In this document: positions 1-57,437 of the stretch, piece by piece
Numbering within the stretch: position 1 is the first letter of the stretch
Layout of the letters: each line of letters starts with the position of its first letter
NCBI GenBank assembly: GCA_022614695.1
Contig: JAKEIC010000077.1
Coordinates: forward strand, 1 to 57,437
DNA from: Planctomycetales bacterium
GTDB lineage: Bacteria; Planctomycetota; JAKEIC01
Length of the DNA: 57,437 nt
Direction: 5' to 3'
The notes under the pieces: model-generated
What the model saw: the letters and a program-made list of their open reading frames with translations, nothing else
Told to the model about the DNA's origin: nothing
The model's database searches: none
Made by a program: the position numbers and the translations under genes

Positions 1-1
1 G

Positions 2-3000
2 GGCCCCGCGGGCGAGTTCTCCGTGTGGCAGACGCTCGCGGGCGGCCATGCCACCCGGAACCACCTCGCCTTCGACGCCGACGGGGACGGCGACCTCGAC
101 CTCCTCGAGCTGAACTACGGCGAGCAGAACCGGCTGCTCCTGAACAACGGGTCCGGCGAGTTCACCGACGGGACCGACCCCCTCGGCCTCTCGGCGACGG
201 GCATCCCGTCCCGCAGCGACCTTTCCCGCTGCGCGGTCGCCGTGGATGTGGACGGCGACGGGGACCCGGACGTCGTCGTCGGGAACGAGGGCCAGAACCG
301 CCTCTACCGCAACAACGGGGCGGGCGAGTTCACGGACGGGACCGACCTCGCGCAGGTCCTGCCCTTCGGACTCCCCGCGATGGTGGACGACACGCGGGCG
401 CTCGTCGCGCTGGACGTGGACGGCGACGGGGACCGGGACCTGATCGTCGGCAACATCGGCCAGGACCAGCTCCTGCTGAACGACGGCAGCGGCGAGTTCC
501 TGGTGGGGACCGACATCCTCGGCGTCCTCACGACCGGGCTCCCGGCCGCCGCCGACCCGACGACCGGGATCGTGGCGGCCGACCTGGACGGCGACGGCGA
601 CACGGACCTCGCCACCTCGAACGACGCGGGCGCCTCGGCTCGGCTGCTCCTCAACTCGAACGGGGCGGGCGAGTTCGTGGACTCGACGTTCGCCGCGACG
701 ACGGGCCTGCCGTACCGCACCGACCCGAACCGCGCGCTCGTGCTCGGGAACTTGGACGGCTCGCCGGGGACCGACCTGATCCTCGTCGGGCGGGGCCGAG
801 CGCACCTCCTCCTGAACGACGGCTCCGGGTTCTTCCGGGACGCCTCGAGCGACTGGCGGCGCCAGGTGCCGGGCACGGCTCTGGCGCTGCGCGCGCTCTA
901 CGCGGCCTCCGGAACCGCTGTCTTCGCGGTGGGCGACGGGGGGGCGATCCGGTTCAACAACGGCTCGGGCTGGAGCGGCCAATCGTCCGGGACCACCAGC
1001 AACCTCGCGGGGGTCCACGGGACGGGCGCGTCCGACGTCTTCTCCGTGGGGGCGGGGGGCACGATCCTCCACTGGAACGGGAGCACCTGGACGAGCCTCA
1101 CGAGCGGCTCGACGCAGCCGCTCAACGGCGTCTTCGCCGTGACGGGGACGAACATCTACGTCGCCGGGAACCAGGGGACCCTGCTTCGTTCGACGAACGG
1201 GATCACCTGGAGCGCCCTCACGAGCGGGACGACGCAACACCTGCGCGCCGCGTTCGCCGCCTCGGCCACGGACGTCTGGGTGGCCGGCGACGGCGGGACG
1301 ATCCTCTACTCGAGCGACGGGACCACGTTCGCGGCGCAGACGTCCGGGACCACGCGCGCGCTCCGGGCGCTCTGGGGAAGCTCGGCGACCGACGTCACCG
1401 CGGTCGGGGACGGCGGGACGATCCTCCACTGGAACGGCACCTCCTGGGCGATGCAGGCCTCGGGGTCGGGGGCCGACCTCTTCGCGGTCACCGGCACCTC
1501 GAGCACGAGCCTCTGGGCGACCGGCCGCGGCGGCGAGGTGCTCGTCGGCAACGGCACCACCTGGACTCCGGACGACGCGGGCGTGCACGCCGACCTCGTC
1601 GCGGTGGCCGCGCCCTCGGCGACCGACGTCTACGCGGTCGGCCCCTTCGCGACCATCGTCCACGACGACGGGTCCGCCACGACGACCGGGATGCCCGCGG
1701 TGTCGCTCCAGGCGCGCGGGGCCGTGGCCCTCGACACGGACCAGGACTCGGACCTGGACCTCGTCGTCTCGGGCGAGGGGCCGGATAGGGTGTTCGTGAA
1801 CAACGGGACCGCGCTCTTCACCGACGCCACCGGGACGGCCTTCCCCTCCCCGCTCTCCGACCCGAGCTGGGGGCTCGTGGCGGCGAACCTGAACGGCGGG
1901 ACGATCCCCGACCTGGTCGTCGCGAACGACGGCCAGAACCGCCTCTGGATCGGGGCGACGGGCGGGACGTTCTCCGACGGGACCGACGTCGCCGGCTCCC
2001 TCACGACGGGGCTCCCGGTCCACCTCGACGCGCGCGACGCGGCGGTCGGGGACGTGACGGGGGACGGCGTGCCCGACGTGGTCCTCGCGATCTTCGGGGC
2101 GCAGAACCGGCTCTTCGTGCCGGGGCCGGGCGGCCGGTACGTGGACGGCACCTTCGCGGCGACGACGGGGCTCCCGACCGACTCCGACCCGAGCGAGGGG
2201 GCGACGCTCTCGGACGTGGACGCGGACGGAGACCTGGACCTGCTCTTCGCGAACCGCGGGGTGCAGAACCGGCTCTACCTGAACAACGGGTCGGGGCTCT
2301 TCACCGACGCGACCGCCGCGCGGCTGCCGACAGACACCGACCCGACGGTGGACATCGCCTCGGGCGACGTGGACGGCGACCTGGACCGGGACCTGGTGAT
2401 GGGGAACGACGGCGCGCAGTGCCGGCTCTACCTGAACAACGGGTCCGGGGTCTTCACGGACGCCACCGGGACTCGGCTCCCCACCCTGGTCGCCCCGACC
2501 CGGGACGTGGCGCTCGTGGACGTGAACGGGGACGGCGACCGGGACCTCCTCCTCGCGAACGGGGGCATCTGGACCCAGGACACGCAGGCCGTCACGACGA
2601 ACGACCTGCTCGCCGTCTCCTCGGCCGGGGCCTCGGCGGTCTGGGCCGTCGGGCTCTCGGGGACGATCCTCTTCCACAACGGGACCCTGTGGGCCGCCCA
2701 GACGAGCGGGACGACGAACGCCCTGCGGGGCGTCTACGCGGTCTCCACGATTGACGCCTTCGCGGTCGGGGACGGCGGGACGATCCTCAGGTGGAACGGG
2801 ACGTCGTGGAGCGCCATGACGAGCGGCACCACGAACAACCTCCGCGCCGTCTTCGGGTCCGCGGCGAACGACGTCCACGCGGTCGGCGACTCGGGGACCG
2901 TGCTCACGTTCAACGGGACGTCCTGGTCCTCGACGGCCCCGCCGGGGCTCACGACCAATCTGACGGGCGGCTCGAGCGTCTCGGCCCTCTCCGCGCTCGC

Positions 3001-3919
3001 CGTCGGGGCCGGGGGCACGGCTCTCGCCTGGAACGGGCTCTACTGGGCGACGGCGCGTTCGGGCACGGCGACGGCGCTCTCGGCCGCCGCTCCCGTGGTC
3101 CCGACCGACTTCCTGGTCGTCGGCTCGGCCGGCCTGGCGATCCGCGTGGACCCGCTGCTCTGGACGCCGGTCCCCTCCTCGACGACGAACAACCTGAACG
3201 CCGCGGCGGCGACGGGCACGAACGACGTGGTCGCGGTGGGGGACGCCGGGCGGGTCGTGCGGGACGTGGGGTCCGGATTCGCCGTCGAGACGACCCCCGT
3301 CTCGACGAACCTCCTCGGCGTCGTGGCCATCTCGCCGGCGCACGTGGTGGCCGTGGGCGCGGGGGGGGTGGTGATCCGGTGGCGCGGGGTCCAGAACCGG
3401 CTCTGGACGAACAACAGCGCGGGGACGTTCACCGACGGTACGTTCCTGCCGCCGACGGGGTTGCCGGCGGACTTCGACCCCTCGATGGACCTCCACGCGG
3501 GCGACCTCGACTTGGACGGCGACCTGGACCTCCTGTGGGCGAACGCCCGGGCCCAGAACCGGCTCTCGATCAACAACGGGGCGGGCCTCTTCACCGACGG
3601 CACCGACCCCGGGGGGACGCTCCCGAGCGGGCTCCAGCCGGACGCCGACGACAGCCGGGCCATCGTGATCCTCGACGCGAACGGCGGCGCCCTCGACTAC
3701 GTCCTGGGGAACCACAAGCAGCAGAACCGGCTCTACTTCAACGTGAACGGGGCCGGGGAGCTGATGGACCGCACGGACGAGGGCGACTCGCTGCCCTTCG
3801 GGCTCCCCGTGGACCGGGCCGAGACCCGCTCGATCCGGCAGGGGGACCTGAACCTAGACGGGCTCCTCGACCTCGTCTTCGTGAACAACGGCGGGGCGGT
3901 GCTGATGCTGCACCGGTAG
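2..3919 (+). CDS. FG-GAP/VCBS-repeat surface protein with two embedded beta-propeller-like repeat blocks (5' partial, continues upstream of the window)
   Basis: The frame is open to the window edge. Codons from nt 2 read GPAGEFSVWQ, which already matches the repeat consensus, so GTG 23 in the ORF track is probably internal. There are many copies of D-[VL]-D-G-D-G-D-x-D-[LV]-[VL]-x-x-N-x-G-x-Q-N-R-L-[YL]-x-N-N-G-x-G-x-F-T-D. Two blocks (about nt 890-1680 and 2590-3390) hold ~42-aa repeats of the form GGTILHWNGTSW...TSGTxxxL...V. Confidence 0.8.
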   Translation, partial: GPAGEFSVWQTLAGGHATRNHLAFDADGDGDLDLLELNYGEQNRLLLNNGSGEFTDGTDPLGLSATGIPSRSDLSRCAVAVDVDGDGDPDVVVGNEGQNRLYRNNGAGEFTDGTDLAQVLPFGLPAMVDDTRALVALDVDGDGDRDLIVGNIGQDQLLLNDGSGEFLVGTDILGVLTTGLPAAADPTTGIVAADLDGDGDTDLATSNDAGASARLLLNSNGAGEFVDSTFAATTGLPYRTDPNRALVLGNLDGSPGTDLILVGRGRAHLLLNDGSGFFRDASSDWRRQVPGTALALRALYAASGTAVFAVGDGGAIRFNNGSGWSGQSSGTTSNLAGVHGTGASDVFSVGAGGTILHWNGSTWTSLTSGSTQPLNGVFAVTGTNIYVAGNQGTLLRSTNGITWSALTSGTTQHLRAAFAASATDVWVAGDGGTILYSSDGTTFAAQTSGTTRALRALWGSSATDVTAVGDGGTILHWNGTSWAMQASGSGADLFAVTGTSSTSLWATGRGGEVLVGNGTTWTPDDAGVHADLVAVAAPSATDVYAVGPFATIVHDDGSATTTGMPAVSLQARGAVALDTDQDSDLDLVVSGEGPDRVFVNNGTALFTDATGTAFPSPLSDPSWGLVAANLNGGTIPDLVVANDGQNRLWIGATGGTFSDGTDVAGSLTTGLPVHLDARDAAVGDVTGDGVPDVVLAIFGAQNRLFVPGPGGRYVDGTFAATTGLPTDSDPSEGATLSDVDADGDLDLLFANRGVQNRLYLNNGSGLFTDATAARLPTDTDPTVDIASGDVDGDLDRDLVMGNDGAQCRLYLNNGSGVFTDATGTRLPTLVAPTRDVALVDVNGDGDRDLLLANGGIWTQDTQAVTTNDLLAVSSAGASAVWAVGLSGTILFHNGTLWAAQTSGTTNALRGVYAVSTIDAFAVGDGGTILRWNGTSWSAMTSGTTNNLRAVFGSAANDVHAVGDSGTVLTFNGTSWSSTAPPGLTTNLTGGSSVSALSALAVGAGGTALAWNGLYWATARSGTATALSAAAPVVPTDFLVVGSAGLAIRVDPLLWTPVPSSTTNNLNAAAATGTNDVVAVGDAGRVVRDVGSGFAVETTPVSTNLLGVVAISPAHVVAVGAGGVVIRWRGVQNRLWTNNSAGTFTDGTFLPPTGLPADFDPSMDLHAGDLDLDGDLDLLWANARAQNRLSINNGAGLFTDGTDPGGTLPSGLQPDADDSRAIVILDANGGALDYVLGNHKQQNRLYFNVNGAGELMDRTDEGDSLPFGLPVDRAETRSIRQGDLNLDGLLDLVFVNNGGAVLMLHR

Positions 3920-3923
3920 GCGG

Positions 3924-5405
3924 ATGGGGTCGGTGCGCCTCGGCTGGCCCAGCCTCGTCCCCGCGGCGCTCCTCGCGACTCTGCTCGCCCCACCGGGCCC
4001 GGTTCTTGGCCAGGACGCGCCCGCTCCGGACCCCGACGCGGCGCTCCTCTCCGGGTTCGAGGAGAAGCTCGGGAGGGTTCGCGCCTGGGAGGCTCAGAGG
4101 CAGGCGGTGGTCGGGGAAGAGAGGCGCAGCCTCATCGGGCTCGGCCGGGTCGCGCGGCGTCAGTTCTCGCGACTCTGGGAGGGCGAACTGGAGAGGTTCG
4201 CCTCGCCCTTCCTGGATCCCGGGGCGCTGGCCCAGGTGCGGAGGGCGGTGGCCGTCGCGGACGACACGTTCGGGAAGGTCCCGGCCGGCACTTGGACCTC
4301 CGTCTCGGAGGCGTGGAGGAGGGAGTGGGGGCTGCGCTGGGCGACGCTGATCACGGCCGCCCGCGAGTCCAGTCGGCGGGACCTCGAGGCGGTCGCCGCG
4401 CGAGAGGCGCTCCGGCGTGACCCCGAGAACGAGATCGCCCGGATGACGAGGTCGCGGCTGTTCCCGGACTGGCGACGCGAACACGAGTCGAGGGGGCTGG
4501 TCTACGACGACCGCGCAGGATGGGTCCCCCGGGGGGATACGGGGAGGCTCGACGCGGGGCTCCTGCCGTTCCTGGACGGATGGCACCCCGCGGAGAAGGT
4601 CGAGGAGCGCCGCCGCCTCTGGCAGAACGCGTGGGAAGTTCCGTGGTCCTTCTGGAGGATCCGGACGAACCTGCCCGCGCGCGACATCCGCCCCATCGGC
4701 CAGCTCCTCGACATGACCTGGGGCTGGGCGATGGAGAACGTCTCGGGTCACTTCTCCTTGGACGTGCGAGGCGAGGTCCGTGTCCTCGTGTTCGCGAAAC
4801 GCGAGGACTACGACGAGCACGCCCGCGTCTGGCATCGTACCTACGAGAAGTCGCTGAAGAAGGTGGGGGGGTTCTTCTCCCTGGAGGATCGGGCGGCGCA
4901 CGCCCTCTGTGAGGAGGGAGCTCGCGATGACAGGATGCCGCACGTGATCCCACACGAGGCGGCTCACGCGCTCCTGGCGGTCTCGGAGCCACACGGCGGC
5001 CGGTCGGGCGTGGACGCGGGGGCACTCCTCGCCGAGGCGATCGCGATCCACGCGGAGTTCTGCGGCACGGCGCCGCCCGGGTTCGGGGCTCGCCGGCTTC
5101 GGGCCGCCGCTGGCTGGCTCCCCCGCGTGCAGAAGCCGAGGAGCCTCGCGGCACTCCTTGCCGTCCGGAATGCAGACCTGTACGGGTCGTCGGCATCGGA
5201 GTTCTACCCGCAAGGCGCCGCCCTGGCGGGGTTCTTCATGGAGTCGGGAGACCTGCGCCGTCGGGAGGCTTTCCTCGAGTCCTTGCTCGCGATGTACCGC
5301 GGGACGTGGCAGCCACGGCTGCTCCCGAAGCTCCTGGGGCGATCCCCCGAGGAGATGGAAGGCGATTGGTCCGCCTGGCTCGCGGCCGCGAACGGGGGCG
5401 ACTGA
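3924..5405 (+). CDS. Secreted hypothetical protein with a zincin-like HExxH motif (DUF1570 / peptidase-MA-like)
   Basis: N-terminal signal-like segment MGSVRLGWPSLVPAALLATLLAPPGPVLGQ. It also has RVLVFAKREDYDEHARV ... VIPHEAAHALLAV ... LLAEAIAIHAEF, an arrangement resembling DUF1570-type proteins. Assigned from memory of the family, not from a search. Confidence 0.55.
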   Translation: MGSVRLGWPSLVPAALLATLLAPPGPVLGQDAPAPDPDAALLSGFEEKLGRVRAWEAQRQAVVGEERRSLIGLGRVARRQFSRLWEGELERFASPFLDPGALAQVRRAVAVADDTFGKVPAGTWTSVSEAWRREWGLRWATLITAARESSRRDLEAVAAREALRRDPENEIARMTRSRLFPDWRREHESRGLVYDDRAGWVPRGDTGRLDAGLLPFLDGWHPAEKVEERRRLWQNAWEVPWSFWRIRTNLPARDIRPIGQLLDMTWGWAMENVSGHFSLDVRGEVRVLVFAKREDYDEHARVWHRTYEKSLKKVGGFFSLEDRAAHALCEEGARDDRMPHVIPHEAAHALLAVSEPHGGRSGVDAGALLAEAIAIHAEFCGTAPPGFGARRLRAAAGWLPRVQKPRSLAALLAVRNADLYGSSASEFYPQGAALAGFFMESGDLRRREAFLESLLAMYRGTWQPRLLPKLLGRSPEEMEGDWSAWLAAANGGD

Positions 5406-5435
5406 TTCCGGGCGTCGAGCCCTCCCAGGCAAGTA

Positions 5436-7850
5436 GGCCCCTACGAGGTCCTCGGGAAGCTCGGCCGCGGCGGGTTCGCGGTCGTCTACCGGGCGCGACA
5501 CGTCGAGACGGGACGCGAGGTCGCCCTGAAGGTCCTCGACCGTGAGCGCGGCGCGATCGGGCCCGACGCGCTCCTGCGGTTCCGGCGTGAGATCGAGGCG
5601 GCGCGGGCCCTCGACCACCCGGGGATCGTCCGCGTTGTGGACGCGGAATTCGGTTCACGGTTCACCGCTCACAGTGAACTCGTGAACCGTGAACTGCAAT
5701 CTCCCTGGGTCGCGCTCGAACTCGTCGAGGGCGAGGCGCTCTGGTGCGTCCTCCAGCGCGAGGTCCTCCCGTGGCGCCGCGCGGTCGAGATCGCCCGGGA
5801 CCTCGCCGACGCCCTCGCCCACGCCCACGCGCGGGGGATCCTCCACCGGGACGTGAAGCCTGGCAACATCCTCGTCGGCCGCAAGTGGGGCGACCAGGAT
5901 GTTGCCCATGGGGCCCCTAGGAACGCACGAAGCGCATTCCTCACCGACTTCGGCCTCGCCCGGCTCGCCTCGACCGGCTCGCGGCTCACGCGCACCGGCG
6001 AGGCCCTCGGGACGCCTCACTACATGTCTCCCGAGCAGGCCCGGGGAGAGACACGGACTCTCACGCCGGCTACCGACATCTGGTCCGTCGGCGCGGTGCT
6101 CTACGAGATGCTCGCGGGGCGGCCGCCTTTCGAGGCCGATTCCCCCCCCGAGATCCTCGAGAAGGTCGTCCGCTCGGAGCCGATCGCGATCCGCCGCCTG
6201 CGGCCCGACGCTCCCGAGGGCCTCGACCGCGTCGTGAGGGCCTGTCTCGGGAAGCGGCCGCGGGCCCGGTACCGAGATGCGACGGCGCTCCGGGACGACC
6301 TGGACCGGGTCCGGATCGGCGAGCCCCCGCTCGCCCGCCTCCCGCGCTCGCGACTCGTCGTCATGCCGGCGGCCCTCGTCCTCGCGGCCGGCGCGGTCGT
6401 GGCCGTCCTTTCCCTGCGGCCCCTCCGGCCGCTCACTCGGGCCGATGCGACTCCGCCTCGCGGCTCCCCGGCCGGAACGGAGGCCGAGGCCCTCGCCTCG
6501 CGCGCCCGCGACATCCGATCCTCGGACCCCGGTCGGGCCGAGGAGCTCCTGGCGCGCGCCCTCGAGGCGAAGCCGGAGCGGGACGACTGGCGGGTCGAGA
6601 GGGGGCTGTTGCTCTGGACCCTGGGCAGGAACCTGGAAGCGCGGCTGGCCTGGGAACGCGTGCCCGCGCCGAGCCCCGCGCGGCCCGTGGCGCGGCTCTT
6701 CCTGGGCCTGGAGTCGTTCTTCCGACTCGACCGGGAGGGGACGATCCGGGAACTCGAGCCTCTCGCCGGCTCCGGCACCCGTGAGGCGCGTCTCGCGGGG
6801 GCCGCGATCGCGGCCTTGGCAGGTCGCTGGGAGGACGCCCGGCAAGGCCTCCGCGGGGAGGAGGGGTGGGAGGCCGCTCTGATCCGAGCCTCCGTGGAAA
6901 CCTCGGACCCGGGAGGAGACGACTCGCTCGCCGCGCGGGAGTACGGAAGGGCGCTCGACGAGGGGATCCAGTTCTCGTGGGCGTACAGCAATCTCGGACT
7001 CGCGCGCCAGGCCCAAGGCGACCTGGCGGGCGCCATCCGGGACTACGAAACCGCCCTCCGAATCAACCCGCGGAGCGCCGAGGCCTACGCGAATCTCGGC
7101 GACGCTCGCCGGGCCCAGGGCGACCTGACGGCGGCGATCCGGGACCTCAGCGCGGCCCTCGATCTCAACCCACGCCTCGCGCAGGCCTACGGCAATCGAG
7201 GCCTCGTCCGCCAGAAACAAGGCGACCTCGCCGGGGCCATCCGGGATTTCGAGACCGTGATCGAGCTCGACCCGCGGGACGAGAAGGCGTACACACATCG
7301 CGGGCACGCTCGCCGGCTCCTCGGGGACCTCGCCGGCGCCCTCCGCGACTACGACGCCGCCCTGGAGATCAACCCCGGGCTCGCGGAGGTCTACTTCGAC
7401 CGGGGCGCCCTCCGCGAGCTCCAAGGCGATGGGACCGGGGCGGTCCGGGACTTCGACACCGCGATCGAGAAGGACCCGCGGCACGCTCAGGCGTACTATG
7501 GCCGGGGCATCGTGCGACAGGCCCGAGGCGACGTGGTTGGGGCGATCGGGGACTACGACGCCGCGATCGCGATCACCCCGCGATTCGCGGAAGCCCGGAC
7601 CAACCGCGGGATCCTCCGGAAGTCCCAGGGGGACCTGGCGGGAGCCATGCTCGATTTCGAGGCTGCGCTCGAGGCCAACCCCCGGCTCGGGGAGGCGTAC
7701 TTCAGTCGCGGCATCGCGCGCCGCGAGCTCGGCGACCTCGCCGGCGCGATCGCCGACTTCGAGAGGGCCCTGGAAGTCTCCCCGCCGGGGTGGCGCCACC
7801 GCGGGAGCACGGAGAGCCACCTGGCCGCCGCCCGCGCGGCGGGACGTTGA
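5436..7850 (+). CDS. K1: receptor Ser/Thr kinase - TM - juxtamembrane module - TPR array; start codon unresolved
   Basis: Translation from nt 5436 gives GPYEVLGKLGRGGFAVVYRARH..VALKVL (Gly-loop, VAxK), HRDVKPGNILV, DFGLAR and GTPHYMSPEQ. A TM helix LVVMPAALVLAAGAVVAVLSL follows, then about nine 34-aa TPRs (GDLAGAIRDYETALRINP...). No ATG/GTG/TTG lies between the in-frame TGA at 5403-5405 and the Gly-loop. The first canonical start is GTG 5637 (the ORF-track start), which would remove the ATP-binding strands. Confidence 0.75.
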   Translation, partial: GPYEVLGKLGRGGFAVVYRARHVETGREVALKVLDRERGAIGPDALLRFRREIEAARALDHPGIVRVVDAEFGSRFTAHSELVNRELQSPWVALELVEGEALWCVLQREVLPWRRAVEIARDLADALAHAHARGILHRDVKPGNILVGRKWGDQDVAHGAPRNARSAFLTDFGLARLASTGSRLTRTGEALGTPHYMSPEQARGETRTLTPATDIWSVGAVLYEMLAGRPPFEADSPPEILEKVVRSEPIAIRRLRPDAPEGLDRVVRACLGKRPRARYRDATALRDDLDRVRIGEPPLARLPRSRLVVMPAALVLAAGAVVAVLSLRPLRPLTRADATPPRGSPAGTEAEALASRARDIRSSDPGRAEELLARALEAKPERDDWRVERGLLLWTLGRNLEARLAWERVPAPSPARPVARLFLGLESFFRLDREGTIRELEPLAGSGTREARLAGAAIAALAGRWEDARQGLRGEEGWEAALIRASVETSDPGGDDSLAAREYGRALDEGIQFSWAYSNLGLARQAQGDLAGAIRDYETALRINPRSAEAYANLGDARRAQGDLTAAIRDLSAALDLNPRLAQAYGNRGLVRQKQGDLAGAIRDFETVIELDPRDEKAYTHRGHARRLLGDLAGALRDYDAALEINPGLAEVYFDRGALRELQGDGTGAVRDFDTAIEKDPRHAQAYYGRGIVRQARGDVVGAIGDYDAAIAITPRFAEARTNRGILRKSQGDLAGAMLDFEAALEANPRLGEAYFSRGIARRELGDLAGAIADFERALEVSPPGWRHRGSTESHLAAARAAGR
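5650..5697. repeat. In-frame heptad-phased palindrome inside the K1 N-lobe
   Basis: The arms are GTTCACGGTTCAC (5653-5665) and GTGAACCGTGAAC (5682-5694), an exact 13-bp inverted repeat. The inner part is TCAC-A-GTGA. 7-nt phasing: cggttca|cggttca|ccgctca|cagtgaa|ctcgtga|accgtga. It is translated as EFGSRFTAHSELVNRELQS where K6 has only VGDEGTRL. Confidence 0.85.
5862..5941. repeat. Double-hairpin module between the catalytic loop and DFG of K1 (copy 1 of 3)
   Basis: Hairpin 1 is GGCAACATCCTCGTC (5862-5876), a 15-nt loop, then GACCAGGATGTTGCC (5892-5906), with 14 of 15 positions paired. Hairpin 2 is AGGAACGCAC-GAA-GCGCATTCCT (5919-5941), with two A.C mismatches relative to the perfect K6 copy. 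Confidence 0.9.
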
Positions 7851-7875
7851 CCCCTGTGACCGTGCCGGCGAGAAT
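7847..7875 (+). promoter_or_regulatory. Candidate sigma70-type promoter for the IPT/TIG giant gene
   Basis: TTGACC (7847-7852), a 17-nt spacer, then GAGAAT (7870-7875), 32 nt upstream of ATG 7907. The -35 overlaps the K1 stop codon. Motif match only. Confidence 0.35.
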
Positions 7876-7906
7876 CCAGGTCCCGCTCCCGCCGAGGGGG
7901 TTCCGG

Positions 7907-10900
7907 ATGCCCGGGCGACCGCGACGGACCGCCGCCCCCCTCCTCCTCCGCGTCGTGGCCGCGGCCGCGACGGGCTGCCCCCCGGGCAAGTCGAAGTCCG
8001 ACAGGCTCCCCCCCCCGCCGCCACCCGTCCTGAACCTCATCGCCCCGACCATCGGGCCGACGACGGGAGGGACGCTCGTCACGCTCACGGGCACCGGGTT
8101 CCAGACCGGGGCCACGGTCCTCTTCGGCACGACGGCCTCGGCGACCGCCACGTTCGTCTCGGCGACGCGGCTCACCGCGACGGCGCCCTCCCTCGCGGCC
8201 GGGATCCACGCCGTCCGCGTCACGAACCCCGACAGCTTGTCGTCCCAGCTCGCCTCCGCGTTCCAGGCCTACGCGGGCGCCCCGCCGGCGCCGCTCGTCT
8301 TCGGGATCGCCCCGACGCAGGGGCCGACGACGGGAGGCACGGCGTTCAACATCTCGGGGACCGGGTTCCAGACGGGCGCCTCGATCCGGATCGGGGGGAA
8401 CCCGGCCGGGAACGTCGCGGTGATCTCGGCGACCCTCGCGGCGGGCGTGACTCCGGCCGGCGCGGTCGGCCCGGCGGACGTCTCGGTCGTGAACCCGGAC
8501 TCCCAGTCGGCGACCCTCGTGGCCGGGTTCTCGTACCGCCCGCCGGGCCCGGCGCCTCTCCCGACGCTCTCCGCGGTGACGCCCTCCGTCGGCTCGATGG
8601 CCGGGGGCGTGATCTCCACGTTCTCGGGCGCGAACTTCCAGACCGGGGCGACCGTCACGATCGGGGGGAACCCCGCGACCGCGGTCGTCGTCCTCTCGGC
8701 CTCGGCGATGCAGGCGCGGATCCCCGCGGGGCTGCCCGGATCGGTCGCCGTCACGATCACCAACCCCGACGGCGGGTCGGTGACGGTCCCGGGGGCCTTC
8801 ACGTACTTCGGCCCGGCGCCCACCGTCTCGTCCGCGACGCCCTCTTCCGGGCCGATCGGCGGGGGGACCCCGGTCACGATCTCGGGGAGCGGCTTCTACC
8901 CCGGGGCGACGGTGACCGTCTCCGGGCGCCCGACCATCAACCTGCTCTACGTCTCGACCACCACCCTCGTCGCGACGACGACCGCGGGCCCGATCGGCCC
9001 GGGGGCGATCGTTGTCACGAACGCCGACGGGGTCTCGGGGAGCCTCGCGGGGGGGTTCACGTACCAGGGGCCGCTCCCGACCGTCTCGGGAGTCACTCCC
9101 GGCTCCGGGCCCTCGTCGGGCGGGAGCACGGTCACGGTGACGGGGACCGACTTCTTCGCGGGCGCCACGGTCCTCGTCGGCGGGACGCCCGCCACGGGGG
9201 TCACCTGGGTCTCCCCCTACATCGTCCGGGCGACGACGCCCGCGGGGAACGTCGGCCCCGCTTCGGTGACCGTGACGAACGTGGACGGCCGATCGGCCAC
9301 GCTGGGCTCTGCCTTCACCTACGTGGGGCCCACTCCCGCTCTCTCGGGGGTCGCGCCCGCCTCCGGGCCGGTCGCGGGAGGGACGACGATCACGCTCTCC
9401 GGGACGGGCTTTGTGGCGGGGGCGACCGTCTCGGTGGGTGGCGTTGCCGCGGGGTCGCCGACGGTCTTCTCATCCACGCAGGCGACGGCGGTCACCCCGG
9501 CCGGCGTCGCGGGCGCGGCCCCGGTCCGGATCGCCAACCCGGACGGGCAGTCCTCGACGCTCGCCTCTGCCTTCACCTACATCGGCCCGGCCCCCACCGT
9601 TTCGGGCGTCTCTCCCGCCTCGGGCCCCGCGGCCGGGGGGACCGCCGTCACGGTCACGGGCACGGGTTTCGTGCCCGGCGCCACGGTGACGGTCGGGGGA
9701 GCCACGGCGACTTCCGTCGCCGTGGCTGGCTCCACCCAGGTCACCGGCGTGACCCCGGCCGGCGCCATCGGCCCCGCAACCGTCGTGGTGACGAACCCGG
9801 ACGGGCAGTCCGGGAGCCTCGGCGGCGGCTACACGTTCCAGGGGCCGACGCCCTCGCTCTCGGGGGTCGTGCCCGCGAGCGGCCCGGCGGCGGGGGGAGC
9901 GGCCCTCACGCTCGCAGGGGCGAACTTCGCCGCGGGGGCGACGGTGACCCTCGGGGGCGCCCCCGCGACCTCGGTCACGATCGCCGGTTCGACGACGATC
10001 ACGTGCACGTCCCCGGCCGGCGCGGCGGGACCCGCGGCGGTCGTCGTGACGAACCCCGACGGACAGTCCGCGACCCTCGCCGGCGCCTACAACTTCCTCG
10101 GGGCGACGCCCTCCCTTTCCTCCGTCTCCCCGGCCTCCGGCCCGGCGGCGGGCGGGACGGCCGTCACGCTCACGGGGACGAACTTCACCGGATCGGTCGG
10201 GGTGACCCTTGGAGGTATGGCCGCGACGAGCGTCGCGGTCGTCTCGGGGACGAGCGTCACCTGCGTCACGCCCGCGGGTCCCGTGGGGCCGGTCGCGGTG
10301 GTTGTGACCAACGCCGACGGGCAGACGGCCACCCTCGCCGCGGGGTTCACGTACCAGGGCCCGGTCCCGTCGCTCTCGTCGGTCTCTCCGGGGACGGGAT
10401 CCACGGGGGGCGGGACGCGCGTGACCCTCACGGGGACCGGTTTCGCGCCCGGGGCGACGGCCGCGATCGGCGGCGTGGCCGCGACGGGGGTGACGGTCGT
10501 GAACTCGACCACGATCACCGCCTGGACCCCCGCCGGGGCGGCGGGCACGGTCTCGGCCGACATCACGAACCCGGACGCCCAGACGGCGAACCTCGCCTCG
10601 GCCTACACGTACGCCGCGGGGCCCTCGGTCGCCTCCGTGTCCCCGGCGACAGGAACCTCCTCCGGCGGGACGTTCGTGACCGTGACCGGGACAGGCTTCG
10701 CGGTCGGGGCGACGGTGGACTTCTCGGGGGCGGCCGCCGGGACCGTGACGGTCGTCTCCGCGACGCAGATCACCTGCACGACGCCCGCCGGAGCCGTGGG
10801 ACCGGCCTCCGTGACGGTCACGAACCCCGGGCCGATGGCGGCGACCGCGCCGGGCGCCTTCACCTACCTCGGGGCGGCGCCGGCGGTTTCGGGGGTCTCC

Positions 10901-13900
10901 CCCGGTTCCGGCCCGCTCGCGGGCGGGACCGCGATCACGGTGACGGGGACGGACTTCGCCGCCGGGGCCACCGTGACGGTCGGAGGCGCGCCGGCGACGA
11001 GCGTGGCATTCGCCTCGACGACGCAGCTCACCGCCACGACCCCCGCGGGCGCGATCGGTCCGAAGTCCGTCGTCGTGACCAACCCGGACGGCCAGCCTGC
11101 GACCCTCTCGGGCGGGTTCAACCACCTCGGGCCGCCTCCCGCGATCTCGGGCGTGTCGCCGGCCTTCGGGCCGGCCGCCGGAGGGACGGCGCTCACGGTC
11201 TCGGGATCGAACTTCTTCGCGGGCGCCACGCTCGCCGTCGGCGGAGCCGCGGCGACGGGGGTGACGGTCTCCCCGGCGGCGCTCGTCCGGGGGACGACGC
11301 CCGCCGGGGCGGTCGGACCCGCGGCGGTGACCGTGACCAACGTGGACGGGCAGACCGCGACGCTCGCGGGGGCGTTCATCTTCCAGGGCGCGGCGCCGAC
11401 GCTCTCGGGCGTGTCGCCCGCCACGGGCTCGAGCCTCGGCGGGACGACCCTCACGCTCACGGGCACGAACTTCGTGACGGGCGCCGGCGTGACGATCGCC
11501 GGGGCGGCCGCGACGAGCGTCACCGTGGTCTCGACGACCACCGCGACGGCCGTCACTCCCGCCGGCACGGTCGGCCCGGCCGCGATCCAGCTCACGAACC
11601 CGGACCTGCAGGGAGCGACCCTGGGCTCGGGGTTCACCTACGTGGGGCCGGCGCCCACCGTGACCGCCGTCTCGCCCACGGCCGGTCCCGCCTCCGGCGG
11701 GCTCACCGTCACGCTGACCGGGACGAACTTCGCCGCGGGGGCGACGGTGACATTCGCCGGGATCCAGGCCCCGGGAGCCGTGACCGTCGTCTCCGCGACG
11801 CAGCTCACCTGCACGACCCCGGCCGCCCCGGTCGGTCCCGCCACGGTCACGGTCCGGAACGCCGACGGGAACGCGGGGTCGCTGGCCTCCGCCTACACCT
11901 TCACGGGCCCCGCGCCCTCGATCGCGGGACTCACGCCGAACGCCGGCACCTCGGCCGGCGGGAGCGTTGTCACGGTCACCGGCTCGGGGTTCTCGGGGGG
12001 AACGACCGTCGCGTTCGGGAGCGGCATCGCCACGGGGGTCGCCGTCGTCTCCTCGACCCTCCTCACGGCCACGACCCCGGCGGGCGCGATGGGCCCCGCG
12101 ACGGTCACGGTGACGACGGCCGACGGCCAGAGCGCCTCGCTCGCCGGCGGCTACACCTACCTCGGCCCATCTCCGGTGCTCTCTTCGGTCGCGCCCTCCT
12201 CGGGGCCGGTCGCGGGGGGGACGGCGGTGACCCTCACGGGGACGAACTTCGCGGCCGGAGCGACGGTCACCTTCGGCGGGGCGATCGCGACCTCGGTGAC
12301 CGTCGCGAGTGCCAGTTCGATCACTTGCGTGGCGCCCGCGGGCGCGATGGGACCGGCGAGCGTCGTCGTGACCAACGTGGACGGCCAGTCGTCCACGCTC
12401 GCGTCCGGCTGGACCTTCCTCGGACCCGCCCCCACCGCGACCTCGGTCTCTCCCTCGAACGGCCCCGCCGGCGGCGGGACCGTCCTCACGGTCACCGGGA
12501 CGAACTTCGCCGCGGGAGCGACGGTCACGGTGGGAGGCGCCCCGGGGACCCTGGTCACGCTCCTCTCCGCGACCCAGGTCCGTTGCACCGCGCCCGCAGG
12601 CCCGGTCGGGCCGGCGAGCGTGACCGTCACGAACGTGGACGGGCAGGCCGCGACCGTGGCGGCCGGGTTCACGTACACCGGAGCGCTGCCGAGCGTCACC
12701 TCGGTCTCCCCGGCGTCGGGTCCCTCCACCGGGGGGAGTCTGGTCACGGTCACCGGGACGAACTTCTACGCCGGGGCGACGGTCGCCTTCGGCGGAGCCC
12801 TGGCGACCTCGGCGACCGTCGCCAGCCCGACCGCGATCGCCTGCTTCACCCCCTCGGGGAGCGTGGGAGTCGTGACGGTCGTCGTCACGAACGCCGACGG
12901 CCAGTCGGCCACCCTCGCGGGCGGGTTCACCTACATCGGGCCCGCGCCCACGCTCTCGACGGTCTCCCCCTCCTCGGGGCCGATGGCCGGGGGGACCGCG
13001 GTGACGCTCACGGGGACGAACTACGCGGCCGGGGCCACGGTCACGATCGGGGGGGCGGCGGCCGGATCGGTGACCGTCGCCTCGTCCACCTCGATCACCG
13101 CCACGACCCCCGCGGGCGCGAACGGTCCGGCGGCCGTCGTCGTCACGAACCCGGACAGCCAGACGGCGACCCTCGCAGGCGGGTTCAACTACCTGGGGAC
13201 GGCGCCGACCCTCGGGAGCGTGAGCCCCGGCTCCGGCCCGCTCACGGGCGGCACGGCGATCACGCTCACCGGGACCAGCTTCTTCGCGGGCGCGACCGTC
13301 GCCGTGGGCGGGGCGGCCGCCACCAGCTCGACGGTCGTCTCCTCGACGACGGCCACGGCGGGGACTCCCGCCGGGGCGATCGGACCGGCCGCGGTCCGGA
13401 TCACGAACCCCGACGGACAGTTCGCCGAGATCGCCTCGGGGTTCAACTATCTCGGCCCCGCGCCGACGCTCACGACGATCTCCCCGAACTCGGGCCCCCC
13501 GGCCGGGGGGACCGCGATCACCCTCACGGGCTCGAACTTCGCGGGGGGAGCGACCGTGACGGTCGGGGGCGGCGGGGCGACGACCGTCACGGTCGCTAGT
13601 TCCACGACGATCACGTGCGCCACGCCCGCCGCCGCGGTCGGGACGGCGACGGTCACGGTCACGAACCCGGACGGCCAGTCGGCGAGCCTCGGGGGCGGCT
13701 TCACGTACATGGGCCTCGCGCCCGGACTCTCCTCGGTCTCCCCGGCGTCGGGTCCCATGGCCGGGGGGACGACGATCACGCTCTCCGGAGCCAACTTCTA
13801 TGCCGGGGCGACCGCGACGGTCGGAGGCGTGCCGGCGACATCGGTGACCCTCGTCTCGAGCTCCTCGCTCACCTGCGTGACGCCCGCGGGACAGAACGGC

Positions 13901-15628
13901 CCGGCCGCCGTCGTCCTACGGAACCCCGACGGCCAGCAGGCCTCGATGCCGGCGGCGTTCAACTACCTGGGCGCGGCGCCCTCCATCGCGTCCGTCTCGC
14001 CGGCCTCGGGCCCGACGGCGGGCGGGACCTCGATCACGCTCTCGGGGACGGGGTTCTACGCGGGAGCGACGGTGACGGTCGGGGGGAGCCTCGCGACGTC
14101 GGTCTCGGTCCCCTCGACGACGCAGTTGGCGTGCGTGGCCCCGGCGGGCGCGGCCGGCCCGGCAGCCGTCGTCCTCACGAACCGGGACGGCCAGTCGGCG
14201 TCGCTGGCGGCGGCGTTCACCTACGTAGCGCCGCCGGTCGTCACCTCGATCTTCCCGACCGTCGGGCCCCCGGGCGGGGGAACCACCGTCACGTTCACGG
14301 GGAGCGGGTTCCAGTCGGGGGCGACGGTCCTCTTCGGGGCGTCGGCCGGGACGACCGTGATCCTTGTCTCCTCGACGCAGATCACGGCCGTCTCCCCCAC
14401 GGGGACCGGGACCGTCTCGGTGACCGTCACCAACACCGATGGCCAGTCGGGGACCCTCGCGGCCGCCTACGGCTACACGAACAACCCCGTCGTGACCTCG
14501 GTCTCGCCGGCGTCCGGCCCGCTCTCGGGGGGGCAGACCGTGACGATCGCGGGGATGAACTTCTTCTCCGGGGCGACGGCGGACTTCGGGGGCCTCGCCC
14601 TCACGGTGTCCTCGGTCTCGGCCACCCAGGTCGTGGGGACGACAGCGGCGTCCGCGGCGACGGGATCGGTGACCGCGCGCGTCACCAACCCGGGGCCGTT
14701 CGCGGGAACCCTCGCGAACGGCTACTGCTACCAGGTGACGGCGGGCTCGCGGACGGCGGCCTACGTGTGGGACACCTCGTCGGGGATCGACTACCGCCGC
14801 CGCTGGTACGTGGACTTCGCCTCGACGCAGTTCGCGAACGACCTGGCCGCGGCGGGCCTCTCGACGAGCGGCTCGCACCCGGGGACGGACGCCCAGGCGA
14901 AGGACCTGGTCCAGGAGCAGATCCTCCGGACGGTGAACATCGCGTACCTCCGGAACGCCGACGGGAGCAAGGTCTCGGGGACCTCGTTCAACGTGACCTT
15001 CGTGGGCGTGGCGCCGGCCGCCGGGACGCCCGGCGGGACGGGAGCGAGCGACTACGGCCGCATGTGCGTGGGAGGCTGCGACACGGCGGGCTGCTCGACG
15101 GGAGTCCTCGGGATCGCGAGCTACGACAACGTCACCGCGAGCAACCCGTGCAACGACTTCTCCGAGGACAACTGCGGCGTGGTCCTCGGGACCGGGAACA
15201 CGGGGGTCTTCACGCGGAACCTCCTGAACGCCTGGACCTCGACGCTCTCGCCGGCCCTCGCGACGAGCGGCGCCGACGAGAAGTTCGTGGACGGCTGCTA
15301 CACGCTCGGCCAGGGCTCGGCCGCCGACGACGCGCGGTTCAACCAGATCCGGAACTACATCGCCGAGTTCGGCCGCCGCGTCGCGTTCACGCTCGCCCAC
15401 GAGGTCGGCCACTCGATGGGCCTCGTGGCGAACGGGACCGGCTCGCCCTGCGCCGTCCACTCGACGGGGATCTCCTGCACCCCGAGCAGCGCCGGCCACG
15501 ACTGCTCCGCCACGACGAACGTCATGAACGCGCTCACGACCCTCTCCGGGAGCTTCTCCGACACCTCCCGCACGTTCACGACGAACGACCAGACCCAGCT
15601 CGGGAGCTTCGTGGGGCTGAGCCCCTAG
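7907..15628 (+). CDS. Giant lipoprotein with 26 tandem IPT/TIG-like Ig-fold domains and a C-terminal Cys-rich zincin-like domain (HEVGH)
   Basis: ATG 7907 gives MPGRPRRTAAPLLLRVVAAAATGC, a lipobox-like ATGC. I counted 26 repeats of ~86 aa of the type P-x-[VL]-S-[GS]-V-S-P-A-S-G-P-x-A-G-G-T-x-V-T-[LV]-T-G-T-[GN]-F-x-x-G-A-T-V-T-[VF]-G-G...V-T-N-P-D-G-Q. The last ~295 aa contain many Cys and FTLAHEVGHSMGL. The ORF-track start at 6866 overlaps K1 out of frame and is rejected. Confidence 0.85.
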   Translation: MPGRPRRTAAPLLLRVVAAAATGCPPGKSKSDRLPPPPPPVLNLIAPTIGPTTGGTLVTLTGTGFQTGATVLFGTTASATATFVSATRLTATAPSLAAGIHAVRVTNPDSLSSQLASAFQAYAGAPPAPLVFGIAPTQGPTTGGTAFNISGTGFQTGASIRIGGNPAGNVAVISATLAAGVTPAGAVGPADVSVVNPDSQSATLVAGFSYRPPGPAPLPTLSAVTPSVGSMAGGVISTFSGANFQTGATVTIGGNPATAVVVLSASAMQARIPAGLPGSVAVTITNPDGGSVTVPGAFTYFGPAPTVSSATPSSGPIGGGTPVTISGSGFYPGATVTVSGRPTINLLYVSTTTLVATTTAGPIGPGAIVVTNADGVSGSLAGGFTYQGPLPTVSGVTPGSGPSSGGSTVTVTGTDFFAGATVLVGGTPATGVTWVSPYIVRATTPAGNVGPASVTVTNVDGRSATLGSAFTYVGPTPALSGVAPASGPVAGGTTITLSGTGFVAGATVSVGGVAAGSPTVFSSTQATAVTPAGVAGAAPVRIANPDGQSSTLASAFTYIGPAPTVSGVSPASGPAAGGTAVTVTGTGFVPGATVTVGGATATSVAVAGSTQVTGVTPAGAIGPATVVVTNPDGQSGSLGGGYTFQGPTPSLSGVVPASGPAAGGAALTLAGANFAAGATVTLGGAPATSVTIAGSTTITCTSPAGAAGPAAVVVTNPDGQSATLAGAYNFLGATPSLSSVSPASGPAAGGTAVTLTGTNFTGSVGVTLGGMAATSVAVVSGTSVTCVTPAGPVGPVAVVVTNADGQTATLAAGFTYQGPVPSLSSVSPGTGSTGGGTRVTLTGTGFAPGATAAIGGVAATGVTVVNSTTITAWTPAGAAGTVSADITNPDAQTANLASAYTYAAGPSVASVSPATGTSSGGTFVTVTGTGFAVGATVDFSGAAAGTVTVVSATQITCTTPAGAVGPASVTVTNPGPMAATAPGAFTYLGAAPAVSGVSPGSGPLAGGTAITVTGTDFAAGATVTVGGAPATSVAFASTTQLTATTPAGAIGPKSVVVTNPDGQPATLSGGFNHLGPPPAISGVSPAFGPAAGGTALTVSGSNFFAGATLAVGGAAATGVTVSPAALVRGTTPAGAVGPAAVTVTNVDGQTATLAGAFIFQGAAPTLSGVSPATGSSLGGTTLTLTGTNFVTGAGVTIAGAAATSVTVVSTTTATAVTPAGTVGPAAIQLTNPDLQGATLGSGFTYVGPAPTVTAVSPTAGPASGGLTVTLTGTNFAAGATVTFAGIQAPGAVTVVSATQLTCTTPAAPVGPATVTVRNADGNAGSLASAYTFTGPAPSIAGLTPNAGTSAGGSVVTVTGSGFSGGTTVAFGSGIATGVAVVSSTLLTATTPAGAMGPATVTVTTADGQSASLAGGYTYLGPSPVLSSVAPSSGPVAGGTAVTLTGTNFAAGATVTFGGAIATSVTVASASSITCVAPAGAMGPASVVVTNVDGQSSTLASGWTFLGPAPTATSVSPSNGPAGGGTVLTVTGTNFAAGATVTVGGAPGTLVTLLSATQVRCTAPAGPVGPASVTVTNVDGQAATVAAGFTYTGALPSVTSVSPASGPSTGGSLVTVTGTNFYAGATVAFGGALATSATVASPTAIACFTPSGSVGVVTVVVTNADGQSATLAGGFTYIGPAPTLSTVSPSSGPMAGGTAVTLTGTNYAAGATVTIGGAAAGSVTVASSTSITATTPAGANGPAAVVVTNPDSQTATLAGGFNYLGTAPTLGSVSPGSGPLTGGTAITLTGTSFFAGATVAVGGAAATSSTVVSSTTATAGTPAGAIGPAAVRITNPDGQFAEIASGFNYLGPAPTLTTISPNSGPPAGGTAITLTGSNFAGGATVTVGGGGATTVTVASSTTITCATPAAAVGTATVTVTNPDGQSASLGGGFTYMGLAPGLSSVSPASGPMAGGTTITLSGANFYAGATATVGGVPATSVTLVSSSSLTCVTPAGQNGPAAVVLRNPDGQQASMPAAFNYLGAAPSIASVSPASGPTAGGTSITLSGTGFYAGATVTVGGSLATSVSVPSTTQLACVAPAGAAGPAAVVLTNRDGQSASLAAAFTYVAPPVVTSIFPTVGPPGGGTTVTFTGSGFQSGATVLFGASAGTTVILVSSTQITAVSPTGTGTVSVTVTNTDGQSGTLAAAYGYTNNPVVTSVSPASGPLSGGQTVTIAGMNFFSGATADFGGLALTVSSVSATQVVGTTAASAATGSVTARVTNPGPFAGTLANGYCYQVTAGSRTAAYVWDTSSGIDYRRRWYVDFASTQFANDLAAAGLSTSGSHPGTDAQAKDLVQEQILRTVNIAYLRNADGSKVSGTSFNVTFVGVAPAAGTPGGTGASDYGRMCVGGCDTAGCSTGVLGIASYDNVTASNPCNDFSEDNCGVVLGTGNTGVFTRNLLNAWTSTLSPALATSGADEKFVDGCYTLGQGSAADDARFNQIRNYIAEFGRRVAFTLAHEVGHSMGLVANGTGSPCAVHSTGISCTPSSAGHDCSATTNVMNALTTLSGSFSDTSRTFTTNDQTQLGSFVGLSP
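8023..14735 (+). repeat. Coding tandem repeat array of 26 units of about 258 bp (IPT/TIG domains)
   Basis: The G-P-x-x-G-G-T...T-G-[TS]-x-F motif recurs about every 86 codons. The repeat also produces a ladder of 85-86-aa minus-strand shadow ORFs (for example 8947-9204, 9319-9576, 10603-10863, 13189-13446). Confidence 0.85.
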
Positions 15629-16926
15629 TCCACCGCGAAGACGCGCATCGGGGCGGACTTCCCCCTCACCGGCATCGAGGGGAGCTCCCGGAGCCCCTTG
15701 TCCCCCGCGACGAGGGCGGCCGTGTCTGCCGAGGCGAGGATCGGGGCGCCCGCGAGCTTCGTCAGCCCCTCGAGACGGCTCGCGGTGTTCACGGCGTCGC
15801 CGATCACCGTGAACTCGAGGCGCCGACCCGGGGCGCCGATGTTGCCCGAGACGACGGATCCGGTGTGGATGCCGATCCCCATCCGGAGCGTGGGCAGTCC
15901 CCGGGCCTCCCGCCCCCGGTTGTGCGCCGCGAGAGCCGCGACCATCGCGCGGGCGCACCCGACGGCGGCCGCCGCCCCGTGGTCGTTCGCGTCGCCGCCC
16001 CCCGGCGACTCCACCCCGAAGACGACGAGCGCCCCGTCCCCCATGAACTTGTCGAGGACCCCTCCGTGGCGCTCCACCTCGCCATACATGGCCCCGTGGT
16101 AGGCGTTCAGCTGCTCGACGACCTCCGTCGGGGGAAGCCTCTCGCTCATCGCCGTGAACTCGCGGAGGTCGCTCGATAGGAGCGTCACGGTCCGGAGCTG
16201 TCCTCCGAGCGCGAGCGCCGCCTCGGGGTCGCCCTCGACGACGCGGCGGACCGCCGCCTCCGGGAGGTAGCGCCCGAGGAGCCTCACGCGGGCGTGGGTC
16301 TCGAGGGTCTTGCGCGCCTCGTTCGCCGAGAACCAGCCCACCACGCCCGCGATCCCGAGCAGCGAGGTGGCCACGAAGTGCGGGGCCCCGAACCGGATCG
16401 AGAACCAGTCGTACTGCCGGTGCCAGGAGAGGCACAGGACGAAGAGGAGCGCCGCCACGGCGCCCCCCAGGACGGCCGCGCGGTGGTGGTTCCGGATCGT
16501 GTTGATGAGCAGGACCGAGAGGAGCGCCGGCGCGCAGACCGTCCCGACGAACTGCTCGCCGTCGCGCCGGGCCTCCAGCGGCATCTCGATCGAGGACATG
16601 ACGAAGAAGATCCCGACGGAGCAGGAGAGGTCGAGGAGGACCGACCCGTAGACGACCGACGGCCGCGCGCCCACCCGGCGGACGAGCACGCGGAGCGCGA
16701 GGGCGAACCCGAAGACGGTCGAGAAATAGAGGGTCGGCACCCAGGTCGCGCCCTCCTGGAAGAAGAGGTTCACCGCGATCGAGACGGGGACGACGAGCCC
16801 GAAGGCGAGGAGCCGGTAGAACGCGATGGCGCGCTCGACGCGGTCCCGCGAGAGCCGCAGCGTCTGGTCTATCTCCCGCCGCGCCGTGCCGCCGCTGGCC
16901 ATGGGGCACCTCCCGCGCGAGAGCAT
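15625..16926 (-). CDS. Membrane-anchored class III adenylate/guanylate cyclase
   Basis: The N-terminal half has about six hydrophobic helices. The C-terminal half reads LLSSDLREFTAMSE...LDKFMGDGALVVFG...GIGIHTGSVVSGNIG...FTVIGDAVNTASRLEG, the class III cyclase signature. The stop codon shares a CTAG with the convergent IPT gene stop. Confidence 0.85.
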   Translation of the reverse strand: MLSRGRCPMASGGTARREIDQTLRLSRDRVERAIAFYRLLAFGLVVPVSIAVNLFFQEGATWVPTLYFSTVFGFALALRVLVRRVGARPSVVYGSVLLDLSCSVGIFFVMSSIEMPLEARRDGEQFVGTVCAPALLSVLLINTIRNHHRAAVLGGAVAALLFVLCLSWHRQYDWFSIRFGAPHFVATSLLGIAGVVGWFSANEARKTLETHARVRLLGRYLPEAAVRRVVEGDPEAALALGGQLRTVTLLSSDLREFTAMSERLPPTEVVEQLNAYHGAMYGEVERHGGVLDKFMGDGALVVFGVESPGGGDANDHGAAAAVGCARAMVAALAAHNRGREARGLPTLRMGIGIHTGSVVSGNIGAPGRRLEFTVIGDAVNTASRLEGLTKLAGAPILASADTAALVAGDKGLRELPSMPVRGKSAPMRVFAVD

Positions 16927-16972
16927 AGCCCGACGCGGCGAGGGGCGAGAGGCCCGGCGGGGCCGAGACCCA

Positions 16973-19942
16973 TCAGTCTCCCGCGCTCCGGCTCCTCTCT
17001 AGGAGAGCCTTCCAGCGCGGGTCGCCGTGCAGGGATCGCAGTTCGGGGACTTCAGCAAGAGCCGGGCGGACCTCCCGGCAGAGCTCGAGCGCCCTTCGCA
17101 GTTGCTCGAACGCCCGATCCACGAGCTGGGGGCGATCGCCGCCGGGCCCGCCGGCCGCCACGGCATAGCAGCGGGCGAGTGCCGAGTGAGCGACAACCCG
17201 CAGGGCTCGGACCGTCCGGAGGGCGAGCGGGCTCTCTCTCTCGGCGAGGGCGAGTACCCCCTCGAGGATGGCTCTGGCCTCCACGTGTGCGCCCTCGCGA
17301 GAGAGTCGAATGGCATCGAGTGCCCGGACCTTCCACCGGATGCGCCACCCGACCAGGCCTTCCCAACGCGGATCCTGGTTCAGGAAGGCCATCTCGGCGG
17401 AGGACCACCAGTCCGAAGGACCGCTCCTAGGGTCCGACCAGGTCACTGTCTCGAGCCACGCACCCGGGGTCCACCCGTAGTCGAGAGCCCGAGTCAATTC
17501 CGCCAAGGCCCTTTCCACCAGGACCACTCCCGGATCGGGGCGGGGGTCCACTGGGGCCACCCGGGTCCGCGGCGGTCCCTGAGCGCGCGCGCGTAGCCGG
17601 TGGAGCGCTGCGTGGGCCGCGATTAGCGGGTACGTCCCGATCCATCTCGCCTCGATGGATTGACTCTCGGCCGCTTGCACGGACTCCTCGAGGAGACGCT
17701 CCGCATCGGCAGTGTGGTCCTGCGCCGCCTCGCGCACCCCCTCCCAAGTCCGGTCCCGCCATGTGGCTTGACGGTTCAGCGCCTGCCAACGTGGCTCGAC
17801 CTCCAGACGCACGAACTCCGCGGCCTCCAACCGCCACTGCCATCCGAGAGCCACGGCCCGCTCCAGGTGGTCCAGCGCGGCCTCGACGACAGTGTCAGCC
17901 GACCCGTGAGGGCCACGTCTCGCGGGCCGACTCCCCGCGAGGGCCCGCGCGAGCCCGAAATGAGCGTCTCGGAACACCGCACGGCATTGAATGTCCCGGG
18001 AAGCCCCTGCCGCCTCGGCCTCCTGGAGCCCCGACTCGTACTCCCCGATCGCCACCTCGTAGGCGCACTCGTCCACTAAACGGCGCGCGCGCTCGAGCCG
18101 GCGGAGCCACGGAGCCCCGGCCTGCGCGGCCTCCCAGCTCGCGAGTCTCTCCTCCCACGTCCACTGCGACCCGAGCCCGTCGAGGCGCTCCTCGGGCCCG
18201 GCCCGGATGGCCAGCCTGATCGGGACCGCGATACCCTCTCGCGCGTCGGCGATGGCCCCCAGCCGGTCTCCCCGGGCGTTCCGGGCCAGGGCCCGGCCGA
18301 AGTACCAGCCGGGCCGCGGCGGCGATCCCCGATCCTGGGCGACCCGGATCAGCTCCGAGTACTCCCCGATCGCCCTGTCGTAGGCCGCTTCCGCGGCGCC
18401 GCCTCGGCGCGCGTCGACATCTCCCAGAGCGAGATGCACCCGCGCGCGAGCGTCCTGTACATCGAGCGTTTCCGGGACGGACCAGTAGGGCCCGGCTACG
18501 TGGAGGTCGCGGACCCCGGATCCCGCGCCAACTCGCATCCCATCCGTCCACGCCTGGAGCGCTTCCAGGTAGGGGCCCCGGGGGTCCTGCCCGCGCACAG
18601 TCCTCGCACGCGCCTCCCAGAGCAGGACCTCACCCAGGAGGATTCGCGCTCTCGCGGGACTCGGATCGAGCAAGACCAGCTCCTGGAGCTGGGTAATCGT
18701 TGGATCAAAGTTTGCGTAACCTCCGCTCCGGAGGCTCCGGCCGCCGCTCTCGATCTCACGGGGGGAGACTATCAGGCGAGCCCGCACGAGCTCTCCCAAG
18801 ACCTCCTGATGCTGTTCGGCCCGGTACCGGCCATAGCTCACGAGTGCGGCCGTCGCGACACCTCCGCAGGCCACGACCGCCCAAAGGACCGGATGCCGCG
18901 CGATGTGGCGGCGCGCCACCGACGCCCGCCGGGCGAGCACAGGCTCGCCCCGGAGGAACCTCGCCAGGTCCTCGGCCAGGGCCTCCCCGGTCGCGTACCG
19001 CCGCTCCGGGGACTTCTCCAGACACTTCCCCACGATTGTCTCGAGGTCCCACGGCACCCCGGGCGCCCGACGACGCAGAGGCGAGGGATCCCACGACACC
19101 ACCGCCGCCAGCACCGCCAGGGGCGTCTTCCCGTCGAACGGCACCCCGCCCGTCAAGCACTCGTACAGCACCACCCCGCACGACCAGATGTCTGCACGCC
19201 CGTCCACCACCTCGCTCCGCGCCTGCTCGGGGGACATGTAGTTCGGGGTCCCGAAAACCTGCCCGCTCCGCGAGAGGGTCGTCGAACCCTCCACGTCCCG
19301 CGCGAGCCCGAAGTCGGCGAGGTGAGGTTCCCCGCCCTGGTCGAGCAGGATGTTCCCCGGCTTCACGTCCCGGTGGATGACGCCGAGGGCGTGGGCGTGG
19401 GCGAGCGCACGGGCCACCGTCTCCACGATCCGCGCCGCCCGGTTGGGAGGGAGCGTGTCCTGATCCAGGAGCGCGGCGAGGCTCTCGCCCTCGACGAGAT
19501 CCTGCACGAGGTAGGCCATCCCCTCCGCCTCGCCGGCCGCGTGGACGGCGACGATGTTCGGGTGCCGCAGCCGAGCTGCGACGCGCCCCTCCCGGAGGAA
19601 CCGGGCGCGGCGATCCGCGGGAGCCCCCGCGGGGAGGACCTTGAGGGCGACCTCCCGGCCGAGGGACGGATCCCGGGCGCGGTAGACGACTCCCATCCCG
19701 CCGCGGCCGAGTTCCCCCGAGATCACGTAGGCGCCGAGCCGCTGCGGGGCGGAAGCCGGCGGCGGCGCGACGGAGAGGCCGAGCGAGTCCGAATTCGAGG
19801 GCGGTGGACCGCCGGAGACGTGCGTGACCGTGGGCGAGCCCGGGAGGCCGGGAATCGGCTCGGTGAGGTTCTCCCGGGGGGCCTCGGGAGGGGCCCCTCG
19901 GCTCCCGGGATCCAGGTTCTTGCGGTTCTTGTCCGGCCCCAC
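16973..19942 (-). CDS. K8: Ser/Thr protein kinase with a long helical-repeat C-terminal region (different family from K1-K7)
   Basis: Motifs GELGRGGMGVVYRARD, VALKVL, HRDVKPGNILLDQGGEPHLADFGLAR, GTPNYMSPEQ and a TM-like VLWAVVACGGVATAALV. About 600 aa follow with recurring ...DPRW.AL... helical motifs. The beta7-DFG spacing is canonical, with no palindromic insert. Confidence 0.85.
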   Translation of the reverse strand: MGPDKNRKNLDPGSRGAPPEAPRENLTEPIPGLPGSPTVTHVSGGPPPSNSDSLGLSVAPPPASAPQRLGAYVISGELGRGGMGVVYRARDPSLGREVALKVLPAGAPADRRARFLREGRVAARLRHPNIVAVHAAGEAEGMAYLVQDLVEGESLAALLDQDTLPPNRAARIVETVARALAHAHALGVIHRDVKPGNILLDQGGEPHLADFGLARDVEGSTTLSRSGQVFGTPNYMSPEQARSEVVDGRADIWSCGVVLYECLTGGVPFDGKTPLAVLAAVVSWDPSPLRRRAPGVPWDLETIVGKCLEKSPERRYATGEALAEDLARFLRGEPVLARRASVARRHIARHPVLWAVVACGGVATAALVSYGRYRAEQHQEVLGELVRARLIVSPREIESGGRSLRSGGYANFDPTITQLQELVLLDPSPARARILLGEVLLWEARARTVRGQDPRGPYLEALQAWTDGMRVGAGSGVRDLHVAGPYWSVPETLDVQDARARVHLALGDVDARRGGAAEAAYDRAIGEYSELIRVAQDRGSPPRPGWYFGRALARNARGDRLGAIADAREGIAVPIRLAIRAGPEERLDGLGSQWTWEERLASWEAAQAGAPWLRRLERARRLVDECAYEVAIGEYESGLQEAEAAGASRDIQCRAVFRDAHFGLARALAGSRPARRGPHGSADTVVEAALDHLERAVALGWQWRLEAAEFVRLEVEPRWQALNRQATWRDRTWEGVREAAQDHTADAERLLEESVQAAESQSIEARWIGTYPLIAAHAALHRLRARAQGPPRTRVAPVDPRPDPGVVLVERALAELTRALDYGWTPGAWLETVTWSDPRSGPSDWWSSAEMAFLNQDPRWEGLVGWRIRWKVRALDAIRLSREGAHVEARAILEGVLALAERESPLALRTVRALRVVAHSALARCYAVAAGGPGGDRPQLVDRAFEQLRRALELCREVRPALAEVPELRSLHGDPRWKALLERSRSAGD

Positions 19943-20035
19943 CTACCCCCCAACAGGCGGGCACATTCTACGCACCGAGAGCCGAAGCCGCCCCCCTTGC
20001 GAGGCCGGGGCCGAGCCCGCGCACGGGGGGATCGG

Positions 20036-20063
20036 TTGACGGGATGAGCCCCGCACCTACACT
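20036..20063 (+). promoter_or_regulatory. Candidate promoter for the amidohydrolase pair (near-leaderless)
   Basis: TTGACG (20036-20041), a 16-nt spacer, then TACACT (20058-20063). The GTG start at 20072 lies 8 nt downstream of the -10. Motif match only. Confidence 0.3.
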
Positions 20064-20071
20064 CTGCCGCC

Positions 20072-21385
20072 GTGGCGGGCGGAGGGCTCTTCCGGGCGAC
20101 AGGCTGCCTCGCGGCGCTCCTCGCCGCGAGTCCCGCCCGCTCGCAGGCTCCTCCCGCCGCCGCGAAGGTCCTCGCGATCCGCGACGCGACCGTGATCCCG
20201 GTTTCCGGGCCGATCCTCCCCCGGGCAACGGTCCTCGTCCGCGGCGGGAAGATCGCCGAGGTGGGGCCGAACGTCGCCGTGCCGCCCGGGGCCGAGGTCC
20301 ACGACGGGCGGGGGAAGTTCCTCACGCCCGGCGTGATAGACCCCCACTCGCACATGGGGGTCTACCCGTGGCCGGGGACGCCCGCGACGTCCGACGGGAA
20401 CGAGGCCTCGGCTCCCGTCACCGCCGAGGTCCGCGCGGCCGACTCGATCCACGTGGAGGACCCGGCCTTCGCGCGGGCCCGGGCGGGGGGCGTGACCACG
20501 GTCCAGATCCTCCCCGGGAGCGCGAACCTGATCGGGGGCGAGGCGGCGATCGTGAAGCTCCGGCCCGTGCCCTCGCTCGCCGGGATGCGCTTCGAGGGCG
20601 CCCCGCGCGGCTTGAAGATGGCCGTCGGCGAGAACCCGAAGCGCGTCTACGGCGGCAGGGGGAAGACCCCCTCGACTCGCATGGGGAACGCCGCCGTGAT
20701 GAGGCAGGCTTTCATCAAGGCCCGGGAGTACCTCACGAAGTGGGACCGCTACCGGGCGAAGCTCGAGGAGCACCGTCGGAAGCTCGCCGCGGGCGAGGAG
20801 AAGGCCGAGAAGGAGCCCGAGAAGCCTGAGACCGACCTCCAGCTCGAGACCCTCGCGGCCGTCCTCCGCGGGGAGGTCCGCGTGCATATCCACTGCTACC
20901 AGACCCACGACATCGAGTTCCTCTTCCGGCTCTCGGACGAGTTCGGCTTCAAGATCGCCTGCTTCCACCACGGCCTCGAGGCCTACAAGGTCGCCGACGA
21001 GATCGCCCGCCGCGAGATCGGCGTCACCACCTGGACCGACTGGTGGGGGTTCAAGATCGAGGCCTTCGACGGGATCCCCTACGCGTTCCCGATCCTCCTC
21101 CGGAAGGGGGTCCTCGCCTCGCTCCACTCGGACTCCTCGAGCGGCGTCCAGCGCCTCTACCACGAGGCGGCGAAGGCGGTCCGCTACGGGGTCTCGGAGG
21201 AGGACGCGTTCAAGCTCTTCACGCTGAACCCCGCGAAGCAGCTCGGGATCGAGGCGCGCGTCGGGACGATCGAGCCCGGGAAGGACGCCGACCTCGCCCT
21301 CTTCGACCGCCACCCGTTCGACATGTACGCGCGGGTGGAGAAGACGTTCATTGACGGCGTGCTCGTGTACGAGAGGGGGAAGTGA
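20072..21385 (+). CDS. Secreted amidohydrolase-family protein
   Basis: Signal-like N-terminus (GCLAALLAASPARSQA). It has GVIDPHSHMGVY, a metal-binding H-x-H, and VHIHCYQTHD, in an overall imidazolonepropionase/prolidase-like amidohydrolase layout. Confidence 0.75.
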   Translation: MAGGGLFRATGCLAALLAASPARSQAPPAAAKVLAIRDATVIPVSGPILPRATVLVRGGKIAEVGPNVAVPPGAEVHDGRGKFLTPGVIDPHSHMGVYPWPGTPATSDGNEASAPVTAEVRAADSIHVEDPAFARARAGGVTTVQILPGSANLIGGEAAIVKLRPVPSLAGMRFEGAPRGLKMAVGENPKRVYGGRGKTPSTRMGNAAVMRQAFIKAREYLTKWDRYRAKLEEHRRKLAAGEEKAEKEPEKPETDLQLETLAAVLRGEVRVHIHCYQTHDIEFLFRLSDEFGFKIACFHHGLEAYKVADEIARREIGVTTWTDWWGFKIEAFDGIPYAFPILLRKGVLASLHSDSSSGVQRLYHEAAKAVRYGVSEEDAFKLFTLNPAKQLGIEARVGTIEPGKDADLALFDRHPFDMYARVEKTFIDGVLVYERGK

Positions 21386-22710
21386 TGCCGCCCCTGCGCG
21401 TGCCCGTGCTCGTCCTCGTGCTCGTGCTCGGACGACCCGGGACGGAGCCCGCCGCGCTTGCCCAGGACCCCGTCCCGGCCGCCGTCGCCATCGTCGGTGG
21501 CACGGTCCACACGGCCGCCGGCGCCCCGATCCCGAACGGGACCGTCGTGATCCGGGACGGGAAGATCGAGGCCGTGGGTCCGGGGCTCGCGCCGCCCGCC
21601 GGCGCGCGCGTCGTCCGGGCCGACGGCTGCTGGGTGACCCCGGGGTTCACAGACTCGGGGACCTCGCTCGGGCTCGTGGAGATCGAGCTGGTGGAGGCGA
21701 GCCGGGACAGCCACGAGAAGGGGGACCCGATCCAGCCTCAGCTCCGGGCCCTCGACGCATTCCACCCCGCGAGCGTCGTGATCCCGGTCACGCGCGTGAA
21801 CGGGATCACGACGGCGCTCGTGGTCCCGGACCCGAGGAACGTGCTCTCCGGCCAGAGCATGCTCGTGCACCTCGACGGCGCGGAGCCCGCGCAATACCTC
21901 GTGAAGTCTCCCGTCGCGGTCCACGCGAACCTGGGGGAGTCCTCGCGCGGCGAGGGGGACAGCGCCCCGCGCACCCGGATGGGCGAGGTGGCGCTCCTCC
22001 GGAAGGCCCTCGTGGCGGCGAGGGACTACTCCGAGAAGCGCGGCCGCTACGAGCGGAAGTTCGAGGAGTACCGCCGGAAGGTGGCCGCCGGGGAGAAGCC
22101 CGATGGCGACGAGCCCGAGCCGCCCGCGCGGGACCTGAAGAACGACGCGCTCGTGCCGGTGCTCCGCGGCGAGATCCCCCTGGTCGTCCGCGCCCGCCGC
22201 GCCTCCGACCTCCTGCTCGGCCTCGAGATCGGGCGCGAGTTCGGCGTCCGCGTGGTCCTCGACGGCGCGACCGAGGCCTGGAAGGTGGCGGCAAGGATCG
22301 CGGAGGCGAAGGTCCCCGTGATCGTCGGCCCGATCACCGAGCAGCCCGAGGACCTCGAGGCGCTCGGCGCGGTCTACGAGAACGCGGCGAGGCTCCACGC
22401 GGCCGGCGTCACGTTCGCGATCAAGACGGCCGACGCCCACAACGTGCGGAACCTCCCGTACGAGGCGGGGACGGCCGTGACATACGGCCTCCCCTGGGAC
22501 GTCGCCTTCGCGGCCGTGACGCGCCGCCCCGCCGAGATCCTCGGTGCCGACGGCCACGGCACCCTCGAGCCCGGCAAGTGCGCCGACGTCGTCGTCTGGT
22601 CCGGCGACCCGTTCCAGCCGCGGAGCGTCCCGAAGGCGGTCTTCATCCGCGGCCGCGAGATCCCCCTCACGAACAAGCAGACGGAGCTGCGGGACAAGTT
22701 CGGGAAGTAG
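21385..22710 (+). CDS. Second amidohydrolase-family protein, translationally coupled to the first
   Basis: ATG 21385 overlaps the upstream TGA (tgATG), and a G-rich SD-like gagaggggga lies upstream. It has a signal-like MPPLRVPVLVLVLVLG and is paralogous to the preceding gene, but the H-x-H position reads FTDSGT. The track start GTG 21382 is equally possible. Confidence 0.7.
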   Translation: MPPLRVPVLVLVLVLGRPGTEPAALAQDPVPAAVAIVGGTVHTAAGAPIPNGTVVIRDGKIEAVGPGLAPPAGARVVRADGCWVTPGFTDSGTSLGLVEIELVEASRDSHEKGDPIQPQLRALDAFHPASVVIPVTRVNGITTALVVPDPRNVLSGQSMLVHLDGAEPAQYLVKSPVAVHANLGESSRGEGDSAPRTRMGEVALLRKALVAARDYSEKRGRYERKFEEYRRKVAAGEKPDGDEPEPPARDLKNDALVPVLRGEIPLVVRARRASDLLLGLEIGREFGVRVVLDGATEAWKVAARIAEAKVPVIVGPITEQPEDLEALGAVYENAARLHAAGVTFAIKTADAHNVRNLPYEAGTAVTYGLPWDVAFAAVTRRPAEILGADGHGTLEPGKCADVVVWSGDPFQPRSVPKAVFIRGREIPLTNKQTELRDKFGK

Positions 22711-22755
22711 GCCTCGCGGAGCGCACGCCCGGGCCGTCGGGGTACGATCGCCCTC

Positions 22756-24672
22756 GTGGACCCCGGGCAGCGGACCGTGGGCTGCTTCCTCGCCGATTTC
22801 GGCCTCGCCCGGTACGTCGCGACCGGCTCGAAGTACACGCGGACGGGCCAGGCGCTCGGGACTCCCGAGTACATGTCCCCCGAGCAGGCGGTCGGCGACC
22901 CGGACGCGCTCTCGCCGGCCACCGACGTGTGGGGGCTCGGGGCCGCTCTCCACGAGATGCTCGCCGGAAGTCCGCCGTTCGAGGGAGACACGCCCACCTT
23001 GATCGCGAAGATCCTCCTCGAGTCGCCGCCGCGCATCCGTCGCCTCCGGCCCGACGCGCCCCGCGCCGTGGACCGGATCCTGCGGGTCTGCCTCGGGAAG
23101 GACCCCGCGCGCCGGTACGCGAACGGCCGGTCGCTCGCCGAGGACCTCGAGCGAGTCCTGCGCGGCGAGTCCCCTCTCGCGCGCCCTCCCTCGACAAGCA
23201 CGCTCATGACGGTCGCGGCCGTCGCCGCGGTCGCTGCCGTGGCCGCGCTCCTGCTCGTCGGCCGGTCGCCCACGGGGTCGGGGGGATCGGGGGCCGAGGA
23301 CCTGCCCGATCCGGGGGTTGCGCGGGCCGCGCTGTCCGGGGCGGCGTCGCCCGAGGGCCTGGCGGTCCGGGCGCGGGCGCTCCGGGCCTCCGACCCGCAG
23401 GCGGCCGTCCACCTGCTCGGGGAGGCGCTGGCGAGGGAACCCCTGCGGCACGCGTGGCGGCTCGAGCGCGGACTCCTCCTCTGGTGCCTCGGCGACGGGG
23501 AGGCGGCGCGGGAGGAGTGGCGCCGCGTCCCTCCCGACACCCCCGAAGGAACCGAAGCAAGGCTCTACGGCGGGCTCGTGGGCGTGATCAGCGGACACGA
23601 GGTGCGGATCCGGTCCGACCCGGAGACCGTGGACCGGGCGATCCGCGACCTCGAGGCCGTGGCCTCCGGTACGGGTCCCGAGGCCGCCCTCGCGCGGGGA
23701 GCCCTCGCGACGGCGCGACGGGATTGGGGGGAGGCGCGCCAGGCCCTTCGGGACGCCCCCGGATGGCTGGCGGCGATGCTCCGGGCGTTCGTCGAGGGAA
23801 CGGACCCCGCGGGCGACGATCGCCTGGCGGCCCGGGAGTACGGGGTCGCGCTCGCGGAGGGCGTCCCGTTCGGCTGGGCGTACGTGAACCGGGCGTGCTG
23901 CCTCGAGACGACGGGAGACTACGCCGCCATGCGAGCCGAGGCCGAAGCGGCCGTCCGCCTGCTGCCGGACGTCCCCGAGGCGCACAACGTCCTCGGCCAT
24001 TGCATGCTCCGCCTCGGCGATCTCCGCGGGGCGATGGAGGCGCTCGACGAGGCGCTGCGGCTCCGGCCGGGATTCGCCAACGCCCTCTTCGCCCGCGCCG
24101 GGGTGTGGATCGCCCGGGGGGACACCGCCCAGGCGCTCGCGGACATGGATGAGGCGGTCGTTGCCGACCCCGCCGATCCCGCCGCCTGGTGTCGCCGGGG
24201 GTTCCTGCGGTCGCGCCTCGGGGACCCCGCCGGCGCCGAGGCGGACCAGGACGAGGCGTTGCGGCTCCGTCCGGCCTTCCCCGAGGCGTTGGTGAACCGC
24301 GGAGCCCTGCGCAGCGCGCGCGCGGACCACGGCGGCGCGCTCGCCGACCTCGACGAGTCGCTGCGGATCGAGCCCGACCACCCCGAGGCGCTCCTCAACC
24401 GTGGGATCGCGCGACGCGCGGCCGGGCAGGTCGAGGGCTCTCTCGACGACTTCGCCCGACTCGCCGGCCTGCGCCCGGTGGACCCCGAGGCCCACCTCGG
24501 CCTGGCGCTCGGACGCGAGCTCCGGGAAGAGTGGCGCGGGGCGGCCACGGCCTACGCCGAGGTGCTGCGCCTCGCGCCCGGACACCCGCAGGCCGAGCGG
24601 GTGAGGCGCTCCCTCGCCGAGTGCGAGGAGCGCGCGCGGACGGCGGCGGGGAGCGAGGGGCGCGGCCGTTGA
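22756..24672 (+). CDS. K2: N-lobe-less paralogue (kinase subdomains VII-XI only) - TM - juxtamembrane module - TPR array
   Basis: It starts VDPGQRTVGCFLADFGLARYVATGSKYTRTGQALGTPEYMSPEQA. No Gly-loop, VAxK Lys or HRD loop exists upstream; the gene is preceded by only 45 nt and then the amidohydrolase stop. It has a TM helix LMTVAAVAAVAAVAALLLVG, the conserved WRLERGLLLW...GWLAAMLRAFVEGTDPAGD...PFGWAY module, and TPRs up to the stop. Confidence 0.75.
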   Translation: MDPGQRTVGCFLADFGLARYVATGSKYTRTGQALGTPEYMSPEQAVGDPDALSPATDVWGLGAALHEMLAGSPPFEGDTPTLIAKILLESPPRIRRLRPDAPRAVDRILRVCLGKDPARRYANGRSLAEDLERVLRGESPLARPPSTSTLMTVAAVAAVAAVAALLLVGRSPTGSGGSGAEDLPDPGVARAALSGAASPEGLAVRARALRASDPQAAVHLLGEALAREPLRHAWRLERGLLLWCLGDGEAAREEWRRVPPDTPEGTEARLYGGLVGVISGHEVRIRSDPETVDRAIRDLEAVASGTGPEAALARGALATARRDWGEARQALRDAPGWLAAMLRAFVEGTDPAGDDRLAAREYGVALAEGVPFGWAYVNRACCLETTGDYAAMRAEAEAAVRLLPDVPEAHNVLGHCMLRLGDLRGAMEALDEALRLRPGFANALFARAGVWIARGDTAQALADMDEAVVADPADPAAWCRRGFLRSRLGDPAGAEADQDEALRLRPAFPEALVNRGALRSARADHGGALADLDESLRIEPDHPEALLNRGIARRAAGQVEGSLDDFARLAGLRPVDPEAHLGLALGRELREEWRGAATAYAEVLRLAPGHPQAERVRRSLAECEERARTAAGSEGRGR

Positions 24673-26654
24673 CCCCGCCCCCGAGCCGGGACGGCCCCTC
24701 CGGGGACCCGGGGCGCGGGGCGCCTCGCGCGTTCCTCGCCGACTTCGGCCTGGCGAAGTCCGTCTCCACCGGATCGAAGCTCACCCGCACCGGCCAGGCT
24801 CTCGGGACCCCGGAGTACATGTCGCCCGAGCAGGCCCGCGGCGAGATGGCGGAATTGACGCCGGCCGCGGACACCTGGGCCGTCGGGGCCCTGCTCTACG
24901 AGGCCGTCACGGGGCGGGTCCCCTTCGAGGGCCCGACGCCGGCCCAGGTGGTCCTGAAGGTCCTCCGCCACGAGCCGCCCCCGCTGCGCCGGCTCGCGCC
25001 GGGGGTCCCCGAGGCCCTCGAGGCGGTCGTCCGGGGTTGCCTCGGGAAGCGCGCCACCGACCGCTACCGGGACGGAGCGACCCTGCGCGACGACCTGGAC
25101 CGGCTCCTCGGTGGGGCGCGGCCGCTCTCGCGCGCCCGGAGACGGCAGAGGCCCGTGCTCCTCGCGGCGTGCGGGGCCGGTGCGGTCGCCCTCGTCGCGG
25201 CGCTCGTGCCGTCCGGGACCCCGACCGAGCCCGAACCGGTCGTCGGGCCCGCGCCGGCCGCCGCCCTGGCGGCGCGCGCCCGCGCCGTGGAGACCGGGGA
25301 CCCCGCGGCGGCGGCGAGGCTCCTCGACGAAGCCCTCGCCGCCGAACCCGGCCACCCGTCCCGCCACGAGTGGCGGCTCCGGCGGGGGCTCCTCCTCTGG
25401 GCCCTCGGGCGGGGGGCGGAGGCCCGCGAGGCGTGGGACCGGGTCCCCGACGACGCGGGCGAGGCCCCGCGGGCCCGGCTCTACTCGGCGCTCGAGCCGA
25501 TGTTCCGCCTGGCAGGGGAGGAGGCAGGGCCGGCGCTCGAGCGGGTCGCCCGCGGGACGGGCCCGGAAGCGGGCCTCGCGCGGGGGGCGCTCGCGACGGT
25601 CCGCCGGGACTGGGGCGCGGCCCGGGCCGCCCTGGGCGGTTTGCCCGGCTGGGAGGCGGCGCTCCTTCGCGCGTCGGTGGAGTGCCTCGACGCGGCGGGC
25701 GGAGATCCGGCGCTCGCGGTCCGCGATTCGGACGCGGCGCTCGCGACGGGCATCCGGTTCGGATGGGCGTTGAGCAACCGGAGCGCCGCCCGCCGGGAGC
25801 TGGGAGACTTCCGCGGCGCCCTGCTCGACGCGGAGGAGGCACTGCGGCTCTCCCCCGGGTTCCTCCTGGCGCTCCTCGGCCGCGCCGAGGCCCGACTTGC
25901 GCTGGGCGACGGGCGGGGGGCGCTCGCCGACTGCGAGGAGGTCCTGCGGCGCGACCCCGGCTACGCCAAGGGGCTCACCGGGCGAGCGGACACCCATCGG
26001 GCCCTGGGCGACCACGCCCGCGCGATTGCCGACTACGACGCGGCGCTGCGGCTCCAGCCCGGCGATCCGGTCGCGCTCACGAACCGGGGGGTCAGCCGCG
26101 AGCGGCTCGGGGACCTCGAAGGCGCGATCGCCGACCACGAGGCGGCGCTCCGCGCCCGGCCGAGCATGTTCGAGGCGCTCCTGAACCGGGGCAACGCCCG
26201 GTTCCTCCTCCGCGACGGCGAGCGCGCCCTCGAGGACTTCGGCGCCGCGATCCGGGCCCGGCCGCGCCGCGTCGAGCCGTACTTCAACCGCGGGAACGTC
26301 CGCACGTTCCTCGGAGACCACGCCGGGGCCGCGGAGGACTACACGGCCGCGATCGAGAGGGACCCGGGGATGGTCGCCGCCTACCTCTCCCGCGGCAACG
26401 CCCGCGTCCGGCTCGGCGACCACCGGGGGGCGTCGGAGGACTTCGCCGCGACGATCCGCCTCGACCCCTCGGACGCGGCCGTCCACGGGAACCTCGGATC
26501 GAGCCTCTACGAGCTGGGGGACCTCGCCGGCGCCGCGGCCCACTACGAGGAGTTCCTCCGGCGCTTGCCCGATCACCGCTCCGCCCGCCACCTCCGTGGG
26601 AGGCTCGAGGAGATCCGCCGGAGGCTGGCGGGCGGGGAGCCGGGCGGCCGTTAG
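24669..26654 (+). CDS. K3: N-lobe-less paralogue - TM - juxtamembrane module - TPR array
   Basis: TTG 24669 overlaps the K2 stop TGA 24670-24672. It begins LTPPPSRDGPSGDPGRGAPRAFLADFGLAKSVSTGSKLTRTGQALGTPEYMSPEQARGE. The TM helix is PVLLAACGAGAVALVAALV, followed by about seven TPRs. The track ORF start at 24189 is an out-of-frame overlap with K2. Confidence 0.7.
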   Translation: MTPPPSRDGPSGDPGRGAPRAFLADFGLAKSVSTGSKLTRTGQALGTPEYMSPEQARGEMAELTPAADTWAVGALLYEAVTGRVPFEGPTPAQVVLKVLRHEPPPLRRLAPGVPEALEAVVRGCLGKRATDRYRDGATLRDDLDRLLGGARPLSRARRRQRPVLLAACGAGAVALVAALVPSGTPTEPEPVVGPAPAAALAARARAVETGDPAAAARLLDEALAAEPGHPSRHEWRLRRGLLLWALGRGAEAREAWDRVPDDAGEAPRARLYSALEPMFRLAGEEAGPALERVARGTGPEAGLARGALATVRRDWGAARAALGGLPGWEAALLRASVECLDAAGGDPALAVRDSDAALATGIRFGWALSNRSAARRELGDFRGALLDAEEALRLSPGFLLALLGRAEARLALGDGRGALADCEEVLRRDPGYAKGLTGRADTHRALGDHARAIADYDAALRLQPGDPVALTNRGVSRERLGDLEGAIADHEAALRARPSMFEALLNRGNARFLLRDGERALEDFGAAIRARPRRVEPYFNRGNVRTFLGDHAGAAEDYTAAIERDPGMVAAYLSRGNARVRLGDHRGASEDFAATIRLDPSDAAVHGNLGSSLYELGDLAGAAAHYEEFLRRLPDHRSARHLRGRLEEIRRRLAGGEPGGR

Positions 26655-26665
26655 GATTCCCTCCC

Positions 26666-28996
26666 GTGGAGGGAGACCCCGCGACCCGGATCGGTCCCTA
26701 CGAGATCGGGGAGGAGCTCGGCCGGGGCGGGTTCGGCTCGGTCTACCGGGCGCGGGACGCCTCGACCGGCCGGGAGGTCGCGCTCAAGGTCTTGCGCGAG
26801 GATCCGGGGGACGGCGCACTCCCGGCCCGCCGGTTCCTGCGCGAGACGTCGCTCGTGCGCGAGCTCGATCACCCGGCGATCCTGAAGGTCCTCGACGCGT
26901 CCCGGGAGGACGAGAAGCCCCTCTGGGTGGCGTTCGAGCTCGTGGAGGGCGTTCCCCTCTGGAAGCTCCTGGCCGAGGAGCCCCTCGAGTGGCGCCGGGC
27001 GGCCGAGATCGCCCGCGACGTCGCCGCCGCCCTCGGACACGCCCACGCCAAGGGGATCCTGCACAGGGACGTGAAGCCGGGCAACATCCTCGTCGGCCGC
27101 AAGTGGGGTGACGAGGATGTTGCGGACGGGGCCCCCGGGAACGCGCGAAGCGCGTTCCTCACCGACTTCGGCCTCGCCCGCGTCACTGACACGCGGTCGC
27201 GCCTCACGGTGACGGGGATGGCGATCGGGACGCCGGAGTACATGTCGCCCGAGCAGGCGCGCGGAGAGACGACGTCTCTCAGCCCGGCGACCGACGTCTG
27301 GGCGGTCGGCGTGGTCCTCTACGAGATGCTCGCGGGGCGACTGCCGTTCGAGGGGGACTCCCCCGAGTCGGTGATCGAGAAGGTCGTCCTGCGGGAGCCG
27401 GTGGGCCTCCGGAAGCTCCGGTCCGGCGTGCCGGCGGGGCTCGACCGCGTCGTGCGCGCCTGTCTCGCGAAGCGGCGGGAGTCGCGCTACCCGGACGGGA
27501 CGGCTCTCCAGGAGGACTTGGACCGGGTGCTCCGGGGTGAGAACGCACGCGCCTCGCCGCCCCACCGATGGCGAGGCCCCGCGATCGCGGCGGGGATGGC
27601 GGCGCTCCTCGCCGGCGCGGTCGCCCTGCGTCCCGGCTCCCCGCGCTCGGCGTCGGCGCCCGCCGAGGCCCGGTCCGCCCCGTCCGCCGCGGAGGCCCTG
27701 GCGGGGAGGGCGGCCCGGCTCAGGGGCTCCGACCCCGTCGAAGCCGCCCGGCTCCTCCAGCAGGCGTTGGCGGAGGATCTCGGTCACCCCGACGCCGACC
27801 GCTGGCGGCTGGAACGCGGCCTCCTCCTCTGGTCGGTCGGGTACGGGGACGAGGCGCAAGGGGAGTGGCTGCGGATCGCCCCCGGCTCGCCGCTCGCGCC
27901 GCCCGCGCGGCTCTACCGCGGTCTCGAGGCGATCCTGCGGATCCGCTCGAGCGCGGAGCGGCGCCAGGCGGGGACCGCCGAGCTGGAGGCCGCGGCTTCC
28001 GGCGAGGGCCGCGAGGGGAGACTCGCGCGCGGGACGCTGGCCGCGTTCGGCCACCGTTGGGACGAGGCGCGGCGTGCCCTGCGCGACGAGACCGGATGGG
28101 AGGCCGCCCTGCTCCGAGGCTACGTCGAGGGACTCGATCCGGCCGGCGACCGCGCGGCCGTCGTTCGGGAGCTCGGGGAGGCCCTCGCGGCCGGGCTCCC
28201 CTTCTCGTGGGCCCACAACAACCGGGGCGCCGCGCTCCTCGAGCTCGGGGACGCGCCGGGCGCGCTCGCGGAATTCGACGCGGCCCTCCGGCTCCGGCCC
28301 GACGATCCCGGGGCGCTCCTCAACCGGGGCATCGCGCGCCTCGGGGCCGGAGATCCGCGCGGGGCCCGCGACGACCTGACGACTCTGCTGCGGGACTCGC
28401 CGGGCGACTCCGCCGCCTCCCACCAGCGAGGCATCGCCCGGATGAGGCTCGGCGACACGGTCGGGGCCCTCGCGGACTTCACCGCGTCGCTCGAGGGCCG
28501 GCCGCGGGACCCGGACACGCGGTACAACCGGGGGAACGCCCACGTGGCCCTGGGGGACCTGGCGGCGGCCGAGAGGGACTACACGATCGCGATCGAGGCG
28601 CGACCTGACTTCCACGGGGCGCTCACGAACCGCGGGAACGTCCGCTGGAACCAGGGGAACGAGTCGGGAGCCCTCGAGGACTACGACGCCGCGCTCCGGA
28701 TCGCGCCGGGTGAGTCACGGGCGCTCAACAACCGGGGGAGGCTGCACCTCCGGCACGGCCGTCTCGAGGCCGCCGACGCGGACTTGCGAGCCGCTCGCAA
28801 GTCGGACCCGTCGTTCCCCGATCCGCTCTACAACCTCGGGATCGTCCACCAGAAGCGGCGAGAGTGGGAGGAGGCCATCCAGCTCTTCTCGGAGTTCCTT
28901 CGCATGGCTCCGACCCATGCCGCCGCCGAGGAGGCCCGCCTCCGGCGGACCGGCTGCGAGCAGGGCGCGCAGGAGGAATCCGGGCGCCCGCGCTGA
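26666..28996 (+). CDS. K4: full-length receptor Ser/Thr kinase - TM - juxtamembrane module - TPR array
   Basis: GTG 26666 lies 11 nt after the K3 stop. The sequence reads VEGDPATRIGPYEIGEELGRGGFGSVYRARD, VALKVL, HRDVKPGNILVGRKWGDEDVADGAPGNARSAFLTDFGLAR, GTPEYMSPEQ. The TM helix is GPAIAAGMAALLAGAVAL, followed by TPRs. The track ORF start at 25037 overlaps K3 out of frame. Confidence 0.85.
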   Translation: MEGDPATRIGPYEIGEELGRGGFGSVYRARDASTGREVALKVLREDPGDGALPARRFLRETSLVRELDHPAILKVLDASREDEKPLWVAFELVEGVPLWKLLAEEPLEWRRAAEIARDVAAALGHAHAKGILHRDVKPGNILVGRKWGDEDVADGAPGNARSAFLTDFGLARVTDTRSRLTVTGMAIGTPEYMSPEQARGETTSLSPATDVWAVGVVLYEMLAGRLPFEGDSPESVIEKVVLREPVGLRKLRSGVPAGLDRVVRACLAKRRESRYPDGTALQEDLDRVLRGENARASPPHRWRGPAIAAGMAALLAGAVALRPGSPRSASAPAEARSAPSAAEALAGRAARLRGSDPVEAARLLQQALAEDLGHPDADRWRLERGLLLWSVGYGDEAQGEWLRIAPGSPLAPPARLYRGLEAILRIRSSAERRQAGTAELEAAASGEGREGRLARGTLAAFGHRWDEARRALRDETGWEAALLRGYVEGLDPAGDRAAVVRELGEALAAGLPFSWAHNNRGAALLELGDAPGALAEFDAALRLRPDDPGALLNRGIARLGAGDPRGARDDLTTLLRDSPGDSAASHQRGIARMRLGDTVGALADFTASLEGRPRDPDTRYNRGNAHVALGDLAAAERDYTIAIEARPDFHGALTNRGNVRWNQGNESGALEDYDAALRIAPGESRALNNRGRLHLRHGRLEAADADLRAARKSDPSFPDPLYNLGIVHQKRREWEEAIQLFSEFLRMAPTHAAAEEARLRRTGCEQGAQEESGRPR
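27080..27159. repeat. Double-hairpin module in K4 (copy 2 of 3)
   Basis: Hairpin 1 is GCAACATCCTCGTC (27081-27094) paired with GACGAGGATGTTGC (27110-27123), a 14-bp stem. Hairpin 2 is GGAACGCGC-GAA-GCGCGTTCC (27138-27158). I count 6 differences from the 80-nt K6 copy. Confidence 0.9.
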
Positions 28997-29006
28997 GGGG
29001 TATCTC

Positions 29007-30863
29007 GTGAACTGCTCCCTCACCGACTTCGGCCTCGCGAAGTTCGCGGCGACCGGCTCCCGGCTCACGCGCACCGGCCAGGCGCTCGGGACCCCCGCCT
29101 ACATGTCGCCCGAGCAGGCGCGCGGCGAGCTCCTCGCCCTCTCGCCCGCGACGGACGTCTGGTCGCTCGGGTGCGTCCTCTACGAGATGCTCGCGGGCCG
29201 CCCCCCCTTTGAGGGAGGGACGCCGGCCGAGACCGTCGGGAAGGTCCTCTTCTCGGAACCCCCGGCGCTCCGGCGACTCCGCCCGGACGTCCCCGCGAGC
29301 CTGGAGCGGATCGTGCGGGTGGCGCTCGCGAAGGGCGTCCGGGCGCGGTATCCCGATGCCGCGGCGTTCCGCGACGACCTCGATCGCGTGACGCGAGGCG
29401 AGAGCCCGCGAGCGCGGCCGCCCGGCCCGCGACGCCTTGGGACCACACTCGCGCTGGGGGCCGCCGCCGCCGCCGGGGCTATCGGCCTCTCGTGGCACTT
29501 CCGCCCGCCGGAGGCGCCTCCGCCGCCCGCCGCCCCGCCGGCGAGGTCCCGGGCGGAGGCGCTCGCGGACCGTGCCCGCGGGCTCCGGACCTCCGACCCT
29601 CGGGAGGCGGCCCGCCTTCTCGGGGAAGCGCTCCGGGAGGACCCCGGCCGCGCGGGGTGGCGGCTCGAGCGGGGGCTCCTCCTCTGGGCGCTCGGCGAGA
29701 GCCGCGTGGCTCGCGAGGAGTGGGGCCGGGTGTGCGAAGTCCCCGGCGGCTGCCCGGAGTCCGAGAGGGCCCATCTCTACCGCGCGCTCGAGGTGGTCTT
29801 CGACATGGACCTCGGGGCGCGGAGGATCGAGGAGGCGCTGCCCGACATCGAGGCGGTCCTCGCCGCCGACGGATCGTGCGCGGGGCTCGCGAGGGGGGCC
29901 ATCGCGGCCGTCTGGGGGCACGGGCCGGAGGCGCTCGAGGAGCTCCGGGAGCAGCGAGGCTGGGAGGCGGCGCTGCTGCGGGGCTACGTCGAGGGGGACG
30001 CCGAACGTCATCCCGGAGGCGACCCGGCCCGCGCGGTGCGGGAGTTCACCGAGGCGCTCGCGGCCGGCCTTCCCTTCGCGTGGGCCTACCTCGACCGAGG
30101 CGTCTCGCGCCACCGGCTGGGCGACTTCCCGGGCGCGATCCGGGACTGCGACGCGGCCCTGCGGGTGCGCCCGGCGTGGCACGTGGCCCTGGCCAACCGG
30201 GGCGCGGCGCGCCTCTCCCTCGGGGACACCCCGCGGGCCCTCGAGGACGTGGAGGCCGCGCTGCGACTCCGGCCGGACTACCCGGATGGCCTCCTCGGCC
30301 GCGCGAGCGTCCGCGCGGCGCTGGGGGACCTCCCCGGCGCGCTGGAGGACGCGGAGGCCTCCCTGCGTCTCCAGCCCCAGTCCGCCCTGGGCCTGACGCA
30401 CCGGGGCGAGCTCCGCGGGCGGCTCGGCGACGCGCGGGGCGCCCGCGAGGACCTGGACTCCGCCCTCCGGCTCCGCCCCGAGATGCCCGAGGCGCTCGCC
30501 TTCCGGGGCAAGCTGCGGGGGGAGCTCGGCGACTTCTCCGGGGCCCTCGACGATCTCGACGCCGCGATCCGGCTCCGGCCCGGGGTGCCGAACTTCCACG
30601 TGGTCCGGGCGGCCGCGCGCGAGTCGCTGGGCCGGCTGGAGGAGGCGGTGCTCGACTGCGACGCGGCCGTCCGGCTCAAGCCCGACTACGTCGAGGCGCT
30701 CGCGCAGCGCGCGCGGGCGCGGATCAGCCTCGGAAACCCGGAGGGGGCCCTCGCCGACTGCGGGGAGGCCCTGCGGCTCCGTCCGGGATACGCGCCGGCC
30801 CTTGAGTTCGAGGCGAGGGCCCGGGCCGAGCTGGCGGAACGGGGCCCCCGAGGCGGGCGGTAG
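29007..30863 (+). CDS. K5: N-lobe-less paralogue - TM - juxtamembrane module - TPR array
   Basis: GTG 29007 lies 10 nt after the K4 stop. It begins VNCSLTDFGLAKFAATGSRLTRTGQALGTPAYMSPEQARGE. The TM helix is LGTTLALGAAAAAGAIGLSW, followed by about six TPRs. Confidence 0.7.
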   Translation: MNCSLTDFGLAKFAATGSRLTRTGQALGTPAYMSPEQARGELLALSPATDVWSLGCVLYEMLAGRPPFEGGTPAETVGKVLFSEPPALRRLRPDVPASLERIVRVALAKGVRARYPDAAAFRDDLDRVTRGESPRARPPGPRRLGTTLALGAAAAAGAIGLSWHFRPPEAPPPPAAPPARSRAEALADRARGLRTSDPREAARLLGEALREDPGRAGWRLERGLLLWALGESRVAREEWGRVCEVPGGCPESERAHLYRALEVVFDMDLGARRIEEALPDIEAVLAADGSCAGLARGAIAAVWGHGPEALEELREQRGWEAALLRGYVEGDAERHPGGDPARAVREFTEALAAGLPFAWAYLDRGVSRHRLGDFPGAIRDCDAALRVRPAWHVALANRGAARLSLGDTPRALEDVEAALRLRPDYPDGLLGRASVRAALGDLPGALEDAEASLRLQPQSALGLTHRGELRGRLGDARGAREDLDSALRLRPEMPEALAFRGKLRGELGDFSGALDDLDAAIRLRPGVPNFHVVRAAARESLGRLEEAVLDCDAAVRLKPDYVEALAQRARARISLGNPEGALADCGEALRLRPGYAPALEFEARARAELAERGPRGGR

Positions 30864-30869
30864 GGCGAC

Positions 30870-31745
30870 CTACCTCCCGTAGATCACCCAGGCGCAGAGG
30901 CCGATCCACAGGAGGACGCTCCCGAGGAGCGTCGGATCCCGGAGCAGCGTCCGGCCGGGGGTCTCCCCGGCGCCCCGCCGGAAGCCGAGCCAGGCGTACC
31001 TTCCGATCCCTGCGGCGACGGGGAGGACGGTCCACCCGAGCGCGCGGGTCCCGAACCGGGCGACCGTGTCGGGGGCGACCGTGTAGAACGCGTACGCCGC
31101 GAGAGCGGCGGCCCCCGTCGCCGCGACGGCTGCGTCGAGGAGCCTCCGCGGGTAGAGGGCCAGCACCGCCCGGGCCTCCGCCCCGAGGGCCCGCTGCTCG
31201 GCCCGGCGCTTGGCCGTCGCGAGGAACAACGCGAGAAGGGTGCCGCACAGCACGATCCAGCGCGACGGCTCGCAGGGGACGGCCGCCGCGCCGGCCAGGA
31301 TCCGGAGGAGGAACCCCCCGGCGACGGCGGCCACGTCCAGGACCGGGATGCGCCTGAGGACGAGCGTGTAGGCGGCCGAGAGCGCGAGATAGCCCGCGCC
31401 GAAGGCGGCCACCGCCCATCCGGGGCCGAGGGCCAGGGCCAGTCCGGCGAGGACGAGCGCGCAGGAGGCGAAGACCGCCGCGCCTACCGGCAGGTCGCCG
31501 GAGGCCACGGGCCGGACGCGGCGCGCCGGGTGCCGGCGATCCTCCGCGGCGTCCCGCACGTCGTTCGCCAGGTAGACGCCCGCGGCGAGGAGCGAGAACG
31601 CGGCGGCCGCCGCCAGCGACCGGCCGGCGGCGCCGGCGTCCCCCAAGGACCGGGAAAAAAGTACTGGCATGAGGACGGCGGCATTCTTGACAAGGTCTCC
31701 CGGTCGGGTTCCCCGGACGGTCGCAAGCGCCATGCCCCAAGGCAT
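30870..31745 (-). CDS. UbiA-family prenyltransferase, decaprenyl-phosphate phosphoribosyltransferase-like
   Basis: It has LVKNAAVLMPVLFS and YLANDVRDAAEDRRHPARRVRPVASG (an NDxxDxxxD-type motif followed by RP[IV]ASG) and is polytopic and hydrophobic throughout. Confidence 0.75.
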   Translation of the reverse strand: MPWGMALATVRGTRPGDLVKNAAVLMPVLFSRSLGDAGAAGRSLAAAAAFSLLAAGVYLANDVRDAAEDRRHPARRVRPVASGDLPVGAAVFASCALVLAGLALALGPGWAVAAFGAGYLALSAAYTLVLRRIPVLDVAAVAGGFLLRILAGAAAVPCEPSRWIVLCGTLLALFLATAKRRAEQRALGAEARAVLALYPRRLLDAAVAATGAAALAAYAFYTVAPDTVARFGTRALGWTVLPVAAGIGRYAWLGFRRGAGETPGRTLLRDPTLLGSVLLWIGLCAWVIYGR

Positions 31746-31889
31746 ATGCTTTATACTTTACAAAATGTCTTCGATGTTGAGAATATGGGGATTATGACTC
31801 AAGTGAGTGGTCCCTGGGCCCGATAACCACGTGTGGGCCACGACCGTTCCGGGGCGCGCGGGGCGGTTGCGGGGGTCACTCTCCGACTC

Positions 31890-31898
31890 TGGTATACT
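31890..31898 (+). promoter_or_regulatory. Extended -10 element (TGgTATACT) in the AT-richer divergent intergenic region
   Basis: tggtatact at 31890-31898, about 37 nt upstream of ATG 31935, with the G-rich SD-like ggggggagga in between. The region 31746-31830 is the most AT-rich stretch of the window and probably also holds the promoter of the divergent UbiA gene. Confidence 0.3.
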
Positions 31899-31934
31899 GC
31901 TTGCGGTAGCCAGGGGGGAGGATCGGGGAGAGTG

Positions 31935-32183
31935 ATGGCGGAACCTCGCAATCGGCGGACGACGCGGACCGTGCGGAGGGGCTCGGAGAAGCCCATGCTG
32001 ACGCGCACGACCAAGAGCCAGACGCAGGAGATCCGCGTGCTGCTCGATCGCCTCAAGAAGTTCGAGCAGATCCCCCAGACTCCCTACAACCGCTCAATCC
32101 TCGAGATCGGGATCTCGACGATCCGCGAGCGGCTCCGGGACCTCTCCAGGTTCCGGCCGTTCGACCGGCCGAGCAACTCGTAG
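31935..32183 (+). CDS. Small basic hypothetical protein (82 aa)
   Basis: ATG 31935 is preceded by a purine-rich SD-like sequence. The product begins MAEPRNRRTTRTVRRGSEKP... and I recognise no family. The track ORF (start 31833) extends the N-terminus without support. Confidence 0.4.
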   Translation: MAEPRNRRTTRTVRRGSEKPMLTRTTKSQTQEIRVLLDRLKKFEQIPQTPYNRSILEIGISTIRERLRDLSRFRPFDRPSNS

Positions 32184-32191
32184 CCTGCCTG

Positions 32192-32230
32192 GGGCCTGGC
32201 ACCCGGTGCCAGGCACGTCGTGCCAGGCAC
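32192..32230. promoter_or_regulatory. Three 14-bp-phased copies of the palindrome GTGCC-W-GGCAC (candidate operator or structured leader)
   Basis: The copies are gGgcctggcac (32192-32202, 10/11), gtgccaggcac (32206-32216) and gtgccaggcac (32220-32230), centred at 32197, 32211 and 32225. They lie between the small-ORF stop and the crotonase gene. A weak TTTACT-17-TCTACT (32236-32264) follows immediately. Confidence 0.5.
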
Positions 32231-32271
32231 GCGCGTTTACTCGGGGTTGCGCACCTGTTCTACTTGAGGCC

Positions 32272-33042
32272 GTGGAGACTCTCGTCGTGTCGTCCGCGGG
32301 CCCGGTCACGACGGTCTCCCTCGCGCGGCCGGCGGTCCGGAACGCCTTCAACGAGGTCGTGATCGCGGAAGTGACCGAGGCGTTCCGCTCGGTCCCCGAG
32401 GCGGCGCGGGTCGTCCTGCTGCGCGGGGAGGGTCCCGCCTTCTGCGCCGGCGCCGACATCGAGTGGATGCGGAAGAGCCGGGCCTACACCGAGGAGCAGA
32501 ACGCGCGGGACGCCGCCGCCATGGCGGCGATGTTCCGTGCCGTGGACGAGTGCCCGAAGCCTGTCGTCGGCCGGATCCACTCCTTCGCGCTCGGGGGCGG
32601 CACCGGCCTGGCGGCCTGCTGCGACATCGTGGTCGCCTCGGAGGACGCCCAGTTCGGCTTCACCGAGGTGCGGCTCGGGATCATGCCGAGCATCATCTCG
32701 TCGTTCGTGCTCCCGAAGATAGGCGCCTCGGCGGCGCGGCGCTACTTCCTCACGGGCGAGAGGTTCGGGGCCGAGGAGGCCCGCCGGCTGGGGCTCGTCC
32801 ACGAGGTGGCGAAGGCCGACGCCCTCGACGGGCGCGTCGAGGCGATCGTGAAGGAGCTCCTCGCGGCCGGACCGAAGGCGAGCGTCGAGGCGAAGCGTCT
32901 CATCCGGGAACTCCTCGGCCGCCCCCGCGACGAAGCGATCCCCGAGACGGTCCGGAGGATCGCGAGCCTCCGCGTGACGCCCGAGGCCCAGGAGGGGCTC
33001 GGGGCGTTCCTCGAGAAGAGGAAGCCGAACTGGTCGGCGTGA
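32272..33042 (+). CDS. Enoyl-CoA hydratase/isomerase (crotonase) family protein
   Basis: It reads VETLVVSSAGPVTTVSLARPAVRNAFN...LLRGEGPAFCAGADIEWM...FALGGGTGLAACCDI.., a crotonase oxyanion-hole pattern. I prefer GTG 32272 over the track start 32206, which lies inside the palindrome array. Confidence 0.8.
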   Translation: METLVVSSAGPVTTVSLARPAVRNAFNEVVIAEVTEAFRSVPEAARVVLLRGEGPAFCAGADIEWMRKSRAYTEEQNARDAAAMAAMFRAVDECPKPVVGRIHSFALGGGTGLAACCDIVVASEDAQFGFTEVRLGIMPSIISSFVLPKIGASAARRYFLTGERFGAEEARRLGLVHEVAKADALDGRVEAIVKELLAAGPKASVEAKRLIRELLGRPRDEAIPETVRRIASLRVTPEAQEGLGAFLEKRKPNWSA

Positions 33043-33158
33043 GCCGGCTCGTCCCTCACCGGGTTGCAACCTGGTAAGGGAACTCGCCCGCGCTAGAATG
33101 CCGCTCCCTTCGGCCGGGCGGGGGTGGCTCGGCCGGACACCCGGAGGCTCAGCGCGTC

Positions 33159-34304
33159 ATGGCCGGCGGCGGAGTCGCGATCATCGGAGCGGGGTGGGTT
33201 CCCGCGCGGGCCGCCTCGCCCGAGCAGTCGTACCGCGAGATGACCTACGAGGCGGCGGTCCGGGCCTACCGGGACGCGGGCGTCTCCCACGACGAGATCC
33301 AGGGCTTCGTCACCTGCGCCGAGGACCTCCTCGAGGGGACGAGCATCTTCGACGAGTACACGCCGGACCAGATGGGGGCCGTCCAGAAGCCCGTGCACAC
33401 GGTGACGGGGGACGGGCTGTACGGGCTGGCGGTCGCCTGGATGAAGATCCGGGGCGGCGTCATGGACCTCGTCGCCGTCCAGGCCCACAGCAAGGCGAGC
33501 AACTGCCTTGACCTCCCGAAGGTCCTCCACTACGCCCTCGACCCGGTCTTCACGCGGCCGCTCGTCCCCCACCCGTACGCCCTCGCGGCTCTCGAGTTCT
33601 CGGCCTGCGGCGCGGCCGGCGTCGCCCCCCTCGACGCGGCGGCCGCGGTGGTCGTCAAGAACCGGGGGAACGCCCTCGAGAACCCGATCGCCGCCCACGG
33701 CGCGGCTGTGCGACCCGACGAGGTGGCCGCCTCGACGAGCCCCTTCCGGCCCCTCCGCTCGCTCGATATCGCGGCGCACGCCGACGGCTCGGTCGTGCTC
33801 GTCCTCGGCGGCGAAGATCGCGCGCGGAAGTCCCGGAAGCCCGTCTGGGTCCGCGGCGTCGGCTGGTCCTCCGAGAGCCCGACGATCGAGACCCGATCTT
33901 GGGTAGAGGCCGACTACTGCCGGCAGTCGGCCGCGCTCGCCTGGAAGACCGCGGGCATCTCCGACCCGGCGCGCGGGGTGGACTTCGCCGAGGTGGACGA
34001 CTCGTTCTCGTACAAGGAGCTCCAGCACCTCGAGGCGCTCGGGCTCGGCGGCGGCCGCGCGGCCGAGCGCGCCCGGGCCGGCGCCTTCGCGCGCGGCGGG
34101 GAGTTCCCCGTGAACGCCTCCGGCGGCGCCCTCGGGATGGGGAACCTCCTCGAGGCCTCGGGCCTCTACCGCGTTGTCGAGGCCGTCCTCCAGATCCGGG
34201 GCGAGGCGGGGAAGCGCCAGCTCGCCCGAACCCGGACGGCGGTGGTCCAGTCCTGGCGCGGGGTCCCCTCGACGAGCGGCGCCGTCGCCGTGCTCGCGGC
34301 CTGA
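33159..34304 (+). CDS. Thiolase-fold (SCP-x/Ltp-like) protein, first of two
   Basis: It has VAIIGAGWVP..., DLVAVQAHSKAS and NASGGALGMGNLLEASGLYRVVEAVLQIRGEAGKRQ, a thiolase C-terminal layout. The canonical Cys nucleophile and GHP motif are not obvious (by-eye alignment). Confidence 0.7.
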   Translation: MAGGGVAIIGAGWVPARAASPEQSYREMTYEAAVRAYRDAGVSHDEIQGFVTCAEDLLEGTSIFDEYTPDQMGAVQKPVHTVTGDGLYGLAVAWMKIRGGVMDLVAVQAHSKASNCLDLPKVLHYALDPVFTRPLVPHPYALAALEFSACGAAGVAPLDAAAAVVVKNRGNALENPIAAHGAAVRPDEVAASTSPFRPLRSLDIAAHADGSVVLVLGGEDRARKSRKPVWVRGVGWSSESPTIETRSWVEADYCRQSAALAWKTAGISDPARGVDFAEVDDSFSYKELQHLEALGLGGGRAAERARAGAFARGGEFPVNASGGALGMGNLLEASGLYRVVEAVLQIRGEAGKRQLARTRTAVVQSWRGVPSTSGAVAVLAA

Positions 34305-34306
34305 CC

Positions 34307-35479
34307 ATGAGACGCGTCGCCATCGTCGGGGCCGGGATGACCAAGTTCGTGCGCCGCGCGCACGAGACGGCGAAGGAGCTCACGTTCGAGGCCTCGCGGC
34401 TCGCGCTCGAGTCGTGCGGGATGAAGCGCCAGGACCTCGGCTGCGTCGTCCACGGGACGGCCCCCGACGCCTTCGACGGCTTCCACATGAAGGGCGAGTT
34501 CCTCCTCGACGGCTCGGGGGGCTTCGGGAAGCCCTACATGCGCTGCTACGTCGGCGGAGGGACCGGGGTCTTCGCCCCCATCCACGGCTTCCTCCACGTC
34601 GCCTCGGGCCTCTTCGACACATGCCTCGTCGTGTGCGAGGAGAAGATGTCCTCGTGCCAGCCCCACCCGCAGGGGGCCTTCATCTCCATCTTCGACCACA
34701 CCACCGAGCGGCCCCTCGGCCCGAACCTCCTCTGGATCTTCGCGCTCGAGATGAACCGATACATGTCGGTCCACGGGATCAAGCTCGAGGACATCGCGCG
34801 CGTCTCGGTGAAGAACAAGGGGAACGCCCTCGACCACCCCTCGGCCCAGCTCGGCGAGAAGCTCACGGTGGAGCAGGTCCTCCAGAGCGAGATCATGGCC
34901 TGGCCGGTGCACCGGCTGATGGTCTCCCCGACCTCGGACGGCGCCGCCGCCGTGATCCTCGCGGCCGAGGGCGTCGCCGAGAAGCTCACCGACAAGCCCG
35001 TCTGGATCCAGGGAGTCGGGTGGAACCTCGACACCGCCTACTGGACGAACCGGGACCTCTACTACCCCGAGTACGTCGAGAAGGCGGCCCGGATGGCTTA
35101 CGGGATGGCCGGCATCCGCGAGCCCTCGAAGGAGATCAACTTCGCCGAGCCCTACGACCCCTTCGCCTACAAGGAGCTGCACCACATGGAGGGGCTGCTC
35201 CTCTGCGGGAAGGGCGAGGCGCCGCGGCTCACGGCCGACGGCGTCACGGCCCGCACCGGGAACCTCCCCACGTGCCCCTCGGGCGGGCTCCTCGGCGTCG
35301 GGAACCCGATCGCGGCCGCGGGCATGATGAAGGTCTGCGAGCTCTTCTGGCAGTGCCGCGGCGAGGCCGGGAAGCGCCAGATCCCCGGCCCGCCGAAGCG
35401 CGGCGTCGCGCAGGCCTGGGGCGACCTGATGCAGGTCGGGACCGTCCTCGTCGTCGGGTCGGAGAAGCCGAAGACATGA
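34307..35479 (+). CDS. Thiolase-fold (SCP-x/Ltp-like) protein, second of two
   Basis: ATG 34307 lies 2 nt after the upstream stop. The sequence reads MRRVAIVGAGMTKFVRRAHETAKELTFEAS..., CEEKMS and CPSGGLLGVGNPIAAAGMMKVCELFWQCRGEAGKRQ. Confidence 0.75.
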   Translation: MRRVAIVGAGMTKFVRRAHETAKELTFEASRLALESCGMKRQDLGCVVHGTAPDAFDGFHMKGEFLLDGSGGFGKPYMRCYVGGGTGVFAPIHGFLHVASGLFDTCLVVCEEKMSSCQPHPQGAFISIFDHTTERPLGPNLLWIFALEMNRYMSVHGIKLEDIARVSVKNKGNALDHPSAQLGEKLTVEQVLQSEIMAWPVHRLMVSPTSDGAAAVILAAEGVAEKLTDKPVWIQGVGWNLDTAYWTNRDLYYPEYVEKAARMAYGMAGIREPSKEINFAEPYDPFAYKELHHMEGLLLCGKGEAPRLTADGVTARTGNLPTCPSGGLLGVGNPIAAAGMMKVCELFWQCRGEAGKRQIPGPPKRGVAQAWGDLMQVGTVLVVGSEKPKT

Positions 35480-36000
35480 GCCAGCCCTCCCAGACCCCCG
35501 GGACCGCCCTCCGCGCCGAGGACTTCTCCTCGGGCCGCGTGATCACGGTCCGGGACCGGCTCTTCACCCGCTACGCTTGGGACGCGGGGGTCGCCATCGG
35601 GCGCTACCTCGCGGGCCTCCGGCGCGGCGTGATCCTCGGCTCCCGCTGCCCGAAGTGCGACCGGACCGTCGTCCCGGTGCGCTCCTTCTGCGAGCGCTGC
35701 TTCTCGGCGCTCGTGGACGAGGTGCCGCTCACCGACCGCGGGACCGTCAACACGTTCTCGGTCACCTACGTCACGTGGGACATGAAGAAGCTCGAGAAGC
35801 CCCTCATCCCGGCCGTGATCGAGATCGAGGGGGCGAGCAAGGGCTGCGGGATCCTCCACCTCCTCGACCCCGACCTCGACCCGAAGACGGTGAAGGTCGG
35901 GATGCGGGTCCGGGCCGTCTGGAAGGGGACCCGGAGCCGGGAGGGGGCGATCACCGACATCCGCCACTTCGCGCGGCTCGAGGAAGGGGCGGGCGCGTGA
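35476..36000 (+). CDS. DUF35-type OB-fold / Zn-ribbon protein, first of two
   Basis: ATG 35476 overlaps the thiolase stop (ATGA). It has a CPKCDRTVVPVRSFCERC four-Cys ribbon followed by an OB-fold-like C-terminus. Confidence 0.75.
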   Translation: MSQPSQTPGTALRAEDFSSGRVITVRDRLFTRYAWDAGVAIGRYLAGLRRGVILGSRCPKCDRTVVPVRSFCERCFSALVDEVPLTDRGTVNTFSVTYVTWDMKKLEKPLIPAVIEIEGASKGCGILHLLDPDLDPKTVKVGMRVRAVWKGTRSREGAITDIRHFARLEEGAGA

Positions 36001-36464
36001 TCCCACACGTCGAGACGAACCAGGACCTCCGCGCGTGGCCCGGGGACATCCCCGTCGAGCACCTCTATACGGCAGGGCCGGCGGGGGACGCGGCGCTCCG
36101 CGCGATGAAGGAGCGGGCCGCCCTCCTCGGGAGCCGGTGCAACGCCTGCGCCGTCACCTACGTCCCCGCCCGCTACTTCTGCGAGCGCTGCTTCGCGAGG
36201 CTCAACGAGACGGTGGACGTGCCCGCCCGTGGGATCGTGAAGGCCGTGGCCGTCGTCTCCGAGGACCGCGACCGGAAGCCCCTCCGCAAGCCGGTCGTCC
36301 TCGGCCTCGTCGCGCTCGAGGGCGCGACGGGCGTCTTCCTCCACCGGCTCGGCGTGAAGAAGCTCGACCAGGCGAAGGTCGGCGCCCGCGTCGAGGCCGT
36401 CTGGAAGCCCCCCGAGGAGAGGACCGGGTCGGTGGAGGACCTCCTCCACTTCCGGGTGGTCTAG
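35997..36464 (+). CDS. DUF35-type OB-fold / Zn-ribbon protein, second of two
   Basis: GTG 35997 overlaps the upstream stop (GTGA). It has a CNACAVTYVPARYFCERC ribbon and is paralogous to the preceding gene. Confidence 0.7.
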   Translation: MIPHVETNQDLRAWPGDIPVEHLYTAGPAGDAALRAMKERAALLGSRCNACAVTYVPARYFCERCFARLNETVDVPARGIVKAVAVVSEDRDRKPLRKPVVLGLVALEGATGVFLHRLGVKKLDQAKVGARVEAVWKPPEERTGSVEDLLHFRVV

Positions 36465-36490
36465 GAAAAAATGCGCGGGGCCGCGACGGT

Positions 36491-36520
36491 GAGAGAGGTC
36501 CCCCCCTTTGGGCCTCTCTC
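36491..36520 (+). terminator. GC-rich hairpin downstream of the DUF35 operon (possible terminator, no U-tract)
   Basis: gagagaggtcc / ggcctctctc forms an 11-bp stem including one G.U, with an 8-nt loop, 27 nt after the stop at 36464. A second GC hairpin lies around 36536-36560. No T-run follows on the plus strand, and an A6 run precedes at 36468-36473. Confidence 0.35.
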
Positions 36521-36653
36521 CCCACCCGTCTGCGGCCCCGCACGCGCGAGTCTCGCGGGGCGGGGTCACGAGCGGGTCACCGAGCCATCACGCATCGCGT
36601 AGAATCCCGGCCGTGAACGTGCGGGTGTCCTCCCCGGTTCCCTCGAATCTCCC

Positions 36654-37727
36654 GTGCTGAGCCCGCACCCCGGGTCCCCGGGTCCCCGGCGCAAGCGCCC
36701 CTCCCGCGAGAAGGACTGGCAGCGCCGCAGCCGCGAGGAGCGCGACGAGTCGGCCGCGACCCGCGCCGCGCCTCGCGGGGCCAAGGAAGAGGCGATCGCG
36801 CCGCCCGACCTCTCCCGCCTCCCGCGCGGGACGGTCCTCATGCTCATGAAGGGGGTCTGCCAGGTGCGCTCGGACGAGGGGCGGACGCTCCGGTGCGTCA
36901 TCCGGCGGACCCTCCTCCCACCCGACCCCGGGACCGACCCGCCGGCCGTGGTCGGCGACTCGGTCCGGTTCACCGAGGACGCCCCGGGTGACGGCGCGAT
37001 CGAGGGCGTCGAGCCGCGCAAGAGCCGCCTCTTCCGCGTCCACCCGCAGGACGAGGGGAAGCCCCTCCCGCGGCTCCAGGTCCTGGCCGCCAACGTGGAC
37101 CAGGTGGCGATCGTCGCCTCGCTCCGCGAGCCCGACCTCCGGCCCGGGCTCGTGGACCGCTACCTCGTCGGGGCCGCCGTCTCCGAGATCCCGTCCCTCC
37201 TCGTCCTGAACAAGGCCGACCTCGCGCCCGATCCGGGCCCCGAGGAGGCCGCGTGGCGGGCGCTAGGGATCCCGATCCTCCGCACGAGCGCCCTCGAGGG
37301 GACCGGGATCGCCGAGCTGCGGGCGCAGCTCGCCGGCCGGCGCACGGTCCTCGGCGGCCACTCGGGGGTGGGGAAGAGCTCCCTCATGGCGGCGCTCGAC
37401 CCCGACCTCGAGGTGATCGTCTCGGACGTGAACCCGATCACGGGGAAGGGCCGCCACACGACCTCGAGCGCGCACCTCCTGCGGCTCGCGGGGGGGATGG
37501 AGGTGGTGGACACGCCCGGGATCCGCGAGTTCGCCCTGGCCGGGCTCGACGCGGACGACGTGGGCCTCTACTTCCCCGACATCGCCGCGCTCGCGCCGGG
37601 CTGCCACTTCACGCCCTGCACCCACCTCCACGAGCCGCAATGCGCCGTCCGCGGGGCGGTTGAGAGCGGGCAGGTCGCGCGGTTCCGCTTCGAGAGCTAC
37701 GAGAAGATCCGGAAGAGCCTCGAGTAG
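36654..37727 (+). CDS. rsgA: Ribosome small-subunit-dependent GTPase A
   Basis: It has LVLNKADL, GHSGVGKSSLMAAL, GKGRHTTSSAHLLRL, DTPGIREFAL and the Zn-cluster CHFTPCTHLHEPQCAV. The basic ~60-aa N-terminal extension makes the exact start uncertain. A TAGAAT box lies at 36600-36605. Confidence 0.9.
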   Translation: MLSPHPGSPGPRRKRPSREKDWQRRSREERDESAATRAAPRGAKEEAIAPPDLSRLPRGTVLMLMKGVCQVRSDEGRTLRCVIRRTLLPPDPGTDPPAVVGDSVRFTEDAPGDGAIEGVEPRKSRLFRVHPQDEGKPLPRLQVLAANVDQVAIVASLREPDLRPGLVDRYLVGAAVSEIPSLLVLNKADLAPDPGPEEAAWRALGIPILRTSALEGTGIAELRAQLAGRRTVLGGHSGVGKSSLMAALDPDLEVIVSDVNPITGKGRHTTSSAHLLRLAGGMEVVDTPGIREFALAGLDADDVGLYFPDIAALAPGCHFTPCTHLHEPQCAVRGAVESGQVARFRFESYEKIRKSLE

Positions 37728-37748
37728 CGAGGCCCGCCGCGGGCCGCG

Positions 37749-39644
37749 CTAGTACAGCCGGATCGCCGTGTCCACCGCCGGCGTGTGGACGAGGTAGTTC
37801 ATCCACTCGGCCACCGAGGGGAGGACCGGCCGGTCGGAGCGGTCGGCGATGTGGCCCAGCGCCACGAGGATGAGGGCCCGCGTCTCGGGGTCGGTCTCGG
37901 CCTTGAAGCGGGTGATCAGGGGACCCACCGCCGCCTCGTCCCGGAGCGCGCCGATCGCGAGGATCGTCGAGAGGCGGAGGTAGGAGTTCTTCTCCTCGAG
38001 GACGGGCAGGAGGCCCGCGGCGGTCCCGCGGGCGCCGGAGAGCCCCAGGGCGAGGGCGGCGGCGGCCCGGACCTCGGGGAGCGTCGAGGACTCGAGGAGC
38101 TTCTGAAGCCTCGGAAGTGACGTCGCCTCTCCGCCCAGCCCGAGCGCCACGGCCGCCATCGCGCGGAGCGTGGGCTCCCCGGGGGACTCGGCGAGCCGGA
38201 GGAGGTCCCCGATCGCCGTCTTCTCGCGCAGCAGCCCGAGCGCGATCGCGGCCGCGCCGCGCAGGCTCGGGTCCTCCTCGGAAAGGAGCGACTGGCGCAG
38301 AGGGGTCCCGGCCGCGGGGTCGCCGAGGACCCCGAGGGCCATCGCGGCGAACCCACGCCCCTCGTGGTTGCCGAGCGTCGAGAGCGCCTTCACGCACTCG
38401 GCCCGCACCTCCGCCGCCTCGGGGGCCGGGGCGGCGCCCGCCGGCCCGCGGGCGAGCCGCGCCGCGGCGAGGCGACCGAAGCGCTCGACCATCCGGTCGC
38501 GGTCCGAGGCGACCGCCCGGCGGACCGTCCCGAGGTCTCGGGCGTCGCCGATGGCCCCGAGCGCCAGCACGGCCGCGCGTCGGACGTCCTCGGCGCGGTC
38601 GGCCGAGAGCAGCCTCGCGAGGAGCGCGCGCGCCTCGGCGAGGCGCGCCTCGCCCCCGAGACTCGCCGCCCCGTCCCGCCCCGCGTGGCCGATCCCCGCG
38701 ATCGCGTAGGCCCGGACCGAGGCCTCCTCGCCCTCGCGCGCCGCCGCGCGGAGGAGGGCCGGAGCCCCTGCGGGGTCCCTCAGGAGCCCCAGGGCGAGGG
38801 CCGCGGCTCCCCGCACCTCGGCTTCCTCCCCCGTCCGCTCCAGGAGGGCCGCCAGCCCCGCGGCCGCGGCCCGGTCCCCCGAGAGCCCGGCCGCCAGCGC
38901 CGCTGCGGCGCGCAGCCTAGGCTCGCGCCGCACGCGGTCCTGGGCGACCGCCAGGATCTGCGGCACGACGGCCGACGCCCTCGAGAGCCCCATCGCCAGG
39001 AGCGCCGATTCGCGCACCTCGGGGTCGGGGTCCTCGAGGAGCGGCAGGAGGAGGGGCGCGAGGGTCGGTTCCCCCGCCTTCCCGATCGCGAGGGCGGCGG
39101 CCGCGCGCACGATGCCGGCCGGCCCTCGCAGCTCCTGGAGCAGGAACGCCCCTAGCGGCGTGGCGAGGAACGGGGTCGGACCTCCGGGCCCGGTCTTCTC
39201 CGCCACGCCCTTCCTCTCGACGCGCGCGTAGGCGTGCCTGTTCAGGAACCACCATTCCTCCCATCGCGTCTCGGCGGGGCTCGCGCGGGAGTTCCCGGGA
39301 CGCCTCGGGGCCGTGGGCCCCGTCGGTCCCAGGCCGCCCGGGTCCTTGACGCCTCCCGGCGGCACCAGCCCTCCCCCGGACCGCGCCGGGGCCGTCGGGC
39401 CCGTCGGCCCCGTCGGCCCGGTCGGGCCCGTCGGCGTCGTCGGCGTGGTCGTCGAGGGCTCTCCCGTCTGGGTGCTCGGATTGGGAGAGGGAGTCGGGTA
39501 GGCGGGAGGGTAGTAGGTCGGCGAGGGGTATGGGTTGGGGCTCGGCGTCGGCCAGGGCGTCGGGTGTATCCCGCCGTGGGCCGAGGCCGCACCAGCGAGC
39601 AGAGCAAGGATGGCGGGAGCCGCCGCGAGCACTCGGCCGTTCAT
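37749..39644 (-). CDS. Secreted HEAT-repeat (PBS-lyase-type) protein with a Pro/Thr-rich linker
   Basis: I prefer ATG 39644, giving MNGRVLAAAPAILALLAGAASAHG with ggagag SD-like upstream, over the track start 39719. It has a PTPWPTPSPNPYPSP...TGPTGPTGPTGPT linker and many repeats of the type LLxDPDPEVRxxAAxALG. Confidence 0.75.
   Translation of the reverse strand: MNGRVLAAAPAILALLAGAASAHGGIHPTPWPTPSPNPYPSPTYYPPAYPTPSPNPSTQTGEPSTTTPTTPTGPTGPTGPTGPTAPARSGGGLVPPGGVKDPGGLGPTGPTAPRRPGNSRASPAETRWEEWWFLNRHAYARVERKGVAEKTGPGGPTPFLATPLGAFLLQELRGPAGIVRAAAALAIGKAGEPTLAPLLLPLLEDPDPEVRESALLAMGLSRASAVVPQILAVAQDRVRREPRLRAAAALAAGLSGDRAAAAGLAALLERTGEEAEVRGAAALALGLLRDPAGAPALLRAAAREGEEASVRAYAIAGIGHAGRDGAASLGGEARLAEARALLARLLSADRAEDVRRAAVLALGAIGDARDLGTVRRAVASDRDRMVERFGRLAAARLARGPAGAAPAPEAAEVRAECVKALSTLGNHEGRGFAAMALGVLGDPAAGTPLRQSLLSEEDPSLRGAAAIALGLLREKTAIGDLLRLAESPGEPTLRAMAAVALGLGGEATSLPRLQKLLESSTLPEVRAAAALALGLSGARGTAAGLLPVLEEKNSYLRLSTILAIGALRDEAAVGPLITRFKAETDPETRALILVALGHIADRSDRPVLPSVAEWMNYLVHTPAVDTAIRLY
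39391..39444. repeat. Six tandem copies of a 9-nt unit (ccCGTCGGc) encoding (PTG)n in the HEAT protein linker
   Basis: The copies read gccgtcggg cccgtcggc cccgtcggc ccggtcggg cccgtcggc gtcgtcggc. The array is in frame and coding on the minus strand. Confidence 0.8.
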
Positions 39645-39861
39645 GGGTCTCTCCGACGGGGGAGCAGAGTCAACTCGGGCAAATGTCGGGCCGTCGAACG
39701 CCGCCTCGAGCCCCCCCACACGCTGACGGAACTGGTTGCCACAGCGGCAGGTGCGTGCATTCCATACCCGCGCGTCCGGGATCGGACGAGGTCCTGGATA
39801 CGCTGTTTACCCCCGTCTGTCCACTCTCTTGCCACGGAGCGCCGGAGATCTTCCCGGGGCC

Positions 39862-39890
39862 TTGGCCGCGCGAAACGCCGCGGCTAGAAT
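39862..39890 (+). promoter_or_regulatory. Candidate sigma70-type promoter for the NifU-like/serA/moeA/K6/K7 gene string
   Basis: TTGGCC (39862-39867), a 17-nt spacer, then TAGAAT (39885-39890). An AGGAGG SD lies just before the start. TAGAAT also recurs upstream of the thiolase (33094-33099) and rsgA (36600-36605). Confidence 0.45.
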
Positions 39891-39920
39891 CGAGCCTGGA
39901 CTCGCAGGAACGAACAGGAG

Positions 39921-40154
39921 GTGCCTGTGGCGCTCGACAAGCAGCAGGTTCTGGAAGCCCTGGACGAGATCCGGCACTTCCTGCAGGCGGACGGGGGCGA
40001 CTGCGAACTCGTGGGGGTCGAGGGCAACAACGTCCTCATCCACCTGGTGGGCGCCTGCTCCGGCTGCTCGTCCTCGACGATGACGCTCACGTCCGGGATC
40101 GAGAATCACCTGCGCGACCGCTTCCCCGATCTGGAAGCCTTGGTCCCCGTCTAG
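39921..40154 (+). CDS. NifU-like (Nfu C-terminal type) Fe-S cluster scaffold/carrier domain protein
   Basis: It reads IRHFLQADGGDCELVGVEGNNVLIHLVGACSGCSSSTMTL, including the CxxC motif. GTG 39927 fits the AGGAGG spacing better than 39921. Confidence 0.8.
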   Translation: MPVALDKQQVLEALDEIRHFLQADGGDCELVGVEGNNVLIHLVGACSGCSSSTMTLTSGIENHLRDRFPDLEALVPV

Positions 40155-40163
40155 GCCGCGCGC

Positions 40164-41144
40164 ATGCCTGCGAGCCGGCGAGTCCTGATCTCGGACGACC
40201 TGGCTCCCCCCTGCGTGGAGGTGCTGGCGAGCCGCGGGATCGCGGGGGACTACCGGCCCGGGATCTCGGCCGAGGAGCTTGCGAAGTTCCTCGCGGGGGC
40301 CGAGGGGCTGTTGGTCCGGAGCCGCACGAAGGTGACCGCCGCGGTCTTCGAGGGCGCGGACTCCCTCCGAGTCGTCGGCCGCGCCGGCTCGGGCGTGGAC
40401 AACGTGGACGTGCCGGCGGCGACGGCGAAGGGCGTCCTCGTGATGAACGTGCCGGGCGGGAACACGCGATCGGTCGCCGAGCACGCGATCGCGCTCCTGC
40501 TCGCGCTGCTGCGCCGGATCCCGGCCGCTCACGCCTCGACGTCGGCGGGGAAGTGGGAGAAGTCCAAGTTCGAGGGTCGCGAGGCCGCGGGGAAGACCCT
40601 CGGCATCGTGGGGCCCGGCAAGATCGGCCGCGAGGTCGCCGCGATCGCTCGCGCCCTCGGGATGACCCCCATCGCGTCGCACCCCTCGGCCGGCCCGGAG
40701 GCCTCGGCGAAGTACGGGCTCCCGATCGTCCCGCTCGCGGAGCTGCTCGCGCGCGCGGACGCCGTCACGCTGCACGTCCCCTCGACGCCCAGGACCCAGG
40801 GGATGATGAACGCCGACGCCTTCCGGAAGATGAAGCGGGGCGCCTACCTCGTGAACTGCGCGCGCGGGGACGTGGTGGACGAGGGGGCGCTGCTCGCCGC
40901 CCTCGACGGCGGGACGCTCGCGGGCGCGGCGGTGGACGTCTTCCCGGTCGAGCCGCCGCCGCCCGCCTCGAGGCTCCTCTCGCACCCGAAGGTGATCGTC
41001 ACGCCGCACATCGCGGCGAGCACGGTCGAGGCGCAGGAGCGTGTCGCCCTCGCGATCGCCGAGCAGGTGGCGCGCTACCTCGTGGACGGCGTGGTCGCGA
41101 ACGCGGTGAACGCACCCGCTCCGGCGGGTGCCCCGCGGAAGTAG
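40164..41144 (+). CDS. serA: D-3-phosphoglycerate dehydrogenase-like 2-hydroxyacid dehydrogenase (short form, no ACT domain)
   Basis: It has LLVRSRTKVT, VVGRAGSGVDNVDVPAATAKGVLVMNVPGGNTRSVAEHA, GKWEKSKFEGREAAGKTLGIVGPGKIGREVA and NCARGDVVDE. Confidence 0.7.
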   Translation: MPASRRVLISDDLAPPCVEVLASRGIAGDYRPGISAEELAKFLAGAEGLLVRSRTKVTAAVFEGADSLRVVGRAGSGVDNVDVPAATAKGVLVMNVPGGNTRSVAEHAIALLLALLRRIPAAHASTSAGKWEKSKFEGREAAGKTLGIVGPGKIGREVAAIARALGMTPIASHPSAGPEASAKYGLPIVPLAELLARADAVTLHVPSTPRTQGMMNADAFRKMKRGAYLVNCARGDVVDEGALLAALDGGTLAGAAVDVFPVEPPPPASRLLSHPKVIVTPHIAASTVEAQERVALAIAEQVARYLVDGVVANAVNAPAPAGAPRK

Positions 41145-41173
41145 GGGTCCCCGTGGGACACGACCATGGTCCG

Positions 41174-42397
41174 ATGCGCCCGTTCGGCGCGCTGATGCCG
41201 GTCGCCGAGGCGGCGGCGCGGCTCCTCACGGCGGTCCGCCCGGTGGAGGAGGCCGAGGAGGTCCCGATCGCGGACGCGGCCGGCCGGGTGGCCGCCGCGG
41301 AGCTCCTCGCCGAGGATCCGGTGCCGCGCTTCGCGCGAGCCGTGATGGACGGCTACGCGGTGCGCGCGGCCGGAGGTCTCCCCGCGGACTGGCCCTGGCG
41401 ACTCGTCCTCGCCGGGGCGGTGCACGCCGGCGAGACGCCGCCGCCGGTCCGAGCGGGCGAGTGCGTCCAGATCGCGACCGGGGCCCCGCTCCCGCCGGGG
41501 GCCGACACGGTGGTCCCCGTCGAGGAGACCCACCGCGACGGAGGCACGGTGCTCGTCCTCCGGGCGATCCCGGCCGGCGCCAACGTGTCGCCGGCCGGGG
41601 CCGACTTCCAGGAGGGGGACCTGGTCGTCGGCCAGGGCGATGCGCTCACGCCCGCGCGGGTCGGGGCCGCCGCGGCGGCAGGGGCCGCGGCGCTCCGCGT
41701 CTACCGCCGGCCGCGGGTCGCGATCTGGGGGAGCGGGGACGAGGTGAGGCCGCCGGGCGCGTCGCTCGGCCCCGGCCAGGTCCACGACGCCAACGGACCC
41801 GCGCTCGCGGCGCTCGTCCGCGCGCACGGGGGGACGCCGCTCGCGGGCGGGACCCTCCCCGACCGCGAGGACGCCGTCGAGGCCGCGCTCGGGGGCGGAT
41901 CGGGGGCCGACCTGACCGTCGTGACCGGCGGCACGTCCGTCGGGGAGCGGGACCTCGTCGGCCGGGTCCTCGGGCGGCTCGCCGAGGTGCTGTTCCACGG
42001 CCTCGCGGTCAAGCCGGGGCGGCCGACCCTCGGGGCCCGGGTCCGAGGCCAGCTCGTCCTGGGCCTCCCCGGGAACCCGACCTCATGCCTCCAGATGGCC
42101 TACGTCTTCCTCGTGCCCGCGCTGCGACGGATGGCGCGGCTCCCCGACTGGGCGCCCACGCGCGTCCGGGCGGTCCTCTCCGACTCGGTCAAGTCGCCCC
42201 CCGACAAGCACCACTACTTCTCCGTGCGGCTCGCGGCCGAGTCGGGCGCGCAGCCCCGGCTCCCCCGCGCCGTGCCGGCCTGGAAGGAGTCGGGCACGAT
42301 CTCGAGCCTCTCGCTCGCCGACGGCTGGATCGAGATCCCGGTCGGGGTCGCGACCCTGGCGGCCGGCGCCGAGGTGGAGGTGGTCCTGTTCGGATGA
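41174..42397 (+). CDS. moeA: Molybdopterin molybdenumtransferase
   Basis: It has MRPFGALMPVAEAAARLL, AVMDGYAVRA, IATGAPLPPGADTVVPVE, TGGTSVGERD, LAVKPGRPT and LPGNPTS. The track start at 39530 is a spurious upstream extension. Confidence 0.85.
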   Translation: MRPFGALMPVAEAAARLLTAVRPVEEAEEVPIADAAGRVAAAELLAEDPVPRFARAVMDGYAVRAAGGLPADWPWRLVLAGAVHAGETPPPVRAGECVQIATGAPLPPGADTVVPVEETHRDGGTVLVLRAIPAGANVSPAGADFQEGDLVVGQGDALTPARVGAAAAAGAAALRVYRRPRVAIWGSGDEVRPPGASLGPGQVHDANGPALAALVRAHGGTPLAGGTLPDREDAVEAALGGGSGADLTVVTGGTSVGERDLVGRVLGRLAEVLFHGLAVKPGRPTLGARVRGQLVLGLPGNPTSCLQMAYVFLVPALRRMARLPDWAPTRVRAVLSDSVKSPPDKHHYFSVRLAAESGAQPRLPRAVPAWKESGTISSLSLADGWIEIPVGVATLAAGAEVEVVLFG

Positions 42398-44601
42398 GCG
42401 GTCCTCCGCGCCATCTCGGGCCCTGGGAGATCCTGGAGGAGATCGGCCGCGGGGGGTACGGGGCCGTCTACCGGGCTCGCCACTCGCGCACGGGAGCGCC
42501 GGCCGCCGTGAAGCTCGTCCTCGCGGGCGACGGGGCGACTCCGGAGGAGATCCGGCGGTTCCAGCGCGAGATCGCGCTGGCGCGCACCCTCGACCACCCG
42601 GGGATCGTGAAGGTGCTCGACGTGGGGGACGAGGGCACGCGCCTCTGGTACGCGATGGAGCTTGTCGAGGGCCGGCCGCTCTACAGGCTCCTCGCCGAGG
42701 AGACCCTCCCCTGGCGCCGCGCCGTCGAGATCGCCCGCGACGTCGCCGACGCCCTCGCCCACGCCCACGCGCGGGGGGTGCTTCACCGGGACGTGAAGCC
42801 TGGCAACATCCTCGTCGGCCGCAAGTGGGGCGACGAGGATGTTGCCAATGGGGCCCCTAGGAACGCGCGAAGCGCGTTCCTAGCCGACTTCGGCCTTGCC
42901 CGGCTCTCGTCGAGCGCGTCGCGCCTCACGCGGACCGGCATGGCGCTCGGGACGCCGGAGTACATGTCCCCCGAGCAGGCGCAGGGCGAGCGGGAGAAGC
43001 TCGGGCCCCCGACCGACGTGTGGGGCGTGGGCTGCGTCCTCTACGAGATGCTCGCGGGGAGGCTCCCGTTCGAGGGCACCTCGGCCGAGCACACGATCGA
43101 GGCCGTCGTGCTCCGCGAGCCGGTCCCGCTCCGCCGGGTCCGCCCCGACGCCCCGCCCGCGCTCGAGCGGGTCGTGCGCGTCTGCCTCGCCAAGCGCCCC
43201 TCGCGCCGCTACCGCGACGCGGGCGCGCTCCGCGACGACCTGGACCGCGTGCTCCGGGGCGAGCGTCCGCAGGCGCGGCCCCCGGCACGGTGGGGGTGGA
43301 GAGTCGCGGCCGCGGCCTTCGTGGCGGCAGTCGCGTGCTGGGCTGGCTGGCTCGCCCGGGAGTCGGGCGAGCCCGAGCTGGTTGCCGAAGGGCACGGGCC
43401 GCCTGGGGCCCCGTCGAGAGCGGAGTCGCTCGCGGGCCGGGCGCGAGCTCTCCGGGCCACGGATCCTCGGGAGGCGGCGCGGCTTCTCGGAGAGGCCCTC
43501 GCGCTCGAGAGAGACCAGCACGAGTGTAGGATCGAGAGAGGGCTCTTGCTCTGGGCTGCCGGAGATGGTCCCGGGGGCCGGGCCGAGTGGCAAGGCGTCC
43601 CGGCCACTGCCGCCGCGTGGTCGCGAGCGAACTTCTACATGGCGATCCAGGCCCTGGGCCATCCGGAGGGGTTCGATTTCGACGCCCAGCTCGAAGCGAT
43701 CCAGGACGGGTCGGGCCGAGAGTCCACGATCGCCCGGGCCATCCTCGAGCTCCTGCATCGAGAGTGGGCTTCTGCGCGTGCATTGCTGCGGGGACTTCCC
43801 GGCTGGGAGGCCGCGATGGCGCGAGGATACCTCGAGACCATGGATCCGACGGGAGATCCGGCGGCCGCCGTGCGAGAGTACGGCGTAGTCCTCGCGGAAG
43901 GCCTCCACATCCCGTGGGTCCATCAGATGCGCGCCGTGTGCCGCAACCGAACCGGAGACCCCCGGGGCGCGATCGAGGACGCGGACGAGACCCTGCGCGT
44001 CCAGCCAGCGTCCCCAGAGGCCCTTGAAGTCCGGGCAAATGCGAGAGGGAGACTCGGGGACCACGTCGGCGCTCTCGAGGACGCCGAGGCTGCGCTGAAG
44101 CTGCGCCCGCGGTTCCCGGGGGCGCTCCTCACCCGCGGGACCGTGAGAGGCCTGTCGGGCGACCTGGCTGGCGCACTCCGGGACTTTGACGCGGCTCTCG
44201 ATCTGGATCCGGGCTTTGAGCACGCCCTGTTCAATCGGGCCTATGCCCGGGAGCAGAGCGGCGACCTGCAGGGTAGCCTGAGGGACTACGACGCCCTCAT
44301 CCGGGTGCGGCCTGACCACGTGGATGCCAGGCACAACCGGGGCTCACTCCGGGCCCGACTGGGAGACGACGCGGGGGCGGAGGAGGATCTCGAAGTCGCC
44401 CACCGTGCGCGACCTGACGACCCGTTGCCTTTGGGGATGCTGGGGCGTGTCCGGCGGGCCCGGCGGGACTGGGCCGGTGCCGCGGATGCCTTCCGTGGTT
44501 TCCTCCGGCTCGCGGCGAGCGATTCGCAGCGAGCCCAGGTGACCGCATGGCTGGCAGAGTGCGAGGAGAAGCTCCGCGAGGAGCGCGCGAAGGGTCGGTA
44601 G
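42394..44601 (+). CDS. K6: full-length receptor Ser/Thr kinase - TM - juxtamembrane module - TPR array
   Basis: ATG 42394 overlaps the moeA stop (ATGA). The sequence reads MSGPPRHLGPWEILEEIGRGGYGAVYRARH, AVKLVL, HRDVKPGNILVGRKWGDEDVANGAPRNARSAFLADFGLAR, GTPEYMSPEQ. The TM helix is WRVAAAAFVAAVACWAGWLA, followed by TPRs. Confidence 0.85.
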   Translation: MSGPPRHLGPWEILEEIGRGGYGAVYRARHSRTGAPAAVKLVLAGDGATPEEIRRFQREIALARTLDHPGIVKVLDVGDEGTRLWYAMELVEGRPLYRLLAEETLPWRRAVEIARDVADALAHAHARGVLHRDVKPGNILVGRKWGDEDVANGAPRNARSAFLADFGLARLSSSASRLTRTGMALGTPEYMSPEQAQGEREKLGPPTDVWGVGCVLYEMLAGRLPFEGTSAEHTIEAVVLREPVPLRRVRPDAPPALERVVRVCLAKRPSRRYRDAGALRDDLDRVLRGERPQARPPARWGWRVAAAAFVAAVACWAGWLARESGEPELVAEGHGPPGAPSRAESLAGRARALRATDPREAARLLGEALALERDQHECRIERGLLLWAAGDGPGGRAEWQGVPATAAAWSRANFYMAIQALGHPEGFDFDAQLEAIQDGSGRESTIARAILELLHREWASARALLRGLPGWEAAMARGYLETMDPTGDPAAAVREYGVVLAEGLHIPWVHQMRAVCRNRTGDPRGAIEDADETLRVQPASPEALEVRANARGRLGDHVGALEDAEAALKLRPRFPGALLTRGTVRGLSGDLAGALRDFDAALDLDPGFEHALFNRAYAREQSGDLQGSLRDYDALIRVRPDHVDARHNRGSLRARLGDDAGAEEDLEVAHRARPDDPLPLGMLGRVRRARRDWAGAADAFRGFLRLAASDSQRAQVTAWLAECEEKLREERAKGR
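42802..42881. repeat. Double-hairpin module in K6 (copy 3 of 3, both stems perfect)
   Basis: Hairpin 1 is GGCAACATCCTCGTC (42802-42816), the loop GGCCGCAAGTGGGGC, then GACGAGGATGTTGCC (42832-42846), giving 15/15 bp. Hairpin 2 is AGGAACGCGC-GAA-GCGCGTTCCT (42859-42881), giving 10/10 bp with the core GCGAAGC. Confidence 0.95.
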
Positions 44602-44613
44602 GAGCTCGATACC

Positions 44614-46938
44614 ATGGGGGCCGGGATGACCGAATCGAGCCCGTTGCCGGTGTCCGATGGGCCCGCGTCCACGCGTTTCGGCCCCTGGGAGATCCTCGAG
44701 GAGATCGGCCGCGGGGGGTACGGGGCGGTCTACCGGGCTCGCCACTCGCGGACCGGCGCGGTCGCCGCGGTCAAGGTGATCCTCGCGGGCGAGGGCGCGA
44801 CTCCCGACGAGATCCGGAGGTTCCAGCGCGAGATCGCGCTCGCGCGCACGCTCGACCACCCGGGGATCGTCCGGGTCCTGGACGTCGGGGAGGAAGGGGC
44901 GCGGGCCTGGTTCGCGATGGAATACGTCGAGGGTCGCTCCCTGTGGGCCACGCTCACGGAGGAGTCGCTCCCGTGGCGTCGGGCCGTCGAGATCGCCCGG
45001 GACGTGGCCGACGCGCTCGGCCACGCGCACGCCCGGGGCATCCTCCACCGGGACCTGAAGTCGGCGAACATCCTGATCGGGAGGAAGGTCGTCGCGGCCC
45101 CGTCCAGAGTCCAGAGTTCAGAGTCCAGAGTTGGGAGCGAAGAGCCGAACTCCGAACCCCGGACGCTGAACTCTGAACGTCCTTTCCTCACCGACTTCGG
45201 CCTCGCCCGTCTCGCGAGCACCGGATCGCGGCTGACGCGGACGGGCTTCGCCATCGGGACGCCGGACTACATGTCGCCCGAGCAGGCGCGGGGCGAGCGG
45301 GACCGGCTGGGACCGGCGACCGATGTGTGGAGCCTCGGGTGCATCCTCTACGAGATGCTCGCCGGACGCCTGCCCTTCGAGGGCTCCTCCTCGGAGCTGC
45401 TCGTCGAGGCGGTCGTCGCGAAGGACCCGACGCCGATCGGCCGCCTCCGCGAGGATCTGCCCGCGGGGCTCGATCGTGTGATCCGCGTCTGCCTCGCGAA
45501 GGACGCCTCCGACCGCTACCGCGATGGCTGGGCGCTGCGGGACGACCTCGACCGGGTGCTGCGCGGCGAGCGGCCGCTCGCCCGGCCGCCGCGGGGACCG
45601 GCGCTCGTGCGGGCCCTCGTGCTCTCCGGGTTGGTCATGGCCGCCGCCCTCTGGGGCGGCTGGCCGGCGCGCGAGGGGCCCGGTCCGGTCCCGCCGCCGG
45701 CTCCCGATGCCCCGCGGTCCCCCCCGGCGACCGGTGCGCCTCCCCGGGCCGAGGGGCTCGCCGCTCGGGCCATGGCGGTCCGGCATTCGGACCCGACCGA
45801 GGCGGCGCGACTCCTCGAGGCGGCGATCGCCTCTTCCCCGGACCACGCGAGGGGCCTCGCCTGGCGCCTCGAGCGGGGTCTCGTCCTCTGGGCCGTGGGG
45901 CGCGCGTCGGAAGCCCTCGAGGAGTGGAGGGGAATCCCGGCGGGCGCTCCGGAGGCGAAGCTCGCCCGATTCTACGAAGGGCTCGAGGCCTTCTTCGCCC
46001 TGCGAACGGCCGATTCGCTCCGCGTCCTCAGCGCCTCCGCCTCCCTCGGTGGTCGGGCCGGCAACCTCGCCGATGCGGCCGTCTTCGCGGTGGCCCGTGA
46101 CTGGCGCGCCGCCCGCGAGGTCCTGCGGGGCGAGCCCGGCTGGGAGGCCGCTCTCCTCCGGGGCTACGTGGAGCACCACGACCCCTCCGGCGATCGGGAG
46201 GCGGCAATCCGCGAGTACGGTGTCGCGCTCGCCGACGGGATCCCCTTCGGCTGGGCCTACGGCAACCGGGCCAACCTGAGACAGGAGGCCGGAGACTTGG
46301 CGGGGGCCCGGGCCGACTATGACGAGGCCCTGAGGCTCGACCCCGGGCTGGTGCTCGCCTGGAACAACCGGGCCGCCTTCCGGTTCGCACTGGGGGATCG
46401 CGAGGGGGCCCGGGCGGACGTCGAGCAGGCCCTGCGGCTCGACCCGAGCTACGGGCACGCCTGGCACAACCGCGGGCTCATGCGGGGGGAGAGCGGAGAC
46501 CTGCGGGGCGCTCTCGAGGACGCGAGCGAGGCCGTCCGGCTGGAACCCCTCTACGCGGCGGCCTGGAACAACCGCAGCCTCGCGCGCCTCAGGTTGGGGG
46601 ACGTGGACGGGGCGATCGCCGACGCGGACGAGGCCCTCCGGCTCGATCCGAGCGAGGCCAAGACCTGGATCAATCGCGGGAACGCGCGGGGGACCCGAGG
46701 GGATGTGGAGGGGGCGATCGCCGATCTCGACGAGGGGCTCCGGCGGAACCCGCGGCTCCTCGACGGCTACATGCTCCGGGCATTCGCCCGACGCTTGGGG
46801 GGCGACCTCGAAGGGGCCGCGGCGGACCTCGCGCGGGCGCTCGAGCTCGCGCCCCCCGACTGGCCCCGCCGGGCGGAGGCCGAGAGGCTCCTGAAGGGGG
46901 TCGAGGCCGCCGTCCGGGGGAGCCAGAAGGGCCGGTGA
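44614..46938 (+). CDS. K7: full-length receptor Ser/Thr kinase - TM - juxtamembrane module - TPR array, with a different insert before DFG
   Basis: ATG 44614 has AGGAG 9 nt upstream. The sequence reads FGPWEILEEIGRGGYGAVYRARH, AVKVIL, HRDLKSANILIGRKVVAAPSRVQSSESRVGSEEPNSEPRTLNSERPFLTDFGLAR, GTPDYMSPEQ. The TM helix is LVRALVLSGLVMAAALWGG, followed by TPRs. Confidence 0.85.
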   Translation: MGAGMTESSPLPVSDGPASTRFGPWEILEEIGRGGYGAVYRARHSRTGAVAAVKVILAGEGATPDEIRRFQREIALARTLDHPGIVRVLDVGEEGARAWFAMEYVEGRSLWATLTEESLPWRRAVEIARDVADALGHAHARGILHRDLKSANILIGRKVVAAPSRVQSSESRVGSEEPNSEPRTLNSERPFLTDFGLARLASTGSRLTRTGFAIGTPDYMSPEQARGERDRLGPATDVWSLGCILYEMLAGRLPFEGSSSELLVEAVVAKDPTPIGRLREDLPAGLDRVIRVCLAKDASDRYRDGWALRDDLDRVLRGERPLARPPRGPALVRALVLSGLVMAAALWGGWPAREGPGPVPPPAPDAPRSPPATGAPPRAEGLAARAMAVRHSDPTEAARLLEAAIASSPDHARGLAWRLERGLVLWAVGRASEALEEWRGIPAGAPEAKLARFYEGLEAFFALRTADSLRVLSASASLGGRAGNLADAAVFAVARDWRAAREVLRGEPGWEAALLRGYVEHHDPSGDREAAIREYGVALADGIPFGWAYGNRANLRQEAGDLAGARADYDEALRLDPGLVLAWNNRAAFRFALGDREGARADVEQALRLDPSYGHAWHNRGLMRGESGDLRGALEDASEAVRLEPLYAAAWNNRSLARLRLGDVDGAIADADEALRLDPSEAKTWINRGNARGTRGDVEGAIADLDEGLRRNPRLLDGYMLRAFARRLGGDLEGAAADLARALELAPPDWPRRAEAERLLKGVEAAVRGSQKGR
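45103..45179. repeat. Heptad-phased imperfect palindrome inside K7, at the same codon position as the K1/K4/K6 double hairpin
   Basis: The heptads read tccagag|tccagag|ttcagag|tccagag|ttgggag|cgaagag|ccgaact|ccgaacc|ccggacg|ctgaact|ctgaacg. Pairing positions i+j=90280 over 45103-45135 versus 45145-45177 gives 24 Watson-Crick pairs of 33. The centre is CGAAG (45138-45142). Confidence 0.85.
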
Positions 46939-46957
46939 ACGACTCCTCCCGAGCCGC

Positions 46958-48739
46958 TCAGCGCTCCCGGAACACCAGGATCGAGTGGCCGATCGCCGCG
47001 TCCGGCTCCCGCGCCCGGAGCGGGGCCAGCGCCTCGGTCACGTCCGGGGTCTCGTGGAGGCTCCCGCCCCACGCTGTCGCGCTGATCGCGCGGACCGGGG
47101 CGTCGGCGAGCCGCGTGCGGCCGTCGGGGCCCTCGACGAGGAGCGGCCGCCAGCGGATCCCGTACCAGGACGGGTCCGCGGTCCCGAAGTAGTAGAGGGC
47201 GATCTCGGGGACCCCCTCGCGCCGGGCCCACTCGGCGAGCGCGGGGAGGTCCTGTCCCCAGTCGAGGTTCGAGTCGAGGAGCGCCCGGCGGCCGCCCTCC
47301 GGTCCCCCGGCGAGGGCGTTGAAGTAGGCGAGGTGGTGCGGGTGGACGGAGAGCGCGGTGCCCGCGTGGGCCGCGAGGATGGCCGCGAGCCCCAGGCTTG
47401 CCACCCGCGGCGAAGAATTGGGGTCAGACCCCATTGTTCGTGGGACGCAGGGGGACGTGAGGTTCACGACCCGCGACGCGAGGACGAAGAGGGCCGGGTA
47501 GATCGGGAGGAGGTGGCGCTCGCCGATGTTGAGGCCGGAGGCGATCGCCGCGGCCCCGTAGACGAGGATCCACGCGAGCGCCGTCCGCTCGCGCCCGTCC
47601 GGGGAGCGGAGCCTCCGGCGCCAGAGCCCCGAGAGCGCGAGCAGCGCGAGCGTGGCGAGCGTGCTCTTCACGAGGAACGCGACCGGGAAGTAGAGCGGCT
47701 GCCCGCCGAGCCGCGCCTCGCCGAGGAGGAACGTCTTCCGGCCCGGGACCTTTCCGAGCATGCTCCCGAGCCCGTAGAGCCACGCCTCGGGGAGGAGCCG
47801 CAGGTCCCGCGCGAGGCCGAGCGCGCCGCCCGCGAGCCCTCCGGGGACTGCCGCCGGCCAGGCGAGGTCGAGCCCGGGCTCGGGCCCGGCCCGGAACCGG
47901 AAGCCGTACGCGGCCCAGACCACCGGGAGCGCCAGGAGGGCGGCGAGCGCAAGGAGGAGTGCGGACGCCGCGAGCCGCGCGGCGGGGCTCTCCCCCCGGA
48001 GCCGCGCGGGGACCGGGGAGCCGGTGCCGTGGACGACCGGCGCTCGGCGCCACGCCCGCCACGCCGCGAGCAGGACCAGCGCCGGCCCGAGAAGGACCGC
48101 CGAGAACTTCGTCGAGAGCGCGAGCCCGAGCGCCGTCGCCGCTGCGGAGAGGGATCCCGCGGAGGGCCGCGCGAGCATCCGCGCCCCGCCGAGCAGCGCG
48201 AGCGACTGCGCCACCGCCGCGGGCACGTCGGTCGTGAGGAGCGGCCCGTGCGCGAGGACGGCGGGCGAGAACGCCGCGAGCACCGCCCCCGCGAGGCCCG
48301 CCTGGGTTCCGTACCACGCGCGCGCCCAGAGCGCGACGAGGACCACGAGCGCCGCTCCCCACGCGAGGCCGGCCCGCCGCGCCGCGACCATACTCCCGTG
48401 AGGGTCGCCCGACGCGGCGAGCACGACGGGTCCCGCGCGCCAGCCCTTCCCCGCCCTCCAGGGTTCGTCGTCCGCAGGGATCGGGCGGTCCCCGAGCGGG
48501 AGGGTCCCGAGGAGGAACGCGAGGGGCGGGTGCTCGGGCACGCCGCGGAAGTCGCCTCGCCACGCCGCGAGCCCCGCCACCAGGTGCCCCGGCTCGTCAA
48601 CGGTCGGGGACCGTGTCCGTTGCGACGACTCCGCGAGAGCCAGGTGGACCCCGACCGCGGCCGCGACGGCTCCGGGAAACGCGAGGCGGCGCCAAGCGGG
48701 CACGCCTGAATCGTCCAATCTCGCCCGCTGGACGTCCAA
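46958..48739 (-). CDS. GT39/GT83-type (PMT/ArnT-like) polyprenyl-phosphate-sugar-dependent glycosyltransferase
   Basis: Polytopic membrane protein with an N-terminal DEPGHLVAG loop motif and more than 10 hydrophobic helices. The soluble C-terminal part ends ...ILVFRER. Confidence 0.65.
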   Translation of the reverse strand: MDVQRARLDDSGVPAWRRLAFPGAVAAAVGVHLALAESSQRTRSPTVDEPGHLVAGLAAWRGDFRGVPEHPPLAFLLGTLPLGDRPIPADDEPWRAGKGWRAGPVVLAASGDPHGSMVAARRAGLAWGAALVVLVALWARAWYGTQAGLAGAVLAAFSPAVLAHGPLLTTDVPAAVAQSLALLGGARMLARPSAGSLSAAATALGLALSTKFSAVLLGPALVLLAAWRAWRRAPVVHGTGSPVPARLRGESPAARLAASALLLALAALLALPVVWAAYGFRFRAGPEPGLDLAWPAAVPGGLAGGALGLARDLRLLPEAWLYGLGSMLGKVPGRKTFLLGEARLGGQPLYFPVAFLVKSTLATLALLALSGLWRRRLRSPDGRERTALAWILVYGAAAIASGLNIGERHLLPIYPALFVLASRVVNLTSPCVPRTMGSDPNSSPRVASLGLAAILAAHAGTALSVHPHHLAYFNALAGGPEGGRRALLDSNLDWGQDLPALAEWARREGVPEIALYYFGTADPSWYGIRWRPLLVEGPDGRTRLADAPVRAISATAWGGSLHETPDVTEALAPLRAREPDAAIGHSILVFRER

Positions 48740-48770
48740 CGCTCCGGCGGCTTTCGCCGTGTCGAGCGTG

Positions 48771-48800
48771 TTGACTTGTGCATTCGCCGTCTGCTACGGT
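48771..48800 (+). promoter_or_regulatory. Candidate promoter giving a leaderless K9 transcript
   Basis: TTGACT (48771-48776), an 18-nt spacer, then TACGGT (48795-48800). ATG 48805 lies 4 nt downstream of the -10. Motif match only. Confidence 0.3.
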
Positions 48801-48804
48801 GCCC

Positions 48805-50016
48805 ATGAAAGACCTTCGATTGGCCACGAAGGAAGAGATGCTCCTGGCGGTCGAGGCCCTGAAGATGGGCCTCATGGACCCGGTCACGATCCAGAAGGGA
48901 CTGGACCAGCAGAAGACGCTGGCCGACCAGGGGAAGCAGGTCAAGCTCTTCGAGATCTTCGTCCGGCAAGGCTCGCTCCCCCTCGACACCGCCAAGGCCC
49001 TCATCAAGTTCCAGAAACTCGATGGGCTCCCGGACGGCTCGGGCCGCGAGCCGGTCGAGGGCTACCACGTGACCGGGAAGCTCGGCCGCGGCGGGATGGC
49101 GATCGTCTACGAGGCGGAGAAGCTCGCCGGCGGCGGGACGGTCGCGCTCAAGGTCCTGATGCCGGTCCACAACGGGAAGCCCGTCGAAGTGGCGCGCTTC
49201 CGCCGCGAGGCCGAGCTGCTCACCAAGTTCGACCACGCGAACATCGTGAAGGGCTACGACCAGGGCGAGTCGGGAGGCCTCCACTACCTCGCCATGGAGG
49301 TGGTCCGCGGGGAGTCGGTGCAGGCGATCCTCGATCGCGACGGGCCGCTCGACGAGGACCGCGCTCTCTACGTGATCGTCCACGTCGCGAAGGCCCTCGA
49401 CTACTGCCAGAAGCAGGGCATCCTCCATCGCGACATCAAGCCCGAGAACATCCTGGTGACGCCCCAGGGGAGGATCGTCCTCTGCGACCTCGGCTTCGCG
49501 AAGCCGCTCGGCGGCGAGGACTCGACCGACCAGGACGGGACCACGTGCGGGACGGTCCAGTACATCTCGCCCGAGCAGGCGAGCGGCAAGGTGGACCTCG
49601 ACATCCGGAGCGACATCTACTCGCTCGGGGCGACTCTCTACCACCTGGTCGTGGGGAAGGTCCCCTTCTCCGGCGGCGAGAGCATGGAGGTGATGGCGAA
49701 GCACGTCCTGGACGAGCTGGAGAACCCCCAGGCCCTCAGCAAGAACGTGACGTCGCACCTCTCCTACTTCATCATGAAGATGATGGCGAAGGAGCGCGAG
49801 ATCCGCTACCAGAGCCCCGCGGAGCTGGTCGAGGACATCGAGACGCAGATCCTCGGGAAGAAGACCCTGGTCTTCAACCCGGACGGCGGCCCCAAGTCCG
49901 AGGACGACCTCTTCGAGGCCCCGGGCGCCCCCCCCCAGGCGAAGCCGGCCCGCGAGGCTCCCCGCGAGCGCCCGAGCCGCACCTTCGACGCGAACCGTCT
50001 GCGGCGGCGGCGCTGA
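48805..50016 (+). CDS. K9: cytoplasmic Ser/Thr kinase with an N-terminal T2SSE_N/MshEN-like tandem helical motif
   Basis: The sequence reads GKLGRGGMAIVYEAE, VALKVL, HRDIKPENILVTPQGRIVLCDLGFAK (DLG variant), GTVQYISPEQ. The N-terminal 75 aa contain two 24-residue L-x-x-x-x-L-x-x-G-L-x-x-x-x-x-L/I-x-x-x-L-x-x-Q-like motifs. I see no TM segment. The alternative start is 48778. Confidence 0.8.
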   Translation: MKDLRLATKEEMLLAVEALKMGLMDPVTIQKGLDQQKTLADQGKQVKLFEIFVRQGSLPLDTAKALIKFQKLDGLPDGSGREPVEGYHVTGKLGRGGMAIVYEAEKLAGGGTVALKVLMPVHNGKPVEVARFRREAELLTKFDHANIVKGYDQGESGGLHYLAMEVVRGESVQAILDRDGPLDEDRALYVIVHVAKALDYCQKQGILHRDIKPENILVTPQGRIVLCDLGFAKPLGGEDSTDQDGTTCGTVQYISPEQASGKVDLDIRSDIYSLGATLYHLVVGKVPFSGGESMEVMAKHVLDELENPQALSKNVTSHLSYFIMKMMAKEREIRYQSPAELVEDIETQILGKKTLVFNPDGGPKSEDDLFEAPGAPPQAKPAREAPRERPSRTFDANRLRRRR

Positions 50017-50043
50017 TCGGCGTCGCCTCGTACCGGCGTCGCC

Positions 50044-51174
50044 TCAATTCCCTCGCGCCTCCTCCGCCTTCCGGAGGAGCTCCTCCGCCTCCTTGAGGCG
50101 ACCTGCTGCTGCTTCGAGGAAGCGAGCCCGCTGGGCTTCGCGGAGCTGCTGCTCCAGGGCGCCGCGCTCCGCGGGTTCGTCGGGGAGCCGAGCCGCCGCC
50201 TCGAAGGCCTCGATGATCCTCTCGATCAGGTCAAGGCGGTCCGGAACGTCGGAGACGATCAGCGAATTCGTGACGACATCGTAGTCCACCCCGCCGAGGG
50301 GCTTCCCGCTCTTGTCCCGAGTCAGGCAAGCCTCGACGGCACGGGCCAGCGGGAACTTCACGTCCTTGTCCCAGAGCCTCTCCCGGACGTCCTGCCGGTC
50401 GGTGCGGGTGGGACCCGCGCTGCGGAGCCGGATGACCCGCGTCTCGAGATGCTTCTTGAGCCCCTCCGGGTTCCGGATGACCCAGATGTCCGCGTCCGGC
50501 TCCTTCACGAGGGTCATCTCGACAGCCTTCACCACCGAGTCCAGGGCCTTCCTCCAGGGGGTCCTCCGGAGTCGCACCGAGACGGGCAGCGGCCTCGGCA
50601 CGTCGCTCCCGACGACGACGTTCGCGCCCACGGCCGCGGCGATCGCCTGAACGACATCCCGAAGGTCGGCCTTCTCGAAGTCGAGATCCACGACGGCCGG
50701 TCGTGAGACCGTCCAGACGGCGCCGGACTTCTCGGAGACGCAGCCCGCGGCATCCGCCACGATGCGCAACGCGTCTTCCCAGTGGACATCCTCGAGCTTC
50801 ACGGTCACGAGGATCGGCGGCCAGACGTCCGCGAGCGGCGTCCTCTGCGCGTCCTTCCCCAGCAGGATGTTCCGCCCCGACTTCTCCTTGAGGAACGCGA
50901 TCGCCTCGACGAGAGGCTTCTCCTTCACGTCGAGCGTGATGCGCGGCTCGTCCTCCAGAGGTGCCGCGAGGATCCCGGCGACCGCCCCGAACCCCGCGCG
51001 GCCAAGATCGAACGGGAGCCGCAAGTTCCTCCCCGGCGCTCCGCCCCGCTCGAAGCCCCGGAGATCACGGGCCTCCGGCTCGGGCGGGTCCTCCTGCGCC
51101 CGTGCTGGTCCCGCGACTGCGGGCAGGACTGCGCAGGCTATCCCGCCGACGAGGGCCATCCACCTCGCGCCCAT
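50044..51174 (-). CDS. Secreted hypothetical protein with two STN/secretin-N-like short repeats and a C-terminal coiled coil
   Basis: I prefer ATG 51174, giving the signal peptide MGARWMALVGGIACAVLPAVAGPARAQ. The track start 51504 runs into the upstream gene. The repeats are ITLDVKEKPLVEAIAFLKEKSGRNILLG and VDLDFEKADLRDVVQAIAAAVGANVVVG. The functional call is weak. Confidence 0.5.
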   Translation of the reverse strand: MGARWMALVGGIACAVLPAVAGPARAQEDPPEPEARDLRGFERGGAPGRNLRLPFDLGRAGFGAVAGILAAPLEDEPRITLDVKEKPLVEAIAFLKEKSGRNILLGKDAQRTPLADVWPPILVTVKLEDVHWEDALRIVADAAGCVSEKSGAVWTVSRPAVVDLDFEKADLRDVVQAIAAAVGANVVVGSDVPRPLPVSVRLRRTPWRKALDSVVKAVEMTLVKEPDADIWVIRNPEGLKKHLETRVIRLRSAGPTRTDRQDVRERLWDKDVKFPLARAVEACLTRDKSGKPLGGVDYDVVTNSLIVSDVPDRLDLIERIIEAFEAAARLPDEPAERGALEQQLREAQRARFLEAAAGRLKEAEELLRKAEEARGN

Positions 51175-51200
51175 AGCGTCCTCCCTTACCCCGTGAACTC

Positions 51201-52343
51201 CTACGGTATGACCTGAATGACCTCGACCGGTTGGCTGATCCCCTTCGCCTTGATGCGTCCCACGACCTCGAACTTCATCTCCTTCTTGATGTCCTGGCTC
51301 CGGCCGAGGATCGCGTCGAAGGTGTGCTGGCTGATGAGGATCTGGCCGGGTTCGGCGGCCTCGCAGAGGCGGTGGGCGAGGTTCACGTGGTGGCCGAGGA
51401 CGGTGTATTGCATGCGCTTGTCCGTGCCGATGGTGCCGACCATCATCTCGCCGGTGTTGATGCCGATCCCGAGTTGCGGCGCGGGCTTCCCTTCCGCCGC
51501 CCACTTCTCCGTGAGCTTCTTGTGGCCGCGCTGCATCTCGATCGCGACGCGCAGCGAGTCGAGCGCGTGGTTCTCGTTCGGGATCGGCGCCCCGAAGATC
51601 GCCATCACCTCGTCGCCGACCACCTTGTCGAGAGTCGCCTCGTGCTTCTCGATCATTTCAATCATGAGCCCCAGGTACTCGTTGATGATGTCCCGCACGG
51701 CCTCCGGAGGCATCTTCTCCGAGGTCGAGGTGAAGCCGCGGAGGTCCCCGAACAGCACGGTCATCGCCTTTCGCTCGGCCTTGAAATAGTCGCGCTTGAG
51801 CTCCTTCATCTTCGCGATCACGGCGGGCGCGACGAAGCGCTGGAAGGTCTGCTCGAGGTCGCGGAGGTCGGTCAGGTCCTCGATCAGGATCTGCGGCTTC
51901 CCGTTCTCGACGTTCACCTTCACCCGGTAGGTGAGGTCCTTCCCCTGGGCCGGGTCGGGCCACGTCCGCTCGCGGGAGACCGGCCGCCCGTTCCCGCGCG
52001 CCTCGGAGACCAGCTCGCGGAGGAGCCCCGGTCCCCAGGGGAACTGGTCCACCGCGGAGAGGTGCTGGCCGACCAGGTTCTCGCGCGGGACGCCGAGGGC
52101 CTTGGCGAGCGCCGAGTTCAAGTACTCGATCCGATCCTGCTCGTTGAGTTGGATGACCTTCTCCTCGAGGCCGGCGATGCTGCGGAGCGCGCCCTGCTGC
52201 CCGGTGCCCTCCTTCTTGAGGACCCGGACCTGACGCCGGAGCTCGGCGAGCTCGTCGAGGAGCTCTCGTTTGCTGGTGAGCCGGTCGAGGAGGCCCATGA
52301 GGGAACGGGCGCCCGCGGCCCGAAGAGTCGAGCGCTTGGGCAC
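51201..52343 (-). CDS. PAS-domain class III adenylate/guanylate cyclase
   Basis: It has an N-terminal coiled coil and a PAS-like IEYLNSALAKALGVPRENLVGQHLSAVD. The cyclase domain reads MTVLFGDLRGFTSTSE...LDKVVGDEVMAIFGAP...GIGINTGEMMVGTIG...YTVLGHHVNLAHRLCE. Confidence 0.85.
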   Translation of the reverse strand: MPKRSTLRAAGARSLMGLLDRLTSKRELLDELAELRRQVRVLKKEGTGQQGALRSIAGLEEKVIQLNEQDRIEYLNSALAKALGVPRENLVGQHLSAVDQFPWGPGLLRELVSEARGNGRPVSRERTWPDPAQGKDLTYRVKVNVENGKPQILIEDLTDLRDLEQTFQRFVAPAVIAKMKELKRDYFKAERKAMTVLFGDLRGFTSTSEKMPPEAVRDIINEYLGLMIEMIEKHEATLDKVVGDEVMAIFGAPIPNENHALDSLRVAIEMQRGHKKLTEKWAAEGKPAPQLGIGINTGEMMVGTIGTDKRMQYTVLGHHVNLAHRLCEAAEPGQILISQHTFDAILGRSQDIKKEMKFEVVGRIKAKGISQPVEVIQVIP

Positions 52344-52391
52344 CCCGAGGATCGGGCAGGTTACCGGAGCCTGGGGAAGGGGTCAACGCGC

Positions 52392-52419
52392 TTGCGCCCG
52401 GCCGCTCGGTCGCGATAAT
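52392..52419 (+). promoter_or_regulatory. Candidate promoter for rpmB
   Basis: TTGCGC (52392-52397), a 16-nt spacer, then GATAAT (52414-52419). An SD-like ggagggcggaggg precedes ATG 52448. Confidence 0.4.
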
Positions 52420-52447
52420 CCCCCGCCCCGGGAGGGCGGAGGGACGC

Positions 52448-52705
52448 ATGGCTCGCGAGTGCCAGTACTGCGGGAAGAAGACGCGCTCCGGGATGATGTA
52501 CACCCGCCGCGGGCTCGCGAAGAGGAAGGGCGGCGTCGGCCGGCGCATCACGGGCCACAACAAGCGCACCTTCGAGCCCAACGTCCAGAAGATCCGCGCG
52601 GTCGTCGGGGGGCGGGTCGTCCGCGTGAAGATCTGCACCCAGTGCCTCCGGACCGGCCTCGCCCAAAAGCCCGCCCCCGGGCGCGGGAAGAAGCCCGCGT
52701 CCTAG
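52448..52705 (+). CDS. rpmB: 50S ribosomal protein L28
   Basis: MARECQYCGKKTRSGMMYTRRGLAKRKGGVGRRITGHNKRTFEPNVQKIRAVV..., the characteristic L28 N-terminus and length. Confidence 0.9.
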   Translation: MARECQYCGKKTRSGMMYTRRGLAKRKGGVGRRITGHNKRTFEPNVQKIRAVVGGRVVRVKICTQCLRTGLAQKPAPGRGKKPAS

Positions 52706-52751
52706 CGCCCCGGCTGACGGGGCTCCGGCGGGCCGCTACCATCACCCGCGC

Positions 52752-53687
52752 ATGGCGGCGGGACGAACGGCGCTCCCGGTCACCGAGCGGGTGAACCCCG
52801 CGACCGCGGACCTCGACCTCCTGCCCACGCGCGAGGTGGTCGCGCGGCTCCTCGCCGAGGAGGCGAAGGTGCCGGCGGCCGTCGCCGCCGAGGCGCGGGC
52901 GATCGCGCGCGTGGCCGACCGCGTCGCCGGGGCGCTCGCCGGGCGAGGCCGCCTCCTCTACGTGGGCGCGGGGTCGAGCGGGCGCGTGGGCGCCGCCGAC
53001 GCGGCCGAGTGCCCGCCGACGTTCGGGACCGATCCGGAGCGCGTGGTCGCGATCCTCGCGGGGGGGCCCGGAGCGCTGCTCCGGGCCGTCGAGGGCGCCG
53101 AGGACTCGGCCGAGGACGGGGCGGCGGCCGTGGCGTCCCGCGGCACGGGGCCCGGCGACGTCGTCGTGGGCCTCTCGGCGAGCGGTCGGACCCCCTTCGT
53201 GCTGGGGGCGCTGGCGGAGGCGAGGCGCCGCCGGGCGTTCACGGCGCTGGTGACCTCGGCGGGCGCCCCGCGCGGGACCGCCGACCTGGTGATCGCGCCG
53301 TGGACCGGCCCGGAGGCGATCGCCGGTTCCACGCGCTTGAAGGCCGCCACCGCGGCGAAACTCGTCTGCTCGGCGATCACCACGGCGGCGATGGTCCGCC
53401 TCGGGAAGGTCCACGGGAACTTCATGGTGGACCTGACCCCGGCCTGCGCGAAGCTCCGGGACCGGGCGCGGAGGATCCTCGGGGACCTCGCCGGAGCGCC
53501 GCCCGCCGAGGCCGACCGCCTGCTCGCGGCGGCCGGCGGGTCGGCCAAGGTCGCCGTCGTGATGGCGCGCGCCGCCTGCGGCGCGGCCCAGGCCCGGGCC
53601 CGGCTCGCGCGCGCGCGGGGCGCGCTCCGGCGGGCGCTCGACCACGGGCCCCGACGCCGCGCCCCGCGGAGGAAGGGGGCCCGGTGA
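52752..53687 (+). CDS. murQ: N-acetylmuramic acid 6-phosphate etherase
   Basis: It has TERVNPATADLDLLPTREVV, LLYVGAGSSGRVGAADAAECPPTFG, GLSASGRTPFV, STRLKAATAAK and FMVDL, which is the SIS-domain MurQ pattern. Confidence 0.85.
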   Translation: MAAGRTALPVTERVNPATADLDLLPTREVVARLLAEEAKVPAAVAAEARAIARVADRVAGALAGRGRLLYVGAGSSGRVGAADAAECPPTFGTDPERVVAILAGGPGALLRAVEGAEDSAEDGAAAVASRGTGPGDVVVGLSASGRTPFVLGALAEARRRRAFTALVTSAGAPRGTADLVIAPWTGPEAIAGSTRLKAATAAKLVCSAITTAAMVRLGKVHGNFMVDLTPACAKLRDRARRILGDLAGAPPAEADRLLAAAGGSAKVAVVMARAACGAAQARARLARARGALRRALDHGPRRRAPRRKGAR

Positions 53688-54706
53688 GCCCCCTCGCCCC
53701 CTTCCGCCTCGAGCCGATCCTCAAGGAGAAGCTCTGGGGCGGCCGCCGGCTCGCCGAGGTGCTCGGCCGCCCGCTCCCGCCCGGCGCGCGCGTCGGCGAG
53801 TCGTGGGAGGTCTCGGACGTGGGGGACGACGTCTCGCGGATCGCGTCGGGCCCGTGGCGGGGCCGGACCCTCCGCGACCTGGCGCGCGCGGAGCCGGCGG
53901 CGCTCTACGGCCCCGGGCGCCTCGCCCCGCCGTGCTTCCCGCTCCTCGTGAAGTTCATAGACGCGACCGAGGCGCTCTCGATCCAGGTCCATCCCGACGA
54001 CGAGACGGCCGCGGCCCTCGGCGACCCGTCCGGGAAGGCCGAGGCGTGGGTGGTCCTCCACGCCGAGTCCGGCGCCTCCCTTTGGCGAGGGCTCGAACCG
54101 GGCATCACGCGGGCCCGGTTCGGCGAGCTGCTCGAGGCCGGCCGCGCGTCCGAGGCGATCCACAGGATCGCGGCGGCGGCGGGGGACGCGGTCTACGTCC
54201 CGCCCGGGAGCGTCCACGCGATCGGGGCGGGGATCCTCCTCTACGAGATCCAGCAGGCGGCCGACGTGACCTATCGCCTCGACGACTGGGGACGCGTCGG
54301 GGGGGACGGGAAGCCGCGGCCGCTCCAGCGCGGGAAGGGGCTCCGGTCGGTGGATTTCGTGACGCCCTGCCTCGACAAGCGCCCCCCCGCGCGGCTCGGG
54401 CCCGGCGACGAGCTGCTCGTCGCGTGCGAGAAGTTCACGCTGCGTCGGTGGCCGGGGCCCGCCGAGCGCGAGGAGGACCCCGGACCGCTCGGTCCCCACG
54501 TCCTCACGTCCGTCGCCGGGGAGTGCGTGCTGGCGGGCGCCTTCGGGGAGGAGCCCCTCCGGCGCGGGGAGACCGTGCTGGTCCCGCACGCCGCGGGCCG
54601 GTACCGGGTGCGCCCGCGCGGGGAGGCGACGCTCCTCTGCGCGAGCGCGCCGGGGCTGGCCAATTCCCCTCCTTCCGGCTGGCGCCGGGGCGGGCCAGTC
54701 GCTTGA
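53684..54706 (+). CDS. manA: Type I mannose-6-phosphate isomerase (cupin)
   Basis: GTG 53684 overlaps the murQ stop (GTGA). It has LEPILKEKLWGGRRL, ESWEVSD, FPLLVKFIDATEALSIQVHPDD, GKAEAWVVL and VYVPPGSVHAIG. Confidence 0.75.
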   Translation: MSPLAPFRLEPILKEKLWGGRRLAEVLGRPLPPGARVGESWEVSDVGDDVSRIASGPWRGRTLRDLARAEPAALYGPGRLAPPCFPLLVKFIDATEALSIQVHPDDETAAALGDPSGKAEAWVVLHAESGASLWRGLEPGITRARFGELLEAGRASEAIHRIAAAAGDAVYVPPGSVHAIGAGILLYEIQQAADVTYRLDDWGRVGGDGKPRPLQRGKGLRSVDFVTPCLDKRPPARLGPGDELLVACEKFTLRRWPGPAEREEDPGPLGPHVLTSVAGECVLAGAFGEEPLRRGETVLVPHAAGRYRVRPRGEATLLCASAPGLANSPPSGWRRGGPVA

Positions 54707-54728
54707 ATGGCGCCCCCGCGGGATCCCC

Positions 54729-55724
54729 ATGGCGACCACGAGACTCAACCGGCTGCTCGCCTCGGCGGGCTACGGCTCGCGCCGGGCCTGCGACGAGCTG
54801 ATCGCCGAGGGGCGGGTCACGGTGGACGGGTTCCCCGTGCGGGACCTCGGCGTCACCGTGGACCCCGAGGAGCGGGACGTCCGCTGTGACGGCGTGCGGG
54901 TCCGGCCCGCGCGGCGGGTCGTCTACGCCTTCCACAAGCCGCGCGGAGTGATCTGCACCGACGCCCCGGGGAATGCCCCGCGCGCGGTGGACTTCCTCCC
55001 GAAGGACGGCCGGAGGCTCTTCGCGGTCGGGCGGCTCGACGCCGAGTCGTCCGGGCTCCTGCTCTTCACCAACGACGGCGACCTCGCCAACCGCATCGCC
55101 CACCCGCGCTACGGGGTCCCGAAGACCTACCGCGTCCGGGTGAAGGGCGAGGTCCCGGAGGCCGACGTCGCGCAGATCGAGCACGGGGTGTGGCTCGCCG
55201 AGGGGCGCACCGGCCCCGCGCGGGTCCGGGTGGTCCACCGCGAGCGGCAGAAGACCATCCTCCTCGTCACGATCCGCGAGGGAAGGAACCGCGAGGTGCG
55301 CCGGGTGCTCGCGCGGCTCGGCCACCGGGTCGTGCGGCTCACGCGGGTCGGGATCGGCGGGCTGCCGCTCGGGAACCTGAAGCCCGGGCGGTTCCGGATC
55401 CTCGCGCCCGAGGAGGAGTGGACCCTCGTCGAGAGCACGGCGCCGCCGGCGCGCGCCATGGAGCCGCCGTGGCCGGAGCGCCGGAAGGACGATTCGACGC
55501 GGCGACACGGGGACGCGGCGACGCGGCGAGGAGCCAAGCCGGGAGACGCCGCCCCGTCCCGCGCGCAGGGAAGCTGGGCCCGGAGGCCCCCGTTCGGGCG
55601 CGGGAGCGCCGGAGGGAGCGGAGGGGGCAAGAGCCGCGGACCCGGGCACGGGCGGGGAGACCGACGGAGGCGGCACGGAGCCGGAGGACGGCCGCGCCGC
55701 AGACATCGCAGGAGGGACCGATGA
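54729..55724 (+). CDS. rluB: RsuA/RluB-family pseudouridine synthase with an Arg/Gly-rich C-terminal tail
   Basis: The S4 domain reads RLNRLLASAGYGSRRACDELIAEGRVTVDG. The catalytic motif reads GRLDAESSGLLLFTNDGDLANRIAHPRYGVPKTY. The last ~90 aa are low-complexity and R/G-rich. Confidence 0.8.
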   Translation: MATTRLNRLLASAGYGSRRACDELIAEGRVTVDGFPVRDLGVTVDPEERDVRCDGVRVRPARRVVYAFHKPRGVICTDAPGNAPRAVDFLPKDGRRLFAVGRLDAESSGLLLFTNDGDLANRIAHPRYGVPKTYRVRVKGEVPEADVAQIEHGVWLAEGRTGPARVRVVHRERQKTILLVTIREGRNREVRRVLARLGHRVVRLTRVGIGGLPLGNLKPGRFRILAPEEEWTLVESTAPPARAMEPPWPERRKDDSTRRHGDAATRRGAKPGDAAPSRAQGSWARRPPFGRGSAGGSGGGKSRGPGHGRGDRRRRHGAGGRPRRRHRRRDR

Positions 55725-57437
55725 ACGTGACCACCCGGAGCCTCATGGCGGCGGCGTCCGTCGCCGTACTCGTGGGTTGCCAGGGAGGCGGGGCCCCCTC
55801 CGCCTCGGGCGGCGGGGACGCGCGCCCGGGGACGACCGCACCCCCGGCGACGGCCCCCGCCTCCGCGCCGGCCCCGGCTGCGCCCGCCCCGGACCCGAAG
55901 TGGAAGGAGGTCTCCGTGCTCACGAAGCCGTCGTCTTCCGACGGGGTCACCGAGGCGAAGCTCGGGAACGGCCTCCGGATCCTCGTCCAGGAGATGCACG
56001 ACGTCCCCGTCGTGACCGCGATGGTCTGGTACCGCGTGGGCTCCGCCAACGAGAAGGACGGCGCGACCGGGCTCTCGCACTATCTCGAGCACCTGATGTT
56101 CAAGGGGACCGACAAGCTGAAGAAGGGCGAGATAGACGACATCACTCTCCGGAACGGCGGCGCGAACAACGCCTTCACGTCCCAGGACTACACCGCCTAC
56201 TACTTCGACTTCGCCTCGGACCGCTGGGAGGTGGCTCTCGAGATCGAGGCGAACCGGATGCGGAAGTGCGCGTTCGACCCGAAGGAATTCCAGGCCGAGA
56301 AGAAGGTCGTGCTCGAGGAGCTGAAGATCAACCTCGACAGCCCCGACGGGAAGCTCGAGCGGAAGATCGAGGAGACGCTCTTCGCCGGCCTTCCCTACCG
56401 CCACCACGTCCTCGGGACGCTCCAGGACGTGACGGACCGCGTGGACCAGGACGTGGTCAAGACCTACTACGACCGCCACTACTGGCCCGCGAACGCCACC
56501 GTGGTCGTCGCGGGCGACGTGAGGACGGAGCGCGTGCTCTCGCTGGTGGCCGAGAGGTTCGGCGGGATCGCGCCCGGGAACCCCGCCGACCCGCTCCCGG
56601 CGAAGCGGGCCGCCCCGCCCGGCGACCGGCGCGTCGAGGTGCGCCAGCCGCTCGAGGTCCCGCGGTTCACCGTGGGCTACCCGACCGTGCGCACGGGGGA
56701 CCCGGAGGACTACGTCCTCGACGTGACCCGTCAGGTCCTGGTCGGCGGGAAGTCCTCCCGGCTATACCGCCGGCTCGTGGACGGCGAGAAGCTCGCGACG
56801 GACGTCTCGGCGTGGAACGACTCGCGGCGTCTGCCCGGGGCCTTCTTCGTGAGCGTCGAGCCGAAGGCGGAGGCGGACCGGGCCCGGATCGAGGCTGTGG
56901 TCGCCGAGGAGATGGAGCGGCTCGGGAAGGAGCCCGTCTCCGAGGCGGAGTTGTCGCGGGCGAAGAACCTGATCGTCGCCTCGTTCGTTTTCGAGAAGGA
57001 GACCGCGCACAACCGCGCCTCGGCGCTCGGCAAGTACGACACGATCGCCGACTGGCGTTACGTCGAGACGTACGTGCCGAGGATCGAGGCGGTCGCGGCG
57101 GCCGACGTGAGGCGGGTGGCCGCGGAGTTCCTCGTGCCCAAGAACCGGATCACGGGCTGGGCCCTCCCGCCCGAGGACGGCCCGAAGGGCGGCGCCGGGG
57201 GCGGGGCCGGCGCCGGGGGCGGGGCCCGGCGCTCGGCGCGTCCCGGCCAGGCCGGGTTCCGCGGCCACTTCCGCTCGCCCCTCCAGTCGGCCGGCGGCGC
57301 CGGTGCCGACGCGCCCGCGCTCCCGGTCCGGCGCTTCGCCCTCCCGAACGGGATGAAGCTCCTGGTCCTCCCCCGGAAGGGCGCGCCCATCGTGGCGCTC
57401 CGCGCCTTCGTGGACGCCGACCGGCGCCACGAGCCGA
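55721..57437 (+). CDS. M16 (pitrilysin/insulinase) family zinc peptidase lipoprotein, 3' partial; a second M16 module begins near the window end
   Basis: This ORF is not in the supplied ORF track because it has no stop in the window. ATG 55721 overlaps the rluB stop (ATGA). MNVTTRSLMAAASVAVLVGC is a lipobox. LRILVQEMHDVPVV...GLSHYLEHLMFKGT carries the inverted HxxEH zinc motif. I translated the frame to nt 57437 by hand without meeting a stop. After a Gly-rich linker it reads RRFALPNGMKLLVLPRKGAPIVALRAFV, which restarts an M16 N-domain. Confidence 0.85.
   Translation, partial: MNVTTRSLMAAASVAVLVGCQGGGAPSASGGGDARPGTTAPPATAPASAPAPAAPAPDPKWKEVSVLTKPSSSDGVTEAKLGNGLRILVQEMHDVPVVTAMVWYRVGSANEKDGATGLSHYLEHLMFKGTDKLKKGEIDDITLRNGGANNAFTSQDYTAYYFDFASDRWEVALEIEANRMRKCAFDPKEFQAEKKVVLEELKINLDSPDGKLERKIEETLFAGLPYRHHVLGTLQDVTDRVDQDVVKTYYDRHYWPANATVVVAGDVRTERVLSLVAERFGGIAPGNPADPLPAKRAAPPGDRRVEVRQPLEVPRFTVGYPTVRTGDPEDYVLDVTRQVLVGGKSSRLYRRLVDGEKLATDVSAWNDSRRLPGAFFVSVEPKAEADRARIEAVVAEEMERLGKEPVSEAELSRAKNLIVASFVFEKETAHNRASALGKYDTIADWRYVETYVPRIEAVAAADVRRVAAEFLVPKNRITGWALPPEDGPKGGAGGGAGAGGGARRSARPGQAGFRGHFRSPLQSAGGAGADAPALPVRRFALPNGMKLLVLPRKGAPIVALRAFVDADRRHEP

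Follow-up and report, generated by a model that had tools for sequence, protein, structure and literature searches.

Four receptor-kinase genes stand head to tail in a planctomycete genome and three of them encode only the second half of a kinase domain, raising the question of how a membrane receptor might work with half a kinase. We analysed the array (K2 to K5) within the window, the whole 57,437-nucleotide stretch of DNA under study, which also holds the full-length paralogues K1, K6 and K7:

5406-7850, forward strand: K1, full-length paralogue (tblastn, sequence reading)
20072-21385 and 21382-22710, forward strand: two amidohydrolase genes (Pfam Amidohydro_1/3), directly upstream of K2
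22756-24672, forward strand: K2, truncated member, 638 aa (open reading frame; GTG start, alternative GTG at 22777)
24669-26654, forward strand: K3, truncated member, 661 aa (open reading frame; TTG start; kinase remnant at ~24735-25133)
26666-28996, forward strand: K4, full-length kinase–TM–TPR protein, 776 aa (kinase domain at ~26699-27553)
29007-30863, forward strand: K5, truncated member, 618 aa (GTG start; kinase remnant at ~29016-29417)
30870-31745, reverse strand: convergent UbiA-family prenyltransferase gene (Pfam UbiA), which closes the array
42394-44601, forward strand: K6, full-length paralogue in tandem with K7 (tblastn)
44650-46938, forward strand: K7, full-length paralogue in tandem with K6 (tblastn and Pfam)

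The reading frames and the three junctions of the array proved to be as the original prediction gave them: K2 and K3 overlap in a TTGA start/stop, 11 nt separate K3 from K4 and 10 nt separate K4 from K5, and a GC3 frame plot is consistent with the frames of K2 to K5. The amidohydrolase pair lies 45 nt upstream of K2 and probably begins the transcription unit that contains it; because these genes abut K2, there is no space before it for a kinase N-half. Packing with K4 is operon-like and suggests co-expression. The UbiA neighbour of the array is also found in the related genome L088 and in L089. The assignment of K6 and K7 also draws on the N-termini of P0027 and P0043, and K1 has no canonical start codon ahead of its Gly-loop.

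Open reading frames, Pfam, NCBIfam and tblastn agree that K2, K3 and K5 are intact genes without a kinase N-half and that K4 is full length. The Pfam Pkinase profile matches K2, K3 and K5 only from position 138/139 to ~253, leaving no complete catalytic core, and matches K4 over positions 1–252; the truncated genes span 148/149–277 of the NCBIfam PknB model. The Gly-loop, VAIK lysine and helix-C glutamate of PF00069 are missing from K2, K3 and K5 and present in K4, as is the HRDxKxxN catalytic loop, which reads HRDVKPGN in K4. All that precedes strand β8 is gone, including the hinge, αD and αE, and what remains comprises DFG, the activation segment, APE, the αF aspartate and the subdomain XI arginine. 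K2 residues 11–142 align with chain positions 156–287 of Mycobacterium tuberculosis PknB, beginning at the strand that precedes DFG and running to the end of the kinase domain, with K2 TRT opposite the PknB activation-loop TQT. The original claim that the cut does not fall at a classical domain boundary holds. DNA upstream of K2, K3 and K5 contains no N-lobe or HRD coding sequence in any frame, and tblastn of the window with the N-part of K4 matched only its six full-length kinases. Because the ATP-binding lobe and HRD loop are missing, the three proteins are incapable of phosphorylation on their own.

K2, K3 and K5 are membrane receptors with the C-half of a Hanks-type kinase in the cytoplasm, one TM helix and a variable TPR ectodomain. 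This layout is given below for K2, followed by the K4 segment that corresponds to the start of the truncated genes:

22786-23181, forward strand: K2 kinase C-half remnant, with β8, DFG, the activation segment with TxT, APE and αF to αI
23194-23256, forward strand: single TM helix of K2, residues 147–167, an Ala/Val/Leu-rich stretch modelled as a helix by AlphaFold2 (AF2)
23311-24660, forward strand: K2 ectodomain, with a helical module particular to the family and then a TPR superhelix (Pfam TPR, AF2, Foldseek)
27095-27151, forward strand: K4 insert between β7 (NILV) and β8 (FLTDFG), in the loop at which truncated genes start, GRKWGDEDVADGAPGNARS

The AF2 model of K2 has a mean pLDDT of 86.8, with values of 95–98 in the ectodomain, ~70–93 from αF to αI and <50 over residues 1–40. 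Modelled alone, K2 is predicted to have a disordered DFG and activation segment (pLDDT <50), with the rest of the protein confident. Foldseek matches to the ectodomain are OGT and consensus-TPR superhelices. The β7/β8 loop measures 14 aa in K4, 65 aa in the K4 orthologue and ~20–76 aa in the other full-length paralogues.

Of the 104 homologues that rank best in the database, about 80 begin 5–52 residues upstream of DFG, and synonymous sites are saturated between paralogues; three independent local truncations, as originally proposed, do not account for this pattern, and K2, K3 and K5 are instead ancient and far-diverged representatives of a large, well-conserved family of truncated genes in this planctomycete. 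A start exactly at DFG had also been described. Proximity to DFG stands and exactness does not: members start a median of ~14 residues before the DFG aspartate, upstream of a β8 strand that is kept family-wide, with a later start only in three gene calls that use a downstream ATG. Every truncated copy has a start codon of its own, and among 14 truncated genes whose upstream DNA was searched in all frames, none had an N-half directly upstream. Many stand alone, the nearest 10 kb being free of kinase genes, and these solitary copies adjoin divergently transcribed genes behind an upstream spacer of 50–360 nt. Some members still show a trace of their former N-terminus, as in MRTGPYE... joined to ...GRPHLADFG, and such members therefore come from a full-length gene that lost a segment in frame and not from a duplicated split gene. 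We found no description of a half-kinase receptor family in the literature, in keeping with the original view that the architecture is undescribed.

Relative to its L088 orthologue, the K5 remnant has a dN/dS of 0.26 and K4 gives 0.22 in its N-part and 0.27 in its C-part; across truncated members the C-half values are 0.26–0.37, well below 1. Pairs of truncated members share 65% identity in the remnant and pairs of full-length members 64%, both at 42% TPR divergence. We counted residue conservation over 84 truncated members, all those whose sequence includes the region. All three DFG residues, the first TxT threonine, the P+1 threonine, the αF aspartate and the subdomain XI arginine are present in 84/84, the APE glutamate in 83/84, and the two threonines of the PknB-type TxT in 84/84 and 80/84. 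Positions of the C-spine in αF are mostly hydrophobic, and αG and the activation loop are strongly conserved. On these measures purifying selection acts on K2, K3 and K5, all of them intact genes, as had been proposed. In an intact kinase several of the conserved residues bind Mg or hold the catalytic loop, and their conservation therefore implies a partner that would supply the catalytic loop.

A candidate for that partner is encoded elsewhere in the genome of the window. P0121 (L003) is a soluble N-half of 167 aa comprising a Gly-loop, VALK, helix C, HRDVKPGN and β7 followed by a Pro/Ala-rich tail, and it terminates in the same β7/β8 loop where the truncated genes begin; in the PknB model it covers positions 9–142 and the truncated genes 148–277. 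P0121 and its orthologue P0122 (L085) share a TAG stop at the homologous nucleotide position and have a dN/dS of 0.17 at a dS of 0.34. A TfoX_N gene stands between the N-half gene and a typical truncated gene in L003, and the C-half in L085 may need read-through because no canonical start codon occurs from the TAG to DFG. An N-half gene is likewise present in the other assembly that carries truncated genes. Ten sampled members, the N-half gene included, carry accessions within MCI0340069-MCI0343219, a block that points to a single annotated MAG. The two halves are thus separate, intact genes cut at the same point in one genome, each under purifying selection; the genome of the window yielded a single stand-alone N-half gene against dozens of C-halves. 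Such a gene makes it possible that a separate protein provides what the truncated receptors lack, a reading absent from the original set.

Our leading but tentative reading, which we place somewhat short of probable, is a natural split kinase in which an N-half acting in trans would complete many C-half sensors. The β7/β8 loop, with its variable inserts of 14–76 residues in full-length paralogues, would serve as a permissive hinge at which a P0121-type N-half docks on the C-half of a truncated receptor; less likely, a full-length paralogue such as K4 would lend its own N-half for docking. Docking would pair β7 with β8, set the catalytic loop on αF and restore the active site. Assembly, perhaps through ligand-induced clustering, would then lead to autophosphorylation on the conserved TxT and to downstream signalling, and sensors with differing TPR ectodomains would use one or a few common catalytic N-halves. 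The more specific proposal, that dozens of C-half membrane sensors are activated by docking of one shared and separately encoded N-half, is more tentative again; if true, it would describe a signalling system of many sensors and one catalytic module. A split kinase would be consistent with the size of the family, its unrelaxed constraint, the kept catalytic residues, the sharp boundary, the N-half genes, the activation segment disordered in AF2 and the precedent of engineered split kinases, and the close packing of K2-K3-K4-K5 fits co-translation of cooperating subunits. Against it, conservation of TxT and αG fits a pure substrate role equally well, and the prior is low because we know of no natural kinase split within the catalytic core. 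The lone N-half gene beside so many C-halves, the absent start codon in L085 and the origin of some members by in-frame deletion also count against it.

Receptor-type Hanks kinases, such as PknB and TPR-bearing bacterial kinases, likewise combine a cytoplasmic kinase sequence, one TM helix and an extracytoplasmic sensor; K4, K1, K6 and K7 are ordinary members, whereas K2, K3 and K5 lack everything before β8. A recent atlas of bacterial Ser/Thr kinases describes the pseudokinase families CP1, DYD, ActPs1-3, DLHK and GLW, in which the whole bilobal domain is kept and catalytic residues are substituted (bioRxiv 10.1101/2025.01.12.632604). Those families are also kinase-derived, incapable of catalysis alone and conserved as families, but here half of the domain is deleted, so that the VAIK lysine and HRD aspartate are missing through deletion, not substitution, and the remaining catalytic residues are invariant (DFG aspartate in 84/84). 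The KIND domain of animals is an interaction module made of a whole C-lobe that has lost its catalytic motifs. As a stand-alone piece of kinase C-lobe reused without an N-lobe (PMC2064798), KIND resembles the half-kinase receptors, but the remnant here starts later, at β8 instead of αD, and retains DFG; a Pfam scan of the window proteins gave no match to the KIND profile at E ≤ 0.01.

Engineered and natural two-part signalling enzymes offer further parallels. Engineered ligand-gated split kinases regain activity once their fragments are brought together, and a split version of Lyn kinase has its break at 393/394 (PMC6168510, citing Camacho-Soto 2014). Such kinases are cut near DFG into an N fragment with the catalytic loop and a C fragment with the activation loop and αF to αI, and they are artificial and need an added dimeriser, whereas the genes described here are natural, are cut just before β8/DFG and encode halves whose assembly is putative. 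We take the Lyn site to lie a few residues after DFG. BY-kinases, fused in Wzc and split in CapA/CapB, similarly provide one signalling enzyme as one or two polypeptides, but there the split separates a TM activator from an intact catalytic domain of unrelated fold, and here it runs through the catalytic core. Plant receptor-like proteins that work with SOBIR1/BAK1, and BAMBI, are kinase-less co-receptors or decoys; like the truncated family as proposed here, they present many kinase-less sensor ectodomains that rely on few kinase-competent partners, but they contain no kinase sequence at all, in contrast to half an active site under strong selection.

The strongest alternative is possible, if on balance unlikely: the truncated proteins would be non-catalytic co-receptors or scaffolds that bind full-length paralogues such as K4 through TPR, TM or αG, whereupon the partner phosphorylates TxT and the phosphorylated loop recruits downstream proteins or tunes the partner. 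This form of the originally proposed trans-phosphorylated subunit remains a live rival. It draws on the conservation of TxT, its alignment with PknB TQT, the conserved αG and activation loop, translational coupling of K2, K3 and K5 to the intact K4, and an ectodomain architecture shared with active paralogues, and its mechanism is well established among Hanks kinases, PknB undergoing front-to-front trans-phosphorylation. It leaves unexplained the invariant DFG, P+1 threonine and αF aspartate, the retention of β8 with nothing upstream and the maintenance of a stand-alone N-half gene, and the many solitary members do not share the operon-like arrangement with K4.

Improbable, to our minds, are decoy or dominant-negative receptors that bind the same ligands as active receptors or form heterodimers with them, damping the signal, with the remnant needed only for dimerisation or folding. 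Eukaryotes have kinase-less decoys, such as BAMBI and truncated Trk isoforms, the ectodomain family is common to active paralogues, and there are more truncated than full-length members. A dimerisation module, however, would need no 100% catalytic-site conservation over ~84 paralogues, and the remnant is constrained as in active kinases.

The head-to-tail order of the copies, their tiny gaps and their common 5′ boundary speak for promoterless silent cassettes of the pilE/pilS or vls type, which gene conversion would attach to an expressed N-lobe. This suggestion is unsupported and close to refuted, because each copy is a complete open reading frame that brings a start codon, solitary copies have divergently transcribed neighbours and conversion tracts are lacking: in 90-nt windows over 21 paralogue pairs the top nucleotide identity was 76–84% and none exceeded 84%, so near-identical tracts are absent, synonymous codons differ between paralogues even inside FLxDFGLA, and the orthologous array is stable in two genomes, with K3-K4-K5 present in L088.

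That the genes are decaying relics of truncating duplications, as the missing catalytic half and a scrambled stretch in the mid-ectodomain of the orthologue P0095 might suggest, is refuted by the selection data, because dN/dS is low and constraint is equal in truncated and full-length members; intact reading frames of 618–661 aa in a 75% GC genome, a K5 that is truncated yet intact across species and a family of ~80 members also oppose it. An assembly or gene-calling artefact is the least probable explanation: the source is a MAG and one apparently truncated gene, P0024, is a full-length gene cut at a contig end, but the L088 orthologue of K5 is truncated too, N-halves are missing directly upstream of all 14 genes searched, and collapse or frameshift is unlikely because a second public assembly, GCA_973348535.1, contains the same 8.3 kb at 99.96% identity without gaps and yields identical gene calls of 638, 661, 776 and 618 aa.

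The array comprises four head-to-tail genes for paralogous receptor kinases in a window of ~75% GC content, with reading frames backed by a codon-position GC plot:

K2, 22756-24672, + strand, intact ORF, truncated kinase
K3, 24669-26654, + strand, intact ORF, truncated kinase
K4, 26666-28996, + strand, ORF, full-length kinase
K5, 29007-30863, + strand, intact ORF, truncated kinase

The junctions agree with the original prediction, with a TTGA overlap for K2/K3 and gaps of 11 nt for K3/K4 and 10 nt for K4/K5; two amidohydrolase genes (Pfam) adjoin K2. K2, K3 and K5 match the Pfam Pkinase profile from position 138/139 to ~253 only, K4 matches it from 1 to 252, and all four proteins carry Pfam TPR arrays. 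Against the NCBIfam model of PknB, coverage by the truncated genes extends over positions 148/149-277. When K2 is aligned with the PknB chain of M. tuberculosis, its residues 11-142 match the stretch that begins just ahead of DFG and closes with the kinase domain, and the K2 TRT falls opposite the activation-loop TQT of PknB. A tblastn search with the K4 N-terminal part located N-lobe coding sequence within the window only in its six full-length kinases; a weak match at 52517-52654 (- strand) was rejected because its translation is not kinase-like. The same 8.3 kb array occurs in a second assembly, GCA_973348535.1, at 99.96% identity, gap-free and with identical gene calls, which rules out an assembly artefact. 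Profile coverage, the PknB alignment, the tblastn result and this second assembly together confirm K2, K3 and K5 as real half-kinase ORFs, and the profile comparisons reveal no overlooked complete catalytic core.

The idea of three local truncation accidents was not borne out, as the truncated state is common to ~80 of the best 104 homologues. Proteins found with K2 as query share 40-48% identity with it and come almost exclusively from Planctomycetales MAGs, which places the window in a "Planctomycetales bacterium" MAG; the ~80 truncated proteins start 5-52 residues (median ~14) before [FL][LT][AT]DFGLA, without HRD, and ~24 of the 104 are full length. The truncated total is approximate because one apparent member, P0024, proved to be a full-length gene interrupted at the edge of its contig, and the only strong truncated-full-length sister case, P0024/P0003 (73% identity), is thus a contig-edge artefact. 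Ten sampled members, a stand-alone gene for the N-terminal kinase half (N-half) included, have GenBank accessions within MCI0340069-MCI0343219, which points to one annotated genome. This genome is either that of the organism in the window or the twin assembly GCA_973348535.1, so dozens of truncated members seem to reside in a single genome. In all, ~50 half-kinase receptors are kept in the lineage. At L001 in the twin assembly four truncated genes follow one another at 9-nt spacing with no N-half close by, solitary truncated genes adjoin divergently transcribed neighbours at L002 and L087 of that assembly, and a further solitary gene with a divergent neighbour occurs in the related assembly GCA_040961615.1 (L086). 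A profile search of contigs with the family alignment recovered the generic patterns MSPEQARG and TRTG[QE]ALGT in ordinary kinases of many phyla and nothing lineage-specific. Annotation pipelines name the half-kinase proteins "TPR repeat protein" or, wrongly, "serine/threonine-protein kinase", and GenBank lists P0011, P0030, P0041, P0068 and others as 'tetratricopeptide repeat-containing serine/threonine-protein kinase' despite the missing ATP-binding lobe and catalytic loop.

Half of the active site is retained without exception. In 84 truncated members spanning the region, selected by a filter that needed a D-x-G match and was failed among top matches only by those starting downstream of the motif, conservation is 100% for the D, F and G of DFG, the first Thr of TxT, the P+1 Thr, the αF Asp and the subdomain XI Arg; the APE Glu is kept in 83/84 and the second TxT Thr in 80/84, and the two αF C-spine positions are mostly hydrophobic. 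In established kinase structures the sole known function of several of them is to bind Mg-ATP or to hold the catalytic loop. The truncated proteins have neither an ATP-binding lobe nor a catalytic loop, and must work through a partner. In an AF2 model of K2, the ectodomain and TM helix are of high confidence, pLDDT is ~70-93 for αF to αI, and residues 1-40, where DFG and the activation loop lie, score below 50; a Foldseek search with this model matched only TPR superhelices.

Selection on these genes was estimated from orthologue pairs, since pN/pS computed between pairs of window paralogues is saturated and only weakly informative. GCA_040961615.1 (L088) carries the orthologous array, in which the K3 orthologue is partial, the K4 orthologue full length and the K5 orthologue still truncated, with UbiA also present, so that the K5 position holds no full-length kinase there either. 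The kinase-derived remnant of K5 has a dN/dS of 0.26 (dS 0.81), well away from 1, and the K4 C-part and N-part have values of 0.27 and 0.22. None of the refuting outcomes proposed with the original prediction was borne out, whether a full-length orthologue, a dN/dS near 1 or an overlooked catalytic core. The K5 orthologue (P0095, L088:3876-5522) also contains an unaligned, frameshifted-looking stretch in mid-ectodomain (GHGGGGPRGAPRAGGLGG...) that could reflect misassembly or local decay. Remnant identity is 65% in truncated-truncated pairs versus 64% in full-full pairs, with equal ectodomain divergence of 42%; this equal conservation and the K5 dN/dS rule out relics of decayed kinases. Synonymous sites among the window paralogues are saturated and nucleotide identity is at most 84% in every 90-nt window, so neither recent duplication nor gene conversion has left a visible trace, and by sequence divergence the paralogues are old. 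The same identity ceiling, together with solitary genes beside divergently transcribed neighbours, rules out silent cassettes.

The truncation point coincides with a β7/β8 loop that, judged from sequence comparison, is an indel hot spot. Full-length paralogues carry variable inserts here, of 14 aa in K4, 65 aa in its orthologue and up to ~76 aa elsewhere; before the DFG of K4 (27095-27151, compared with L088:1399-3879) the orthologue's 65 aa are Ser/Glu/Arg/Ala-rich between flanks 80-85% identical. Leaders of some truncated proteins, such as P0030, P0048, P0050 and P0089, join a vestige of the ancestral N-terminus (MR.GPYE..) to the β7/β8 turn, indicating that such members arose through in-frame internal deletions. 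Other leaders, that of K2 included, look like the final part of the long loop seen in full-length members. A neighbour-joining tree of 115 members is star-like, with truncated and full-length members interspersed at too low a resolution to count truncation events.

The K4 N-part query also identified P0121, a 167-aa protein from the window's genome whose intact Gly-loop, VALK, helix C and HRDVKPGNILIGRKV lead into a tail rich in Pro and Ala that ends at a stop codon. P0121 spans PknB-model positions 9-142 and so complements the 148-277 of the truncated genes. At its locus (L003) the gene order is P0121, a TfoX_N gene (111 aa), a typical truncated gene and another truncated gene; across L003:10001-12882 a kinase is split in the β7/β8 loop by a TAG and the inserted TfoX_N gene, after which the C-half has its own ATG. 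At the orthologous L085:2228-3115 the N-half (P0122) likewise ends at TAG and the C-half resumes 33 nt on in the same frame, with no canonical start codon found before its DFG. Because the TAG occupies a homologous nucleotide position in both, it predates their divergence, since which dN/dS has been 0.17 for the N-half (dS 0.34) and 0.37 for the C-half. A second stand-alone N-half, P0125 (L084:4518-5826), comes from another metagenome and has no C-half downstream; its tail contains tandem TAAEPPV-like repeats, and it lies between a STAS-like ORF and an unannotated 212-aa Cys-rich ORF. In P0123 (an 832-nt ENA contig) the N-half ORF resumes after the loop in another frame (..LRDLGLAKSV...), a frameshift that is either real or a sequencing error.

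We tentatively favour a natural split kinase, in which the stand-alone N-half would complement half-kinase receptors in trans, because among the readings considered it alone accounts at once for a half active site that is invariant, a sharply retained β8 and an N-half gene that has been maintained. Its weak points are that one N-half gene faces dozens of C-halves and that the L085 C-half lacks a canonical start. The main rival, a co-receptor phosphorylated in trans, is possible but somewhat less probable. A pure decoy is improbable given the invariant half active site.

The closest known systems are PknB-type receptor kinases, bacterial pseudokinases, animal KIND domains, engineered split kinases and kinase-less co-receptors. 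Ordinarily the core of a protein kinase is regarded as a single folding unit that cannot be divided. In the literature searched we found no description of a bacterial half-kinase family that lacks the N-lobe and is defined by deletion. An atlas of >300,000 bacterial Ser/Thr kinases describes seven pseudokinase families, all full domains with substituted residues (bioRxiv 10.1101/2025.01.12.632604), whereas the family here is defined by deletion. Lyn kinase has been engineered as a split analogue, with the cut at 393/394 (PMC6168510). If the natural halves assemble, they would be the first natural counterpart of such constructs and a new form of bacterial signalling in which one catalytic module serves many sensors; failing assembly, they still form a large unrecognised class of bacterial receptor pseudokinases defined by deletion rather than substitution. 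The Lyn cut presumably lies a few residues past DFG. Kinome surveys that discard partial domains will miss these receptors.

Elsewhere in the window, K1, a full-length paralogue, has no ATG, GTG or TTG ahead of its Gly-loop (5403-5450), and its frame continues straight from the TGA of an upstream 499-aa ORF (3906-5405, no Pfam match), which points to read-through, loss of the start codon or use of a non-canonical one. Adenylate/guanylate cyclase genes at 15625-16926 (-) and 51201-52343 (-) adjoin unrelated full-length Ser/Thr kinase genes at 16973-19942 (-) and 48778-50016 (+), respectively. Family kinase genes repeatedly adjoin giant repeat proteins, in the window at 2-3919 and 7853-15625 (an FG-GAP protein and one of 2591 aa containing 26 IPT/TIG domains) and also at L002 and L003 (TIG/FG-GAP/Kelch).

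Follow-up and report, generated by a model that had tools for sequence, protein, structure and literature searches.

Kinase-like genes without an N-lobe in a Planctomycetales bacterium begin in a loop that also carries DNA hairpins, which are probably not the cause of their truncation

Three kinase-like genes (K2, K3 and K5) in a 57,437-nucleotide stretch of DNA from a Planctomycetales bacterium, referred to here as the window and analysed at its full length, lack the N-terminal half of the kinase domain. An earlier note on this DNA had observed that their 5' ends coincide with a hairpin-forming module of the full-length paralogues and had proposed the fold-back structure as the break or recombination point, which raises the question of whether the hairpin caused the loss of the N-lobe. 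Judging from sequence comparisons, it probably did not, because these genes belong to an old family of half-kinases and hairpin-free relatives have suffered the same loss at the same loop.

The Pkinase profile (PF00069) matches in K2, K3 and K5 begin at profile position 138/139, just before DFG; K3 matches positions 139-251 only, together with TPRs. The Gly-rich loop and the β3 Lys of ATP binding are absent from these profile matches, a motif scan found no HRDxKxxN catalytic loop in the three proteins (HRD was found only in K1, K4, K6, K7, K8 and a minus-strand kinase), and tblastn found no N-lobe remnant near the genes. They keep DFG, the activation segment, APE/SPE and helices αF to αI, including the motifs DFGLA and TPxYMSPEQ. 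Residues 5-136 of K5, which is database entry P0022, align to residues 157-287 of PknB (E=8e-26), and its AF2 model shows pLDDT values of 83-99 over residues 51-140 and the TPR domain (83-94 for 51-140), with the activation segment (residues 1-50) unstructured by itself. The K2 leader, VDPGQRTVGCFLA, is similar to the beginnings of P0063 and P0073 (MDPGPGT / MDRGPRTVTCFL), and the imperfect hairpin at the 5' end of K2 begins at the stop codon of an amidohydrolase gene upstream, extends as far as the 'CFL' codons of K2 and has the GTG start close to its apex. The TTG start of K3 shares bases with the K2 stop (cgTTGA), an in-frame GTG at 24621 being a possible alternative, and 10 nt separate the K4 stop from K5. 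Coordinates are given in Table 1.

Table 1. Kinase genes and hairpin features of the window.
Feature	Position	Strand	Description
K1 N-lobe in-frame hairpin	5653..5694	+	13-bp perfect stem, GGTTCAC x2
K1 type A module	5862..5941	+	hairpin 1 at 89%; hairpin 2 degenerate
Imperfect long hairpin at K2 5' end	22702..22790	+	fold z=-2.65, equalled by 4/200 shuffles
K2	22756..24672	+	N-lobe-less paralogue, GTG start, intact ORF
K3	24669..26654	+	kinase remnant without N-lobe, then TM helix, then TPR repeats; intact ORF
K3 leader	24669..24740	+	24 codons from TTG start to DFG; terminal GAPRAFLA
K4	26666..28996	+	full-length kinase-TM-TPR gene, GTG start, K3 stop 11 nt before
K4 type A module	27081..27158	+	hairpin 1 27081-27094/27110-27123 (14 bp perfect); hairpin 2 27138-27146/27150-27158
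K5	29007..30863	+	N-lobe-less paralogue, intact ORF, minimal 6-codon leader (VNCSLT)
K6	42394..44601	+	full-length kinase-TM-TPR; database entry P0064, 735 aa
K6 type A module	42801..42883	+	-52.5 kcal/mol, z=-7.7
K7 type B insert	45101..45178	+	same β7-β8 loop; imperfect hairpin with 29-nt arms

In the full-length K1, K4 and K6 the HRD-to-DFG interval measures 34 codons instead of 20, the difference being a 14-codon insert in the β7-β8 loop whose DNA folds into two strong hairpins (type A; RNA fold z = -7.7, -4.3 and -2.5 for K6, K4 and K1). The left arm of K6 hairpin 1 (42801-42820/42828-42847, arms 95% complementary) consists of the GNILVG codons and its right arm (GDEDVA) of their inverted copy (20 nt, 95%); in hairpin 2 (42857-42868/42872-42883, arms 100% complementary) the AFLA codons form the right arm, and their inverted copy, the reverse complement of GCGCGTTCCTAG (12 nt, 100%), forms the left arm (PRNAR). 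Hairpin 2 has decayed in K1, with two uncompensated GCG>GCA changes, and in P0122, a gene that three integrase genes adjoin in L082, in an unrelated context. The left arm of the K7 type B insert consists of 4.3 copies of the heptamer GTCCAGA. The N-lobe hairpin of K1 encodes a 13-aa insert that K4, K6 and K7 lack. The window as a whole is enriched 4-5 times in perfect hairpins (10 observed against 2.15 ± 1.35 expected), with occurrences in a K1 N-lobe loop and in an amidohydrolase gene among them, and a search of both strands of the whole window with the Rfam 15 covariance models at gathering score returned 0 matches.

Two aspects are new. The arms of type A are inverted copies of flanking codons, with compensatory changes, and other family members carry hairpins built from heptamers at the same site. 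These types B, C and D sit at one position behind one left flank (AAG GTC) and are alike in architecture, and the heptamers GTCCAGA, GTCGTTT and GGTCCCT are each paired with their complement in the opposite arm.

The family, surveyed in Planctomycetales MAGs, comprises 112 clusters of proteins that lack the N-lobe and about 10 clusters of full-length proteins. All 112 of the former begin 4-55 codons before DFG, within the β7-β8 loop, with no break outside this loop or upstream of the catalytic loop among them; other N-lobe-less paralogues do end alike, and the coincidence stands as a property of a protein loop, family-wide, while most of the nucleotide details offered for it do not. K2, K3 and K5 are only 44-52% identical to one another and to each full-length copy, and the closest relatives of K5 are truncated genes of other MAGs (61% and 57%), nearer than any paralogue of the window. 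Residues from DFG to SPEQ are near-invariant in 40 truncated proteins, the ORFs are intact, and nine truncated leaders retain the native MRxGPYE N-terminus. By these relationships K2, K3 and K5 are not three recent breaks but members of an old family with more than 100 half-kinases. Given the star-like shape of the NJ tree, only bounds can be put on the number of independent truncations, through the types of junction; K3 is about 46-50% identical to K1, K4 and K6, so its parent cannot be named.

The nucleotide evidence previously brought forward consisted of a degenerate copy of the module in K3 and short echoes of its left arm upstream of K2 and K5. In unanchored local alignments the similarity of the three leaders to the module was at background level (P=0.10-0.93). 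K3 and K6, in the register originally proposed, agree at 26/60 positions (null 19.5 ± 3.4, P=0.04), with all of the excess in the last 12 nt (GAPR, 9/12); this end of the supposed copy is matched, and hairpin 1 is untraceable in K3 (17/48 identities against a null of 15.7, P=0.38), whose 77 nt fold no better than shuffles (z=-0.11). The K3 peptide GDPGRGAP fits the right half of the type A insert (P=0.001) and that of type D equally well (P=0.0004), for the K2 peptide VDPGQRTV the match is confined to type D (P=0.0002 vs 0.18), and P-R-A-F-L before DFG is a family-wide consensus. The 'GTIALV' echo of K2 lies in the untranslated 45 nt before the GTG start and is explained by chance (11/15, one gap allowed for, P=0.10), as is that of K5 (7/15, P about 1.0).

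The 12 nt missing in K3 with respect to K6 are a real difference (K3 GGG GCG CCT CGC GCG TTC CT, K6 GGG GCC CCT AGG AAC GCG CGA AGC GCG TTC CT), but the precise excision by which they had been explained is the less parsimonious polarity. The state without NARS, CCN CGC GCS TTC CT (PRAFL), is widespread, being found in type C, P0089 and most truncated genes; relative to it, K6 has 1 nt replaced by 13 nt in which the 10 nt that follow recur as a perfect inverted copy, and no direct repeats flank the 12-nt segment. A templated insertion in K6 would account for the difference better than an excision in K3.

Full-length relatives also exist with insert-less loops of 20 codons (P0080, P0092, P0095, P0109, P0125) or with a loop of 27 codons (P0089). 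P0133 and P0018 derive from kinases without a hairpin, sharing 76% and 71% identity with the full-length, insert-less P0095, and carry in-frame internal deletions with the native N-terminus kept and no hairpin; their junctions (MQAGPSHPESEPGRGGSTTVY joined to GGGRPHVVDFG, and MRTGPYETHAE joined to LDREGRPHLADFG) are different and non-nested but fall in the same loop, implying that a hairpin is unnecessary for N-lobe loss. Among hairpin-bearing lineages, truncated genes of L084 (three, type C) and L085 (type D) start just before the left arm of a whole hairpin, within about 10 nt (ATG AGC GGC GAC GAA GTC GTT T in L084, against AAG GTC GTT T in the full-length gene; ATG AAG GTC in L085), the truncated gene of L086 starts between hairpins 1 and 2, and in P0038 an N-terminal remnant is joined between them. 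Truncation endpoints are found at the left edge, in the middle, inside the right arm and at the right edge of the hairpin. The idea of a fold-back break point keeps its positional coincidence, which is general, but lineages without hairpins have undergone this loss in that loop too.

The reading we favour, with slightly better than even confidence, is that the half-kinases are old, selected and expanded, and that their ends meet the hairpins through a common indel-tolerant loop and selection, not through hairpin-driven breakage. The class of K2, K3 and K5 consists of N-lobe-less kinase-like membrane proteins made of the β8/DFG activation segment, helices αF to αI, a TM helix and TPR repeats. 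Their 5' ends would meet the module because both are confined to the β7-β8 loop, between catalytic loop and DFG, where palindromic inserts accumulate since the loop tolerates indels. The type A arms, which copy the flanking GNILVG and AFLA codons inverted, bear the signature of replication errors by template switching (quasi-palindrome) and may have originated in this way: the insert is the reverse complement of adjacent sequence, and un-inserted homologues exist. An N-terminal deletion that removes the ATP-binding and catalytic residues and spares the strictly conserved FLxDFG...SPEQ, as selection presumably required, could end only in this loop. The N-lobe would have been lost on several occasions, either through an internal deletion that kept the frame or through truncation at the 5' end, in hairpin-bearing and hairpin-free lineages, and leaders may later have been shortened by new start codons, in tandem arrays often coupled by ATGA/TTGA. 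Against this reading, selection for the boundary is an assumption made to account for 112/112 ends in the loop; starts near the left arm (L084, L085) or between hairpins (L086) would also fit a hairpin-guided endpoint; and the hairpin DNA equals or exceeds the adjoining C-lobe codons in conservation (79-94% against 68-81%), which one would not expect of a neutral by-product.

That replication stalls at the fold-back DNA (hairpin or cruciform), or that this DNA is cleaved, with N-lobe-less copies ending at the hairpin as the repeated outcome, is unlikely in our judgement. It would account for the hairpin-retaining genes that start 1-5 codons before the left arm (three in L084, one in L085), the P0038 junction, the long hairpin from the upstream stop codon at K2 and the lack of truncated members broken outside the loop; moreover, nucleotide identity among K1, K4 and K6, third positions included, is raised across the module and upstream and peaks near the module, a pattern suggestive of gene-conversion tracts at this site. 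The junctions of the insert-less P0133 and P0018, the varied endpoints, the chance nature of the K2 and K5 echoes, the absence of a hairpin remnant from K3 and K5, and the K3 difference, better read as an insertion, all speak against it, and the paralogues, at about 50% amino acid identity, are too diverged for breakpoints to be read at the nucleotide level.

Quite unlikely is a role of the hairpins as functional nucleic-acid elements, either as RNA structure at the start of truncated genes (translation, coupling, mRNA stability) or as a DNA mark of the module boundary. Compensatory changes maintain both type A stems (in P0121, A-U to G-C in hairpin 1 and C-G to U-A in hairpin 2; in P0038, C-G to U-A plus G-C to A-U in hairpin 2), some of them altering amino acids (PRNTRSVFL vs PRNARSAFL), but the independent sequences are few, covariation as strong as that observed arises in 35/500 and 14/500 shuffles, and template switching yields such pairs without selection (PMC8794818). 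The likeness of types B, C and D despite different heptamers, the nucleotide identity of the hairpins (79-94% against 55-70% at C-lobe third positions), and the fact that K2, L084 and L085 have their start codons inside the stem or at its base point to function; on the other side, hairpins of full-length type C pairs are conserved no better than catalytic-loop codons, hairpin 2 decays in K1 and P0122, 34/112 truncated genes are too short 5' to hold a hairpin, in types B-D the antisense strand gives the better fold (8/8), a poor fit to a simple mRNA element, and the window gave no Rfam match and, among the genes scanned, no recombinase. A corollary is that the full-length genes with large inserts would be mosaics in which duplication or gene conversion had placed an N-terminal half in front of a half-gene led by a hairpin, which would explain a hairpin exactly at the junction; the family is indeed mosaic, the K6 and K7 N-lobes being 82% identical in amino acids and the C-terminal parts about 50%. 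More doubtful still is that the loop hairpins are selected structures at the seam between catalytic and sensor parts, marking or driving a modular exchange in which the N-terminal catalytic half is repeatedly lost, gained or swapped; if true, the family would be one of about 10 catalytic kinases and over 100 half-kinases, and the full-length members would complete or phosphorylate in trans the invariant but unstructured DFG-to-SPEQ segment of the latter.

That the inserts, palindromic, in frame, located in a surface loop and lower in G+C than the genome (52-62% vs 73-75%), are copies of a mobile palindromic element targeting this loop (Rickettsia palindromic element or MITE-like) is highly improbable, even with a second hairpin insert in another loop of K1, because the type A arms are copied from the gene's own flanking codons, the heptamer hairpins are confined to this site of this family (about 136 kb, three MAGs), the K1 N-lobe hairpin is unrelated in sequence, no insert copies were found in unrelated genes or intergenic DNA of the window and L081-L087, and a 15-mer scan of metagenome contigs gave at least 120 loci, all due to chance among the matches listed. 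Recombinase-driven cassette switching (shufflon, pilS-like or attC-like) was rejected, as no recombinase domain occurs among the window genes scanned and K3 and K5 have neither a hairpin nor a common site.

Regarding known systems, classical work in E. coli described palindrome-stimulated deletion or hairpin slippage, with endpoints at the hairpin base, and such deletions normally excise the palindrome between short direct repeats. This is the mechanism that the earlier note invoked; here, unlike in that system, several truncated genes retain the whole hairpin, hairpin-free lineages show the same loss, and the 12-nt difference between K3 and K6 is not flanked by direct repeats. Rickettsia palindromic elements are scattered over many unrelated genes. 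The inserts resemble them in being palindromic, in being read in frame and in lying in parts of the protein exposed at the surface, but were seen only at one loop of one family and, in type A, stem from the host gene's own codons (for these elements and in-frame MITE-like inserts see PMC1779305; PMC10969869). The succession of kinase, TM helix and extracytoplasmic repeats is that of bacterial Hanks-type kinases (PknB, 1mru/3f69). Known bacterial pseudokinases retain the bilobal fold, and the 2025 review describing them makes no mention of 'truncat', 'TPR', 'C-lobe' or 'Planctomyc' (PMC12599244); the K2, K3 and K5 class differs from them in lacking everything before β8 (G-loop, Lys, αC, hinge, αD/E and HRD). 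The inserts are like template-switch or quasi-palindrome mutations, a kind of event reportedly covered by Ripley's model, in that a near-perfect inverted copy of neighbouring sequence provides a ready stem in one event and that homologues show paired 'compensatory' differences, here in hairpins 1 and 2. Template switching has been described as creating and maintaining hairpin stems (Monttinen and Loytynoja, 2022, PMC8794818; Loytynoja and Goldman, 2017, PMC5453318); the stems described here differ in lying in frame within a kinase loop, in presumably arising from two adjacent events that copy both flanks, and in having apparently spread as modules among paralogues.

The window DNA, about 75% G+C and chromosomal, carries seven paralogous genes (K1 to K7), each encoding a Hanks-type kinase followed by a transmembrane helix and TPR repeats, and its closest protein relatives come from assemblies labelled 'MAG: Planctomycetales bacterium'. 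K2, K3, K4 and K5 form a compact same-strand array downstream of two amidohydrolase genes, in which the TTG start of K3 overlaps the K2 stop codon (TTGA), while 11 nt lie between the K3 stop and the K4 start and 10 nt between the K4 stop and the K5 start. The Pfam kinase profile match of the N-lobe-less genes K2, K3 and K5 begins only at position 138/139, K5 aligns to PknB residues 157-287, and tblastn with the K6 N-lobe gave no match near any of the three. The earlier note was thus correct that the truncated paralogues begin where full-length ones carry a hairpin module. They are not split or frameshifted pseudogenes, since the DNA upstream consists of the intact 3' ends of other genes and holds no N-lobe remnant.

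Positions of genes, hairpins and neighbouring features (window coordinates unless a relative's locus, L081 to L087, is named)
Feature	Position	Remark
K1	about 5433-7850	full-length
K2	22756-24672	truncated
K3	24669-26654	truncated
K4	26666-28996	full-length
K5	29007-30863	truncated
K6	42394-44601	full-length
K7	44614-46938	full-length
K1 type A module	5862-5941
K4 type A module	27081-27158
K6 hairpin 1	42801-42820/42828-42847	95% complementary
K6 hairpin 2	42857-42868/42872-42883	100% complementary
Types B-D hairpins	45101-45178; L083 8400-8510; L085 8005-8100	heptamer arms
Types B-D hairpins	L081 3240-3350, 5600-5710; L084 2350-2440, 3990-4085, 5715-5810	heptamer arms
K1 N-lobe hairpin	5653-5694	13-bp stem, GGTTCAC x2 / GTGAACC
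Perfect hairpins outside the kinase family include	9700-9727; 13549-13597; 21774-21813	last within amidohydrolase gene
K6 and K7 N-lobes	42415-42830; 44677-45087	82% identical (aa); 93% (nt) over first 60 nt
K1 5' end	5403-5460	in-frame TGA at 5403-5405
ORF upstream of K1	3906-5405	499 aa; no Pfam match
Adenylate/guanylate cyclase genes	15625-16998 (-); 51201-52382 (-)
Unrelated kinases	16973-19942 (-); about 48775-50016 (+)
Giant FG-GAP repeat protein	2-3919
258-nt repeat	12042-14224 (region about 8.2-15.6 kb)	8.5 copies, 66% matches
Interrupted truncated members	L087 3978-5945; L084 2335-3980	in-frame TAG; split into two ORFs
Tyrosine-recombinase (Phage_integrase) genes	L082 3275-7870	three in tandem

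At the 5' end of K1 there is no ATG, GTG or TTG between the in-frame TGA and the well-conserved G-loop codons, for which read-through, a lost start codon or a sequence error are possible; the TGA alone separates it from the upstream ORF in the same frame, and its database gene call (P0124) starts within the N-lobe. With two cyclase genes, two unrelated kinases and the FG-GAP protein besides the K genes, the window is a signalling-rich neighbourhood. The 258-nt unit corresponds to tandem 86-aa domain repeats within a very large gene, and its antisense frame contains a ladder of ORFs with lengths that are multiples of ~86 codons.

Searching with K3 gave over 100 clusters (at 90% identity), almost all of them lacking the N-lobe; searching with K6 gave only about 10 full-length members. 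All 112 truncated clusters begin 4-55 residues upstream of the DFG motif, with no break elsewhere, extending to relatives the shared end point seen in the window. Their leaders, the codons from the start codon to DFG, fall into classes that include minimal ones (34; MSAFL, MDCFL, VNCSL of K5), 'VEPRAFL' (10), the native N-terminus MRxGPYE fused to the loop (9), and leaders with a type D insert (8), a complete type C insert (4) or hairpin 2 of type A (2). Over the shared part, identity among K2, K3 and K5, and between them and K1, K4, K6 and K7, is 44-52%, and K5 has nearer relatives among truncated genes from other MAGs (P0088, 61%; P0009, 57%) than among the window paralogues. The residues from DFG to SPEQ are near-invariant in 40 truncated proteins, and in its AF2 model K5 is confidently predicted at alphaF-alphaI (residues 51-140) and in the TPR domain, the activation segment alone being unstructured. 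The truncated genes are evidently old, intact and selected. Given a star-like NJ tree with long tips, independent truncations were gauged by junction classes and pairwise identities. The two interrupted members indicate that some family copies are decaying. A genome-contig search with the C-lobe alignment yielded 80 loci, all of them unrelated kinases (identity at most 51%), because the patterns obtained by back-translation were motifs common to kinases in general.

In K1, K4 and K6 the HRD-to-DFG spacing is 34 codons versus the usual 20, and the beta7-beta8 loop holds the two-hairpin module (type A), with fold energies of z = -7.7 (K6), -4.3 (K4) and -2.5 (K1) relative to shuffles. In hairpin 1 the conserved GNILVG codons make up the left arm, and the right arm (GDEDVA) repeats them in inverted form; in hairpin 2 the AFLA codons preceding DFG make up the right arm, and the left arm (PRNAR) is an inverted copy of these codons. 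Hairpin 1 is 98.5% paired across K1, K4, K6 and the relatives P0121 (L081) and P0122 (L082), including one A-U to G-C double change (ATC>GTC paired with GAT>GAC). In hairpin 2, P0121 and P0038 both carry C-G to U-A, and P0038 also has G-C to A-U; in P0038 the paired changes cost two amino-acid changes. In K1 and P0122 hairpin 2 has decayed. Between paralogues, hairpin DNA is 79-94% identical versus 68-81% for C-lobe codons (third positions 55-70%), and in full-length pairs it is conserved no better than the catalytic-loop codons. Template switching can yield stems and paired changes without selection (PMC8794818), so that a function of the loop hairpins is possible, not proven. Nucleotide identity among K1, K4 and K6 is maximal (85-100%, third positions included) from ~100 nt upstream through the module, which points to gene conversion that may have spread it, and by these comparisons the family appears to be a gene-conversion mosaic. 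K6 and K7 are closely similar in their N-lobes and about 50% identical in their C-terminal parts.

Longer hairpins (types B-D) occupy the same loop site in K7, P0068, P0123-like genes and several truncated leaders, with arms of 4-5 tandem heptamers (GTCCAGA, GTCGTTT, GGTCCCT) facing complementary heptamers in the opposite arm. Their G+C is reduced (52-68%), and the antisense strand folds more stably in all eight (G.U pairs in total, 30 vs 10). The K1 N-lobe has a second in-frame perfect hairpin, unrelated in sequence to the loop inserts, which encodes a 13-aa insert not found in K4, K6 or K7. Over the whole window, 10 perfect hairpins (stem of 11 or more, loop 3-20) were counted vs 2.15 +/- 1.35 expected from codon-shuffled sequence, a 4-5x excess that suggests a genome-wide tendency to templated palindromes.

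The earlier note had also described remnants of the module at all three truncated genes, with a palindrome excised in K3. The null for all nucleotide tests of leaders came from in-frame coding segments of the window itself. In the register first proposed, K3 and K6 are identical at 26/60 positions (null 19.5 +/- 3.4, P=0.04), an excess confined entirely to the final 12 nt (9/12); the 48 nt corresponding to hairpin 1 score 17/48 (P=0.38). Aligned locally to the module without anchoring, the three leaders score no better than background (P=0.10-0.93), and neither does the K5 echo; the 'GTIALV' echo of K2 (11/15 with a gap, P=0.10) is located in untranslated DNA, and the 77 nt of K3 show no folding beyond shuffles (z=-0.11). 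At the peptide level, GDPGRGAP of K3 resembles the right half of loop inserts. Its match to type A needs a gap of four residues (P=0.001) and its match to type D (xDPGPGTP) is as good (P=0.0004), so that both fit as a putative origin of its leader; VDPGQRTV of K2 matches type D only (P=0.0002). P-R-A-F-L preceding DFG is the consensus among 113 truncated proteins.

The nucleotide form of this motif, CCN CGC GCS TTC CT, is present in K3, type C full-length genes, P0089 and most truncated genes; in K6, one nucleotide is replaced by 13 (AGGAACGCGCGAA), containing a perfect inverted copy of the following GCGCGTTCCT, and the segment has no flanking direct repeats. This is the arrangement that insertion by template switching yields (PMC8794818, PMC5453318), whose origin by palindrome excision would be unusual.

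Full-length proteins begin MRIGPYE..ELGRGGF, which makes P0133 (MQAGPSHPESEPGRGGSTTVY joined to GGGRPHVVDFG) and P0018 (MRTGPYETHAE joined to LDREGRPHLADFG), 76% and 71% identical to the insert-less full-length P0095 (NLLLDREGGLHVVDFG), in-frame internal deletions. By protein comparison, their junctions are different, non-nested and hairpin-free, and both lie in the beta7-beta8 loop. We slightly favour, and judge likelier than hairpin-driven breakage, that the common boundary reflects selection together with a shared indel-tolerant loop. Such a loop would collect inserts and also host truncation ends, and template-switch errors would write ready-made hairpins into it; as the only seam where the catalytic machinery can go while FLxDFG stays, it would be where the catalytic half was shed repeatedly. 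For this same reason, sequence data cannot separate selection from mechanism.

That breakage at the hairpins themselves produced the N-lobe-less copies, as first proposed, seems to us unlikely. The coincidence at the level of the loop is robust, truncated genes retaining a whole hairpin begin just ahead of its left arm (three times in L084, and in L085), P0038 has an N-terminal remnant joined between hairpins 1 and 2, and the K2 5' region forms a long imperfect hairpin from the upstream gene's stop codon (22702-22790, z=-2.65); however, P0133 and P0018 lost the N-lobe in the same loop without any hairpin, and neither the proposed remnants nor the excision proved robust. The original observation is partly confirmed and its interpretation partly supported.

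For type A a mobile element is rejected as the source, the arms consisting of codons of the gene itself, and for types B-D it is unsupported; a recombinase cassette was discarded, no recombinase domain having turned up among the window genes scanned. Rfam gave no match in the whole window, and no dispersed hairpin copies were found in ~136 kb of related DNA or among the matches listed from one metagenome-contig scan for the type C loop 15-mer (at least 120 loci), all of those listed being chance (best extension score 26/~120). In L082 the recombinase genes, which directly precede the type A kinase P0122, look like a recombinase-in-trio element and probably have no connection with the hairpins.

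Of greater interest than the original claim is the half-kinase family, whose seam carries templated in-frame hairpins. Its members are membrane TPR proteins that retain nothing of a Hanks kinase but the beta8/DFG activation segment and alphaF-alphaI, and in Planctomycetales MAGs their clusters exceed full-length relatives ~10:1. If selection and a tolerant loop set the boundary, this is a clean natural case of template-switch hairpins in a coding loop and of a protein family repeatedly losing its catalytic half at one permissive seam; should the hairpins instead be under selection or recombinogenic, they would represent a novel type of structural DNA/RNA signal delimiting protein modules. The near-invariant activation segment suggests that half-kinases may act in trans with real kinases, as substrate, decoy or scaffold. 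A 2025 review of bacterial pseudokinases (PMC12599244) leaves truncated, TPR-linked and planctomycete families unmentioned. The half-kinases seem to be an undescribed family, which, if the role in trans is true, would extend the pseudokinase concept to half-domains.

Follow-up and report, generated by a model that had tools for sequence, protein, structure and literature searches.

Quasi-palindromes were reportedly described by Ripley in 1982, and template-switch mutations by Loytynoja and Goldman in 2017; Ogata and colleagues are said to have found, in 2000, in-frame palindromic inserts (RPEs) in ORFs of Rickettsia. RPEs are dispersed, self-contained elements of 100-150 bp that occur in many unrelated genes, where the palindrome adds a translated surface segment to an otherwise conserved protein and is itself better conserved than any function of the peptide. 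In template-switch hairpins, described in RNA genes and in human mutation clusters, adjacent sequence is copied as its reverse complement, a perfect stem arises in one step, and later compensatory changes, sometimes of several bases, keep the pairing; hairpins are both created and maintained by this type of mutation (Monttinen and Loytynoja 2022, PMC8794818). The quasi-palindromic (QP) hot spots of thyA and lacZ reporters in E. coli are imperfect coding inverted repeats that intramolecular template switching makes more nearly perfect, observed as laboratory mutation events with no long-term maintenance or spread among paralogues (PMC7202029). Also pertinent are the d(GCGAAGC) or GNA mini-hairpin (Hirao et al.), an extraordinarily stable DNA structure with a GAA or GNA triloop closed by C-G, whose natural examples lie at phage or plasmid replication-priming sites and in promoters (PMC13037366), and the cis-acting RNAs of bacterial coding regions, including RNase III sites, frameshift stimulators and pause hairpins.

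The window considered here, a stretch of 57,437 nucleotides from a Planctomycetales bacterium (GCA_022614695.1, contig JAKEIC010000077.1), carries a structure with features of all of these. It occurs in K6 (42394..44601, plus strand), a gene for a membrane Ser/Thr kinase-TPR protein of 735 aa (P0121), as a module built on 14 codons inserted in frame after the catalytic loop and before DFG in this planctomycete protein kinase. Like template-switch hairpins, it joins adjacent sequence to its reverse complement in perfect stems and has undergone compensatory changes; unlike them, it lies in frame in a bacterial protein-coding gene, draws one arm of each hairpin from codons of the catalytic core, carries an apparent passenger peptide and conserves unpaired loop bases. 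It shares with the E. coli sites a perfected coding inverted repeat, but is conserved between species, and with RPEs a translated palindrome, but comprises only 42 inserted nt, is confined to a single site of a single gene family and forms its pairs with codons of the host. One of its hairpins is capped by C-GAA-G, as in the mini-hairpin, here inside an ORF and atop a stem of 9-12 bp, and as a stable, conserved and co-varying stem-loop it recalls the cis-acting coding-region RNAs, from which it differs in having no Rfam match, slippery heptamer or T-run. We interpret the module, with a probability of about one half, as a lineage-specific, in-frame structured nucleic-acid element of the kinase coding sequence that arose by fold-back, spread by gene conversion, is maintained at the nucleotide level and, more tentatively, would act on the sense strand, most probably in mRNA.

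P0121 is on record with Pkinase (PF00069, PF07714) and TPR Pfam matches, and the motifs GRGGYG, HRDVKPGN, DFG and SPEQ in K6 are those of a eukaryotic-like Ser/Thr kinase; an AlphaFold model of the kinase domain (average pLDDT 88.7, pTM 0.89) gives a confident kinase fold, within which residues 150-157 of the insert have a pLDDT <50. On re-reading, the module at 42802-42881 matched letter for letter the sequence quoted in the original prediction, and the arms of hairpin 1 (42801..42847, plus strand), GGCAACATCCTCGTC and GACGAGGATGTTGCC, proved to be perfect reverse complements, extending beyond the 15 nt given there to 17 nt (42801-42817 and 42831-42847, with a 13-nt spacer; counted as 20-nt arms, 95% complementarity). 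Its left arm consists of the host beta7 codons (P)GNILVG and its right arm of their inverted copy, read as (G)DEDVA(N), the loop falling within the codons G-R-K-W-G. A linker (42848..42856, plus strand), which holds the small palindrome GGGGCCCC in codons N-G-A-P, leads to hairpin 2 (42857..42883, plus strand), CTAGGAACGCGC-GAA-GCGCGTTCCTAG, whose stem is perfect, as predicted, but 12 bp long and not only 10. Here it is the left arm that holds the inverted copy, host beta8 codons (S)AFL make up the right arm, and the GAA triloop lies in a GCGAAGC core. The module is translated in frame as GNILVGRKWGDEDVANGAPRNARSAF, flanked by HRDVKP and LADFG, and the short loop to which it had been compared, LDQGGEPHLA, is indeed present in the kinase on the minus strand whose HRD motif lies at 19375. 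Earlier counts of differences were reproduced for the copies in K1 (5862..5941, plus strand; 4 differences, 3 breaking stem pairs) and K4 (27080..27159, plus strand; 6 differences). A search of the window at <=3 mismatches retrieved only 3 module copies, with no match expected from dinucleotide shuffles.

Because each hairpin pairs host-strand codons with an inverted copy of them, over perfect arms of 17 nt (hairpin 1) and 12 nt (hairpin 2) that are the reverse complement of adjacent sequence, and because the canonical beta7-beta8 loop has 9 residues in 110/120 homologues, the proposed fold-back (template-switch) origin is well supported. We infer that the beta7 (GNILV) and beta8 (AFL) codons were copied, reverse-complemented, into the 9-residue turn through fold-back or template switching during replication, and that this added 14 codons and produced two perfect hairpins; the arrangement L-M-L'...R'-R, as read, requires at least two events. 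At the protein level, the state preceding the event is represented among relatives by family members P0002-P0004 and P0127, which have the canonical loop, and by P0001, which in protein alignment has an intermediate 16-residue loop without the inverted-arm residues GDEDVAN.

Since the insert consists of backwards copies of neighbouring kinase codons, two very stable hairpins are predicted in both DNA and mRNA. Folding of the K6 module gave -55.7 kcal/mol as RNA (z -7.74) and -37.4 kcal/mol as DNA (z -9.27), and the RNA of the other window copies was likewise more stable than shuffled sequence (z -6.18 in K4, -2.87 in K1). The stability claimed for the d(GCGAAGC) mini-hairpin agrees with the literature, where the GAA triloop is a motif of DNA stability and not known as one of RNA (PMC13037366). 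The K6 loop has the G...A residues and closing C-G pair of d(GCGNAGC). Among the ten copies described below, the GCGAAGC core is found in five (K6, K4, P0124, P0129 and P0236), P0147 has GCGGAGC, in which GGA is a GNA variant, and K1, P0142, P0146 and P0133 deviate from GCGNAGC.

A nucleic-acid role had initially been argued from retention of the module among paralogues, where its conservation was put no lower than that of the neighbouring catalytic-loop codons. This holds only approximately: among K1, K4 and K6, identity is 95-100% for HRDVKPGNILVGRK and 81-94% for the insert-specific part, the latter resembling the 40 upstream codons. Moreover, the K6 N-lobe is closest to K7 (81-89%), while by sliding identity a module-bearing block of about 200 nt (42744..42927, plus strand) is K1/K4-like and not K7-like, being closest to K1 (94-100%). 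In the best segment of this block 45/48 informative sites are K1-like; with the insert excluded, K1-like sites number 23/33 in the block vs 60/174 elsewhere (Fisher p = 2e-4). Judged from these sites, the block with the insert travels among tandem paralogues by gene conversion, and this largely explains retention of the module in K1, K4 and K6. The paralogue argument is weak because K6 is a gene-conversion mosaic whose module is no better conserved than the upstream 40 codons, and inside the window every module substitution weakens a stem. The conclusion drawn from that argument is nevertheless supported by copies in other genomes.

Seven further copies, all diverged, were recovered from two other Planctomycetales MAGs, the independent assemblies GCA_973348535.1 and GCA_040961615.1, and constraint was analyzed over the resulting ten copies from three MAGs. 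Both stems persist: pairing holds in 87.7% of cells, vs 34-52% when partners are slid, and 6 pairs have changed on both sides (shuffle mean 2.5, with 2/500 shuffles reaching 6; slid controls 1-2 pairs), corresponding to 9 cells changed on both sides, a number reached in 0/500 shuffles. In hairpin 1, ATC>GTC (I>V) is paired with GAT>GAC in P0142, and GGC>AGC with GCC>GCT in P0147; in hairpin 2, AAC>AAT occurs together with GCG>GCA or GTA, and GCG>ACG (A>T) together with GCG>GTG or GTA (A>V), C-G having become T-A in 3 copies and G-C having become A-T in 2. Some compensatory changes are thus non-synonymous. Support from this covariation is modest because only 10 related sequences contribute; these are not independent, separate compensatory events may number as few as 4-6, and the compensation at pair 6-40 in P0236 looks fortuitous.

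Codon choice was compared inside and outside the module. GAT, only 6.5% of Asp codons outside, is kept in 7/8 module copies, and GTT, 2.5% of Val codons outside, in 9/9, while a rare codon forms the majority in 0/134 conserved columns outside the module. Between genomes, A/T-ending codons were retained at 110/204 stem codons vs 20/408 outside, and in the orthologue pair K6-P0124 at 6/9 vs 0/14; columns in which two or more genomes have the same A/T-ending codon number 5/19 in the stems, 3/8 among the unpaired columns of the module and 5/234 outside. In 9/10 copies the triloop codon is CGA, CAA or GAA, ending in A whether R, Q or E is encoded; in the linker region different genomes have CCT, CAT and GGT, all rare codons, in common, and the G-run/C-run composition of the linker is kept in 10/10 copies. 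Amino-acid divergence between K6 and P0124 is 21% in the module and 7.6% in the rest of the domain. In view of the compensatory pairs, the retention of A/T-ending codons, the triloop A, the rapid divergence of the peptide and its low AlphaFold confidence, these alignments place the constraint on the nucleotides and not on the peptide. Compensatory changes keep the stem pairs, the rare A/T-ending codons required by pairing and by the GAA loop resist the genome's GC3 pressure of 92%, and the peptide, with its poorly modeled middle, drifts as a passenger. Decay is also evident: K1 has three mismatches, hairpin 2 is eroded in P0133 and hairpin 1 in P0236, and any function of the module must therefore be dispensable in some paralogues. 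P0133 itself is adjoined by three integrases (in L086).

The module is not the only palindromic insert in this kinase family. K7 carries a different and longer imperfect hairpin (45109..45178, plus strand; 7-nt repeats GTCCAGA and their complement, in 29-nt arms 83% complementary; RNA z -2.4 to -3.2) at the same beta7-beta8 site, in a 38-residue loop; its syntenic orthologue P0127, 74% identical, has a 9-residue loop and differs by a clean 29-aa presence/absence. K1 has a second in-frame palindromic insert (5646..5701, plus strand) of about 13 extra codons in its beta4-beta5 loop, with GGTTCAC and GTGAAC repeats in its arms (RNA z -3.4 to -3.8), motifs also present in the insert that P0142 (L083) has at this position. 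Beta7-beta8 loops in the family measure 9, 16, 23-24, 38-39 or 65-74 residues. A 40-nt coding palindrome is also found in an unrelated amidohydrolase-like gene. Paralogues without an N-lobe begin at or just before beta8/DFG (DFG at 22795 and 24741; start at 29007 in P0184), as do dozens of proteins from related MAGs; the genes without an N-lobe make up a subfamily that has diverged to about 47% identity with K6.

Searches for other classes of element were negative within their scope. Over 222 kb (the window and 21 loci), a covariance model retrieved on the sense strand, at >20 bits, only the ten kinase copies, and metagenome scans gave 0 matches. A known Rfam family was rejected, with 0 matches at the gathering threshold over the whole window, as was an intrinsic terminator, neither a GC-rich hairpin with a T-run nor any other terminator-like site being found on either strand of 42300-45300. 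A stimulator of -1 frameshifting was also rejected, since a slippery X XXY YYZ heptamer was not seen 5-9 nt upstream of either hairpin: GAC GTG AAG CCT precedes hairpin 1 and AAT GGG GCC CCT precedes hairpin 2, neither of them slippery.

As to how the module might act, the non-Watson-Crick cells include 12 G.U vs 4 A.C, an excess that is only suggestive of the sense strand and not significant when counted as events. Tentatively, and with rather less conviction than the overall reading, we propose that the hairpins work on the sense strand, most probably in mRNA, where a double stem-loop of about -55 kcal/mol would stand directly after the catalytic-loop codons and could lower or time expression of the kinase subfamily by blocking elongation, by being processed in the manner of an RNase III site or by determining stability. 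That the GAA triloop is a DNA-stability motif speaks against an RNA role. A somewhat broader proposal, also short of even odds, is that the subfamily shares the hairpins as a cis-element under selection, with the extended loop as its footprint, serving either post-transcriptional control of mRNA (processing or pausing) or as a single-stranded DNA or cruciform signal that programs gene conversion at the N-lobe/C-lobe boundary. In the mRNA version several paralogous sensor kinases would come under one post-transcriptional control; in the DNA version programmed gene conversion would yield mosaic and N-lobe-less paralogues; and in both a regulatory structure would be built from, and base-paired to, codons of the catalytic core.

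Several other accounts must be weighed against a structured element maintained at the nucleotide level. An assembly or amplification artefact, in the form of a chimeric fold-back read, merits thought in that fold-back chimeras occur in amplified DNA and the source here is a MAG; against it stand the three copies of the window, which are in frame and diverged from one another, and K6 and K4 proteins on record from two contigs, and the seven other diverged copies in two independent assemblies refute it. Nor is it at all probable that the extended loop peptide is functional and the palindromes a frozen accident: although the insert is always in frame and 12 module-type proteins carry recurrent DEDVA and GRK motifs, rare synonymous GAT and GTT are kept exactly where pairing requires them, stem-codon retention exceeds that outside, and the peptide is the faster-diverging part of orthologues and poorly modeled in its middle. 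Residues at pairing partners also change in concert (among 12 proteins, 3 T-V, 1 A-V, 8 A-A and 0 T-A), and for these non-synonymous changes an exact test, by hand, gives 4/220 = 0.018. Constraint at the protein level alone is largely refuted. A small mobile palindromic element (RPE, MITE or REP-like) inserted in frame is just as improbable. The RPEs reported from Rickettsia and the several different palindromic inserts of the kinase family lend it some plausibility, but copies were confined to the same site of the same gene family in the 57 kb window and 165 kb of related loci, the metagenome scans were empty, and module borders showed no target-site duplications or direct repeats. Such an element would have no termini of its own, because each hairpin takes one of its arms from conserved coding sequence of the host; on these grounds a dispersed mobile repeat was rejected.

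Greater weight attaches to a quasi-palindrome that maintains itself without cellular function, a by-product of fold-back mutation in an insertion-tolerant loop, its free arm repeatedly re-copied by intramolecular template switching during replication from the arm pinned by the protein (GNILV, AFL) and the block spread by gene conversion, a possibility we consider doubtful, though a genuine contender. The fold-back origin shows that the process operates at the module; QP sites are hot spots at which mutations make the repeat more perfect (PMC7202029), and template switching creates and maintains stems with multi-base compensatory changes, which may then arise without selection (PMC8794818, PMC7202029). 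P0124 displays an adjacent double compensation, AACGCGC>AATACGC with GCGCGTT>GCGTATT, and the other in-frame palindromic inserts (K7, and the beta4-beta5 loops of K1 and P0142), the palindrome of the amidohydrolase-like gene, the varied loop lengths and the decaying stems fit the same process. The unrelated inserts of 16, 38-39 and 65-74 residues at the same loop, with the beta4-beta5 palindromes, suggest more a mutational hot spot than a designed element, and decay in some paralogues likewise counts against our preferred interpretation. Arm-to-arm copying, however, cannot keep unpaired bases, and it is these that are kept in the triloop A and in the rare codons shared between genomes at unpaired module columns. 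Palindromes are moreover expected to be broken or converted away; to have persisted in many paralogues and in three genomes, this one would require frequent correction. An improbable alternative is a DNA recombination element, in which a single-stranded hairpin or cruciform seeded by GCGAAGC would stall replication or be cut, initiating conversion at the N-lobe/C-lobe boundary. It would account for a conversion tract centred on the module, for a K6-K7 N-lobe tract whose end lies close to the beta4-beta5 loop, where the other palindromes are found, and for N-lobe-less paralogues that start near beta8/DFG, and C-G-closed GAA/GNA triloops do occur at replication-priming sites (PMC13037366). Against it, one old truncation could explain the N-lobe-less subfamily, breakage normally converts the palindrome-bearing copy and should remove the element, and the excess of G.U over A.C, if real, points to one strand only. 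Arms of 12-17 bp are also short for cruciform extrusion in vivo, and no association with a recombinase or nuclease was found, the integrases beside P0133 looking incidental. The element maintained at the nucleotide level remains our preferred reading, with template-switch "quasi-palindrome correction" probably supplying its compensatory changes.

The locus is suited to separating selection from mutation, in that one arm of each hairpin is fixed by the protein and the other is free, and loop, paired bases and peptide can be recoded independently. If the pairing is purely mutational in origin, the module would be a bacterial coding-region example of template switching that both creates hairpins and keeps them paired, and a caution against taking covariation as proof of function. 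If selection is real, it would be a natural case of a protein segment that exists because of the nucleic-acid structure encoding it, the 14 codons forming a passenger loop in which the need to pair with invariant catalytic-core codons sets the sequence. More generally, loops of conserved enzymes may grow, here from 9 to 16, 23, 39 and 74 residues, by fold-back copying, and be spread by gene conversion.

K6 (42394-44601) encodes a membrane Ser/Thr kinase of 735 aa with a TPR domain at its C-terminus; at 42802-42881, between the catalytic-loop strand HRDVKPGNILV and DFG, the gene carries an in-frame 80-nt module comprising two hairpins. The arms of hairpin 1 (42801-42817 and 42831-42847) are perfectly complementary over 17 nt, and hairpin 2 (42857-42883) has a perfect stem of 12 bp capped by a GAA triloop. 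The K6 sequence quoted in the original prediction proved exact, and the hairpins were confirmed along with module copies in the paralogous kinase genes K1 (5862-5941; 4 differences) and K4 (27080-27159; 6 differences), where chance expectation is none. Within this window of 74% G+C, the 80 nt of K6 yielded folding energies of -55.7 kcal/mol as RNA (z -7.74) and -37.4 kcal/mol as DNA (z -9.27). From N-I-L-x to DFG the spacing is 23 residues in K1, K4 and K6, compared with 9 in 110 of the top 120 kinase homologues.

The left arm of hairpin 1 consists of the universal beta7 codons G-N-I-L-V and the right arm of their reverse complement, translated as D-E-D-V-A; in hairpin 2 the right arm codes for A-F-L, the beta8 strand preceding DFG, and the left arm is its reverse complement. 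In both hairpins a host strand is thus paired with its own inverted copy, an anatomy that replication fold-back or template switching yields (PMC8794818, PMC7202029) and that fits the fold-back origin proposed earlier. Transposition was rejected as the origin, since this anatomy, with no termini of its own and no target duplication, is unlike a transposition product. P0001, the closest outside homologue of the first search, has an intermediate loop, GRKMGGPEGAARAYLTDFG, which as judged at the protein level is free of the inverted-arm residues (GDEDVAN in the alignment). An artefact is excluded, since three independent assemblies carry the module and the K6 and K4 proteins are recorded from two contigs.

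A covariance model of the module retrieved only ten kinase copies from 222 kb comprising the window and related loci; the module matched no Rfam family, and a terminator and promoter scan placed no sites on it. Metagenome scans with the back-translated pattern GRKWGD[EQ]DVA and with N[IV]L[VL]GRKxxDEDV each gave 0 matches, and the module-bearing lineage is absent from the collection scanned. The matches listed in a genome-contig search with the kinase alignment, the patterns of which were generic kinase motifs, were kinases of other phyla with at most 44% identity, and a 72-residue profile of the module region recovered from protein databases only short, unrelated kinase fragments, in a search that also missed known members. 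No convincing palindromes occurred in the same-site inserts of the distant kinases P0010 and P0093. Frameshifting and translational bypass were discarded as functions, there being no slippery site and the out-of-frame TAGs being unconserved.

K1, K4, K6 and K7 are paralogues of common architecture. Identity among K1, K4 and K6 is 89-94% in the module versus 72-73% in the rest of the kinase domain, and the module lies inside a high-identity block of ~240 nt that begins ~40 codons upstream. Its conservation relative to flanking codons, as claimed originally, holds only as parity: the module matches the hairpin-free upstream flank in the same block but is not better conserved. By sliding identity, the N-lobe of K6 (42394-42700) is nearest to that of its tandem neighbor K7 (44680-45000; 81-89%), and at ~42744-42927 K6 is nearest to K1 (94-100%) and next to K4. 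With the insert excluded, informative sites in the block are 23 K1-like and 10 K7-like, versus 60 and 114 elsewhere (Fisher p = 2e-4). Gene conversion therefore explains retention of the module among the window paralogues, and accounts for the persistence across diverged copies that had been read as a sign of a nucleic-acid role. Every substitution among the window copies weakens a stem, and the window evidence by itself would have led us to regard the module as a relic in decay. The similarity of K6 to K7 is confined to the N-lobes and ends near the beta4-beta5 loop, which suggests a second tract that may have been converted among these paralogues.

Copies in other genomes changed this verdict from relic to constrained element. 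A profile search extended this gene family to further Planctomycetales MAGs, in which the module-type loop was found in twelve proteins (e.g., GRKGADEDVASGAPTRNTRSVF and GRKASDEDVMGGPPRNAQRAF); other family members bear loops of 38-39 residues (K7-type), 65-74 or 16 residues, or the canonical loop. Seven further module copies were obtained as DNA from assemblies GCA_973348535.1 and GCA_040961615.1, and all seven keep both hairpins. In the resulting alignment of ten sequences, 87.7% of cells at partnered positions are paired, versus 34-52% when the partners are slid, and RNAalifold returned the same helices. Six pairs have changed on both sides (shuffle mean 2.5; at least six in 2 of 500 shuffles), and nine cells carry both-side changes (0 of 500 shuffles), counts drawn from non-independent copies of three related MAGs in which the separate compensatory events may number 4-6. 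In P0142, a related kinase from another genome, ATC>GTC (Ile>Val) in beta7 is compensated by GAT>GAC, and in P0147 GGC>AGC is compensated by GCC>GCT, a shift to a rare codon. Within hairpin 2, three genes compensate AAC>AAT by GCG>GCA or GTA, and two compensate GCG>ACG (Ala>Thr) by GCG>GTG or GTA (Ala>Val), a change for which P0129 displays the G.U intermediate. The corresponding residues in the twelve module-type proteins are T-V in three, A-V in one and A-A in eight, with no T-A. All ten copies have a G-rich 3' half of loop 1 (42827-42830) and a C-rich linker (42854-42858); a loop-linker pseudoknot joining them is conceivable from base composition, a pattern that at 74% G+C may mean nothing.

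Synonymous sites bear the same imprint. Outside the module, third codon positions are 92% G+C, and GAT and GTT make up 6.5% of Asp and 2.5% of Val codons; in arm 2, the codons whose pairing partners are the first bases of ATC and AAC read GAT in 7 of 8 copies and GTT in 9 of 9, and among 134 columns outside the module with a conserved amino acid, none has a rare majority codon. Between genomes, an A/T-ending codon is retained at conserved residues in 110 of 204 comparisons at stem codons versus 20 of 408 outside the module; for K6 and P0124, the closest orthologue pair (88% nt identity), the corresponding values are 6/9 and 0/14. Identical A/T-ending codons common to at least two genomes occupy 5 of 19 stem columns (p = 3e-4) and 3 of 8 unpaired module columns (p = 1e-3), versus 5 of 234 outside. 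Nine of the ten copies have CGA, CAA or GAA as triloop codon, the third-position A staying constant while the residue is Arg, Gln or Glu. The encoded peptide is variable, residue differences between K6 and P0124 reaching 21% in the module versus 7.6% in the rest of the kinase domain. AlphaFold modeled the K6 kinase domain with pLDDT 88.7 and pTM 0.89, predicting an extended turn between beta7 (139-144) and beta8 (160-163) with pLDDT <50 in the middle of the insert (residues 150-157). Constraint at the protein level alone was rejected, as the conserved DEDVA is a chance spelling of the reverse complement of the GNILV codons. Orthologues encoding this loop by scrambled codons had been named beforehand as evidence against a nucleic-acid constraint; on that comparison the synonymous-site data favored the constraint.

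The maintenance of pairing has two main readings. It is quite possible that the hairpins maintain themselves neutrally, one arm being pinned by protein selection and the other re-copied by quasi-palindrome correction, which is documented as a mutational hot spot at which imperfect repeats become more perfect (PMC7202029); a template-switch process has also been proposed as a maintainer of RNA stems (PMC8794818). The fold-back origin, an adjacent double compensation in P0124, the decay of copies K1, P0133 and P0236, the varied, unrelated inserts at this loop and the other palindromic inserts in the beta4-beta5 loop are all consistent with such a process, and by a rough estimate from the 12% of cells unpaired, correction would need to exceed the per-site mutation rate only ~15-fold to be sufficient. 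Copying from arm to arm, however, offers no explanation for the conserved nucleotides of the unpaired loop and linker. For this reason, and because of persistence across genomes and many paralogues, we favor selection on sense-strand structure, at a probability of about 0.5, the larger share of which goes to a role in mRNA and a smaller, more doubtful one to a role of the DNA strand. The excess of G.U over A.C (12 versus 4 cells) lends weak support to sense-strand selection. A specific role of the hairpins in DNA recombination seems unlikely, even with a conversion tract centered on the module, N-lobe-less paralogues beginning at beta8/DFG and the GCGAAGC core of a DNA mini-hairpin (PMC13037366) pointing in that direction.

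The same loop carries other inserts in this family. K7 (45070-45185) has at the module site a different hairpin insert, of 38 residues, built from 7-nt repeats, and two kinases in another MAG (L083 3232-3372 and 5598-5738) bear K7-type inserts of 39 residues with other arm sequences. P0127 (L084 12882), the syntenic orthologue of K7 (74% identical), has the canonical 9-residue loop, so that only one of the two genomes has the K7 insert. P0131, P0140, P0132 and P0001 form a series, GRK.GG...APVGAYL[ST]DFG, with inserts of 16, 23, 65 and 74 residues, the long ones being rich in SAER, SRAER and SERSER-like repeats. Judging from these sequences, the beta7-beta8 loop appears to have grown stepwise and in several directions. 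In K1, a second in-frame palindromic insert (5646-5701), of low G+C, adds ~13 codons to the beta4-beta5 loop (peptide AEFGSRFTAHSELVNRELQS), with arms of GGTTCAC and GTGAAC repeats; P0142 (L083 ~976-1014) has a longer insert at this site with the same motifs and different peptides. The 9-mer GTGAACTGC forms the 3' end of the K1 insert, just before host sequence (5689-5697), and likewise occurs in P0142; it also constitutes the first nine bases (29007-29015) of P0184, a gene without an N-lobe, the relatives of which, P0170 and P0172, start MNC and MDC. A GAAC/GTTC motif was considered as a link between all inserts and dropped, as its clusters are confined to the insert sites and a TPR stretch rich in Asn.

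P0184 (29007-30863) is one of three tandem paralogues (the others at 22795 and 24741) that have neither N-lobe nor catalytic loop and start at or just before beta8/DFG, one of them with the codons GTG-AAC-TGC-TCC-CTC-ACC-GAC-TTC-GGC, which follow immediately on the stop codon of K4. Similar starts (MSAFLADFG, MNCYLTDFG, etc.) are seen in dozens of proteins from related MAGs (within P0151-P0225), some with remnants of K7-type inserts; these genes either constitute a subfamily of half-kinases or derive from splitting at the insert. In K1, no ATG, GTG or TTG lies in frame ahead of the G-loop (5406-5637), the reading frame being continuous with an ORF at 3924-5405 across a single TGA (5403-5405), and the database gene call starts at GTG 5637, within the kinase domain; read-through, fusion, a pseudogene or a sequencing error are possible. 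P0133 (L086 5275-9870), a truncated module-bearing kinase of 530 aa for which no TPR Pfam match is recorded, has three tyrosine-recombinase (Phage_integrase) genes and HTH genes immediately upstream, in what looks like a mobile element inserted beside it.

Coding DNA of the window contains seven hairpins whose perfectly complementary arms measure 12 nt or more, where 0.7 would be expected. A giant IPT/TIG-like repeat gene (ORF of ~2,900 aa) contains perfect hairpins of 12 bp (9700-9727) and 17 bp (13549-13597), arising from self-complementary Thr/Val codon runs (ATAT..VAVA, TVTV..TVTV). Such runs account for two of the three non-kinase cases, so that these hairpins argue poorly for fold-back as a general process. 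A near-perfect 40-nt palindrome (21774-21813; 20-nt arms, 95% complementary, no spacer) in an unrelated amidohydrolase-like gene (21382-22710) encodes SVVIPVTR|VNGITT, the right half of which spans a G-I-T-T stretch, a usual motif of this family; the palindrome is possibly another template-switch conversion.

Dispersal and self-contained termini define the palindromic elements of Rickettsia. The module is likewise translated palindromic DNA but lacks both features; it works like template-switch-derived hairpins and conserved intragenic RNA structures. We found no description in the literature of an in-frame double hairpin in which each stem joins codons of the catalytic core to a translated, inverted copy of them and is kept by compensatory change. 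Under the mechanism we favor, a very stable double stem-loop would form in the mRNA just past the catalytic-loop codons, where it could, across this kinase subfamily, serve as a roadblock to elongation, a site of the RNase III type or a determinant of stability.
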